Below are positions 1 to 64,000 of a stretch of 64,000 nt of DNA, in pieces; position 1 is the stretch's first letter; every line of letters starts with the position of its first letter. The position numbers and the translations under genes were made by a program. The notes under the pieces were generated by a model that was given only the letters and a program-made list of their open reading frames with translations, searched no databases and was not told where the DNA came from. The stretch covers positions 44,817,589-44,881,588 of the forward strand of contig NC_068998.1 of the NCBI RefSeq assembly GCF_001194135.2, read 5' to 3'. This stretch comes from Octopus bimaculoides (lineage: Eukaryota).

Positions 1-292
1 TCTCTCACTTTTTAATTGTTTCCCTCTTTCTTTATCTTCTCTTTGTCTTTCTCTCAATATCTCCCCCTCTCTCTCTCTCCCTCTCAACTTGGAATGGTGA
101 AGCTGCTGTGTGATAGGAATTATCGGTCGTGGTGGTGGTGGTGGTGGTGGGAGGTGGGTGCAGTGATGGTGTTTTACAGACCAGCAAGTGGAAAAGTCTT
201 CTTTTTTTTTTTTGATTACCTTTTAACGCCAACTTATAAAAAAAACACCAATAAAAACCAGTAAAAGAAAACAAAAAAATACAAAAACATCA

Positions 293-325
<33 letters not shown>

Positions 326-529
326 GCAGTATCAGGAAATAGTCTCATAATAAATAATTTTTTCAGAAGAATATTGTTTAACAATATGGAGTCACTAACA
401 ACACTGTATGAACAATTGATTCTGTTTAGATGAGGGAAAATAACACCACCACCAACAACAACAACAACATCGGCATAATCTATTAAGAATTGCTTCTTTA
501 CATTCACACACCTTCACTCTCTCGCTTTA

Positions 530-800
530 CATACATTGTCCCTTCGTGACTACCACCACCATCATCATCATCATCATCACCACCATTATATCGATGGTCA
601 CTATCATACCGTTGATATCATCGATGATAAAAATGATGTGGATAAGGATGGTGACCGCCATCATCATCATCATCATCCTCATCATGATCATCGCCATAAC
701 AACAGGCACTGTCTTGATACTTATGTTGCTGATTGTTGTGATGATGATGATGATAACGTCAATGATGATGATGATGATGACGACGATGACGATGTTTTAT
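530..800. repeat. Compound (CAT)n/(GAT)n trinucleotide low-complexity tract
   Basis: Alternating CAT/CAC and GAT/GAC runs; explains the His/Asp/Met-rich ORFs in several frames. Confidence 0.85.
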
Positions 801-884
801 TTTTTTTTCTATTTTTTATTTTTCTGATACTCTCTTCAGTCATATGAGTTGGGTGATATATGAAGTGTTTGGTTGCTTATATCA

Positions 885-1085
885 GAATGTGTGTCTGTGT
901 GTGTCTGTGTGTGTGTCTGTGTGTGTCTGTGTGTGTCTGTGTGTTTGTCCCTTACCACTGCTTGACAGCCAATATTCATTTACTCCCCATAACTTAGCAG
1001 TTCAGCAACAGAGACCAACAGAATAAGTACCTGGGATTTAATCATTCGACTAAAATTCTTCAAGGCAGTGCCCCAGTGTGGCTTT
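885..1085 (+). mobile_element. SINE family B, 3' half (TG microsatellite plus tail)
   Basis: tgtgtttgtccc...cttgacagcc...ccccataacttagcagttcagc...gaataagtacc matches the 3' half of the full copy at 37849-38270. Confidence 0.7.
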
Positions 1086-1274
1086 CACACTTTCAGGATC
1101 AATAAATATCATTTCAGTTTAGGGGTCAATGTAAATTGACTAGCCCACTCCCCCAAAAACTTCAGACCTCATGCTGTGCCTTAAGTAGAAACCACCATCA
1201 TCATCATCATCATTGTCACCGTCATCATCATCGTCCTCATTATTATTATTATTATTATTATCATACATGAAGCA

Positions 1275-1456
1275 AGCTGGCACAATCATTAGCATGTTGG
1301 GCAAAATGCTTAGCAACATTTTTCCTGGTGCCTTATGTTCCAAATTCAAAAAGTGCTCAGGTCTTAGATAAAGTACCAGTAAACAACTGGGGTCGAAGTA
1401 ATCAATTGGCCATCTTTCCTCCTAATACTGCTGGTTATGTGCCAAAATTTGGAACA

Positions 1457-1457
<1 letters not shown>
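1275..1457 (+). mobile_element. SINE family C, degenerate, (ATT)n tail
   Basis: gctggcacaatcattagc...aaatgcttagc...ataaagtaccag...ctggggtcga similar to 58603-58833; runs into (ATT)n at 1458-1513. Confidence 0.65.
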
Positions 1458-1494
<37 letters not shown>

Positions 1495-1513
1495 CATTAT
1501 TATTATTATTATT

Positions 1514-1972
1514 GAGTGAGAGAGCAGCACATGCCATGAAAGTGACACTGGGGTAAAGCATACGAAGCCCAGTATATCCATCATGACCACCCGCCTGACA
1601 AGGGTACACCAGGCACATGCATCACAACCATATGTGTGTGATATGGTGATCTCATATCAAGATAAACAGTGCATGACCTTGCAGGTAGGGGCCCAGTTAG
1701 AATTTTCTTCAGGTCGAGTAGCCCATCTTGCTTAAAAGGTCCTTGAATAAGGGTTGTTTCATGATGTTGAACGAAACACCCATGTTTCCAGAGGTGAATT
1801 ATCCAAACTCCGACCGATTCCTCTCAACTTATAGCTATGATACTCAACAACTACTTCTATTCATGATCAGAGATGCACATATCATCAGTCACCAACTGGT
1901 TAAGGTCAAACAACTGACAAGCAGACCTATGGTACTGTGTAGAATATTTGCTGTGGCCCATCTTTTATACCA
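1514..1972 (-). mobile_element. Family F non-coding retroelement (SINE or LINE 3' end) with (AAT)n tail
   Basis: Reverse-complement match along about 450 bp to 60147-60625; short third copy at about 2200-2280; each copy abuts an (AAT)n tail on its sense strand. Confidence 0.7.
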
Positions 1973-3055
1973 AGGCAAAACATTTTCCATGAGGTCCTTA
2001 AAGCACCTCCCCTATTGGGAATTTTAAATTGTTTAATTTTTAATTGTTATTTATATTATTTACATGTTGTAAAACCCAGTGTTTCGTCCTGTTTTTGTCT
2101 TTTATGTTGCTGTATGTTTTTTAATGTAATTTTATGTGATCCCTTGTGGCCAATAAAAGAATGAATTATCATTATGATTATTATTATTATTATTATTATT
2201 GAGTGAGAGAACAGTGCATGCCATCCAAGTGACCCTGGAGTACAAATATCCAAAGCCCAGTATACCCATCATGACAGGATAACACTTCAAATCAGTTAAG
2301 GTCAGAAGCAATGAGAGCCAGTGCCTGGTATTGCATTTGTTGTTATTAATATTCAACATTTGATAGTTTCTGTTAAATTTCTACTGCATCCTCCGCTACA
2401 CCTCCACCTTGCTGGAGTGTGTGTAGCATTGATTGTTCTTGTTTATTTTTCTTGTTGGGGAAATACAAACTCTTCCTGGTATTGTATTGCATTAGTTTGT
2501 TTTGTTTTGGGGTTTGGCCTCTGTCTTTTGTTGTACTGGTGTTTGTGTTGTGTGTTGTGTGTGTGTAATGCAAGTTGTGTTCTTCTGTTGGATATCTCAT
2601 TACTACTACTACTACTGCTACTACTACTACTACAAATGGTGCTGTGTTGTGTTGCAAACCCAACAAACCCACACAAGCATTGCACAAGTAGATGTCAAGA
2701 TGTTTATGGTGATTGATAGAAATGTCAATATCCATTCTTGGAGCACCATGGCTGTGGCATTTACATAATGTACTTTTAAACACTGAACGTGTGCGTGCAC
2801 TCACTCACACACACATATATATATATGCATATATATACTTATATATATATATATTCTCATACATATATATATATGTATATATATAAACACACACATATGT
2901 AAAAGATTCACATTTAACCTCAGTACATAACTCTCCTTGTATCAGTTTTACAGGCTTAGAAACAGCTATCATTCCTGCTTCATATAATGATGCAAGTAGT
3001 TACCCAACTGTAAAAACAAACCAGTGTTACAGTAAATGACTGGATTAAGCAAAAG

Positions 3056-3094
<39 letters not shown>

Positions 3095-3101
<7 letters not shown>

Positions 3102-3280
3102 TTCTATATTTAAGAGATGAAAAATTACGTACATTATTTATATTATTTACATTTGATAGATATTTGTCCTCATCTTGTTTGTTGTCAACACAACGTTTCA
3201 GCTGATATGCCCTCCATCCTTCATCAGGTGTCTTGGGAAAATTTCGAACCTGGGTTCTCATTCCTAAGTTATTTTTCGAT
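3095..3280 (-). mobile_element. Penelope-like element terminal-repeat remnant
   Basis: Carries the ctgatgaa...gaaacgttg motif characteristic of PLE terminal repeats, next to a (TA)n tract. Confidence 0.55.
3187..3232 (-). ncRNA. Minimal type I hammerhead ribozyme (degenerate)
   Basis: Minus strand: GACAC-CUGAUGA-A-GGAUG(loop)CAGCU-GAAA-CG-UU-GUGUU; stem I GACAC/GUGUU, stem II with one mismatch, palindromic ACGU stem III. Confidence 0.55.
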
Positions 3281-3315
3281 ATTATTATTATTATTATTAT
3301 TATTCAGGTCACTGC

Positions 3316-3852
3316 NNNNNNNNNNTATTTTTCGATATTATTATTATTATTATTATTATTCAGGTCACTGCCTGGAATCAAACTCAGAATCTTGGGGTTA
3401 GTAGCCTGTGCTCTTAACCACTATGCCATATCCCCACGGGACGTAAACACACCAGCATCGGTTGTCAAGCGATGTTGGAGGGACAAACACAGACACACAA
3501 ACATATACACACCCATACATACATATATATATATATATACACATTCATACATACAACAGCCTTCTTTCAGTTTCCGTCTACCAAATCCACTCACAAGGCT
3601 TTTGTCGGCCTGAGGTGCCACGCAGTGGGACTGAACCCGGAACCATGTGGTTGGTAAGCAAGCTACTTACCACACAGCCAATCCTANNNNNNNNNNNNNN
3701 NNNNNNNNNNNNNNNNNNNNNNNNNNNNNNNNNNNNNNNNNNNNNNNNNNNNNNNNNNNNNNNNNNNNNNNNNNNNNNNNNNNNNNNNNNNNNNNNNNNN
3801 NNNNNNNNNNNNNNNNNNNNNNNNNNNNNNNNNNNNNNNNNNNNNNNNNNNN
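3316..3852. other. Assembly gaps 3316-3325 and 3687-3852 (others: 4469-4747, 23781-23790, 29512-30237, 36461-36897, 60925-61231, 62627-62636)
   Basis: Runs of N, mostly flanked by microsatellites. Confidence 0.98.
3432..3680 (-). mobile_element. SINE family B with internal (CA)/(TA) microsatellite
   Basis: Reverse complement of head (gtgtggtaagtagcttgcttaccaaccacatggttccgggttcagtcccactgcgtggcacc) and of the tail module. Confidence 0.8.
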
Positions 3853-4023
3853 AAAAGCACTCACTACACTCTCGGAGTGGTTGGCCTTAGGAAGGGCATC
3901 CAGCTGTAGAAACTCTGCCAGATCAGATTAGAGCTTGGTGCAGCCTTCTGGCTTGCCAGTCCTCAGTCAAATCGTCCAACCCATGCTAGCATGGAAAGCA
4001 GACGTTAAACAATGATGATGATG
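3853..4023 (+). mobile_element. Family E: RTE-type retroelement 3' tail ending in (GAT)n
   Basis: aggaagggcatccagctgtagaaac...catgctagcatggaaagcagacgttaaacaatgatgatgatg; further copies at 20430-20552(+), 37535-37700(-), 42905-43100(-), 47551-47655(-), 56030-56255(-). Confidence 0.75.
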
Positions 4024-4065
<42 letters not shown>

Positions 4066-4417
4066 ACCGTATATGTATTACACTAGGTAATATGCATACA
4101 ACTTTCTATCTTCTAATTGATTATTTATTTCATCTGTCATGTCAAAATCGGAAACACAAAAATATTTGTTCTTCATAAATACATCGACTAGAATACTGTA
4201 GTTTCATTCTATGAATGAATCTATCACTGTGAGCATGTGTTTTTGGTGGGCATATTTCCCTGTGCGCATGTATCCATATTTAAACATATCCATACTGTAT
4301 TTTACATACTGTTTCTTGTTCTTGTTACTGCTGCTATTAATATACATCAGTTTGCTCTTCCTGTATTGTGTTCCTAGCAACACACTACTTGAAATTTCAT
4401 ATATATCTACTTATGTA

Positions 4418-4468
<51 letters not shown>

Positions 4469-4818
4469 NNNNNNNNNNNNNNNNNNNNNNNNNNNNNNNN
4501 NNNNNNNNNNNNNNNNNNNNNNNNNNNNNNNNNNNNNNNNNNNNNNNNNNNNNNNNNNNNNNNNNNNNNNNNNNNNNNNNNNNNNNNNNNNNNNNNNNNN
4601 NNNNNNNNNNNNNNNNNNNNNNNNNNNNNNNNNNNNNNNNNNNNNNNNNNNNNNNNNNNNNNNNNNNNNNNNNNNNNNNNNNNNNNNNNNNNNNNNNNNN
4701 NNNNNNNNNNNNNNNNNNNNNNNNNNNNNNNNNNNNNNNNNNNNNNNTATATTTATGTATGTGTGTATATATGTATGTATATATTATGTATATTTATATG
4801 TATATATATATATATTTA

Positions 4819-4864
<46 letters not shown>

Positions 4865-5788
4865 TATACATATATATGTATGTATATACTTATATATATA
4901 TATACACACACACACACATATGCAAACTCATGTGCGTGTTTGTTTGAGTGCACGGGTGGGTGTGTACCTGTTTGTGTATATGTGTAATGTGTGTAATGTG
5001 TATATTTTATTTTTGTCCAAGATGATCAAATTTTCCTGTTGTTGTTATCCGTCCTATGAAATCAAATCACCTATCAATCAATCTATCAAAACAAAAGAAA
5101 TAATCACCACTTTATTGCAGTTCTGTGTTTTTATTTTCATTGTTCCTTGAGCTATTGAATATAAAAACAGAACTGAAACACAAAAAAAAACAAAAAAAAA
5201 AAACAAGGTTATATGATTGTTCTTTAGATTTTATTTTACTTTGTTTATATCCTAGTTTTTCTCTTGCAAAATATTAAGGTAAAAAAAAAAAAACCTTCAA
5301 CGGATCTCGATTCCATTATTGTGAGATATAGGATTTATAAATATCACCCCCCCCCACACACACACACACATACACACACATGCACAACGTGGTTTTACGT
5401 GTGTATGTGTACAAGAGTTTTAACTCTCTGTATTCTGAGTTCAAATCATACCAAGGTCAGCATTACTTTGCCTGCCTTTGGGGCTTATAAATAAAACATG
5501 AACCCAATCCAATACTAGTGTTGATGCTTCCTCATCATCTTCATCTTCTTCTTCTTCTCTCTCTTGCTTCCATCATATGTGGATGAAATCTGGTATGTCC
5601 TGCTCTCAAAAGGGTTGGGCCTGCTCCCACCAAATTTAAATGTGTTTAACATGCCATATATTACAATGGTGCCCCTACAATTCAGTCAAGATTTGAGGGT
5701 TCATGTATGTATGTATGTATCATTCTTGTACTTGTTTCAGTGATTAGACAACAGCCATACTGGGGCATCACCTTGTAGGGTTTTAGTA

Positions 5789-6036
5789 TTGGGTTGGTGC
5801 GTGATTATTGCAGATTTTTTCAACAAATTTTATTCAACAAAAATAATAACAATATTTAACAAAAACATCTTTAAATGATGGTCTGATCATCTGCCAAGAA
5901 AATGGGAAGCAGTAATTGAAGCAGATGGTGAATATGCTCCGAAATAATCATTTAAAGATGTTTTTATTACATGTTGTTGTGGTTTTTGTTGAATAAAATT
6001 TGTTGAAAAAAGCCAGAAAATTATGCACCAACCCAA
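5789..6036 (+). mobile_element. Internally deleted mariner (MITE-like)
   Basis: TIRs ttgggttggtgc...attttttcaacaaattttattcaacaaaa and its inverse; TA at 5787-88 and 6037-38; internal DHLPRKWEAVIEADGEYAPK* resembles the mariner transposase C-terminus. Confidence 0.85.
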
Positions 6037-6084
6037 TAGATTGTACTTAATTTCTTTAAGCCCGATATTTATTTTATCAGTCAC

Positions 6085-6345
6085 TTTTGCCAAACTACCA
6101 AGTTACAGGAACTTAAACAAATGAACTCCAATTGTCAAACTGCACTGGGGGACAAACACAAAGACTCACATGTACCACTACACACATATACGTACATACA
6201 TACACATGCATGCACACACACACACACACACATATTATTCAACAGGCTTCTTTTAAGTCTTTGAATGGACCTTGTCTATAACAGATGACATTTGCCTTAT
6301 ATATGCCATGCAGTGGAACTGAACTGAGAACCCTGTGGTTGGGAA
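6085..6345 (-). mobile_element. SINE family B, degenerate
   Basis: Reverse complement of B head, (CA)n middle and B tail. Confidence 0.65.
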
Positions 6346-6354
6346 ACAAACTTT

Positions 6355-7050
6355 TTATTTCTTTATTGCCCACAAGGGGCTAAACATAGAGGGAACAAAC
6401 AAGGCCAGACGAAGGGATTAAGTCAATCACATCGACCCCAGTGTGTATTTGCTTATTGTCCTTGTGCAAGAGCCATGTTAATCTTCTTTGTATCATTGAA
6501 AGTTTGGTGTATGTTCTGCTGAAGCACACACATACAGACACATATGCACACACTGCCCTATTGGGGGACAGCATTCCAGAGAGGGGGTAGAGAAAGAAAG
6601 AGAAAGAGAGAAAACTGATGCTTCAGAGCTGCGCAAATGCAAGTGTGTCGTGTCCACGACATGCTGTGCTTTTTCTCTTTGCTTTTCTCGCTCACCTGTT
6701 TTTCTTGCTTATTTCATTGACCCTTAACTGGTGCTTATTTCATTGACACAGAATTGAACTCAGAATGTGAAGACAGACAAAATGCCACTAAGCGTATTTG
6801 CTCAGCATGCTAACAATTCTGCCAGCTCACTGAGTTCTAGAATCTTTTCTACTCTAGGCACAAGACCTGAAATTTTGGGAGAGGGGGCCAGTTGATTAGA
6901 TCCACCCCAGTATGCAACTGGTACTTAATCTATCAACCCCGAAAGTATGAGAGGCATAGTCAACCTCGGCAGAATTTGAATTCAGAATGTAAAGACAGAC
7001 GAAATACCGCTAAGCATTTCGCCCAGCGTGCTAGCGGTTTTGCCACCTCG
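6355..7050 (-). mobile_element. Cluster of SINE family C copies/fragments (about 6355-6500, 6715-6835, 6845-7050)
   Basis: Repeated gaatttgaattcagaatgtaaagacagacgaaataccgctaagcatttcgccc and tail modules, reverse of 58603-58833. Confidence 0.8.
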
Positions 7051-7907
7051 CCACCTTTGACTCATATAATAATGATGCTGTTATGATGGTGATGGCAATT
7101 TCTCTTTTTGACCATGAGGGCCCAGAACATTGAGGACAGTGTCAAAGGATAAAATACAATACACAAAAAGGGGAGTTTACATCGATCAAAAGGAAATCAA
7201 TAACAACAATAAAAGTATAGCAAAAGATATGAAAAAAATTTCAACCAGAAAGTACTACTACTACTACTACTAATAATAATAATAATAATAATAATAATTA
7301 ATAATAATAATCAATGATACTGAATTTTTATTGTTATACCGTTGGGATGTGTTGTTGTTTTTATGGGTTCTTCTGCATTTTATTTTACAAAATTTTATGA
7401 ATTTTACCAACTAGCCACACAGACTGCATCAATTTCTTCTCAACTCTGTCATATCTTATTTCTTCTGACAACTGTTCTTCCAGTGTTTCTGTTGTTGACT
7501 GAAGAATTCATAGTAAAGAATTTCCACACACCCCGCCCGCGCCCTCTCTCCACGGATATACATAGTATTTTAGTATTTGAAAATGTTCTTTCCTTGCAAG
7601 ACAGTTTCCCCTGTTAAGAAAAATAAATCACTGCCAAACATCGTGTAATAAAACTCTTGCCGTATCTAAGGCTAAAGATTTTTTTAATGTTAATCATAAT
7701 AAATAACTGGCTAGAGAGAATATCAGAATATAGTGTATGTGTGTGCATTATGTGTGAGTGAGTGTGCAGCTATTTACAAGGATGTATAACCGTTAACTTG
7801 AATTGGATTAGGTAATGAATATCAGAGCAATAACTTGGAAATTGCTGCAGGAAGCAGAGAAGGCTTTCGTCATGGATATCATAAAAACATGTAGAATGAA
7901 GGACACA

Positions 7908-8193
7908 AGAGTGGCTGTGTGGTAAGTAGCTTACTTACCAACCACATGGTTTCATGTTCAGTCCCACTGCGTGGCACCTTCGACAAGTGTCTTCTACTAT
8001 AGCCTCGGGTTGACCAAAGCGTTATGAGTGGATTAGGTAGATGGAAACTGAAAGAAGCCCATCATATGTGTGTGTGTATGTGTTTGTCCCCCACCATCGC
8101 TTGACAACCGATGTTGGTGTGTTTACATCCCCGTAACTTAGCGGTTTGGCAAAAGAGACTGTTAGAATAAGTACTAGACTTACAAAGAATAAG
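7908..8193 (+). mobile_element. SINE family B
   Basis: gtggctgtgtggtaag head, ggcaccttcgacaagtgtcttctactatagcc core, TG microsatellite, tail to cttacaaagaataag. Confidence 0.85.
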
Positions 8194-8324
8194 GGAAATA
8201 TCATCTTACTTGGAAACAGATGAGGATTGGCAACAGGAAGGTCACCTGATCATACAAAATTTGCCTCTGACTTATGCAAGCATGGGAAAGTGGATATAAA
8301 ACAATGATGTTGTTGATGATGATG

Positions 8325-8642
8325 AAGCTGGCACTCCATCGGTTATGATGATGAGTGTTCTAGATGTTCCAATCAACAGAACAAACTACTCATGAAATTA
8401 ACATGCAACTGGTTGAGTACTCCACAGTCATGCATACACTTAATGTAGTTGTCAAGAAGATTCAGTGTGACACAGAATGTAACAAGGCTGGCCCTTTGAA
8501 ATAGAGGTACAACTCTCTTTTGCCAGCTGAGTGGAGTGGAGCAACGTAAAATAAAGTGTCTTGCTCAAGAACACAATACACTACCAGGAATTGAACTCAC
8601 AGCTGTGAGCTGAATACCCTAACCATGAAGCCATGTGCCTTC
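8325..8642 (-). mobile_element. SINE family A1 (tRNA head, core 1, tail A)
   Basis: Reverse complement of 44628-44950; ends with ggagtgcca tail. Confidence 0.7.
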
Positions 8643-8699
8643 ATTCTGATGAAGATGGAGATGATGACAATGATGATTACAACATTGATGATGATGATG

Positions 8700-9000
8700 G
8701 TGTTTAAAATATACATGAACATTATATGTATGCATATAAACACACACATGCATGCATACATACTGAGAAGTATACATCTAAGTCTGTATTTATAAGACTT
8801 TAAACAATTTGATAACTGACTTGGATACCAGTGTTTTGTCTGATGAGTTTCAAGGATCAATTTGAAAACTTGTAACACACAACTTTGACTCCCAAAGTCA
8901 GTAATCAATATTTTTTTAGCAATTATATAGAAATATATTGGCGTTGAGTTATTGCAACCAGGCTTTCATTCATTTTGTTCTTGTTCAACCAAACACATAC
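8700..9000 (+). repeat. Local direct duplication, copy 1 (copy 2 at 16640-16920)
   Basis: Shared actgagaagtatacatctaagtctgtatttataagactttaaacaa...gaaacttgtaacacacaactttga...ggctttcattcattttgttcttgttca. Confidence 0.85.
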
Positions 9001-9215
9001 GCTCAAATACACACATGCATAACTTACACACACATATAGTCACTCAAGCAACCATCCACATATACATATATACACAAACATACATTTACATACACATATA
9101 CACACAAAAATGTTTCATCCATCTGCACTGCATCTATACATATATGCATGTGCACATACACACACACATCTATGTACCATGAATTAATGGCTCAGATTTT
9201 AATATAAATGCTCTT

Positions 9216-9273
<58 letters not shown>

Positions 9274-10444
9274 TAAGAATAGCACCAAGCACAATGATGA
9301 GAAACAAAAGAGATGTATCTACTGCACTGGTCAAACTTGCTACCAGTTCCACCTCACAAAGTCCATTGTTATAATATTTATTTACTATACTGAACATGAA
9401 TGGATAGACTTACTTACAAGATACACTAAAGTATAAAACACAACACATTGAATTATCCATTCTCCACTGGTCATTTTTATTGAGATGATAATGATTGGAG
9501 CATGCAGCAATGAGAGGTAAACAGGATATTCATGGACAGTGAGGGATATCTAATGCAACACTGGATTAACCATTAAGCAAAATAAAGCACATATTTTGGG
9601 CAACAAAGGAAGGTGTGCACCACAGAAATGGTAAATGGTTTACAGCACAAAAGAAATCTCTTTAAACTCGCTAAAATGGAATTCAAAGTGGTTTATATGA
9701 TCAGAAACATAATTTAGAAGTGAGGAAGTGATCAAAGACTTTGCAATTAAAAAAAGCATTTGAAAACTTAAAATGTAAGTAAAGTAGAAGTAAACAAAAA
9801 TGAGCATTATTTTCCATCTTACCATTAGCTTTTTTTTTTTCATTATGAAAAATAAAAATTCATTTTATGGTTTATGATAATTTATATTTTTAATTACATA
9901 TATATAGGGGCACCAAAATCTTTAGGTGATTAGGGTCTCTATGGCTGGTAATCAAATCCTGGTCTCAAAGGGGTCAGATGAATAACTGGGAGTTGATGAT
10001 TAGGTCTATAATGTCGTGAAATGCAGAGGATACAGTACTTTTTTACACATCATATAGGGATCCTGTCGTTAATGGTGTGTATATGTAATGGCAGAAGTGG
10101 TTGGCTGGTCTATAATTGAAATTTATTCAATGGGTATTGTTCACACACACTGCAAACTTAGTATTGACTGGGATTTTAAATTTCACCTAGTAATTTATTC
10201 AGCTGGTTGAATACAAGTTTTATAATAAATTTAACTTGACTTTCTCTGTTGGGTCTCTCTGCACTCAGTAAATTTTCCACTGTTACTCTTAAACTTCCTT
10301 TAAAATAATAAAGTTAATTTATATATCAAGGGCTGAACAGAAGTGACACTAAGAGAAAAAGTTAGATGAAAGAAGAGCTAACAGAAAACTAGACGAAAAC
10401 TTAACAGACAGATATACAAAAATGATAACGATGACAATGATATG

Positions 10445-10482
<38 letters not shown>

Positions 10483-10492
10483 CATTATTATT

Positions 10493-10790
10493 ATTATCTC
10501 TGCCTTTGTGAAGGCAGAGGTATTGTTTTCAGTTGCGTTTGTTTGTTGTGTCCTTGGACAAGATATCTCAAGAACCACTGGATGGATTTGAATGAAACAT
10601 TCAGGGATGTTTGGCCTTGTGACTGGCATAAACGTATTAGATTTTGGGATCAATCGGGTACTGGACAAGGATTCTGGATTATTTTTCCAGTTTTTTTTTA
10701 CTTAATTTTTGAGAGTAGTCAGGTTCATTTTTAGTATTCCCTTTTGTGAGAGCAGTCAAGTTTATTTCAGATATTCTCAATTTAAAATCG
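10493..10790 (+). mobile_element. Non-autonomous Helitron/Helentron-like element, 3'-truncated
   Basis: attatctctgcctttgtgaaggcagaggtattgttttc 5' hairpin start; colinear with 53345-53697. Confidence 0.65.
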
Positions 10791-11415
10791 TGAGTTTAAA
10801 TGCTTAAATTGGTAACATAATTGAATGAGAATTAAATCGTAATTTTTAAGGGGAAGAGAGACAAAATTTAGACAGGTTTGGGTTTAGGGTTACAGGAGCA
10901 ATAACTTGAAAAAAGTAAAGAAAAAATAAATAAGCATGAATTTAGGACAAAACTTCGAGTGATGTTTACATGGAAGAAATAGATAGATAATAGAAAACAG
11001 ACGGGGGGGGGGCGCTAAAAGATGAGATAATATGGAGGTTGTAAAGGCAGTGCTCCAGCATGGCCACAGTCAAATGACTGAAGGAAGAAAAGGAATAAAA
11101 GAATAACTGAAAGTTAAATGACATGACACACGTGGGGACACACAGACAAAGATATACACAAAGCAGTAAACAAGAAACATATTTATTTCTCTGGTAGGAC
11201 ATTTATTGATTGACCCATTTGTGTATCCTTCATTTGAGTATAAAAGAACGATTTAGTCAGCTGGTTTGGTTTCGTTTGTAAACAGTTTACCAAATATAAA
11301 CAGACAACTTCATATACACGCATATCATATGCAATCATAAGCAAATACACATGTGTACGCATACTTATACGAACGTGTCTGTGTGTATGTGTGTGTACAT
11401 GTGTGTGTATGCATG

Positions 11416-11447
<32 letters not shown>

Positions 11448-11644
11448 TATACATATATATCTGTATATAGAAGTATGTATATATTTAAATGAACGTATGT
11501 ATATATTTATATGAATGTATGTATATGTGTGTGTGTGTATACACATATATGTATACATGTATATATGTGTATATATACGTATATATATGTATCAGTATCT
11601 ATTTATCTATACACAAACATATATATGCATATATACACATATAT

Positions 11645-11698
<54 letters not shown>

Positions 11699-12648
11699 AA
11701 CAGATATTTCATGACACATTAATTTTCGACCATTATTTTGATATATTTGACATCTCAGTTTTTGTCATATGACACAAATATTGAACTTTTATTTGGTTTT
11801 TGTCCAATATGAGTGACATTATGAAAAAATGATGAATAACAAAATAGGTGTTTTTTATATCATTTTATAACTATTATTTTACTTCTTTATTCATCTAAAA
11901 ATTATTGTTGTTTGGTTCTAGCTCAGCTCAGAGAGAATAAATCTTTAAGCAAATGGCATTCTAAACATTGTTCCTCTATTGGGCTTTATGTATCTAAGAA
12001 TACATTGCTTATGTCCTTTCTTTCTTTTTTTTAAGATGGTAGGGTTTCCTTTTAAAGGGATTGAGGTTCTATTTCTAGCATGTGAAATGATAAAGTATAG
12101 GATTCCTCACTTGTGAATACCATAGAGATAGTTGTAGAATTTACCTCCTGGCAAGTTGTTGATGAAATATCATTTTCCATTTCAGTTATCCCTTCATTTA
12201 TGCTGCTAATATGCTTGGAAGGAACATGTTTGTTACATCATAATGTGGCTTTTGAAAATATAGACCTTTTATATGCCAAGTCTTAAGTAGCCAATGTCTC
12301 TTAGAGTGAAGGGAATCAAATAGCATGAAGTTGAGGTTAAGACCCCCATCAAACAGAGTTCTGGTTTTAATTCCTCAACTTCTGGAAGAAATTAGGTTTA
12401 ATTGTTATGATAAGTGAAGAATTGAACATTTTGGCATTTTTCTCTTTGTCTGCGATTGAAGAAAAGTGTAAGAAAGAAAGAAAGAAAGAATGAAAGAAAG
12501 AAATTGTGCTGTTGCTACTTTGACCATAGAGTATTAAATGAAAATGGTTTTGTCAGGAAATGCAAGTTATTTTCTTTATCCTGATACAGAATACATCACT
12601 AACTAGCTTACACTCAATTGACAACACCCTTCTCTCTCTCTCTCTCTC

Positions 12649-12777
12649 TCTCAAAGAGCTAGGGTCCAAAACATTGCATTATTCATGTCTCACTAACAAT
12701 TTAGTGGTACATTTCTATGAGTTAAATTGTTAGTGAGACATGAATAATGCAATGTTTTGGACCCTAGCTCTTTGAGA
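12649..12777. repeat. Perfect 55-bp inverted repeat with 19-nt spacer
   Basis: 12649-12703 is the exact reverse complement of 12723-12777; acccttctctct/agagaagggt extends the pairing to 12626-12790. Confidence 0.95.
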
Positions 12778-12789
12778 AAGAGAGAAGGG

Positions 12790-13012
12790 TATATATGTAT
12801 ATGTTTGTGTGTCTGTGTTTGTCCCCCCAACATCGCTTGACAACCGGTGCTGGTGTGTTTACGTCCCCGTAACTTAGCGGTTCAGCAAAAGAAACCGATA
12901 AAATAAGTACTAGGCTTACAAAGAATAAATCCTAGGGTCAATTTGCTCGACAAAAGGCAGTGCTCCAGCATGGCTGCAGTCAAATGACTGAAATGGGTAA
13001 AAGAGTAAAAGA
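12790..13012 (+). mobile_element. SINE family B, 3' half
   Basis: tgtttgtccccccaacatcgcttgacaaccggtgctggtgtgtttacgtccccgtaacttagcgg...gctccagcatggctgcagtcaaatgactgaaa. Confidence 0.85.
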
Positions 13013-13722
13013 GAGAGAGTATCTGCAGAGCAAATAACCTCTAACACTGTACATGATTATTGCTTCCTGTCCCAAACAACTATTTCAAATCTGTCATGTT
13101 TGCATTTGGTAGAAATTTTAATGGGAATATTCCGCTAACTGCTTATATGTCTGTATTCAATAACAGAAGCAATGTCTATATTTATCCTCAGGCAATCTTT
13201 CCCGTGGATGACATATCTGCTATTTATAATTTCATGATAAATGATAATTTATTCATACTGTATTTCATATACTTCATTGAGTGGGTGATTTTATCAAAAT
13301 ATTGAGTGAAGATACAATATTTTATTATTTTAGACAAGTATAATTTACATAACTATCATATATTTCAAGCTACTAATACAAAATTGAATATCAATAATGG
13401 TGAGCAGATAAAATTGTTTATTTAACTCAATTATGGAAAGGTCAATGCCCTTTAGAGTAGATATTTAGAGTATAGTACACTCAGTTGAAAATTGAGTTTC
13501 AGTTTCAAATCTAGATGTGGGGGTTACTTTTATTTTCAAAGGATCATTTGAAAATATACCTTGGTTGAGATCCCTGTTAGTTAGAATGGACCATGTATCT
13601 GCATCTGATACAGAAGTGTAGACCAGAATTCTTTATAGAAGTCAAGTAGTTACCCTTGAAGCGTAAATCATACCCCTCAGTGCCAATGATGTTGCCTTGA
13701 CAGAAAAGCAAAGCTCAGTATA

Positions 13723-13969
13723 CAAGGCTGGCCAAAAGTCACCTGACAGCAAATCAAAACCTATTCAATTCCAAGATTAAAACAAAAAATTATTTTATAT
13801 GAGACTTCGTTAATAAATAGACAAATGTTGAAAAAATAAGAAAACAAACGGTGATTTTAATTTACAGTATTCAATTAAATTTTCATAACTGGAATGAATA
13901 AACAAAAATTGAATATCAAGTGTTTATGAGATTTTTGATTTACTGTCGGGTGACTTTTGGCCAAACCTG
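13723..13969. mobile_element. Tc1/mariner-type MITE
   Basis: About 37-bp TIRs caaggctggccaaaagtcacctgacagcaaatcaaaa vs caggtttggccaaaagtcacccgacagtaaatcaaaa; TA TSD at 13721-22 and 13970-71. Confidence 0.85.
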
Positions 13970-14199
13970 TATTTTGGTTTCTGCATCATCATAGGTTAGC
14001 TCAGAATGTAAAGAGCTGGAACAAGTACCACTGGGCATTTGTTCTCATAATTCTGCCAAACCACTACTCTAGATTGGTACCTTATTTTATCAATGCCATA
14101 AGGATAAAAGCAAAGTTGGACTTGGCAAGATTTGAACTCAGAATAGAAAGAGGCAGAATATATTATGCAAGTTACGTCATCTGACATTGTAACATCATC

Positions 14200-14660
14200 A
14201 TCATCATTTAAAGTCCGTTTTCCATGCTGGCATGGGTTAGACAGTTTTACTGAGGTCTGGAGAGCCAGCAGCTGCACCAGGCTCCAATCTGATCTGGTAA
14301 TGTTTCTACAGCTGGATGCCCTCTCTAATGTCAACCACTCCAAGAGCATAGTAGGTGCTTTTTACATGCCGCCAGCACAGGAGCCAGTCATGGGGTACTG
14401 GCATCGGCTACGTTTGGATGGTGCTTTTTATGAGTTACCAGCATGGGAGCCAGTCAGGCAGGCCTGGCATCAACCACATTCAGACGGTGCCTTTTACATA
14501 CCACCAGCTCAGGAGCCAGTCAGGGGACACTGGCATTGAGCACGTTTGGATGATGCATTTTACGTGCCACCAGAATAGGAGCCAATGAGGGGACACTGAT
14601 CACAGCTACGATTTTGGTTTTACTTGACTCATCAGGTCTTCTCAGGCATATCACATCACC
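14200..14660 (-). mobile_element. Family E element with four internal 66-bp tandem units
   Basis: (CAT)n-catttaaagtccgttttccatgctggcatggg end; units start at 14354, 14420, 14486, 14552. Confidence 0.8.
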
Positions 14661-14751
14661 CGATGCATCAAGTGTAGGCAATCCATCACTTAAAGACTGA
14701 TCAATAAAAATTTTATTATTACAGTTCTTATGTTTATACCATATATATAGT

Positions 14752-15140
14752 GGAGGCGCAATGGCCCAGTGGTTAGGGCAGCAGACTCACAGTCATAGGA
14801 TCGCGGTTTCGATTCCCAGACCGGGCATTGCGAGTGTTTATTGAGCGAAAACACCTAAAGCTCCACGAGGCTTTGGCAGGGGATGGTGGCGAACGCTGTT
14901 GTACTCTTTCACCACAACTTTCTCTCACTCTTACTTCCTGTTTCTGTTGTGCTTGTAATTCAAAGGGTAAGCCTTGTCACACTGTGTCATGCTGAATCTC
15001 CCCCGAGAACTACGTTAAGGTTACACGTGTCTGTGGAGTGCCTAGACACTTGCACGTTAATTTCACAAGCAGGCTGTTCCGTTGATCAGATCAACTGGAA
15101 CCCTCAACGTCATAAGTGACGGAGTGCCAACAACAACAAC
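14752..15140 (+). mobile_element. SINE family A2, full length
   Basis: Pol III A box TGGCCCAGTGG (14762) and B box GGTTTCGATTCC (14805); (CAA)n tail; TSD accatata(t/c)ata at 14738-14749 and 15139-15150. Confidence 0.9.
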
Positions 15141-16639
15141 CATATACATAATAATGTTGTGAAGTAATTGCTTAACAGTATTTAGATTTCTTCCTTTTCG
15201 TTTTCAGTCCAAACCCTGATTGGATCAAATTCATCCTTTGTTATACTCCCTTATAATCCTAGACCAATGTATTGGCATTTTCCTATCACAAAATTCTGGC
15301 TCTGTACCAAATAAAAATCAATGAGTACTTTAAGGCATTCCTGTTAAACAAGTTATTCACAGGAATAAGTGTGGAAAAAATACCGTTATTTTAAGAGTTT
15401 ATTTACAAAGATTTTGGGGTGTTTTTGTAATTTTGTTTACAATTTTATTTTATTTCACCAAGTATTTGCTTTATTTGGTGTCATTTCCTCTCCACTTGTA
15501 AAGTTCTCTCCAACTAAAAGTAAAAATAAAGAAACAAACAAAACAAAAGCAGAGAGTAAAATACAAGATTAGTTGTTCCTTCATTAAATTTGTAAACAGC
15601 AGGGTGTGTGCGTGTGAGCAAGAGTGTGTATCTCTGTGTGCTCACCAGTTCATGTGTTCTGCATGTGCACATGTTCAGGTGTGCTGCAATGTTAAACATG
15701 CTAAGCTGTTGTTAATGTTAATGAAAATACCTTACATCAGCTAGCTAGACATTGGCAGTGAACCATGTCAATATAACGTCATATATTGCAATCTTTGCCA
15801 CCACCGCCACCACTACCAACATCTTCATCATCATCATCACCAAGTGTTGCAGCTCTTGTTGGTTTTACTTGTTAACACTTACAATTGTATTCACTGCAGT
15901 TCTCTCCCTTGATGCAGTCAGTGTTGGTCAACAGGCATTGAAGAAACGTGTAACTCAGAACACACTGCTGGAACACAGCCTTTGATTACTGTTTCAAAAT
16001 GAAGCCAAATTACTTTTCATTATAAGACTTGTTGTCCCACAGATTTATTTTTCAGACCCGTGGTCCTTATTATAAAGATGGTACAGAGTTTGATAAGAAA
16101 GAATTGACCAACACGTTGAGCAAGTCATGAGGCAACAGAAAAGCAGGCTTGTTGGAACAACCTGAAACAGTTCACCATTGAAGTGTTTGATAAAACAAAA
16201 CAAGATATTTCCAGTAATATCGTTTATTTTGTGATATGACTCCTATATCTAGTATTTGAGATATTCGTGTGTTTTACTCACATAGCTATGCTTGACTAAC
16301 TTCTGATGACTTAAAAGTCTGTATTATAAACCATCACTGAGTCAATAGTATTTTAGTGAATAATAGACTTGTAAGAGAATCAGAGATGACCAAGATAACA
16401 GGTTGAGATGAACTATCAGTAGGTGATATCTCAATGACACCACTTTCCTACTCTGTTCTCTTATCCACAAATGGTGCAGTCCACTTAGCTGTTAATAGGC
16501 TGTCTAAGTTAAGTATGGTTCAATGCTCCAAATATTGTAAGCACAGAACAAATTAGCAACTCTTCACATGACTTCACCATGTCAACGATGACGATGATGA
16601 TGGTGGTGATGACAAGGACGACTACGATGACAATGATGA

Positions 16640-16920
16640 TGACTAAAATATACATGCATGTTATATGTACACTCGTAAATACACACATGCATGCATGCAT
16701 ACTGAGAAGTATACATCTAAGTCTGTATTTATAAGACTTTAAACAAATTGATAACTGACTTCTGATGAGTTTCAAGGATTAATTTGGAAACTTGTAACAC
16801 ACAACTTTGATTCCCAAGTCGGTAATCAATGCTTTTTCTTAACAAACTTGTGTTAGATATTGGTGTTGAGTTATTGCAGTAAGGCTTTCATTCATTTTGT
16901 TCTTGTTCAGCCAAACACAC
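16640..16920 (+). repeat. Local direct duplication, copy 2 (of 8700-9000)
   Basis: Colinear similarity with a 16-nt deletion relative to copy 1. Confidence 0.85.
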
Positions 16921-16984
16921 ACATACATTCTTATACACACACACAAACATTCACACACACACACACACACACACACAGACATTT

Positions 16985-17120
16985 GATGGGCTTCTTTCAA
17001 TTTCTGTCTACTAAATCTACTGACAGGCTTTGGCCAGCTCATGACTATAGTGTGCCATACTGTAGCACTGAACCCAGAACCATTAGGTTGGGAAGCAAAC
17101 TTCTTACCACATAGCCATGT
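16985..17120 (-). mobile_element. SINE family B, 5' half
   Basis: gggcttctttcaatttctgtctac...gaacccagaaccatt...cttcttaccacatagcc. Confidence 0.7.
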
Positions 17121-17549
17121 TTGCTTGTCTGTGATAAAATCCCTCAGAAGAAAAAGACTTATGCTGTTCACTCACAATATATAAAAGTCCTGGACACATA
17201 TTCAGTATGAATATGTTGATTATCATTTAATAGGCTTCATTAGGTGGTTTTATAGTCAATAAATTTTCAATTAGATTAAGGATCTCATCTCTAATTAGAA
17301 TGTTGCGAGGCCAATTTCAATTATGGCATATTGAAGATGATCAGCCTTTTATAGGCTCAACACGTTAATCTGTAATGATTAGTCGCTTTACCTATCATGT
17401 GAGTTTTGAACATTGTTTGAGTCCCGTGCTTTGATTTGTTGAGTATTGTGCAGGATTTTGATTAAAGATCCAATCATGTTACATGTAGTACATTCTCAAA
17501 CAACAAATCTGAATGTGCTCTGGAGCCTGCCCTCTTTCTATAAATTGGT

Positions 17550-17892
17550 GTAGAGGGTGACCCCTTTGGTCATCAATGACCATGATATCGCACCTACAGG
17601 GTTACCCTTCCAGGCACGAGTTCAGGCAAGGCTGTTTATGGAAGACCAGTAGTCGCCCATACATACCAGCCTCCTCTCTCCACACCACCGATGTTATCCA
17701 AGGGAAAGACAAAGGGGCTGATACAGCTTGGCACCAATGATGTTGCAACTCATTTCTACAGCTGAGTGAACTGGAGCAACATGAAATAAAATGTCTTGCT
17801 CAAGAACACAACATGCAGCCCAGTCCGGAATCGAACTCTCAACCTCATCATCGTAAGCTCGATGCTCTAACCACTGAGCCATGTGCCTTCAC
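17550..17892 (-). mobile_element. SINE family H (A1-like tRNA head and core, different tail)
   Basis: Minus strand gcacatggctcagtggttagagc A box, gttcgattcc B box; matches 57197-57515. Confidence 0.8.
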
Positions 17893-18528
17893 AAATTGTT
17901 GTAACAAATCATCTTTGAGGAGAGGGGTGAGCGATTTTCATGAAGGTGAGTCATGTTATTTTCCGGCCATTATTCACGTGAACGAAATTAATATAATGGA
18001 ACACATATAACCAATAACAGTCTGAGTTGAATTATCCAAATGATGGATGAATCATATAACCACCAGAATTTGCAATGTTTTATTTTGTCCTCTGTAATTT
18101 TTTAACAGATATAAAGTCTTGTTATTTTTTAATTTTTGTTTCTTGTACTATTTCCATGAGTTAAGACATAACATATATTATATAATGGTATGCAAGATTC
18201 CTTAGTAAAATGAAGGGAGACCTTATACAGCCCTGTTAAAAGAACATGAAAAGTAGGTTTCATCTGATTACATCTTTTGTCAACCTCACAAGCATTGAAA
18301 ACAGAGGGCACCATAATTATAGCAATATTTAAGGGTTTCTGTAGTTAGTTAACTATTATCTTAAATAACATGGTCCTAGACTCGTTATGTCTGAAAAAAA
18401 GAGGGACAATGGTCAAGGCTCAAATGCATTTGCTCATAGGTCTATTCAATCAGGACTGATCTTGGATTAAACAACAGCAGTTACAGGTTTATATAGGAAG
18501 AACATTTCACCACTGTATGTAGTGGCAG

Positions 18529-18911
18529 AGTGGTGGTGCAATGGTTAGGGCAGCGGATTTGCGGTCATAGGATCGCGGTTTCGATTCCCAGACCGGGCGT
18601 TGTGAGTGTTTATTGAGTGAAAACACCTAAAGCTCCATGAGGCTCCAGCAGGGGATGATGGCGAACCCTGTTGTATTCTTTCACCACAACTTTCTCTCAC
18701 TCTTACTTTCTGTTTCTGTTGTGCTTGTAATTCAAAGAGTCAGCCTTGTCACACTGTGTCACGCTGAATATCCCCGAGAACTACGTTAAAAATACACGTG
18801 TCTGTGGAGTGCTCAGCCACTTGCACGTTAATTTCACGAGCAGGCTGTTCCGTTGATCGGATCAACTGGAACCCTTGACATCGTAAGCGACGGAGTGCCA
18901 ACAAACAACAA
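18529..18911 (+). mobile_element. SINE family A2, full length
   Basis: Near-identical to 14752-15140; perfect 10-bp TSD gtagtggcag at 18519-18528 and 18912-18921. Confidence 0.9.
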
Positions 18912-19409
18912 GTAGTGGCAGTACTGTAAAATTAACAAGAGGCCCACAAGCTTATAGTTCTGAGTTCAACCCCTCATAAGAGACATATAGCTTGGAGAGG
19001 AAAGGGCACTGTGCCAAGTTCATTTGCCCCAGGTGTACCACACGAAGACAAAATCTTCAGTGGTAAACCATTCCATGGATGTCACTGAGTTTATAGAATT
19101 CATCAGTCACTGGATTCTTTGCATGATGCAGTCTTGTATAGGTGCGAAAGTAAATCAATATTATATAAATTCTTAGATAGGTTTCCATTCTTGCATATTT
19201 TAGAGACCCTTTTAACATTGGAGTTAATTACATAACCTCAATCTATATTAATTAGATTAGATGAGCCACAACTGGTGTGAATGATGTCAAATTTAATCTA
19301 AATATATAAAACCATGGCATGTTGCAGTTACAGCTCACTCTTCTTCTAACTGAATGAAGCTTGCACGGCTGTCACCTTTGTGATATCAATTTGGAAATGT
19401 GTCACTGTC

Positions 19410-19990
19410 ACATATATCATCATCACCATCATCATCATCATCATCATAATCCTCAGCAGCAACAACAGGTCTTCTATCCTATTAATCATCATCATCATCA
19501 TAATCCTCAGCAGCAACAACAGGTCTTCTATCCTATTAATCATCATCATCATCATCAGCAGCAGCAGCAGCTGCAGCATTTTCTTCACCTTCCTCATCAC
19601 TGACACTATCATCATTCAGCCTGACCATCAGTGTTATCACTCTTCCCAGCACCACCACCACCACCACCTCCACGGCCACCATCATCATCAGCATCACCAC
19701 CACTATCACTATCATCATCATTACTGCCAGCATCGTCACCATCATCATCATCATTATCATTGTCGTCGTCATCCTTCCCATCTTATTCACCAACACCATC
19801 ATCATGACCATCACATCATCATGACCATCACATCATCACTGCCACTGCGATTATTACAATCGCCACAATTATTATCACCAGCACCACCACCACCACCATC
19901 ATCATCATCGTTAACAACATATCAGCTTCATCACCATTTCCTTCAAAACCAGTAACTCCATGATTACCACCACCACCAGCATCATCATTA
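19410..19990. repeat. (CAT)/(CAG)/(CAC) low-complexity tract with an internal 54-bp tandem duplication
   Basis: aatcctcagcagcaacaacaggtcttctatcctattaat at 19448 and 19502. Confidence 0.85.
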
Positions 19991-20023
19991 TGTACGTATG
20001 TGTGTGTAAATATATATATATAT

Positions 20024-20056
<33 letters not shown>

Positions 20057-20325
20057 TGTATGTCTTTGTATGTTGATCAGTGTAAAGTAGAAGGCGAACA
20101 TCTACCTGAGTTCTGTTTTATTCTTCGGTAAAATTTTTTCCAAGGTTTTCTTCTATTGGTGAGAAAGAAGGGGGAGGTGTTTCTTTAATTTCACACCGAT
20201 GTCAGATCTTGGAATTCATTAAAGGTGTTTTACACCTTAATGAAAAAATAACTGACTCCGTTACATTGCAGATGGTGATTAACTAATAGTCTTCATCGAT
20301 GCTTACGTTATCTCTCTCTCTTTCC

Positions 20326-20356
<31 letters not shown>

Positions 20357-20903
20357 CACACACATATATATGCATGCATACATATATATATATATATATA
20401 TATGCACACAGACACACACATATACATACAGGCATCCAGCTGTAGAAACTGTTCCAGATCAGATTGGAGCCTGGTGCGGCCATCTGGCTCACCAGTCCCC
20501 AGTCAAACTGTCCAACCCATGCCAGCATGGGAAGCAGACGTTAAACGATGATATATATACTTAAACAAGAAAAGACATCACTCCACTATATCATAACCTC
20601 TGATATAGACCCCACCCCACCAGTGAACAGCAAATAGTCACATGATTGCTTGTCTGGTTTCATGATTTCTCTTAAAATTAAACTTGTATTTTTAACTCGA
20701 AAATGTTCTTTCTCTTTGTATTAGCCTTTAAGGCTAATCACACAAAATATGTTGTTTTTCTTTCTTTACTTCACACACTGATGCAATAAAATAATAATGA
20801 TGATGACGATGATGTTGATTACAACAACAACAATGATGATGATAAAAATGATGATGATGATGATCCCAAATAATGTATGTTTTTTTCCTTACTTTTAATC
20901 ATG

Positions 20904-20943
20904 TCTAACACAATTTTCTTTCTTCTTTTAATTACAGGTAAGT
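20904..20943 (+). promoter_or_regulatory. Candidate recursive splice site (ratchet point)
   Basis: Branch point CTAAC 20905-20909, polypyrimidine tract, TACAG (AG at 20936-37) directly followed by GTAAGT; no AG between 20733 and 20935. Confidence 0.6.
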
Positions 20944-21827
20944 TTCTACCTGGCAGTACTAAAGCAGACAGTTTACCTTGTTTGGTTTGATATATATATT
21001 TCCTATCTTTTCACTTGTTTCGAAGTTTTGTACTTTTATTTGAAATGTCCTAAAAACATAGAGCATTTACCCATGAAGTCAATTTTAACTGATTGATCAA
21101 CTCAGTTCTGCATTCATAGACTACGTTCAATAAACTCCTTCTGAGCTTTTAAGATGTGGACCTCAAGCAATTATTTTTATAATATGAACAACACCAAAGA
21201 CAATTTAGTTTTAGTTAAAGTTTGCTATTAAATTTGTTATACAGATGAAACATTAACAATGTTCCCCACAATATTTGCAGACCACACTTCCAGAATTGTG
21301 CGACAGATGTAGAGAATGATTGTTCTGAATATTTTAATGAAAGGTCAACTTTGAGAAAACATAGATAATTTGTTAAAAATAAACAAATACTGTATTATTT
21401 TTCTCTTTCCAAAACAAACGCTGTCATAGACAAAATGACACATATTTTGAGAAAGTTTGTTGTCAATTAAATTGACCCCAGTATATGACTGGTGTGATTC
21501 CAGAAGGAAGAGAAGTACAGCCGACCTTGGAAAATGATATCCCAAAAATATATTGATATTGTATTATTTTTCTCTTCCCAAAACATAAACATTCATATAT
21601 TTGGAGCAAAAACTTAACATTCATAATAATCATGTATTCTAACATATTTTGAGAAAGTTTGTTGTTATGTTGATATCAGTATGTGACTGGTATGATCCTG
21701 GAAGAGAGAGTAACACAGTTGGCCTTGGCAAGATTTGAAAATGAATTGTAAACTGCTGTAACTTTATATGGCAAAGCATAAAATGTATAAGTGCTTTTTC
21801 TGATACTGCCATCTATCTGCCTGTAAG

Positions 21828-21995
21828 CACTAGCATAGCTAGAGTGTGTTCCACCCAGGGTGGCCCTTCCATTTGCCACCCCTGGACACCACAACAATTA
21901 CATATTGTCTACAGCAGACCCAAAAGTGCTGCCCCTTTAAAAGTTCCGCCTGGGGCAGACCACCCCTACTGCCTCCTACCCTAGCTATGCTAGTG
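21828..21995. mobile_element. hAT-type MITE
   Basis: Perfect 15-bp TIR CACTAGCATAGCTAG; perfect 8-bp TSD CCTGTAAG at 21820-27 and 21996-22003. Confidence 0.9.
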
Positions 21996-22189
21996 CCTGT
22001 AAGATGTTTAAGACAGGCTCATGGACACTAATTTTTAGAACAGGAAGGAACATAGAACTCTCAACTCTCAACTATAGAAATATTCATCTTTGGTTGGTAT
22101 TTTATCCACATTGGAAGAGAAAAGGCAATACATAGAGGGAGGTAAATGGAACACTACTGAGTCTGACACTCAGTTACCCCGGCCAATTG

Positions 22190-23000
22190 ACTATACTTTC
22201 ATAATGGCTTCAAAGTTTGTCACAAGGGCAACAATTTGGGGGGAGGAGATGAGTCGATTACATCGACCCCGGTGTTCAAATCGTACTTATTTTATCAACT
22301 CCGAAAGGGTGAAAGATAAAATTGACCTCGGTGAAGTTTGAACTCAGAACGTAGCGGCAGGTGAAATACAGCTAAGCATTTTGTCCTGCATGCTAATGAT
22401 TTTGCCAGCCTTTGACTATCCTTTCATAATAATGATACCAGCAACAACAACAACATCAGCAGTTTATGATTTAGGCACAAAGTCAGCAATGTTAAGAGGT
22501 GGGAGTTGAGTTAATTCCATCAACCCTTATACTTGGCTGGTACTTTAGTTTTATCAACCCCAAAAGGACAAAAGACAAAATCTACCTTACTCAGAACATA
22601 TAGTGTTGGAACAAATACCATGAGGCACTTAATACAATTATCTTAATCGTCCTGGCAGTTCTTGCCATTTTTAATAATAATGGTAATCTTTTCTACAATA
22701 GGCACAAGGCCTAAATTTTGCAAAGAGCCGACTAGTTGATAACATCAACTACAGTGCTCAACTGGGACTTGTTTTTTTTCGACCCCAAAAGGATGAAAAG
22801 CAAAGTCAACCTCAGCTGAATTTGAACTCAGGCAAACAATTCTGCCCACTCACCACCTTCTTTAGTGATAATTATTATAAGAATCTTTAATATAGTCCCA
22901 AAGCCAGAAATTTTGTGGGATTGTTTCTGTTTTATTGACTCACTCCATCTCAAGTTGGATAGAAGATGAAGTTAGTCTTGGTAGGAGTTGAACTCAGAAC
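22190..23000 (-). mobile_element. Tandem cluster of 3-4 SINE family C copies
   Basis: Repeated ggcacaagg...ttatcaacccc...aaagtcaacctc...tttgaactcag modules separated by AAT/CAA tracts. Confidence 0.75.
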
Positions 23001-23708
23001 AGAAAATTCATACGTTTGGAGCAAAAACTTAACATTCATAATAATCATGTATTCTAAAATATTTTGAGAAAGTTTGTTGTTAATTATGTTGATCTCAGTT
23101 ATGTAACTGGCATGACCATGGAAGGGAGAGAAACACAATTGGCCTTAGCAAGATTTGAAAATGAATTGTAAACTGGTGTAACTTTATAAATACCACAGAA
23201 ACATAATGTCCACTATTGATTCTTCATTATTTTGAAATAAATGGAAATTCTAGAATGCCAAACTTCATGGGTATATGCATATGTTAAGGGCATTATCAAA
23301 TTAGAATTAGTTTGATTGAATTGCATGCTTTTATAGTGATTTGTTCTTATTCCTGTCTCCAATCCATCCTTGCCATCTTGTAAGAATGTTCAAGCTTCCC
23401 CCAACTATTTGCATGTTATATACAGTTTTATAGTTGTTGCTGTTGGTGTGGCACCTGAATTTTTTTTACAGATTTTTTTATTTAAAACGTGCATTATTAT
23501 TTAGTGAGATGTATCTCAGTATATAGACAAATAGCATCTTGTTTATTTTTTTTACATATTTGTATCCTTTTAAATCCCTGTTCCCATTAGTTTGCCTCAT
23601 GAAATCTTTGTATGTAGACCCATATATGTTTATTTGTATCTGCTTTGTGGAGTGATGTTATGTGCTTTTACTTTCTTTTGTCCATTTACTAGCTTAGAAT
23701 ATTTTCAA

Positions 23709-23751
<43 letters not shown>

Positions 23752-24107
23752 TTAAGTCATGCATGTGTTGGGAGTAACACNNNNNNNNNNTAACACAATT
23801 ATAGTTTGAATCATATAACAACAAAAGGGTTCCATGAGCTTCTTTTGTTAAGTTGAAATACTCAGACCTATATTGCATTTAAGAACAACCTTGTCTGAAG
23901 ACTGCAAAGCCACATCTTAGTGTGAAACTAGCAGCGTTGCCTTTCTTTTATCTTGTAAGTTCATGTAACCGTAATATATATATATACATACATACATACA
24001 TACATACATTCCTAAAGAAATAATTGAGATTCAGTTGAATTAGGTACTTAAGTTGAAGCACCGAGTCAGTCTGGTATTATCCGCACAGCTCGAAGAAGCG
24101 TGAATAC

Positions 24108-24333
24108 AATCAAAATAAGCAATAGGATATCAAGTAATGATGCAGTGCAACTGTTTCAAGGGGATCCATTTAATTGAATATCAATTTAAATGCAGTGCCA
24201 TCTTTATTTATTTGTGCAGCTGAAGATGGCGCTGCATTTAAATTGATGTAATGATTGTATTGTTCAATTAAATGGAGCCACTTGAAACAGTCGTACTGCA
24301 TCACTACTTGATATCCTGTTGCTTAATCTGATT
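24108..24333. repeat. Imperfect fold-back, arms of about 100 bp
   Basis: aatcaaaataagcaataggatatcaag...aatgcagtgccatcttt pairs with gaagatggcgctgcattt...cttgatatcctgttgcttaatctgatt; one arm has a bulge of about 12 nt. Confidence 0.85.
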
Positions 24334-24340
24334 ATATATA

Positions 24341-25544
24341 CAGGGTGTCCCCAAAAATGTATACACATTTTAAATAATTCTAAAATAGATGTTTATTGAA
24401 ATATATTTCATTTACAAAATTTAATAGAATCTACAGACATTGTTTTATTGTTTTGTCAACAACTGTTTTCAAACTGGTGTCCGTTCTGGTCCAGGCAATG
24501 CTGACAATGCAAAGCATTGGAATCGCAAACATCATGAAACAATTCGTTTGGTATTTGTGTGCATTCTTGTTCAATGGCTGCTCTCAAATCATCGAATGTT
24601 GCAGGTTTCATAGCGTAGACATTGTCTTTTAGGTATCCCCCACAAAAAAAAATGTCTAGTGTATGAGGTTTGGTGAACATGGAGGGTATTTAATGAAACA
24701 CATTCGTCCAATCCATCTCTTTGGCAAGATCTCATCAAGCAAGGATCTAACATCATGATGGTAGTGTGGGTGGTACCCCATCTTGCTGAAAATAAATTGC
24801 ATCTTCAAAGTTCTCTCTAAAGCTCCAATTAATAATCCAATAAATCCTCTTGATGATAAACTATACCACATTGTAAATCCTCTTAAATTAAAATATGGCG
24901 TTCCACCATAACATGCAAATTCTCAGATCCCCAGTAGGTGTAACTGGCAGTTAATTGAACCATTTAATTTGAATGTGGCCTCATCACCCCACACAATATT
25001 TGTTGTAAAGTGTGCATCTTCTACTCTTCATGCCAAGTATGATTCACAATACTGCACTCTTCGGTCTGGATCATCATTATTAATAGCATGGATTAATCTT
25101 GGAACTTAACTTTTCCTTTGACAACACTTCAAAATGTGATGGACAAACGATTTTGAAATACCTACCTCATAACTCGGTTGCCGCACAGGTTTTTCTTGGA
25201 CTTTGGTGATATATTTCCAGCACTCCTTCTTGCTTTGTTAAGGTTGTTGATGTTTGTAGTCTTCTGGAATGCCTCTTGTGGACATTCTGAACAGTTCCAT
25301 TGGCTTCAAATTTACCTCTAAGTGATAGTAAGTCACATTCGTGGATCTGTTTGAAACTCCTTCGTAAACTGTCTTTGCACTTCAACTGCGTTTTCACACT
25401 TCCAATAGCATTTCAGAGTGAATTTCCTCTGTTCAAAGCTTAGTCTGACATCATCATTAATTCCAATGGGTTTAATCTGGAAAGAAAAAACATCAGTTGA
25501 ATTATCAGTTGCTAAAGTGTGAATACATTTTTTAGGACACCCTG
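24341..25544 (-). mobile_element. Near-full-length Tc1/mariner-superfamily transposon with decayed transposase
   Basis: About 31-bp TIRs cagggtgtcc(cc/ta)aaaaatgtat; TA flanks; frameshifted peptides [43 protein letters not shown]...YPPCSPNL, GYLKDNVY...LRAAIEQEC. Confidence 0.9.
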
Positions 25545-26879
25545 TATATATATATATATATATATATGTATAAGTGATATTCAATTCATAGCCACTTTAA
25601 CATGGCTGGCCATTCAAGTGGACTCAACTGCGAATTTTTTAACCCCAAGAGGACATCTCCTCTAGCTGGCTAATGATGCACCGCTGCATCCGATTAAATT
25701 GTGAGCAGGGGAGTAAACCCCTATCATCTCCTAGCAACAGGACCAGTAGACCAGTCCTGGTTTTGGACTATTTCTGCCACTCCTCAATAGTGGAAACCTC
25801 GTATGCATGTGTATTAAACGAACATGTCAATTAACAACAAAAATAATAGGGCTAATGTGAAAATGATTTTCTCTTTAGTCTATATTTGTTTCGGAAGAAA
25901 TTTCACTTTCAACATTATAATGAGTATCCAACATTCTTGCTATGTGTACATATGTGCGTGTGTGTGTTTTTGTGAATGTGTTTGACATGCATATAGATTA
26001 TCAAGCAAGTTTATAAATGATAAGGAGTGAAATACTCAATAGAATGAATATAGAGTTAATTTACATATATATATATATATATATATATATTACACCTTTG
26101 CAAGCATGAAATACTCAGCTCCTCATGTTAGCAGTAGTTTCAGGTCCCATGGAAATTCACTCAATACTTAATGTGCCATTGAATGATTTTGAAACTACTT
26201 GTAACATGAATTGACTAGTTTATACTTTTGCGTGTGTGTGCGTGTGTATTTGGTTTTTCAAGATGACTGTATCTTGTACACTGCTGTTCAATTATTTATG
26301 TTAGTGGTGGAAGTTCAGTTTATCTTTCACTTGAATACCCAGATAATTTTGTTTACCAGTTTGTGTTTGTGTATCCATTCTTGTCTAAGCATATAACGTA
26401 CCCAAGTGTTAATACACACACACACACACACATGAAGGTAGAAAGATATTAGATACGTTCTTCATAGTAAAGATATATTGATGGACATCTTATATTTTTA
26501 TCTGGGCATATATTAACTATTTGTGGTTCTTCTTTACAATTTTTTTATTATTTTTCATCCATTTTTTTAAGACTATGATTACATTTTTGTACTATTTTTC
26601 CTTGCTTTTTCAAAAAAAAAAATATTCCTATTCATTTATTTCTAGAAAAATGTTTTTATTTTCTTTACTAACATCTTTCTTTTCTTTCATTCTCTTTGAT
26701 ACTTCTTTTCTTTCTTTTCACCCTTCCCCTCTTACATCATCACTCTTTCTTACCTCTCTCTCTCTCTCAACATATGTTATTGTCTTTCTCTCTTTTATGA
26801 TATAATACATGAAACACAGTCTGTATATCCTTGGCAGTCACCGTGAATTTTCAACAACACCCCTCCTCCTCAGTCTACT

Positions 26880-27760
26880 TCATCTTAGACTGAGATGTAC
26901 ATTTATATGGTAACATTAGTGATGATATTGGCGGTAGTGGTATTAGTGGTACTAGCATTGTAGTGTTGGTACTGGTGTGGTTAGAGTCAGTACTAGTGAT
27001 ACTGGTGATGGTCGCGCTAGATGTATTGGTACTTGTGATGTTGGTGGCAGTGATGATGCTAGGGGTACTAGTGCTTGTATTGGTGGTGGTGGTGGTGGTG
27101 GTGGTGGCAGTATTGGTGGTGATGGTAGTGGTGGTGGTGGAAGTGCTTGTGATGTTAGTATGAGTATTAGTGGAACTATTGGTGTTAGCATGTGTATTGG
27201 TGGTAGGTATTGGCAATCGTAGGGGTGTTAGTATCTGTACTGGTGGTCTTGGCACTAACGATGCTGTTAGTGATGCTGTTTGTTGATGAAAGGTGGCAGA
27301 AAATTATGATGATGATGGTGGCGGCGGCGGCGATGGCGCTCGTGGTGGTGGTGGTGGTGGTGGTGGTGGTGGTGATTATGTCTACCCTTGAAACCAATGT
27401 AATACCAGTACCGAAGAACAGTTGCAATGACCCCAGACCGCGGTGGTGGTGGTGTTAGTGGCAATGATAATGATGGTGATGGTGGTGGGGAAGATGATGG
27501 TGTGGATATTGATGGTGGTGGTGGTGGTGGTGTTGGTGATGACATTGATGGTGGTGGTGGTTGATGATGGTGATGATTGACTATAATGATGGTAGTGGTG
27601 GTGGTGGTGGTAGTGGTTTTGACCATGATGATGATAAAGTGGAGGAGGGGGCGAGGGGTTAATAGTGGCAGTGGCAGTGAGATGGAGTGATTGATGTTAG
27701 GGAAACATGATGAAGAAGAAGAAGAACGACGAGAAGAAGATTCTGGCGATGTAAGGTGAG
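26880..27760. repeat. (GGT)/(GAT)/(GTA) low-complexity tract
   Basis: Degenerate trinucleotide runs; Thr/Val/Gly-rich ORFs in several frames. Confidence 0.85.
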
Positions 27761-28029
27761 GCTAATAATGGAAGACTGTTTAAATGAAGATGGTTAGATG
27801 AAGGAAATGAAGGATGATGCTGGAAACGAAGAGAAACTTAGGGGGAAACTTAGGTATGATAGCTAGGTGGGTGGGTGGGAGGAGAAGAAAGATTGAGGAT
27901 GTCAGCGGGGGAAATGAGGATAATTGAATAGGGATGATGCTTATAGATAATAATGGAAACAGCAATGCTGGTGATGACAATTATAATGTGGGTTAGAAAG
28001 AGCAGGAGGAAGATGCCAGCGGTGGTGAT

Positions 28030-28320
28030 GGCTACAACCCTGTCCTACTGCTACTACCACCACCGCTACTTATTACAATTGATACTACTACTACTACTAC
28101 TACTACTACTACAACCACCACCTCCACCACTATTACAACCATCACCACCACTATTACAACCACCACCTCTACAACCACCACTACAACCACCGTCACCACT
28201 ACTCCTGCTACTACTACCACCACAACCACCACTACTACTACTACTACAGTCACCACTGCAACCACCACCACTACTGTTTCTACTACAACCACTACCACCA
28301 CCACTACTACTACAATCATA
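28030..28320. repeat. (CTA)/(CCA) low-complexity tract
   Basis: Degenerate trinucleotide runs. Confidence 0.85.
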
Positions 28321-28614
28321 TTGGACTTTTATTTGTCAATCCTGAAAGGATGCAAGGTAAAGCTGCCTTCAGTGGGATCTGAACTCAGAGTTTAAAGAGG
28401 TAGACTGCACACTACAAGGCATTTTATTCAACACTGTAAGAGCATTACCAACTGGTTGCCTTAATCCAACTTGTCACCTTAATCCAATTGGTCACCTTAA
28501 TCCAACCCTAACATCTTGAGAAAAGATACATTGGGTAAATGTAGTCCAAGGTACACTAAAAAAACAGACTGGATGATCATGGCTGGAATGCTTTTGATCA
28601 TAGGTTTGTTGAAT

Positions 28615-28790
28615 CATGCTTAGCGGCATTTTGTCCATTTCCACGTTTGAGTTCAAATTCTACTGAGGTCGTCTTTACCTTTTGTCCTTTTGGGGGGTCA
28701 ATAAAATAAGTACCAGCTGTGTACTGGGGTCAACGTAATCAACTTACCCTCTTCCCTCAACATTGCTCTACTTGTGCCTAAATATGAAAT
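28615..28790 (+). mobile_element. SINE family C, 5'-truncated
   Basis: gcttagcggcatttt...gagttcaaattc...ataaaataagtaccag...ctggggtcaacgtaatcaac. Confidence 0.7.
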
Positions 28791-30237
28791 CGATATTACT
28801 ATCTATAAGTAACACCCACCATATTAAAACACAATAACAATAATAACCAGAGATAGAAGCTATTTTATGACCAATTATGTTTCTAAATGACAGCCACAAG
28901 ATGTAATCATACAAAATTTTCAATGACTTAATAATTGTGGATTTTCCTCCTTTTTTTAATTTGTTATTTTCTGATAATTAAACAGTTATTAAATTTTCCT
29001 GTTATAAATATTTCTGCAGCTTAAATTTTTTTTTTCTTTTTTTTTTTTAACTTTTTGTTCTGTTCCATTACTCTCTTTCTATTTTTTTTTTTTCCTTCTT
29101 CATCTTCTTCTTTTAGCAATTTCCAAATTTCTCAACATAATGTGTTTTGAAACATTTAAAAGATAATTTTTTTTTTTCTTCCCCAGCTGTATTTCTTTAT
29201 CTTATTCTTTTTATTTCTTTCATTTATTTTTATTTTTTTAGAATGATTTCTTTTATTATATTCTCATATTTGTTAGCTGTCATCGACTGTTTAAATACAA
29301 AATGAGTGTGTCTGTATAGGCATATGCATATGTATGTGTGTGTAGTGTGTGAATAAACATATATGTGCTTTTATGCAAGTGTTCGTATTTATGTGTGTGT
29401 GTGCCTGTGTATATGTGCATATGCATGTTTGTATATGCGTATGTGTGTGTATTTGCATGAATGTTTGTGATGTTGCTAAAATCTCTTTCACATAATTTAG
29501 TTTTACTTCTGNNNNNNNNNNNNNNNNNNNNNNNNNNNNNNNNNNNNNNNNNNNNNNNNNNNNNNNNNNNNNNNNNNNNNNNNNNNNNNNNNNNNNNNNN
29601 NNNNNNNNNNNNNNNNNNNNNNNNNNNNNNNNNNNNNNNNNNNNNNNNNNNNNNNNNNNNNNNNNNNNNNNNNNNNNNNNNNNNNNNNNNNNNNNNNNNN
29701 NNNNNNNNNNNNNNNNNNNNNNNNNNNNNNNNNNNNNNNNNNNNNNNNNNNNNNNNNNNNNNNNNNNNNNNNNNNNNNNNNNNNNNNNNNNNNNNNNNNN
29801 NNNNNNNNNNNNNNNNNNNNNNNNNNNNNNNNNNNNNNNNNNNNNNNNNNNNNNNNNNNNNNNNNNNNNNNNNNNNNNNNNNNNNNNNNNNNNNNNNNNN
29901 NNNNNNNNNNNNNNNNNNNNNNNNNNNNNNNNNNNNNNNNNNNNNNNNNNNNNNNNNNNNNNNNNNNNNNNNNNNNNNNNNNNNNNNNNNNNNNNNNNNN
30001 NNNNNNNNNNNNNNNNNNNNNNNNNNNNNNNNNNNNNNNNNNNNNNNNNNNNNNNNNNNNNNNNNNNNNNNNNNNNNNNNNNNNNNNNNNNNNNNNNNNN
30101 NNNNNNNNNNNNNNNNNNNNNNNNNNNNNNNNNNNNNNNNNNNNNNNNNNNNNNNNNNNNNNNNNNNNNNNNNNNNNNNNNNNNNNNNNNNNNNNNNNNN
30201 NNNNNNNNNNNNNNNNNNNNNNNNNNNNNNNNNNNNN

Positions 30238-30276
<39 letters not shown>

Positions 30277-30734
30277 TTTATAAAGTTACCTGTAGATGTA
30301 TATGTATAAAATATGTGTGTGTTTGTACATTTGTACATTTATGTTATTTAACTATTTACTTGTTGTAACATCAATACTCTGCAGAAGTTACTTGTATACA
30401 TTCAAATGTATGTAGACATACATACACGCATATACACACCAATATATCACCTGTATGTGTGATATATTGTTTGATTAGGTTAGGCTACAGCTAAGGCAAT
30501 AAACAACAACCCAAGATGTCTATTATTGTAGACATTAATGTAGAAGTATGGTGGTAGTGGTGGTGGTGAGGGGAAGAATTGATAATAATTTTAGTGAAAA
30601 TATTAGAGGTACTAGACTTGCTAGAACACCAGGGATAATGTTGTTTTCCTGTATATTCTAAGTTCAAATCATTCTAGTGTCTACTTTGCCTCTTATTCTT
30701 GAGGGGCAATAAAGTAATATTCTGTCCAGGATAG

Positions 30735-30905
30735 GTGTAGGTGTGGCTGTGTGGTAAGAAGTTTGCTTCCCAGCCACATAACATGATTCTGAATTCAGTA
30801 CCACTGAATGACACCTTGGGCAAGAGTTTTCTACTATAGCCTCAGGCCAACTAAAGCTTTGTGAGTGGATTTGATAGATGGAAACTGAAAGAAGCCTGTT
30901 GCATA

Positions 30906-30972
<67 letters not shown>

Positions 30973-31490
30973 GCACACTCACACACACAGATAAATATAT
31001 GACTCAGGGAGCAAGGTGTAGGAAGAAAGTTAGCTTCAAGCAATCCATGATAAATATAAAAAAATACAACTTACAGGGACAGTACTGGTTTATTGAGATG
31101 AAAGGTTGTGGAGTTTTTCCCTATCAAAGTATGATAAAGTGAAAAAGGTCTCTTATATTTCACAGTAGGCAACCACAGTTGCCAGGTGTGCAAATAAGAA
31201 TACAAGTGTTAACGAGCCTGGATCTTATCTACTCCATTCCTTAACTCTTGTATATATATACATATGTGTGTGTGTCTTTGTGTCTGCGTTTGTCCACTCC
31301 CCACTGCTTGACAACCAGTGTGGTATGTTTACATCCCCTTAAGTTAGTGGTTTGGCAAAAGAGACTGATAGAATAAGTACCAGGCTCAAGAAATAAGCAC
31401 TGGGGTTGATTGATTTGACTAAAATTCTTCAAGGTGGTGCCCCAGCATAGCCACAGTCTAATGACTGAAATAAGTAATACAAATAAAAGT
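30735..31490 (+). mobile_element. SINE family B halves: 5' half 30735-30905 plus (TA)n, 3' half 31260-31490, with about 260 bp of other sequence between
   Basis: Head ggtgtggctgtgtggtaagaagtttgcttccc; tail ...gcatagccacagtctaatgactgaaa. Confidence 0.7.
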
Positions 31491-32559
31491 AAAAGAACAA
31501 ATACTTAAGAATAGTGCTGAGTTAGAGTAAATCCATTCCCAAAATTTCTGTTCCCTTTTGACCAAGTTAGGAATTAATATCTTTATAAAAAGGATTGTTT
31601 GATGCACTAAAGTGTTGACATCTAGCGACTGAATTGGTAGAAGCCCTCAAGATTATTCATCATCTTCCTAACTATAACTTTGGTCATCGTTCTCAATTCA
31701 GCATCCTTTCCACTCATGGAAATGCTTATAAAATAAAAGAACACAGCACAGCATCCATGACTTTTAGAAACATTTTTTTCACATGCAAATTGAAACCTAG
31801 AATAAACTACACTTCCATGGTTAACTGTCAGAAAACTGCCTTCTTCAAAAATTCCATGGTCCATGCAAGTCACCAGCACTACTCCTGATTTACCCCTTCA
31901 TAGTTTCTTTTACTGTTCACTTTTGTCTGTTTGTGTTTCATTCTATCTTCTGTGCCTATATATCGCTGGTTCTTAACCATTTTCTTTTTTTGTAACACCC
32001 CCACTCTGCCATCTTTTAAGTAGCTGTTATGCCTAGAGCCCATCTAAGTGGCAAGTGAAGTATCATGACTAAACTAGCTTAACATGGATAATTTATTAAT
32101 TTTACTCTAAAAATGGATTCTATAAGCTTTTAACAGTGAAATGATAAAAAATTAATGAAGACAAAAGCTGTAAATTTACTTTATATATTGCAAATTAATG
32201 AGTTCTCTGTGCCTAATGAGGCCTCATTTTATTTTAATAACCATTACTAGTTTTATCGTGTGTAATATAATGACTACTATAAGCAAAATTTTCTATGTTA
32301 ATTATTTTACCTCATTGCTCCCCCTCCACCTCTTAAAGCTTAATTCATCCTTTGACATTCACAGCACTCCTCAGGGGTAGTACTGCCCACATTGGGACCG
32401 TATGCTATATATTGTTGGCATTTATTGCTGTTTTTCTTTACTTGACTTACATATTTTCTCTCTGTCCTTTCTTTCAACCTTTTACAACGAGTTGTAATGC
32501 ATTTGGGTATCATAAACAACAAGCCTGTTATATTTATTACAATTTTCATGGTTATAAAG

Positions 32560-32750
32560 GCAGTGAGCAGGTAGAAACATTAGCACATTGGGCGAAATGC
32601 TTAGCGGTATTTCATCTGTCTTTACGTTCCAAGTTCAAATTCTGCCTTGGTCAACTTTACCTTTCATCCTTTTGAGTTTGATAAATTAAGTACCAGTTGC
32701 ATCGACTGGCCCCCTTCCTAAAAATTTCGTGCCTTGTGCATAGAGTAGAA
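32560..32750 (+). mobile_element. SINE family C
   Basis: ggcagtgagcaggtagaaacattagcacattgggcgaaatgcttagcggtatttc...gataaattaagtaccag. Confidence 0.8.
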
Positions 32751-34454
32751 AAGAATTTTCATGGTCATTGCTCCTTTGCTTTAAAGAATCTGTCCTAAGC
32801 CTCTCTCGGAGACCTCAAGTAACAGCAGGTTAGATGTTTTACTGTGGGTGTTACTTCTGAATGGCAGTGACAGCAAAGAAAGGAGGCCGAATACTCATTA
32901 GGATTGCATAAAAATTTTGTTGTAGCCACAGACGTTGCTGTGTGGTAAGAACCTTCCCAAAAACATGGTTCCAGCTTACAATAATTTGTGTCTCACCTTC
33001 AAAAGTTCAAAAGTTTGGGGCCTATTACTCATGTAACCAGCAGCAACAGCAGCAGCAGTAGTAATAGCTTTTGTTGCTTTGCTGGTGTGGACTCAAGGTA
33101 GATATTTGTCACATATGTGATGTTAGTGTTGCATCTGAACAAAGTCTTTATGAAAAAGAAGTCAATGGCTTTTAAACAGTTAATGTATGGAGTATTTCAA
33201 AGCTAACTTGAAATACATTTACAGCGAAAAAAACTACTAGTGGAGGTCTAACATCTGTATTTTCATTTTTCCAGCAAGCACTTTTTCTGCCTTCTGTCCT
33301 TTTAAGCTTATCAGAAAAGTATGGCTTCTTCCATAGCTTGCTTAATTATACAGAACAATACAAATCACCGAGACAAACATAGAAATGTATATCTTTCAAT
33401 GTAGAGGAGAAAAATAGAATTGTTTATAAATTTAATAATTTAGAGATGGCTCTTTGTATAAGAAGCAATAAATCAGTGGACATTGGTATATTCAGTTCAC
33501 AGAATATTAAAAATATAATAAACTAGAAATAAACAGGTGATGAGAAAAATAAATGACATCATAAAAATGAAAATAGATTAAACTAGATATCTTGCAAAGA
33601 GATAAGAAGAAATGTATAATAAAGATTTCAGACTTCTACTTTAAATTTAGAGGAATGACTATCCTGTGAAATTTATTGTAGAGATTATAGATCTCTGTGA
33701 CCTACATTATGCTTAAAATTGAATTTGTGTAGGTCATGAATTTGTAATGATGGTCATTTAAACAGATATCATTAACATATTTTCTTATAGCTTAATGAGT
33801 GGAAGAAGGGGCAACACTTATGACATTTGTTCTTTTGTGCATTTCAGCCTAAAAGCTATGGCCAGGTTGAGCACTGTCCCTCCTAAACTGGTGGTAAAAG
33901 GGAGAAAGGAACCTAACACTTGGGCCAGATGCTTGTGGCAAAGAAGACTCCATTTAAAGTAGCCAAGGAGGATCTTTTGGGGTCTTGTCACAGATTTGGA
34001 AATTTTAAAATTAAGTGAAAAGTTTCAAATTAGGTATAGTGATGTAATTTTTGAAACTGAATCCAAACATGGGGTTCATTTATTCCCAGAAAATTTCTGA
34101 AAAATGTTACAAAGGTTCAAAGCTTTATGAGTTTTAGTCCACTCAGAAACTAAGAATTTGAAGGTGACCTTTTCTGTTACAACTGTCTGTCACAAAATGA
34201 CAAACAGAAATAACAGTCACAAAATGATGGTGGTGAAAGTGCCAGACTGCAGCTTTGCTTGTTACTATGAAAACAGATACCAAAGTGATATTTACAGTCA
34301 TGTGCATAATGGTGGATTTCAATTGGCTAAATTTACACTAATTTGCAAACTTTAAAAGTTATTAACATTTTATCTATTAATTTATAGCAAAAGCAAAACA
34401 CAGTATCCGGGCACACTTTCTTGTACAACAAAACAATATTAACAGGCTCTAGAA

Positions 34455-34740
34455 CAGTGGTTTCAAAACAGGGTGGTACTGCCTCCGTGTGGCAGTGCAA
34501 AGATCCAGGGGGCATTGAAGAAAAGTGGAAGGGGGTAATGGAGTGGCTAAAAGTGGGGGATGGATGTAAAAGGAACAAAATAATGGGTTAATTAGGTTAA
34601 GTTTTACATGTGAAATAAAGTTGTTTTGAATTTGTTACAGAAAATGGTTTGTTTATGGTACGGAGTGTCGGGGTTGGAAGCTAGAAATGTAGCCAGGGTA
34701 CCAAGGGGAAAGCAACCCAAAATAATTTTTGTAACCACTG
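34455..34740. mobile_element. hAT (Charlie-like) MITE
   Basis: TIRs cagtggtttcaaaa / ttttgtaaccactg; perfect 8-bp TSD CTCTAGAA at 34447-54 and 34741-48. Confidence 0.9.
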
Positions 34741-35633
34741 CTCTAGAACAACATTAAAAGAACATTACATAAGAAAACCCTCATTGACATTCCTGAGTAA
34801 TAAAAGTTATTATGTAATGAACCATATGTTTATTCTGAAATTATGTTTACTTAAAAAAAATTTTATGGTGTGTAAGATATTGAAATGAGGTGGCAGACAG
34901 ACAGACAGATAGGTTGTCTCTTTGGGGAATAATCAGCAGCAAAGAAATTTCTGGAAAATTGTAAGATTTTAGTGATAAGTGATAAGAGACTAGGAAAGTT
35001 TTCATCAATAGAATTAGTTTCGGTAACATAATTTCACTGATAGTGAAGTGTCTTGTTTCTGTTTGAGATAATCATTTCTCTACTGCTCTTTTTCTCTGTT
35101 CTTCTCAGCATATGAGTGTGTGTGTGTGTGTGTGTACATGCACATGCACACATAGTCTATATATATTTATTTTTCTATATGTGGGTCTTCAAAAAATATA
35201 TACTTAGGTAATGTATATATACTTAATGTATGTATATTAAAGAAAGCAGAAGCTGTCATTTACAAGTGTGTATGACCATGAAGCATATACCATGCTTCGT
35301 AAATTGCTTCAGATACTTTTGTAGTCATTAGCAGACAACCTCTTGGCTCTCCTATCCTTGACCCAGTAGTAGATCCAGGATATGACAGCTGGAGAGACAG
35401 AAGGATGTGCCAACACTTGGCTGCTATTCATTTATAGCTGAGTAGACCGATGCAATGGAGCAACATGGAATATTAAGCCTTACTCACCAATGTTACATGC
35501 ACTGTCTGTTACAGAAACCAACCATAGATTTCTGTAGTTATTATCAATGTATTTCGGTGATTTAAATAAATGTTTTGACTGTTATTTCTTGCAGGTAGAC
35601 ATACTTACTATGTCCTTTGATTAATTTTGTATG

Positions 35634-35675
<42 letters not shown>

Positions 35676-36059
35676 ATGTGTATATAAACAGGTGCAGCAT
35701 CAGGTAAAAATAAATAGAAGTTCCCTTTGTATTAGCATCAATGAATGATGCAGAAATAAACCTGATGTTGCAATCCTGATGTACTCTAACTGCTGCACCA
35801 ATATTACTGCAGATTACCAACGTTCTTTCTTTGATATTCTTAGCTTTATTGTTTATTTATGAGGTTCATCAATACATCTATCTCTACATACAGATGTCGG
35901 TGTGTGTGTCTCTGTCTCCGTCTAGGTATATGGATGTGCATGTCTGCTTGTAGAGAGTAAGATGGAGACATAATGAGACAGGAATGTAGCATTATGTGGG
36001 TGTATGTGTGTCTGTGCGTATGCTCGCATATCTAGTTAGCAAGCTGTATATGTGTATAT

Positions 36060-36094
<35 letters not shown>

Positions 36095-36310
36095 AGAGAG
36101 AGCTTGTGAGTATATGTGAGAGTCTGTGAGAATGTATGTGTGTGCGTGTGTGCATAGATAATACACACACACACATACGCACACATATATCTACATGCCT
36201 GTATAAATTTGTATGTATAATCATGCATACATTCTTAAAGATGTAAGGTTGGTGTATATGGTTATAAACACACCGTTATATCTGTGTATTTTATACATGC
36301 ATATGCACAT

Positions 36311-36349
<39 letters not shown>

Positions 36350-36897
36350 GAAACCATGCCAGCATGGGAAAATGATGATGGTGATGATGATGCACATATA
36401 TTCAGACATACTGACACACACTCACACATGCATACATACATGTATATATGCATATATATANNNNNNNNNNNNNNNNNNNNNNNNNNNNNNNNNNNNNNNN
36501 NNNNNNNNNNNNNNNNNNNNNNNNNNNNNNNNNNNNNNNNNNNNNNNNNNNNNNNNNNNNNNNNNNNNNNNNNNNNNNNNNNNNNNNNNNNNNNNNNNNN
36601 NNNNNNNNNNNNNNNNNNNNNNNNNNNNNNNNNNNNNNNNNNNNNNNNNNNNNNNNNNNNNNNNNNNNNNNNNNNNNNNNNNNNNNNNNNNNNNNNNNNN
36701 NNNNNNNNNNNNNNNNNNNNNNNNNNNNNNNNNNNNNNNNNNNNNNNNNNNNNNNNNNNNNNNNNNNNNNNNNNNNNNNNNNNNNNNNNNNNNNNNNNNN
36801 NNNNNNNNNNNNNNNNNNNNNNNNNNNNNNNNNNNNNNNNNNNNNNNNNNNNNNNNNNNNNNNNNNNNNNNNNNNNNNNNNNNNNNNNNNNNNNNNN

Positions 36898-36968
<71 letters not shown>

Positions 36969-37848
36969 TACATGTGTGTGAGTTCACTATAACTTAAGAA
37001 ATAGTTTCAGAGCACCATATTCTTCCCATATTAGAATATTCAGCTATATTCCAAAGCTTTCTCACATCTTACCTTGGTTCTCTGTTCTTCATTGTTCTAC
37101 ATCTATTATTGAGTTTAACCTTCTGGCCATAAAGATTCTGTTTCAATCCTTTCATCATCATCATCATCATCATCATCGACAGCATCTTTGTTATCATCAA
37201 CATCATCATTATTGGTTTTTCTCTTTTCTGACGCTTGATTGGCTGATCATAAATGTCTTGAGTCAGTCAAGTTTCTTTCACTTGAGGCCTTTGTTAGTGT
37301 AGTAGACTTGTATAGAAACACTTCAGTGACTGACTGAGTGAACAGAATACAGGACACATTGAATAATGTCATCTGAAATATATTATATCAGAAATGGGAT
37401 GTTCATGGCTGGAATGCCTTTGATCGCAAGTCTGCTGGATTGGTGCTGACCTGGCCCTAGCCATCATGACAAACAGCAACGTAGAGAGGGAGCTCGTATG
37501 TAGAAGTAGGAACCATATCTTACTTAAACCATGTCCTGATCATCATCATTATCATTAACATCTGATTTCCATGCTGGCATGGGTTGGATGGTTTGACAGG
37601 AGTTGGTATGCTGGAGGGTTGCACCAGGCTATAATGGTTTGTTTTGGCATGGTTTCTATGATTAGATGCCCCTCTTAGTGTCAGCCAAATTTTCGTCATA
37701 TCACTCCTTACAATGTGGAAACCATCGATCAATGCTGGAGTATCTTCAAACAGGAGTCAACTCAATCAGGTCTGACCTGTAGCACAACATCATCATCCAC
37801 TTCTGACTAAGGTACTCTCACTATAAAGCAAGCATGGACAACATTTTT

Positions 37849-38019
37849 TGTGGTAAGTAGCTTGCTTACCAACCATGTGGTTCAAGGTTCAGTCCCACTG
37901 CATGGCACCTTGGGCAAGTGTCTTCTACTATAGCCTTGGGCCAACCAAAGCCTTGTGAGTGGATTTGGTAGACGGAAACTGAAAGAAGCCCGTCGTGTAT
38001 ATGTGTATATATATATATG

Positions 38020-38062
<43 letters not shown>

Positions 38063-38270
38063 TTATGTGTCTGTGTTTGTCCCCCCACCCACCAACATCG
38101 CTTGACAACCAATGCTGGTGTGTTTACGTCCCCATAACTTAGCAGTTCAGCAAAAGAGACCGATAGAATAAGTACCAGGCTTACAAAGAATAAGTCCTGG
38201 GGTCGATTTGCTCGAGTAAAGGCGGTGCTCCAGCATGGCCACAGTCAAAATGACTGAAACAAGTAAAATA
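37849..38270 (+). mobile_element. SINE family B, near full length, with internal (TA)/(TG) microsatellite
   Basis: Head, core ccttgggcaagtgtcttctac, microsatellite and complete tail in order. Confidence 0.9.
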
Positions 38271-39353
38271 GTAACGGAGTAAGTATTATAAAGGAATTGT
38301 ATTAAAAAAATTTTAGTATTTTGTGTATTGTAGAAGTCAAATTGATTTTTCACACATACATTTTAACAGCAAAATCTTATACAGACCCTCAAGGGCCATG
38401 TGGACCCCATTTGCGAGCCACTGCACTGTGCCTTAAAAGCATATGAGTTGGTCAAGACTAACTATCGTTCATAAAAGTTTTGCATTTACATTGCAACATA
38501 ACACTCTTTTACAACTCTATTCTACTTTTAATTAATCTTAATTTAATTCTGGTTTTGTCTCTCTTGCTTTCTTGCTCACAATTAGTATTTTAGATAATAA
38601 TTTCTTTTTCCTCGTCACTCAGAATGTAATTTTTAATTAATTAAACTTTCTTGAGTTACTACATTAAATATATTACCATCCGCTAACTTCTTTCACTAAT
38701 TTACACAAAGTGATGGTAAGAAACACTCAGGAGAGTTGAATAGCTGAAGGTCTTGAGAAAAGAAATCCCTCTTGAACAAGTGTTTCAGCGTTAGTTTCAT
38801 ACACTCTAAGAGGTCTAGGCCACAGCCAGGTCATGACACCTGGATGCCCTTCTGCTAACACTTTTAGATCTTTGGATATCAGCGACAGGTTCATGTAAAT
38901 CCCCTGGAGGATAATGAAAGGTATCTACAAGCTCCACTTCAGTAAGGTTATTCACTGCAGTTTGTTTCATCACCAACTCAGTGATAACCATAAGATAGAG
39001 GAATCCTCTACCAGTCCATCTCTTCTTCAATCCCTCCCCTCTTCTTCTTCTTCTTCAATATTCAGACTGTTTACATATTTACTCAGACAAATAATCTTAT
39101 TCAATTTTCATAATGAAGACTGGCATAATTCATTTTTCAAGGAAGATGTAAACAAAAACGGGGGGAAATAAAAAAAGCAAAGATATTTCTATGATTATTT
39201 TAAGCCAGAACATAACAGAACCAGCTAATTACCACCCACACCCATCAACTAACCCACCTAGGCCATTTCCACCTCATGCACACTTAATACATTCTGATGT
39301 CTGTCATGTTAACAACACAATATACATTATACATGTATGTATATACATGTATG

Positions 39354-39443
<90 letters not shown>

Positions 39444-42059
39444 AAATATTTACACACTTTTTGGAGCAGATTATAAAGATATTTTTACAACAGACAAATT
39501 CTACAGCATGTGCTCACCCATCTTTTGTCAAATTCCTGCTCTTTGAGAAGGAAAATTAAAACTAACACTATTTAGATGAGGAAAAAACCAAGCGCCTGTA
39601 TTTTTCTTCTCCTTTAATCTGTTACATATTCTCTACTTTGTATGTCTGTCACTTTTGATTTTCTTGTCGCCTGCACTTGCTGGCAATTCCTGCAGTCAGT
39701 CTCATGTGCATTGATTGACACTGAATATTGAATGTAACATTTTACAGATGACAACACAACAATGATTTTAAATAGCTGAAGCATAATTTTAAAGAACCTA
39801 AAGCAGCAGATTATTCAGAAATCAAATGTTTAGTGATTCTAAGGTAATTGAATCAACAGAGAAGCCTCTGCATTCTTTTAAGTGACCACGTAGAAGTTGT
39901 GACCAAATCTGCTTTAAATCACACTTACATTGTAGAATTGTTGTTGTTGTTGGCACTCCGTCGCTTATGATGTCGAGTGTCCCATGAACCTTTACAGAGC
40001 CTCTAAGATTGGTGGTGGTGGTGATGGTGGTGATGAAGGGAAGATGACATCTTCAAATTACAAATTGGGCCTGAATGCTCTGAGCTGAGTGGGCTCTGCA
40101 AAAGGTACATGAGGAACTAGGTGGCAGTGTTAAACTTGGTGACCAAGTATGCATGCATGTGTGTACAAGCATATGTGCTTGTAGGTGTGTGTGTGTGTGT
40201 GTGTGTGTGTATTTCACCAATCTATATCAGTAAATAAATAATATAAACTTTGAAAGCCAAAATGGTGTTTGACACACAAAGTCCCTTGAGATGTTTGTTC
40301 CACATCGATTTACAGATACTCTCTTGTCACTCTTGCTATCAGAAATACAGTGAACCTGTGATTGCTCCATTGAAAACCAGTAACCAATGATACCATTGCT
40401 CATTTATCACAGTGTCAAATAGAAATAATATAAGATAAAAGAAAATAAAATAAGAAAAGGCTTCTAAAATATCTGAGCAAACTTCTGGTATTGATCGAGT
40501 ATTGGCAAATGAATGGTTTTAGAATTTCTATTCTGAATATGTAGCTTTGATATTTCTGGCCTTTCACAGTGCAAATATTGTTTCAGTTTGGAGAAATATG
40601 GATAAAAATGTAAAGATGTGTTTTGATATTAATTTCACTATATTACCTTAGGTAGTTCAGTTGTAAGCTTAGTGCCCCTAAAGAAACCTTATGTATTAAA
40701 GCAACAAATCTCTGTCAGCCTTATTTAGAGTGGATTGCAATCTTAGAACAAGTATAATTCATTTAACGGAAAGCACTTCGAGGTAACAGAGCAGAGCTTT
40801 TTTCTGAGTGCTTTCTTAGATACTGGTTAATAAAAAATAAAAAAAAAAAGAGGTAAAATACATCTGATATTATTTCTATCCAATAGAATATTTGTTTAGC
40901 TTTCATACGAAAGACAAATATGATACTAATTGCTTTTGAGTGTTAATCAATAGAAATATATGAGATTTTCCTCTAGCAATCCAGTATTTTATCCAGCATT
41001 GTTGTTCTTAATACCAGTGAGTACCATAGAAGTAGAGATAAATTCCCACCTAATTCACATTATAATGAAACTTCAATTACCAATTGAAGACTATTTCATA
41101 TCGCTTGCGTTACTAAGGCTCTTTTGAAAAGCATAATAAACATTTCGAGTACTAGTATTTCTCTCTTTCAGTTTTTTTTCCTTTTTTTTTTTTTTGTACC
41201 TGAGTTAATCAAAAGCAGAAGGCCAGTACCTTTGACCCTTTTGTTGTCTCTCCCTCTCCTCTTGATACTGGAAAGAAGAAGCTATCATTGAACCAGAGAC
41301 TTGGCCTGGGGGCTTACAACAGAGTATACTGTACTAAAATCTCCCAAGAGCCTGAGGAGAAGTGTGAAACCGGGTTATGGATTATATCAACAGAATAGCA
41401 TTATGTAAACTAAAGAGGAATTTTCAAAATTGTAAATTGGCAGAGTCCTTAGAACAGAGGTCAGGAACATTTTTAACCAATCACCCTAAAATATATTTAT
41501 TTATGTAGACATTACTCCCTTGATTCGAAAGGAAGAAAATCATAGATAACAAGGGTTAAGTTTTTATATAATTTTACTTATGTCTAATGACTCCTCATTA
41601 CCCTCAAGAATTTCATTCTTACCTCCAATTGGGGTAATTTACCTTGGTTCGCTGACCGCTGCCTTAGAGCATCAGGTAAAATGCCTCACACAATTTGATC
41701 CAACTTTCTATGCTCTGAGTTCAAACTCTGCTAAGATCAAGATCAACTGTGTCTTTCATCCTTTCAAAATCAACAAAAAAAATACCTATCCAAAGCAGTG
41801 TCTTGGTAGAACTGCAACAATGTCAAACTGGGTGTCACATGGTACTTGATCCATATCTTTGCATTCTGAGATCAAACCCAACTAAAGTCAACTTTTCTTT
41901 TTTTTGGTATTGTTAAAAGAGTACCTGTCCAGGGCAGAATGGTAAGAACGTCAAATCAGATGATTTAAGTGTTTGTTCAGATCTTCACTTTGTAAGTTCA
42001 GATTATGGCCTACCCAAGAGGTAGACTTATTCCAGTTTCAATTTTAGTTAGTAAAGCTG

Positions 42060-42212
42060 TTGTTACTATAGTAACAAACGATGTGAAATTGAGTCAGTGA
42101 CACTGTTGTTACTATAGTAATAAGTGACGTGGATTTGAGTCAGTTACTATGGGGATAGGTGATGATGAGTTATTTCAGGAACGCTGTTGTTATTATGTTG
42201 ACAGCCAATAGG
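42060..42212. promoter_or_regulatory. Cluster of X-box (RFX), AP-1, CRE-like and CCAAT motifs
   Basis: GTTACTATAGTAAC 42062, GTTACTATAGTAAT 42108, TGAGTCA 42090 and 42136, TGACGT 42125, AGCCAATAG about 42203. Confidence 0.45.
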
Positions 42213-42422
42213 AATTTTCTGATAAATTAAATCACTAACACAAATTTTATAGTGATTTGTAACTAGTTCACTTTAATCAACTATTTCTCTTATTCTGGAA
42301 ATGAATTAACATCACAGTTTCAATTTATACCTGTTTTAAAACCTCTACTTGTGTGGAGCCTTTTCACTAGCTAATTAGTAGTGCTATAAAAATTAGTTTA
42401 CATTAATATAAAATAATCCTAA

Positions 42423-42463
<41 letters not shown>

Positions 42464-42619
42464 TATATATCTTATATATATCTTATATATTTAAAATATA
42501 GGATTATATATCTTATATATTTTAATATATAGGATTATTTCAGATTAGTCAAAATTATTCCATTCCCAGCTAATCTTTAACGAGCCAATGAGGAACACCC
42601 ACACAGGTATTCAACTGCT

Positions 42620-42890
42620 ACTGCCTTATATTATTATGTCTGAAAATAAAAAGACAGGATGGTCATGATTAGAATATCTTTGGTCATAGCCCTACTCAAC
42701 CAGAGCTATCCTGCAGCTACACAAACAACAAAATTTTAACAAATATTTCTTAAATAACACACACAGTATTATCTTAAAAATAGATAAGACACATTAAATT
42801 ATGTAGTCCCAGATACACAGTATCTGAGAAAAAGAGATTTAAATGTTTTTAATCATTGGTTTGTCCAATTAGGACTGACCTGGGGGTTTT
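42620..42890 (+). mobile_element. Old degenerate interspersed family J, two tandem copies (others near 18355, 28510, 37340, 47700, 50200 on +; 11915, 57860 on -)
   Basis: Recurrent atgtagtcc...atggtcatg...gaat...tttg(g/a)tcatagg...caatcaggactgacctgggg module. Confidence 0.55.
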
Positions 42891-44627
42891 ATATATAACT
42901 ACATTATAATTTAATGTTCATTTACCATGCTGGCGAGGGAGGGTTGAACAGTTTCACAGCAGCTGGCAAACCAGAGGACTGTGTTAAGTTGTACTGTCTG
43001 CTTTCATGTGGTTTCTATGGTTGGATGCCCTTCCTAATACCAACCACTTTGCAGAGTGTACTGGGTGCTTTTTATGTGATACCAGCACTTGTAAGGTTGC
43101 CAGATAAATTGCCATACAACTATCCTCTCAGATGAGGAGTGGTATTGATGGAGGTGGGTCAGTGTCCAGTGATGACAGATTAAACTACGATCGAGGGACA
43201 GAAATAAGTGCTTTGCTGTAGAGAAGTTACATGGCTGCCTTATTTGGAGGAGGAGATAGATAGATAAATAGACAGAAACAGAGAGAGACAGTGAAGATCA
43301 TATTAAATGCTATGTTGTATCAGTTGTATCTGGTTCAATACTTATCAGTCTATTATATTCTCTACATAATGAATTCTTTATAACGTGTCAACTATTATTA
43401 GCTAATTCAGACAATACTTATATACTGAACTGGCAGAGAGTCAAAGGAGACTTTAAGATGGAATATTCCACTTCCTAATCCTATTCTCTCATTAACTTGG
43501 TATTCTATTATCCCAAATACAATACTAAATCCACAACAATACTAAGTGTGTTTGTATAAACTCAGATCCCTAATGGATTACTGTGTGTCGAGGTGGGGTG
43601 GAGATTTTAATTAAAGCAGATTTGATATCTGGATTCATGGAATGATCTGTGAAAAACAGTTTCTCTCATACTGGTTGACTGGAAGAACCATTAAAGCATT
43701 GGAAAAATTTCATGAAATATTTTCATCTGTGTAAATTATATAGGTGCACAAATTACATGGGGTTTTATGGTAATTAACACACACACAGGTTCAAATCCAC
43801 TCATTTATTAAATATTTGTTTGTCAAAGCTCCTTCATTACTTCTTGCAATCTTCTCAGTCACTATTGACTTACTTCATTATAGAGGCATTTCCTTTTCAT
43901 TTATTAATGATTCGATCTAGATGAAAGGGTCTTTGCAATCCCTATATAATCAGTGAGATGGATGTAGTTAATGTTACTCTTGGATAGTCACAAAGTAATG
44001 GCTGCAGGTAAAACATAGGCAGGGAATGATTTCCAAGTAATGTTAAAATTCTGCCCCAAGTTGCTAATCATGTTTGGAAGATTTTTTCCTTTTTTTTTTT
44101 TTGTTTATTATGATGTAACATGCATGCCTCTAATTCATACAATAAGCTAGATAATGCTACCATTTTGTAAGCTTTGTTCTTCCCTTGTACAGTTACATAC
44201 TTGTTGTTCCTTTATCATATATATATATATATATATATATTTCATATACATATATATTTCATATATTTCGATAGAAAACAGGGTGCAAACTCATAAAAAA
44301 CTCAAAATTGTTGACAGGAAGTGGGTTGGTTCTTTTGTTTGCTTATATTTTGTTTTCTCATTGGTAATCTTGACAGATTGGGGGAAATATTGGAAGTAAA
44401 ATATATCAGACCTTGACTGAGATACAAGAACACCTTTAAACACAATGGGAAGAGATTAAACATTGAAGTCCATGGCTGAATGACTATTACTCATCCCCAA
44501 AGAATCTTTGGAAGAGAATGATCTCTCACTTTACATATGGATATTCATCAATGGTCACCCTATGATGATGATGATGATGATGAGGCATTTCCATCTTTTT
44601 TCTCCTCATTTATCTTTTCTTTGTGAA

Positions 44628-44950
44628 GGTGCATGGCTTAGTGGTTAAGGTGTTCAGTTAATGATTGTAGGGTCATGAGTTCAATTTCTGGCAATGCATT
44701 GTGTCCTTGAGCAAGACACTTTATTTCACGTTGCCGCAGTCCACTCAGCTGGCAAAAATGAGTTGTACCTGTAATTCAAAGGACCAGCCTTGTCACACTC
44801 TGTGTCACACTGAATCTCCCTGATAACTATGTAAAGGGGTACACATGTCTGTGGAGCACTCAGCCACTTACACATTAATTTCACAAGCAGGTTGTTCCAT
44901 TGATTGGATCAACAGTAACCCTCATTGTCGCAACTGATGGAGTGCCAGTA
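44628..44950 (+). mobile_element. SINE family A1
   Basis: gcatggcttagtggttaagg A box; ccttgagcaagacactttatttcacgttg core; tail A ending gatggagtgcca. Confidence 0.8.
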
Positions 44951-45095
44951 TCTTTGCTGTAGAATAATGTAGGCTAGAAAGATTGAGACCTTGCCTTTCA
45001 CCTTTTCTGGGGTCGATAAAATAAGTACCAGTTGAGCACTAGGTAGTACAGGCTTCTGAGCATCAACCTAATATACCCTATTTATTTGGGTTTTA

Positions 45096-45136
<41 letters not shown>

Positions 45137-46574
45137 TAACACAAGGATAAGGATAAAACAATCCTTTTTAGATTAGAACCTGAAAACATATTTTCAAACA
45201 GTCGATAGCATTATATATACCCAGGAATAAGACACCCGGTGAAAATCATTGATCAAACTACTAAAAACATAAAGTAAATATCATATTGTAAATATACCCT
45301 GTGGAGATGAGGTCAATAGTATATAAAGTTATGATATTAATATCAATACATTTCTTATATTTTGATAGAAAACATGGTGTTAACAGTCAGAAAAAGTTTC
45401 CCAAGAATACTCATAAAAGAACTCTTGTCAAAAATGTTGGCAGGAGGGATTTTATTTTTGGGTTTTTTCTTTTTTTTTTTTTTCATTGGTAATCTTGACA
45501 GGTTGGGGGAAATATTGGAAATAAAATATTTATAAATCAATGACTTGAGAATCAACTTGTCATTATAAGATTTGACAGAATGGGTTCCACTCCTTAGAAA
45601 AAAATTTTGTAGAGTGTTTTGTAACTATTTAGGAAATGTTTATTCTGTTGTTGGTTATAGAATAGTGTCTTGTTATTCGTTATCTTCATCTTCAATGTAG
45701 TAATTCCCAATCTCCATTTCCAGTGTATGGAATAGAAAACAACTGTTTCCTGAGTCTTGAGGATATTTTGAAAGATGGTGCTTAGCTCTGGTTTCATGGC
45801 ATGAAGCAAATAAGAGTCTTTTCTGCTCCTAGCTTTGATTCTAGATTATCAACACAAGTAACATAATGTTGTCAGTCAACTTGAGGTATTGTAAAATAAA
45901 GTATTCTGTCTAGAAACTCACTGAAATGCTTGCAGCAGATCTAAGCTTCTAATCTGTGAGAAAGTAGTTCAATACCTTATTTACACAGCCTCTTTGCTTC
46001 TCCTGATCATATGAGGTCAACGCATACAAGACACACTTTGTGATTGTTGTGCTATGAAATGCAATTACAGTGGAATTGTTGGCACACTGGACAAGATGCT
46101 TTGCAGCATTTCCATCACAGTTTTATCTTCTGAGTTCAACTCCTTTCGGAGTTGATAAAATAAGTACCAGTTGAGCACTTGGGTCAATGTAATTGACTTA
46201 GCTCTCCCCAAAATTAAAACTATATTATGAAACCATATTATTGAAAATTGAAGCCATATTATGAAATAGAATTAAGACTAACTATCCACTATGATATAGT
46301 TTAAAACTAATTGAAATAAATCTTTAATGAGAAATATTCCATATATAGTGGCAGAATTGGTAGAGACTCAGACAAAACTACTATTTGGTTATATTCTTTA
46401 CATTTTGAGTTCAAATCTCACCCAGGTCCACTTAGCTTTTGATCGTTCTGTGGTTGATATATTCCAGTATGGCCATAGTCCAATGACTGACACGTAAAAG
46501 ATTATTATACGTTGTACTCTTTCGGGGTTTCTGTTTCTTTTGCTTTTATAAGTTAAAAAAGAAACCCTTTTGCC

Positions 46575-47035
46575 TTCTAATTCTTCCTTGCTGGTTGCTT
46601 CATGTTGTTCCTGGATGAGGCTGGAGTCATCCCAGTTTAGTGGTCCCAGAGGCCAGATCAACCAGTGTTCTCCATAACTGTCAGTCCTGTGCCAACCCCT
46701 CTGCATCCTCCAAGGTGACGTTGAGCCTCTGAAGATCTTCTCCAATCACATCCAGCCATCTGGTGTGGGGCCTGCCTTGAGGCCTTTTCTTCCAGCCTGC
46801 AGCTAGTGTATAGAATAAGAACAAAGCCCTGGTCAAGTAACCTAGCAGGAGACAGAGGTCATGTCCATACCAGCTCGTGTGATGGATAGCTATGAAGTGG
46901 AAGATAGCAAGCTGATGTGTGCATACATGCAGTTCTTTATTGGAAATGTGATGGGACCATCTGATGTTCTCAGTCCCCTGTTTAAAACAGCCCTGGGGAA
47001 GGATATCAGGGTGTCCTCTTTTGTATTTGACACCT
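46575..47035 (-). mobile_element. RTE-clade LINE 3' fragment (pseudogenised ORF C-terminus)
   Basis: Minus translation IRWSHHISNKEL...SWYGH...GWKKRPQGRPHTRWLDVIGEDLQRLNVTLEDAEGLAQD*QLWRTLV, the typical RTE C-terminal pattern. Confidence 0.85.
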
Positions 47036-48079
47036 TATATAATTATTTGAACTTTGGTTATTAACAAAACATCCCTGTAATGAGAATCAGTGCAAGTCTT
47101 CTTCCATCATCTCCTTTCTACTCTCTATTAAAACATACAATCACTTTAATTAGTTCATTGATAATGTGTATATTGTATAAATACACATAAGTGACTGTTG
47201 CAAGGAATTAGTTGAAGAATTATTACATTCTAGCCAAAAGTAGTTAACTAATCTTACCATCAGCCAAATTTAGCACTCAAGGAAGAAGTAAATCTTAATT
47301 AGGGACCATTATGTGGCTCAAAGAATTGATGAATTCTTCCTGGTTATTGTCGTTAACCAGACAATTAAGCTGTAATATCTTGGAACAGTTTAATCTCTGG
47401 TAGAGAAGAGGCTTCAGAGTTGGTGTACACACATGACCCTGGGTTAAGAATTTAGTATTATATCCTCATCATTCAAGGTTTGATCCCACCTTGGACAATG
47501 TCTTGGTTGACTAATGCATTTGTGAACAGAATTTGGCAAGAAGAACCTGTTATCATCATCATCGTTTAACGTCCGCTTTCCATGCTAGCATGGGTTGGAC
47601 GATTTGACTGAGGACTGGTGAACCAGATGGCTACACCAGGCTCCAATCTGATCCTGATAATCTTTCAAATCACTCTGTGTCAACTTGAAAATAGGGAAGA
47701 TATTCATTAATTAATGTACTTCAGTGTATCTCCACCACAAATTGCATAGTCATAGTTAATTGTCTTTGGTCTAGATAGTCATGGTTGAAATGTCTTTGGT
47801 CATAGATTTGTTTCATCGGATTTGACTTGGCTGTATACGGCCACACTGCCAAATGGGGAAACTACTACAAAGTGGTTTGATCTGCTAGAAATATCAGCCA
47901 AAATATTCTCTCATATCACATTTTATTATTTTGAAAAGAAGGATGCAATACTTGTAAATTTATTACATTTGGGAATATAAAAGATTGAATGGCCACAGTT
48001 CTGAATGTGTCTCTAAACACAAGTCTGCTGAATCAAAGCCAATTTGAAGTCAAGGCAAGTAGAACAGCACTCCATCTCC

Positions 48080-48420
48080 ACCACCACTACCACCAACAAC
48101 AACAATCGTACCAACAACAACAACAATTGTACCAACAACAACACAATCACAAACAGCAACATCTACCACCTACAACAACAAGAGCATGACCACTACCATC
48201 ATCACCACCACCACTATTAACAACAACAAAAACACTACCAACAACAACAGCACAATCATCATCAACAGCAACAAAACATCCACCAACAACAATAACAATA
48301 CCAACAACAACAAGAGCACCACCACCATCAAAAGCAGCTGAACTACCATCAACAACACTACCTCCAAAACCATTCTACCACCACCACCACCACCATCAGC
48401 ACCATCATTACCATCAGTGG
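48080..48420. repeat. (CAA)/(CCA) low-complexity tract
   Basis: Degenerate trinucleotide runs. Confidence 0.85.
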
Positions 48421-51400
48421 TGTATTAGAACACTGAATCAATATCTAAAACTGTAATGAAGGAACAAGTAACGGTAGAGACAATTAACTTTATTACGGTA
48501 ACCTATTAATGCTATTGTTGTGTTGGTCCCATTGAAATCTGTTTGGGAAACCTTTTGAGCAAACTTAGACCATTAAACAAGCAAACTTCTAAATGCTTTA
48601 CTCTAGATAGTCAAGCACAATACATCCCAGTTGTAGTTAGTCAACTTGTCAGTATGAAACAAAATATCTGCAGTTAATTCACATCCAGATGATACACACA
48701 AGCACCAATATACACACACAAGCACCAATATACACACTCAAACACACACATGCATACAAACATACACACACAAACACACATGCATACAAACACACATACA
48801 TATACAAACACCTAAACATAAACATAGAAGACACAAAATGCATAAAAGACATACTCACACACAAACCATCAAGGGAACCCTCTATCGGGTCACTCTACCA
48901 GTAAGAAATACCTACTAAATTCCTCAAAATCATACACCCTGTTGTTTCACAATAGGAAAGACACACAGGACAATGTTGTCATAGTTATGCAAAAATACAG
49001 GGTGGCACATATGTGCAAACAAACACATAAATACACATATAATCACACATGCTCACATATACACACACACACACACACATTTCTGAATAGAAAAACAAAA
49101 CTTTACTCATTAGTTCACTTGTAAATTAAGGAAGACATCTATTTCAAAAGAGAAAAAAAACCCCTAAAAATACAAATGTAGTAAAGCCACACATTTAGGG
49201 GTCAGACTTGGATAGTAACAATATTTTAGAAACAGCCTGAATTTTTGCTATTACATAGGGTCGGTGTTCAGCATTAGGATTTAGTCCCCTTCCAGTTCTC
49301 ATTTTATAGATTTGAAGAATTATAGGCAATATTTCTGTTACATCTCTCTCCTACCATACTTTTAGACAGTTATTCCATTATAGCAGTCTACCATTTTATG
49401 TAATCATGATTATGCCTTCTTCTTCAGACAAGCCATTCATCATCTTTTTGCTCGTATTCATAGATCAAACTTCCGACAGTTTATATACGTCTCTTGCAGT
49501 TTGCAGCAAGTTCTATACATCATTTCAGATTCTTTCTCACCCATCTCATTCTATACCCTTCCATTCTGATATAAACACGCTGTAAATATCACTCGCTCAT
49601 ATATCAGCTATTTCAAACAACTGTTTCAAACTTCATCCCAAACACTAATGTCATTACGTAATAAACAAGATTGGGTTTTTGCATGATGCAGTTTACTCAA
49701 TTTTACCAGCACATATAAATTTTGTTGGTAATATATCAGCCATTTCTGGTTTAGGTATGTGGGGAACCCTTTTAGAACCAAGGTTGAATTACAAGTGCAC
49801 TTAACAACATGTGGAGGATGCAGCTGTTCTTAGTAAAAATAATGAGTCTTTAATTTTACAAATTCATATAATGCAATTTATTTTAAGTTACTGTTTTGCT
49901 TTTAAGGCTTAAACAAGTGTTTTTATATGCCTTTCTTTTCAGTTCTCCATGGGGCAGTTCTTGATTTGAACATGGATATAATTTCACCTATAAACAAGGA
50001 GTTTCTCATATCTGATCGAGATGGTGGAAAAATATTTAAAGAGGTCAAAAAAGATATATATATATATATATATCATTAAAACATAATTTAGTACAACGTA
50101 AACACCATTTGGGAATTTAAAAATTTATATTTTGGCAACAGCCATGTTATTTAAAATAACAAACTAGCAAGGATGTTATTGTACATGGTTGTTTGAACAA
50201 GTAAAAATGCCAGCCATATTTCACTCAGATCAAACCTACATTCCAAGGGAAAAACATATCGGATTAGATACTCTGGAGTACTTTGTGCTTATGAAAAAGA
50301 TGGGATGTTCATAGCTGATATGCCTTAGATCACAGGTTTTGCTCAATCAGGACAAACCTAGGGTTAAATAATATTAACAACACTAACTATGACCAAATCT
50401 TCCAGACAAATATTTGCTAACCAATAAATATACTACAACATATATTCATATACCACATTGAACTTCCTACAATATATACTCCACTTTGCCTTTCATCCTC
50501 CTGGAGTTGATAAACCAAGTACCAGTTGGGCACTGATGTAGTGTGGCAGGGAGGAGAGCAGATAATCACCTTAACTTCTGCCCTGAAATTGCTGGCCATG
50601 TGCCAAAGTTTGAAATCGATGTTACCAGTGAGGGACTGGTGTTATTTTTTTCTGTGACAACAATATATTGATCTCTCATCTACTTTCTGCTATGACACAG
50701 GAACTAAGAAGTGGTTATTGAATTTTCTTTGGAACCTAGAGGGGTACATTTTTTTTTCTTTTGTTCTTGTATTTACGCTTCAGTGATGTGGTACTCAAAA
50801 CAACAGCTACTAACATTTTATATAATGCTTGACACCTCAATAATAAGCTTACCACCATGGCAAGGCTGGAAGTAATTCTATTACTTCGCTCTGACATGCA
50901 ATCCACACCACTACCACCACCACCATCATCCCTATAACTATCATCTTCAACCTCCACAACCATTATTACCACTATCATCACTACCACCATCAACTACCAC
51001 TGTCAACTACCACCAATACCATCCACCACCATCAAGCTCAAGCTTAACAACAACAACAATAACAACAGCAGTAAATTCTACAAGTCATTCTTTTTGATGT
51101 ATGATAGAATATTTACTTGTTAATTTTTATGGAATGAAATTCTGTAGAAAGAATAAAGATATGAAAGATTAAAGAATAAAGAATAAAGGCATAAAGCATA
51201 TTGTGAAATACTTGATAATCTGATACTTCGATATTTGATACTCCGATATTTGATACTCCGATACTTAAAAAAATTAAACTGGATTATCTACTACAAACAA
51301 TCTATCCATAGAGAATGTTGTTAAGTATCATTAACCTGTCAACCACATAGCCTCTTTCTGTAAATATCCCTTATTTCTCTATCTAAATATCCATATAATA

Positions 51401-51483
51401 GCAGCATGAAGGACATGTCATTGTAAATAAAGATAAGAATATGATTGTCATCATCATCATCATCATTATTATCATCATCATCA

Positions 51484-51526
<43 letters not shown>

Positions 51527-51539
51527 CATCATCATTATT

Positions 51540-51776
51540 TAAGGTGGTGAACTGATAGAACCCTCAGCATCCTGGGTAAAATGCTTAGCAGCATTTCATC
51601 CATCTTTATGTTCTGAGTTCAAATTATGTTCCAAGGTTGATTTCTCCTGTTATCCTTTTGCGGGTTGATGAAATAAGTACCAATCACATACTGGGGTCAA
51701 CATATTTCTCAAACTTGGTTGTTAGTGTCCCCTCTCCTCAACTTGCTGGCCTCGGGCCAAAATTTGAAACCACCAC

Positions 51777-51777
<1 letters not shown>
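51540..51777 (+). mobile_element. SINE family C with (ATT)n tail
   Basis: aaggtggtgaactg...aaatgcttagcagcatttc...ttctgagttcaaatt...ggccaaaatttgaaacc then (ATT)n. Confidence 0.75.
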
Positions 51778-51819
<42 letters not shown>

Positions 51820-51820
51820 T

Positions 51821-52348
51821 GATGAAAACTCACAGCTTATTTTGCTGGATATGATGGAAAGTGTCAAATGTCCACAGCCAGCAGTCTAAGGTGACACTTG
51901 TATAAACCTTGCAAAGAATTCTTGCAGTTTCAAGCAATGCTGATTTTTGTAGATATTCTCCCTTTACATTTGTAACAATCTTTTTGAGCCATGTTGATGG
52001 CTGAGTGCTGCTACTTCCAAGTATGCCAATTACTATTGGTATTACGTCTATCCTCTTCATTGACCACAACCTTCGTATTTCCCACGTCAAATCATCATAG
52101 TTGTTCAGTTTTTCTTCCTTCTCCTTGATCTTGTTGTCACTGTGACATGTTATATTGATTATCATGCATCTTCTTTCTTTTTTCTTCACTACAATAATGT
52201 CTGGTTGGGTGATCAGACTGAATCATTGCATCCCACAGGAATTTGCAATTTTCATTCTAGGTGATTCCTTCTGGGGTTTGCTCATACCATATCTTTGTTC
52301 TTTGTAAGCTGTGATTTCCACAGAGCTCTCAATGGATCATTCTTGCCA
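51821..52348 (-). mobile_element. R4/Dong-clade RLE non-LTR retrotransposon, 3' fragment
   Basis: WYEQTPE...FLWDAMIQ...PDIIVV...EKLNNYDDLTWEIRRLWSMKRIDVIPIVIGILG...LQKSALLETARIL; (AAT)n tail. Confidence 0.85.
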
Positions 52349-52350
52349 TG

Positions 52351-52390
<40 letters not shown>

Positions 52391-53112
52391 AATAGATGTT
52401 GCACAGTATACAATATCGTGACGTTGTTGATTGAAGATATTGTGTCTACCTGGGGTTTGTACTGTTTGTAAAGTCACAACAAGGACCCCAAACAGACAAT
52501 ACTTTACGCAATATGCACACAGTTCCAAGTAATGCCGACTTTTGCAATACATCTAGATTGTAGGGTATTTCTAAGATTTCCCGATGTTTTTTCAGATTGG
52601 GTGGTATTGAACCCAACGCTCCAATGACAATAGGGATAACCTTCATGTTCGACTCTCGTAGCTGCCACATCTTAGTGATCTCAATTCTCAGGTCTCCATA
52701 TTTATCAACTTTTTCTTTCATGATCTCTTGGCGCTTCTACATCGATTATTAGGCACTCTTGTTTGTCCCTCCTAAGGGTTACTATATCCGGCCTTCGGTG
52801 CTCTAACATTTGGTCTGTCTGGAAATCAAAATCCCAGAGGATATTTGCCTTCCCCTCCTCGTCTATTACCTTTTCTGGTGTATGTTGGTACCAAGCCCCC
52901 GTAACCTTATATCCATACTTATGGCATAGTAGCCAGTGGATGTTTTGGGCTACTTTGTTGTGTCTATGCTTGTACTCTTTCTGCGCAAGACTTTCACAAG
53001 CACTAACAATGGGAGTCACCCTTTCAACCCTCTTCCCACACATTCTGCAGAGGTCCTATATTCTTGTGTGGTATATATTCTTTTTCACTGAATTGGTATT
53101 CACTGCCTAGTC
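52391..53112 (-). mobile_element. R4/Dong-clade RLE non-LTR retrotransposon, 3' fragment with zinc knuckle and endonuclease
   Basis: CRMCGKRVERVTPIVSAC (CCHC, His lost), RH..VA..IHW, LWDF..QTD..LEHRRPDI...IIDV, then frameshift to KEKVDKYGDL...IVIGALG...LQKSALLGT; (AAT)n on both sides. Confidence 0.92.
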
Positions 53113-53134
53113 CTGGCCATTATCATTATTATCA

Positions 53135-53343
53135 AGGTGGCATGCTGGCAGAATCATTAGCACACTAGAAAAAATACTTGGCAGCAGTTTGTCCTTAGGT
53201 TCTGAGTTCAAATTCCACTGAAGTCCACTTTGCTTTTCATCCTTTCAGGGTCGATAAATAAATACCAGTTGAGCACTGAGGTTGATGTAATCAACAACCC
53301 CATTCCCCTGAACTTGCTGGCCTTGTACCAAAATTTGAAACCA
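53135..53343 (+). mobile_element. SINE family C
   Basis: aaggtggcatgctggcagaatcattagc...ttctgagttcaaattcc...gggtcgataaataaataccag...aaatttgaaacc. Confidence 0.8.
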
Positions 53344-53344
53344 T

Positions 53345-53697
53345 TATTAATATCTCCGCTTTAGCAAAGGTGGAAGTATTGTTTTCAGTCACATTTGTTT
53401 GTTTTTCCATGGACAAGATGTTTCAAGAATCACTGGAAGGATTCACATGAAACTTTCAGGGATGTTTGGCCTCATGACTGGCACAAACGGATTAGATTTT
53501 GGGATTGATCTGGTACTGGACAAGGATTCTGGATTATTTTTCCTGTTTTTTTACTCAAATTCATTTTTAGTATTCTCTGTTGTGAGAGCAGTCGAGTTTA
53601 TTTCAGATATTCTCATTTTAAAGATCATCTCTGGCTAATCTTTCAGAGGACATTGGTGTTGTCTTGGCGGAGGCTTGCATTCTCTGAGTGCTCTTAT
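53345..53697 (+). mobile_element. Non-autonomous Helentron/Helitron-like element, full length
   Basis: Subterminal inverted repeats atctccgc...ttggcggagg and 3' end ggcggaggcttgcattctctgagtgctctt; sits in a T-rich site; paralogue at 10493. Confidence 0.7.
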
Positions 53698-53738
53698 TAT
53701 TATTATTATCATAATCATTATTATTATTATCATTATTA

Positions 53739-53769
<31 letters not shown>

Positions 53770-54003
53770 AACTATTAGTATTGACGTTGTTATCAATATT
53801 ACCACTTAATTCATTATTGTATTTTCTTCACTGAAGTATTATTACAGACACTTCAAAATATATTTATTAATATTATTTTTTAATTCCTATTTGTAGCTAT
53901 TTCTTCATTTCAATAACATTCCATCAACACCCACACACCCGCACACACACACAAACACACACACACACAAACACACATTCTCTCATGCTCATGAATACAC
54001 ACA

Positions 54004-54037
<34 letters not shown>

Positions 54038-54953
54038 TGCACATACTCACATGCACACACAAAACCAACACAATCAAAATCATTTCAACGCAATTTTCTA
54101 ATCTGACTTTATAGAAAAACTGACATTTTTCTCTCACATATTTCAAAGAATTATACATTAGTTCCATGGAAAACACTGTCTTTTTTTCACCCGCTTCATA
54201 AATGTACATTAAATGGGTGAAGCTCTTCTCTTCTTAATTTTGTCTTTTCTCTGTCAAAAAATATAAAGGAACACCATATTATGCATGTTCCAGAGTCGTT
54301 GTATAGATTTTTTTAAATATAAATTGTGAATATCTGTGTATATCTGACATTGTGAGTGGTATGTGTGTGTTTGTCTGAGACTCTGCGTGTATGTAAGGTG
54401 TGGAATAAAATGTGTGATGTTTTACATGTTTTTTGTTTTGCTTTTTGGGGGGGTTTTTTTTCGCTGTTGTTGTTTTTATTTCCTTCCCAAACATGTTGGC
54501 AATACAAGACATGTCTTGGGTTCCTTTTTCATGCCAGTAATTATATACCATTGTTCTCAAGTTAGGGGTTGTATATTGTTCTTGCCATAATGATGGATGG
54601 CACAGAATAAGAGAGAAAAAAATTTGGTAAAGGTAAAAAAAAAAGGAAAAAATATCAATCAAAACCCATATTTTTTCCCTCTAATGATTGTATGTTAAAG
54701 GAGTTGTCATAATCATTATCAGCATCGTCATCATTATTGCATCTCTGAGCATCACCATCTTTCATCATCATGTTGTCATGGTCATCATCGTCGTCATTAC
54801 CATCGTCATCATCATCATCCCCGTCATCATTTTTATCAATTGATAATTTCTGATTCAGTTACACAATAGCAATATATAAACAAAACAAAACAAAATATTT
54901 ATTTTAACAGATTTGTAATTACCACCAATACATAAACTTTAGGTAGTAGTAGC

Positions 54954-54988
<35 letters not shown>

Positions 54989-57196
54989 CAGCAGCAGCAA
55001 TATCAGTATTAATAAGGGTGGCAGTACTATTAAAAGGAGTATAGCAGTAGTGGTGGCAGTAGGGGGGCAGTGCTGAGGATAATATCATAGTGTTAGTTGT
55101 AGTAGTAGTAGTAGTAGCAACAGTAGTGACGGTTGTAGTAAATGTATGAGTAGATCAATTTTCAGCAAAACTGCATAACAAAAAACTAGTTTAGATTTGA
55201 CAAGGGAAATTACAATTAATAATTGCATAATATTTTGTTTTGATGGGTTGCTTAGGTCTGTATTGGTATGTTTATTTATTTAGAATAGTTGATATACATA
55301 CATTATAGGGGGATGGATGTTTTCTTGTTTAGTTTGCTTCATTGCTTTATTTAAAAAAAAAAAGCATTTCACTCCTCATTTTCCCGTGTCTTTCTCCAAT
55401 AGTTTTTCTCTTCTAGCAAAGTGTCTTAAGTTCCTCTGATGGAGACATCACAATGGTATAATTACTGTAATTCTAAAGATCTCCTGCAGAAATATAAATA
55501 ATCAGATATAGCTTGAAAGTGAAAGCTTATTGTGTGACGTTTGTATTCCTCTTCAAAAGAACTGGCAATGGAAGAAGATAGTGAATTGTCTACAACTGAT
55601 AACCAAAATTGATCTATTGTGTTGGTTTCCTGGGAACTTAGCTAACTTAATTCTGCTGTACTCCATTATCTTCCATCATGAGTATTGCAATTATAACATT
55701 GTAGGATGAGGTGAAAAAACTAGAATGCAAGACATGACACACCTTAATCCTTTTAGCATACTTGTTAGCTGTTCTTGCAGTCTTCAGCCTCATTTTTTTG
55801 TCAGTTATAAGAATGGAATATTGAATGAGAGTATGATCTTCTTCATGGAATCACTGGTGTGACTTAGATTCATTTATTATGTGATAGCACAACCAAAAAC
55901 TATGTCCCAAAGGATGAGATTTCCTCGTTTCAAACATTCAAAACAACTCCACTTCTCACCATTAATTGAACACTATCCAAGCACCACCTTCACTATTTAT
56001 TCCAAAATTGTACTCTTTCATCATCATCATCATCATCATCATCGTTTAACGTCCGCTTTCCATGCTAGCATGGGTTGGACGATTTGACTGAGGTCTGGTG
56101 AACCAGATGGCTACAGCAGGCTCCAATCTGATCTGGCAGAGTTTCTACAGCGGGATGCCCTTCCTAACGCCAACCACTCCGAGAGTGTAGTGGGTGCTTT
56201 TACGTGCCACCGGCATGAAGGCCAGTCAGGTGGTACTGGCAATGGCCACGCATCAGACTTTATTTACTAAAACACTAGGGGACATAAAGAGATTGAACAT
56301 AAATAACAGTGTCTTTTAAACTGTAGTTAATATAACAACAGATGTGGGACACACACACTTATAATGGACATCTATACAATCAATATCTAGTAAAGTCTAT
56401 TTACAAGGTATTAATTAACCAGATATTATAGCGGAAGACATTTGTCTATGTTCTCTGCAGTGAGACCAAATCAGGAAAGATAGAGTTAAGGAATAAATTT
56501 TTTAAGTATGCAGCCGAGTCTGTCCCCTTCTGTTTTGTGTTTATTTCTCATTTTAATTGATTTTTACCTTCCATCCTTCTAAAGTTATTGAAAAAATACT
56601 GGAAACCATGGCAGTGATCCAGCTTGGCCACAGCTGGATGGTTGAAACCTGTACAAGAATAGAATAAAAGAATCTACAGACATTGATTCGGTCAATGATA
56701 GATTTCCGTTAGATGGTGGTGGCCTTATGCCAATGTAAGAAATTATTAATATTATGTACTGAGGATGCATCAAAGGTAGCAGAGCCAGAATAAACTACAT
56801 CATGTTTGAGCTTGATCTAGTTTATCAAAGATGGGTGCATGCATGGCTTTGTGGTCAAGAAGCTCACTTCACAATTAAATGCTGTTGAAGACTGAATTAC
56901 CAGTGAGCACCACTTTGAGCAAGTATCTGTTACCATGGCTGCCTCAGATCCACCATTACTTTGTGAATGGAATTTGGTAAACAGAAACTGAGTGGAAGAC
57001 CATCAAAAGAACCACTCTTGTAAACCCTTTATCCAGTTTAGCACCACCTCTTGGCAGTTGGGTGCTTTTAATGAAATCCAGTCTGTTGCAAGTGTTTGAA
57101 CCAGATCTCTGAGCTGAATTAATTTATTTCCTTTCTATCATTAATCTTAGAGACCCTGACAAGGGTTATCATTGCTGCCCTTTCTTTGGATACTGA

Positions 57197-57515
57197 GACC
57201 CCCTTCGGTCATGACTGACCATGGGATTGCACCTAGAAAGTTACCCTCCCAGGCACAAGTCCGGACAAGGTTGTTTATGGAAGACCAGCAGTCGCCCATG
57301 CATACCTACCTCCTATCTCCACGCCACCAGTGATATCTGAGGGAAAGGCAAATGCCGATACAGGTTGGCACCTGTGACGTCGCAACTCATTTCTACAGCT
57401 GAGTGAACTGGAGCAACATGAATTAAAGTGTCTTGTTCGAGAACACAACAAGCAGCCCAGTCCAGGATTCGAACTCCCAATCATAAGCTCTAACCACTGA
57501 GCCATGCACCTTCAC
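57197..57515 (-). mobile_element. SINE family H
   Basis: Colinear with 17550-17892. Confidence 0.85.
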
Positions 57516-57580
57516 TTCTTTGGATAAGCTGTTAAAAAAAAAAAATTACAACGCCACATGGATGTGCTGAATATCATATA

Positions 57581-57805
57581 TTAACCCTTTGGCATTCAGG
57601 TTATGCTGGCATATGTAATGCTTATATCCATTGTTTAAAATTAATCATACATTATCATGGAGCTTTCAAGTTTTGGTAATGTAACTGTTTATTTTTAAAG
57701 TGACATTATAGGATAGGTGTGAGAGACCAGGTCTGGCCACTTTGAACATAAATCAAATAAAATTCTTGAGACAGAGATGGCTAGTTTAAATGCGAAAAAG
57801 TCAAC
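57581..57805. mobile_element. Possible piggyBac-like MITE, degenerate
   Basis: Left end TTAA-CCCTTTGGCATT; right end aaatgcgaaaaagtcaa resembles a decayed AATGCTAAAGGG-TTAA. Confidence 0.45.
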
Positions 57806-58602
57806 CTGTAACCACCATTCATCCTCATGTGATTATTGTTGTCCAATCCCAGCTCAACCCAATGAGAGCAGACCTTAAATAAAGACACTCTAGTTTTGAC
57901 CACCCCATCTAGTTTTCAGATTCTATGTGGCATACTCAGCCACATTTACTCTCTAATTCAATGAACATGGTGGGTAATTGATAAAAAAAAGAAACTGGAA
58001 TACACAGTGTAGAAAACAACAGAAATCCATTTACATTTATGTAAGAACTGTCAAGGCTATTTTACCCTCAGTAAGAATATTAAAGTAAAAGTGTGTCAAC
58101 AGAGCCAAGACTAATGTAGTGAGTCCTTGTAACTTCTCGATTCTGACAGTCTGATGCTATCAGAGATCCATTTTGACATTCAATTAATTCAATTAGACAC
58201 ATAACTTTTACACTTGAAATATTTTACCCCACCAAAAGATAACATGATTTAGTGAGTGCATGGTACACATACACACACAAATTTTTCTTTCCTTTTTTAA
58301 CTATTCTTATTTTTTAGCTGTTCTGGAATGAAGTCACAAAAATTTTGAATTCAATTGTAAATGTGGGATAACAAGAGAAAGAGAGTTGGTGGGGGGATGG
58401 CATGGCTGTGGAGAAATATTCATAAAAGACATGTATCAGTTCTATAATTCAGCTAGACATATTCTGATTTCAACATTGATGACATTTTCTTGAGACTTCT
58501 CTGGTACTTTTTTAGTGAAGGTTATTTTTCTCATTCTTTAAATATTTTCTAAGTTATTTTCATCTTTGCGAATGTATGTCAGTTAATAATAGTAATAATA
58601 AG

Positions 58603-58833
58603 GGCAGCGAGCTGGCAGAATCGTTAGTACGCCAGGCGAAATGCCTGGTGGTATTTCGTCTGCCGTTAAGTTCTGAGTTCAAATTCTGCCGAGGTCAACT
58701 TTGCCATTCATCCTTTTGGGGTCACTTAAATAAGTACCAGTTACACACTGGGGTTGATGTAATCAACTAATCCCTTTGTCTGTCCTTGTTTGTCCTCTCT
58801 ATGTTTAGCCCCCTGTGGGCAATAAAGAAATAA
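58603..58833 (+). mobile_element. SINE family C, well preserved
   Basis: ggcagcgagctggcagaatcgttag head, B-box-like gagttcaaattc, tail to gggcaataaagaaataa. Confidence 0.85.
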
Positions 58834-58858
58834 ATTATAGTAATAATAATAATAATCC

Positions 58859-59072
58859 TTTCTACAATAAGCACAAGGCCTGATATTTGAGTGAGGAGGG
58901 GACTAGTTGATTACATAACCCCCCAGTGTTTCACTGGTACTTAATTTATCAACCCTAAAAGTATGAAAGGTAAAGTCAGCCTCAGCAGAATTTGAACTTA
59001 GAACATAGCAATGGGCAAAATATCACTAACCATTTTACTCCCATGCCAACAATCCTGCTAGCTCACTGCCTT
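58859..59072 (-). mobile_element. SINE family C, tail-to-tail with the previous copy
   Basis: Reverse-complement similarity to 58603-58770; another minus copy at about 59995-60120. Confidence 0.8.
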
Positions 59073-59099
59073 AATAATAATGATGATGATGATGACAAC

Positions 59100-59410
59100 G
59101 ACTATGACGATTTGACATAGGAAGAATTTGGAGCATGCAAATAGTAAAGATCATGCCTGTAATAATTGGTGTGTTGGAAACGGTAAGCCAAGATTTAGAC
59201 AAATGGCTGAAGGAGATTGAAATAGAATGCCTGGTAGAGCTCCTACGAAAATTTGTCTCTTAGAGACAGCAAGGATTATCAGGAGGGTTCTTAGCACTTG
59301 AAAGTCTGCTGAAAACTTGTGGATACCTAAGGTTACATGTAGTAGCCCGATACTCACATAAATTCTACAAGGAATAAGACCAAACCTGAGCCCAACCAAA
59401 GATAATAACA
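59100..59410 (+). mobile_element. R4/Dong-clade RLE retrotransposon, extreme 3' fragment
   Basis: YDDLT*...WSMQIVKIMPVIIGVLETVSQDLDKWLKEIEI...(frameshift)CLLETARIIRRVLST*; preceded by AAT/GAT tract. Confidence 0.8.
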
Positions 59411-59929
59411 ATTTCTGAATATAATAAAAGGGCAACACAAATATATCACAATATGTTAGAAATTCAACTCAGACAGAATAATAATGACTACCACCACAAT
59501 CCCAACCTGTACACCACAACAGCACCTGTACATTTCTTTAATAGACACCAATACAAAATGAAAGCATTAAAATACAACTAAATAACAGAGTATAATAGCA
59601 TACAATCGATTGACATTTATAAATTGGGTGTTATGTGTATGTGTGTGTATGAGAGTTACGAGGGGGTTATAATTCTTGATATCATTATTTACAAAATAGC
59701 GTTGTTGACAGATGAATTAAAATGTGTATTATGTATGGTAGGTCAAGTCACTTTAGATCTCATTACTCAAAGTTTTAAGCCTAGAGGTAATTCTCAAATG
59801 AGGATGGATGTTTGGTGATGAAAGTAACAGAATAATAAGGTAACACAATATTCAGAGAAGCCTGATGCAGTCTTCTGGCTTGCCAGTGCCTATCGAACCA
59901 CCCAAACCAAACCAACATGGAAAACGAAC

Positions 59930-59960
<31 letters not shown>

Positions 59961-60146
59961 TATTATTTTTATTATTATTATTATTATTATTTTTTCTACT
60001 ATAGGCACAAGGCTTGGAATTTGATGGGAGGGGAGTGGTTGGTTACATCAACCCCAGTGTTTCACTGGTATTTAATTTATTGAACCCAAAAGGATGAAAG
60101 GCAAAGTCGATCTCAGTGGAAATAATAGTAACAATGATATAACTGC

Positions 60147-60625
60147 TATAAAAGATGGGGTACAGCAAATATTCTGCTCAATATTACAGATTTGATTGTC
60201 AGTTACTTCACCTTAACCAGTTGAGCATGTCTTTTGGTGACAATATGTGCATCTCTGATCATCAGCAGAAGTAGTGGGGGACTATCATAACCACGTGTTG
60301 AGCGGAATTCTTTAGGGTTTCAATAATTCACCTCTGGAAACATGGGTATTTCATTCATAGTTTTTAAACAAACCTTATTCAGTGACCTTTTAAGCGAGAT
60401 GGGCTAGCCAACCTGAAAAAGTTCTAATTGGACCCTACCTGCAAGGTCATGTGCTGTTTATCTTGATACGAGATCCCCATTTCGTGCATATCTGGTTGTG
60501 ATGCATGTGCCTGATGTTCTATTATCAGACAGGTAGTCATGATGGAAATACTGCACTTGCATATTTGTATCCCAGTTTCCCTTGATGGCTTGTGCTGCTC
60601 TCTCCCTTAATAATGATAATAATAC
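60147..60625 (+). mobile_element. Family F element, sense orientation, (AAT)n tail
   Basis: Ends gctgctctctcccttaataatgataataat; reverse match to 1514-1972. Confidence 0.75.
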
Positions 60626-60727
60626 AATATACAAAAAGACAAGATAGTCAAAGTGGTGGAGCACTTTATTAATCTTAGACCTATAAAATCAGAGCTGGCT
60701 ACAGCTAAATAACAGTTATATTAGCAG

Positions 60728-60773
<46 letters not shown>

Positions 60774-62437
60774 TTCGTAAACTCATATCCTCCGACGCTA
60801 CTCTCTCTCTTTCTCTTTCTCTTTCTTTGTTCCCCCTCTCGTTCTTCCTCTTTACTACTACGTATCTCGCTTTACCCCTCTCGTTCTTCCTCTGTTACTA
60901 CTACGTACCTCTTTTTTCCCCTTCNNNNNNNNNNNNNNNNNNNNNNNNNNNNNNNNNNNNNNNNNNNNNNNNNNNNNNNNNNNNNNNNNNNNNNNNNNNN
61001 NNNNNNNNNNNNNNNNNNNNNNNNNNNNNNNNNNNNNNNNNNNNNNNNNNNNNNNNNNNNNNNNNNNNNNNNNNNNNNNNNNNNNNNNNNNNNNNNNNNN
61101 NNNNNNNNNNNNNNNNNNNNNNNNNNNNNNNNNNNNNNNNNNNNNNNNNNNNNNNNNNNNNNNNNNNNNNNNNNNNNNNNNNNNNNNNNNNNNNNNNNNN
61201 NNNNNNNNNNNNNNNNNNNNNNNNNNNNNNNNTGTCCGCCACTACATTCCTCCATGGCTAGATTTAATTTGCGTATACAAATTTAATCTGCGATCCATGG
61301 GACGAGCCGTTTTAACGATGCGTCCTGCCCAAGCTCGTCGAAACGCAGGTGTTAAAATGTGGGTAGCTGATGAAGTAGAATGTTCTCTATGTGGCTCGTG
61401 TGTTCTCGTCTACATTTGTTTGCAATGTCCTGTACCCAGATATGCACCTATACATACAGGTGGATGTCGGTATGCACATACCTGTACATATATATGCATA
61501 TACTCATTTACTATTTGTTTTTATATATATATATATATATATGTAAGATAAATTGGATGAGCCATGGGGATAGTGATGGAGGTGGTACAGAGTTTATGAC
61601 AAGCGAAAGCTATTTAGAGTCAGAAAGACAAAGTAGTAAATATCATGAAGAGACAACGGATATAGAGTTTAGCTTCTATCTTAGAACACTTGATTGCTGC
61701 AATTGTCTGTGAGGGCAGAGCACTTTTAATCAGATCATAAAAAAGATAAATACAGAGAATAATGAACAGAGAAATGAAAAAATGAATGAATGAATATGTA
61801 ATGTTAGAGTTTCCAACTGAAGTTATGCTGGATGAATAAATAATAATATTTATAGAATGTTACAATTGCTTAACGGCAGATATGTTGGGCACAAGTGGTG
61901 TGAAGACAATAGAAATTAAAGTACAAATCTATATAACTCACTCTCTCCTTCTCTCTCTCTTTCTTTCTCTCTCTTTCTCTTTCTCTCTCACTCTACATCT
62001 ATCTCATTATATATATGTGTGTGGTTTTGGATAAAAGAAAATACAGGATTCGTTAATTATCCAACATATATCTCTCACAGACTCACACGCTTAATGCAGT
62101 GATCTTTCAGTTTTTCTAAGCCCTGTAAAAGAACTTTCCTACTGGTATCTTGGGACCCACATGATAACAGAATTAATTATGAATATCAGCCAAAGGGAGA
62201 CAATACTCTGTTATTGATGTAGGGTGATGAAGTCTTTTCCTCTTCCATTTTCTAAGGAGGCCACTGGCTACAGAGGCCATGTGCCAACAGGTTTTGGGGT
62301 CTGATGACATGTGGTAAAGCTAAGCACTTCATGGATGTGAAACCCATGGTTATCCCATTGACTGGCCTTATCTAGCCTTATATACTATACTGCTCTATAA
62401 TTTAGAGTGTGCTTCTTTTTCAGATTAATGTTTTACC

Positions 62438-62467
<30 letters not shown>

Positions 62468-62468
<1 letters not shown>

Positions 62469-62626
62469 GGTGTTAAAATTATTATGATTGACCGTTGACT
62501 GAACACTATTCAATTTTTTTTCTCCGTGTTTTTCTCCTTGTCTCCGTATTCTTTCTGTTGAAGAGCGTAGCTCGAAACGTCAAAGACTTTCCGTATTCCC
62601 GAGCGTCATACTAATATATACTTTTG
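62468..62626 (+). mobile_element. Penelope-like element terminal-repeat remnant
   Basis: CpG-rich segment between (TA)n tracts containing ttgaagagcgtagctcgaaacgtcaaagac. Confidence 0.55.
62550..62586 (+). ncRNA. Minimal type I hammerhead ribozyme with variant core
   Basis: UCUUU-CUGUUGA-A-GAGC(GUA)GCUC-GAAA-CG-UC-AAAGA; perfect stems I and II, GUC triplet, U in place of conserved A6. Confidence 0.55.
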
Positions 62627-62636
62627 NNNNNNNNNN

Positions 62637-62698
<62 letters not shown>

Positions 62699-63393
62699 CA
62701 TACACACACACACATGCACATACCCATACACACATGTACATGCACTCATATTTGTGCACAGTGGTTAAGTAATTTACTTCACAATATATATACATCTCTA
62801 CAATATTATAAGGATCTTAAGTTCTCAAGATGATATAAACAAATAGTAAACATGGAGAAATGAAAATACAATTCCAAAATGTCACCAGTTTTTTTTCCCC
62901 AGTTTTACTGCCGTTTGTGATTTTATTCACAAATCTAAAGCTTGTTTGATATCTCACCATCGATACAAGCTCTAGATACTTGACTGAGAAAGTTGAACCC
63001 TTGAGCATGAAAACTAACATGAGAACCCCCATCATGTTTATATATGTATGTAATAGTGGAAGTGTCATTAAGTGCTGTTTTGTGCGTGTATGGTTTGGTG
63101 AGTGCTACTTGGTGCAAAAATGTGCATGTTTGTTGATGCGTGCATATCAGTAAATGTTTCTTATTATATGTTTTTGTATCAAAGAGTCAAGAATCAGGAA
63201 GATAATTTATATAATTTATATAGCATTTATAGAATTTGAACATTTCTTTCTATAACACTTCTTTATCTCTGTCTATCTAGTTATCTGTTTATTTATTTAT
63301 CTATCTAGTTATTTTATCTAGCCATTAACAAACCATCTATCAGTCCCTCCTTTATCTCACTTTCCCTCTGTCTTTTCATTTCATTCTCTCTGA

Positions 63394-63427
<34 letters not shown>

Positions 63428-63547
63428 GTCTCCACCTTTATTCCCATTCATTCCATCTCACATCTTATTTCCCAATATTTTAATCCATCAAATCAATTTT
63501 TCTCAACTCTCTCAACCTCTTCCTCCTCCATTGACCATGTATTTCAC

Positions 63548-63642
<95 letters not shown>

Positions 63643-64000
63643 AAAATCCTCCACTAACACCATCATTATTGAAACACTCCACCACCTAATTAATGCATCG
63701 TTCTATCCTCCAGAAGTGCCTTCTAATGTTATCATCATCATCATCATCATCATCATCATGCTCTTTCTCACCACCATCTTCTCTTCTTCCACCTCTTCCT
63801 CCTCCACCCTGAATATTGCTACCTCTTAAACTCAATTACTTCCCCATTTTAAATCCAGATACAAATAACTTTCAGCTCATTTTTAATAATTTTTTTTTTT
63901 TTTTGTCTTAATTCTTTATTTTTTTCATATATTTTCTTTTCTTCATTTCTCTTTCTTGTACCTGGAATGGGGAAAATAGTTTTTAGCTTATTTTCGACTC

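What the first reader, a model, noticed from the sequence alone, without database searches (positions are those of the whole stretch)
20733..20943. Textbook recursive splice site (zero-length exon) in the middle of repeat-rich DNA
Seen: CTAAC branch point about 28 nt upstream, clean polypyrimidine tract, TACAG acceptor immediately followed by a consensus donor GTAAGT, and an AG-free zone of about 200 nt (20733-20935). Established: AG|GT ratchet points subdivide very long introns in Drosophila and vertebrates. Inference: the window lies in a giant intron of a plus-strand gene that is removed stepwise. I do not know of recursive splicing being characterised in cephalopods, whose introns are very long. 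Alternative: GTAAGT is the donor of a 205-nt non-coding exon starting at the acceptor ctttaag|20733.
Basis: partly seen in the sequence, partly recalled or inferred. Interest (0 to 1): 0.75.

Follow-up and report, generated by a model that had tools for sequence, protein, structure and literature searches.

The report
Unvalidated recursive-splice-like motif in repeats
The sequence really does contain a near-perfect acceptor-plus-donor splice motif, but nothing shows it lies in a transcribed intron or is used, so it is most likely a chance look-alike or the end of a cryptic non-coding exon, not a demonstrated recursive splice site.

Summary
CTAAC (20905-20909) has its branch A 30 nt before the junction. 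A pyrimidine tract follows, then TACAG|GTAAGT at 20937|20938. The upstream 203 nt contain no AG.

The composite is the strongest splice-like AG|GT in the window: 21.7 bits on my own approximate scoring matrix, against 14.4 for the runner-up. It meets the sequence rules of Drosophila ratchet points.

The bare 8-mer AGGTAAGT occurs at chance frequency (1 seen, 1.0 expected). The AG-free zone is largely a by-product of an (ATG)n microsatellite. I estimate tens of equally good composites by chance in a genome of a few gigabases, and hundreds if the branch point is not required.

The interpretation could not be tested.
- No coding exon, Pfam domain or protein homologue was found anywhere in the window, so a plus-strand host intron is unproven.
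- No related sequence from another genome could be retrieved, so conservation is untested.
- One feature now considered necessary for recursive splicing in flies and mammals is absent: there is no usable donor within 300 nt downstream to close a cryptic exon.

My estimates: chance pseudo-site about 0.6, real non-coding or cryptic exon donor about 0.2, recursive site about 0.12.

The parts
20905..20909 (+). CTAAC branch-point consensus; the branch A at 20908 is at -30 from the junction
   Evidence: Read directly. CTAAC with its A at -21..-36 occurs at about 1% of positions, and CTRAY at about 5%. Fly ratchet-point branch points peak at -30.
20910..20937 (+). Pyrimidine tract (TTTTCTTTCTTCTTTT at 20914-20929) followed by AATTACAG: an acceptor with TT at -5/-6 and CAG at -3..-1
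   Evidence: The 3'ss PWM score of 8.76 ranks 5 of 3,328 AG on +. A tract-only score this high is reached at 2.1% of + positions and 0.9% of - positions.
20938..20943 (+). Consensus donor GTAAGT. CAG|GTAAGT is the perfect 9-nt complement of the U1 snRNA 5' end, a point from general knowledge.
   Evidence: The 5'ss PWM score of 12.9 ranks 1 of 3,609 GT on +. It is the only AGGTAAGT in the window on either strand.
20733..20935 (+). AG-free zone (203 nt). It is also the body of the alternative 205-nt exon.
   Evidence: AG positions are listed and the gap ranking. Stops occur in all three frames.
20785..20865 (.). (ATG)n/(AAC)n microsatellite inside the AG-free zone
   Evidence: Tandem Repeats Finder arrays at 20797-20819 and 20833-20864. 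Direct-repeat family D1.
20694..20732 (+). Upstream candidate acceptor region: TTAAC, the tract TGTTCTTTCTCTTTGTATT, then TAG (20722-20724) and AAG (20730-20732)
   Evidence: The 3'ss PWM score is 4.14 for AG 20723 (rank 46 of 3,328) and 1.78 for AG 20731 (rank 139).
20935..20952 (+). Small hairpin, CAGGTA / loop AGTTTC / TACCTG, that would pair the donor
   Evidence: It is present in the minimum-free-energy fold of 20895-20975. The fold is not more stable than shuffles (z = -0.79), so this is probably coincidental.
20431..20552 (+). SINE-like interspersed repeat copy, about 385 nt upstream of the site
   Evidence: Five other copies in the window at 79-91% identity.

Best explanation
This is a fortuitous pseudo-splice site. 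A T-rich, low-complexity stretch next to an (ATG)n microsatellite happens to abut a CAG|GTAAGT 9-mer in repeat-rich, non-coding DNA. The result imitates a juxtaposed acceptor and donor.

It has no demonstrated role. If the plus strand is transcribed at all, I infer the following behaviour. U1 snRNP would bind the perfect donor. By exon definition the donor would pair more readily with the acceptor 205-213 nt upstream, giving an occasional non-coding pseudoexon. Acting as a zero-length ratchet point is less likely, because no donor lies downstream to define a recursive-splicing exon.

Shown: the motif, its rarity within the window, and the absence of a detectable host gene, a downstream donor or relatives. 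Inferred: that it is not used for stepwise intron removal.
For: - AGGTAAGT occurs at chance frequency (1 against 1.04 expected).
- The AG-free zone is explained by a microsatellite and T-rich sequence.
- Composites of this quality are expected tens of times per genome of a few gigabases, and hundreds of times without the branch point.
- The surroundings are 28% tandem or interspersed repeats, with a SINE 385 nt upstream and degenerate 170-200-bp repeats 370 nt downstream.
- No Pfam domain or protein homologue turned up in any long ORF or predicted exon.
- No second strong recursive-like site exists on the + strand.
- No downstream donor for an RS-exon.
- Base rates from mammals are low. Only 19-20 recursive sites were found in mouse brain. 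Of 84 junction-supported AGGT candidates, 46 were unannotated exons (PMC8797253).
Against: - The composite is unusually good, 21.7 bits and 7 bits above any other AG|GT in 128 kb of both strands.
- It meets every sequence rule derived from about 197 fly ratchet points, including TT at -5/-6 (99.5% of fly sites) and a branch A exactly at the modal -30.
- The estimated chance rate with the branch point is only about 5e-4 per strand per window.
- If the source lineage used fly-like recursive splicing at hundreds of sites, a motif this strong would have a substantial posterior probability of being real.
- Absence of detectable exons is exactly what a giant intron would look like.
Confidence: 0.6

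Rival explanations
1. It is a genuine recursive splice site (ratchet point). The window lies in a very long intron of a plus-strand gene. The upstream exon is first spliced to the AG at 20937, and the regenerated donor GTAAGT at 20938 is then used to remove the rest of the intron.
For: - Perfect AG|GTAAGT, a strong Py tract, TT at -5/-6 and CTAAC with its A at -30 match the fly rules and the AGGTAAGT and Py enrichment of mouse sites.
- It is the top combined score in the window by 7 bits.
- No exon is detectable in 64 kb, which is compatible with a giant intron.
- The + strand carries slightly fewer AATAAA (76 against 105) and fewer strong donor hexamers (GTAAGT 8 against 14) than the - strand. 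This is mostly explained by base skew and is not significant.
Against: - No downstream donor to form the cryptic RS-exon said to be required in flies and mammals. The best site at +20..+300 scores 1.35 bits, the 5th percentile of random positions; the nearest decent one is at +554.
- Host gene, strand and intron are undemonstrated.
- Conservation is untestable here.
- It sits amid young-looking repeats and a microsatellite, not in a unique conserved island.
- Recursive sites are very rare in the other large genomes studied.
Confidence: 0.12
2. GTAAGT at 20938 is the donor of a real but non-coding exon, from a lncRNA, a UTR, or a poison or cryptic cassette. The exon is 213 or 205 nt long and starts at the acceptor 20724|20725 or 20732|20733. 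The acceptor-like sequence at its 3' end is then incidental.
For: - A decent acceptor lies at a typical exon distance upstream (AG 20723, score 4.14, top 1.4% of AGs, with a TTAAC and Py tract before it) and the window's best donor lies downstream.
- That is the architecture exon definition needs.
- In mouse, most junction-supported intronic AGGT candidates turned out to be unannotated exons (46 of 84).
Against: - Stops in all three frames, and much of the body is microsatellite, so it cannot be an ordinary coding exon.
- No transcript evidence is available.
- Pseudoexons with good flanking sites are common in long non-coding stretches (general knowledge).
- A decent acceptor within 300 nt upstream is expected by chance in roughly one case in six (my estimate from the rank).
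Confidence: 0.2
3. The AG at 20937 is the acceptor of a short alternative terminal exon. It would be polyadenylated after the AATAAA at 21129-21134, about 190 nt downstream.
For: A strong acceptor and an AATAAA at a suitable distance, read.
Against: - AATAAA is abundant in this AT-rich DNA (76 on the + strand).
- A perfect U1 site at the very start of the exon would be expected to suppress nearby polyadenylation (general knowledge of U1 telescripting).
- There is no transcript evidence.
Confidence: 0.03

Closest known systems
Drosophila intronic ratchet points (zero-nucleotide-exon recursive splice sites; Burnette 2005, Duff 2015, Pai 2018, Joseph 2018)
   Same: - Juxtaposed acceptor and donor around AG|GTAAGT.
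- A prominent pyrimidine tract, with TT at -5/-6.
- A branch-point A at -30.
- No exon nearby.
   Different: - No cryptic RS-exon donor downstream.
- Host intron, sense strand, conservation and RNA intermediates are all undemonstrated.
- It is embedded in SINE and microsatellite sequence.
- The source organism is not a fly and is unidentified.
Vertebrate recursive splice sites and RS-exons (Sibley 2015; mouse survey PMC8797253)
   Same: AGGTAAGT complementary to U1, and a pyrimidine-rich 20 nt upstream.
   Different: - Vertebrate sites work by exon definition with a downstream donor, and lie in first or second introns longer than 50 kb in very long neuronal genes.
- None of this could be shown, and the downstream donor is missing.
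Intronic pseudoexons and cryptic or poison exons
   Same: A 205-213-nt segment flanked by a plausible acceptor and a consensus donor. It is non-coding and lies in repeat-rich DNA.
   Different: The donor is preceded by an unusually strong acceptor signal of its own. An ordinary pseudoexon does not need that.
Dual-specific splice sites (AGGT usable as either 5' or 3' splice site; PMC10809524)
   Same: One AGGT with both acceptor and donor context.
   Different: Described dual-specific sites tend to have weaker matches to both consensus motifs. Here both are near-optimal, and usage is unknown.

Membership tests
Recursive splice site / ratchet point (fly type) | [quoted passage not shown] | tested here: met
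   TACAG|GTAAGT at 20933-20943. The 5'ss rank is 1 of 3,609 and the 3'ss rank 5 of 3,328.
Recursive splice site / ratchet point (fly type) | Prominent pyrimidine tract with TT at -5/-6 (196 of 197 fly sites) | tested here: met
   TTTTCTTTCTTCTTTTAATTACAG has T at -5 and -6. The AA at -7/-8 interrupts the tract.
Recursive splice site / ratchet point (fly type) | Branch point 21-36 nt upstream (mode -30) | tested here: met
   CTAAC with its A at -30 (criterion). This is a motif only; branch usage is not testable here.
Recursive splice site / ratchet point (fly and vertebrate) | Cryptic RS-exon: a weaker donor a short distance downstream (about 50 nt, variable), allowing exon definition | tested here: not met
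   The best GT at +20..+300 scores 1.35 bits, the 4.9th percentile of random positions. The nearest decent donor is at +554. The requirement is stated in PMC8605326. The test used my own approximate PWM.
Recursive splice site / ratchet point | Lies on the sense strand of a long intron (over 10 kb in flies, over 50 kb in mouse) of an expressed gene | tested here: inconclusive
   No Pfam domain in 106 long ORFs. No homologue for 82 unique ORFs and predicted exons. No annotation is available, so a giant intron on either strand and intergenic DNA remain equally possible.
Recursive splice site / ratchet point | Evolutionary conservation of the motif relative to its flanks | not testable with these tools
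   No related sequence was retrievable. Exact-ORF look-ups, a protein search with 11 local ORFs and a metagenome 31-mer scan were all empty. The site is not repeated within the window.
Recursive splice site / ratchet point | RNA intermediates: exon-to-site junction reads, saw-tooth coverage, recursive lariats | not testable with these tools
Ordinary cassette exon or pseudoexon ending at 20937 | Acceptor and donor 50-300 nt apart | tested here: met
   Acceptors at AG 20723 (4.14 bits, rank 46) and AG 20731 (1.78 bits). The donor is at 20938.
Ordinary cassette exon or pseudoexon ending at 20937 | An open reading frame through the exon (for a coding exon) | tested here: not met
   Stops in all three frames for both the 213- and 205-nt versions. 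It could only be non-coding or a poison exon.
Dual-specific splice site | The same AGGT observed in use both as donor and as acceptor | not testable with these tools
   Sequence context permits both. Usage data are unavailable.

The most novel reading that the evidence does not exclude
The site is a working zero-length ratchet point in a giant intron of a non-insect, non-vertebrate animal. The site would operate without a recognisable downstream RS-exon donor. That would extend recursive splicing to a third major animal lineage and suggest a route that does not depend on exon definition.
Probability: 0.1. Interest if true: 0.55.

Novelty: not a real feature. Interest (0 to 1): 0.2.

Why it matters
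If the site were shown to be used, it would be the first recursive splice site reported outside insects and vertebrates, as far as the searched library shows. No paper there pairs 'recursive splicing' with 'octopus', and only one incidental paper pairs it with 'cephalopod'. That would bear on how very long neuronal introns are processed in large invertebrate genomes.

A single sequence-only candidate does not make that case. The mechanism is already shared by flies and mammals, so finding it elsewhere would be expected, not surprising. The practical value of this window is as one entry in a genome-wide census of such motifs, sense against antisense in long introns. Such a census could test the idea properly.

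Tried and rejected
1. Finding the same or an orthologous locus elsewhere. Exact look-ups of the 37-aa ORF spanning the site and of a 66-aa neighbour were not on record. A chimeric protein query of 11 ORFs from 20589-21394 gave no hit. An exact 31-mer scan of metagenome contigs gave none.

2. Identifying the organism. A retrotransposon-tail ORF (52446-53043, minus strand) found only 52-56% identical relatives on unnamed ENA contigs, next to RVT_1 ORFs. This says nothing about taxon, so 'cephalopod' stays unverified.

3. Finding host exons. Pfam on 106 long ORFs gave nothing. A 4,984-aa query of 82 unique ORFs and PWM-predicted exons gave nothing.

4. The site as part of a transposable element. 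It is not repeated in the window, and no terminal inverted repeats flank it.

5. A hairpin sequestering the donor. It is present in the fold but not better than shuffles.

6. Strand-of-transcription hints from AATAAA and donor-hexamer counts. The differences are small and mostly follow base skew.

7. tRNA and Rfam scans. Only a U6 pseudogene was found.

8. Burnette 2005 and Sibley 2015 are not held in the library. Their content is cited only through papers that were read.

Full report
**The observation.**
- CTAAC lies at 20905-20909.
- The pyrimidine tract TTTTCTTTCTTCTTTT (20914-20929) is followed by AATTACAG.
- The AG is at 20936-20937 and is followed directly by GTAAGT (20938-20943).
- The nearest upstream AGs are at 20723 and 20731, so 20733-20935 is AG-free.
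- Counting the G at 20937 as -1, the branch A (20908) is at -30 and positions -5/-6 are TT.

**Is it more than chance?**
- The core 8-mer AGGTAAGT is not enriched. It occurs once on the plus strand and never on the minus strand, against first-order Markov expectations of 1.04 and 1.21.
- The 203-nt AG-free gap is long, joint 4th of about 3,330 on the plus strand. Five gaps of 200 nt or more exist on that strand. This one contains an (ATG)n/(AAC)n microsatellite, so it is largely compositional and not a designed AG-exclusion zone.
- The full composite is an outlier within the window. I scored it with my own approximate position weight matrices, not MaxEntScan. The donor ranks 1 of 3,609 GT and the acceptor 5 of 3,328 AG on the plus strand.
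- The combined score of 21.7 bits is 7 bits above any other AG|GT on either strand.
- A pyrimidine tract this good is found at 2.1% of plus-strand positions. A CTRAY with its A at -21..-36 is found at about 5%.
- Multiplying these through gives about 5.5e-4 such sites per strand per 64-kb window.
- Markov-chain simulations gave 0.1 per Mb per strand before requiring a branch point.
- So the composite is rare in a single window. In a genome of a few gigabases, tens are still expected by chance, or hundreds without the branch-point requirement. A reader scanning many windows for many kinds of feature will meet such sites.

**What surrounds it.**
- The window is AT-rich (about 34% GC) and is a draft scaffold with eight N gaps.
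- About 28% is tandem or interspersed repeat by self-comparison alone.
- A SINE-like element with five further copies in the window ends 385 nt upstream of the site. Degenerate 170-200-bp repeats begin about 370 nt downstream. Several other repeat families are present.
- The roughly 600 nt that include the site are not repeated in the window and are not flanked by terminal inverted repeats. The motif was therefore not inherited from a repeat consensus that I can see.

**Is there a host gene?** I found none.
- The 106 longest non-low-complexity stop-to-stop ORFs gave no Pfam family.
- Eighty-two ORFs and splice-site-predicted exons from unique sequence across 1943-54562 gave no homologue among 5.8 billion proteins.
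- The only protein-like sequences are transposon remnants. One is the tail of a non-LTR retrotransposon ORF at 52446-53043 on the minus strand. Its relatives sit immediately after RVT_1 ORFs on ENA contigs.
- This picture fits a giant intron on either strand and fits intergenic DNA equally well. The premise 'intron of a plus-strand gene' is therefore untested.
- Strand counts of AATAAA (76 against 105) and of strong donor hexamers (GTAAGT 8 against 14) lean slightly towards fewer processing signals on the plus strand. They largely follow the T>A and C>G base skew and are not significant.

**Related sequences.**
- Exact look-ups of ORFs spanning or next to the site were not on record.
- A protein search with 11 local ORFs found nothing.
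- An exact 31-mer scan of metagenome contigs found nothing.

**Comparison with known recursive sites.** The roughly 197 fly ratchet points have these properties (Duff et al. preprint):
- AG|GT with a donor consensus and a prominent pyrimidine tract.
- TT at -5/-6 in 196 of 197 sites.
- Branch points at -36..-21, with a mode at -30.
- Host introns of 11-133 kb.
- Strong conservation.

The present site meets all the purely sequence-level rules.

Later work states that intronic recursive splicing requires a cryptic RS-exon, closed by a weaker donor a short distance downstream (about 50 nt, variable). The same exon-definition logic holds in mammals (PMC8605326; PMC8797253). Here the 300 nt downstream are unusually poor in donor-like sequence. 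The best GT scores 1.35 bits, the 5th percentile for random positions, and the first decent donor is 554 nt away. That feature was tested and not met, so I do not file the site as a member of the family.

Base rates in the only other large genomes studied are low. Nineteen to twenty sites were found in mouse brain. More than half of the junction-supported intronic AGGT candidates turned out to be unannotated exons.

- An acceptor at 20724 (TAG, score 4.14, top 1.4% of AGs, preceded by TTAAC and a pyrimidine tract) or at 20732 (AAG, 1.78 bits) lies 213 or 205 nt upstream of the donor.
- That is a normal exon-definition unit.
- All three frames carry stops and much of the body is microsatellite, so it could only be a non-coding, poison or pseudo exon.

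**Weighing the explanations.** I combined rough counts:
- chance composites, tens per genome;
- real donors that happen to follow an acceptor-like tail, a few to some tens, restricted to non-coding exons but favoured by the upstream acceptor;
- real recursive sites, an unknown number in this lineage, penalised by the missing RS-exon donor.

This gives about 0.6 for a fortuitous, unused or only sporadically used pseudo-site. It gives about 0.2 for the donor of a real non-coding or cryptic exon and about 0.12 for a true recursive site. The small remainder covers other readings, for example an acceptor of a short terminal exon ending at the AATAAA at 21129-21134.

These are judgement-based estimates. 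The recursive reading would rise sharply if the lineage proved to use fly-like ratchet points at hundreds of sites.

**Novelty.** In the searched library no paper pairs 'recursive splicing' with 'octopus', and only one incidental paper pairs it with 'cephalopod'. A validated site would therefore be new for the clade. It would still be a new member of a known mechanism. As it stands, this is an unvalidated motif match.

**A minor structural note.** The donor can pair with TACCTG six bases downstream (CAGGTA/TACCTG). The local fold is no more stable than shuffled sequence (z = -0.79).

Noticed in passing
window 6425-6527 (minus strand): Full-length match to U6 snRNA (Rfam RF00026, 53.7 bits against a gathering score of 44). 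The catalytic ACAGAGA box reads ACAAAGA, the AGC triad reads AAC, and there is no terminal T run. It is most likely a decayed U6 pseudogene or retrocopy.
   Followed up: yes
window 20431-20552 (+), 3895-4016 (+), 56038-56159 (-), 14200-14320 (-), 47558-47653 (-), 37555-37630 (-): A SINE-like family of about 122 bp, with six copies in the window at 79-91% identity. The copies end in ...GTTAAACGATGAT. No tRNA-like head was detected by ARAGORN.
   Followed up: partly
window 51830-53043 (minus strand): Three consecutive ORFs in different frames form the frameshifted C-terminal part of a non-LTR retrotransposon ORF. Relatives are 52-56% identical and follow RVT_1 ORFs on large ENA contigs. Pfam itself found nothing.
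   Followed up: partly
window 21579-21768 and 22995-23188: Two direct repeats of about 190 bp at 89% identity, 1.4 kb apart. They bracket sequence that itself matches many other places in the window. This could be a small LTR-like or composite element.
   Followed up: no
window 17561-17892 / 57200-57515; 18542-18911 / 14770-15139; 16593-16959 / 8648-9034: Further interspersed repeat families, 330-390 bp at 79-91% identity, on the same strand in each pair. One of them carries the window's second-best donor, AAG|GTGAGT at 17946.
   Followed up: no
window 26001-28400 and 48001-50000: Sharp local GC-skew excursions, +0.37 at 26-28 kb and -0.33 at 48-50 kb. The first coincides with long purine- or pyrimidine-biased microsatellite tracts, which also give the longest AG-free gaps and low-complexity ORFs.
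   Followed up: no
window 20947-20956 (+): TACCTGGCAG, immediately after the donor, is identical to 10 nt of the U1 snRNA 5' region as I recall it from memory. It is the arm that pairs with the donor in the small hairpin. About 0.1 such match is expected by chance in the window, and Rfam finds no U1 here.
   Followed up: partly
window 3316-3325, 3687-3852, 4469-4747, 23781-23790, 29512-30237, 36461-36897, 60925-61232, 62627-62636: Eight runs of N (assembly gaps), mostly flanked by dinucleotide microsatellites. The window is a draft scaffold, so distances across these gaps are uncertain.
   Followed up: no
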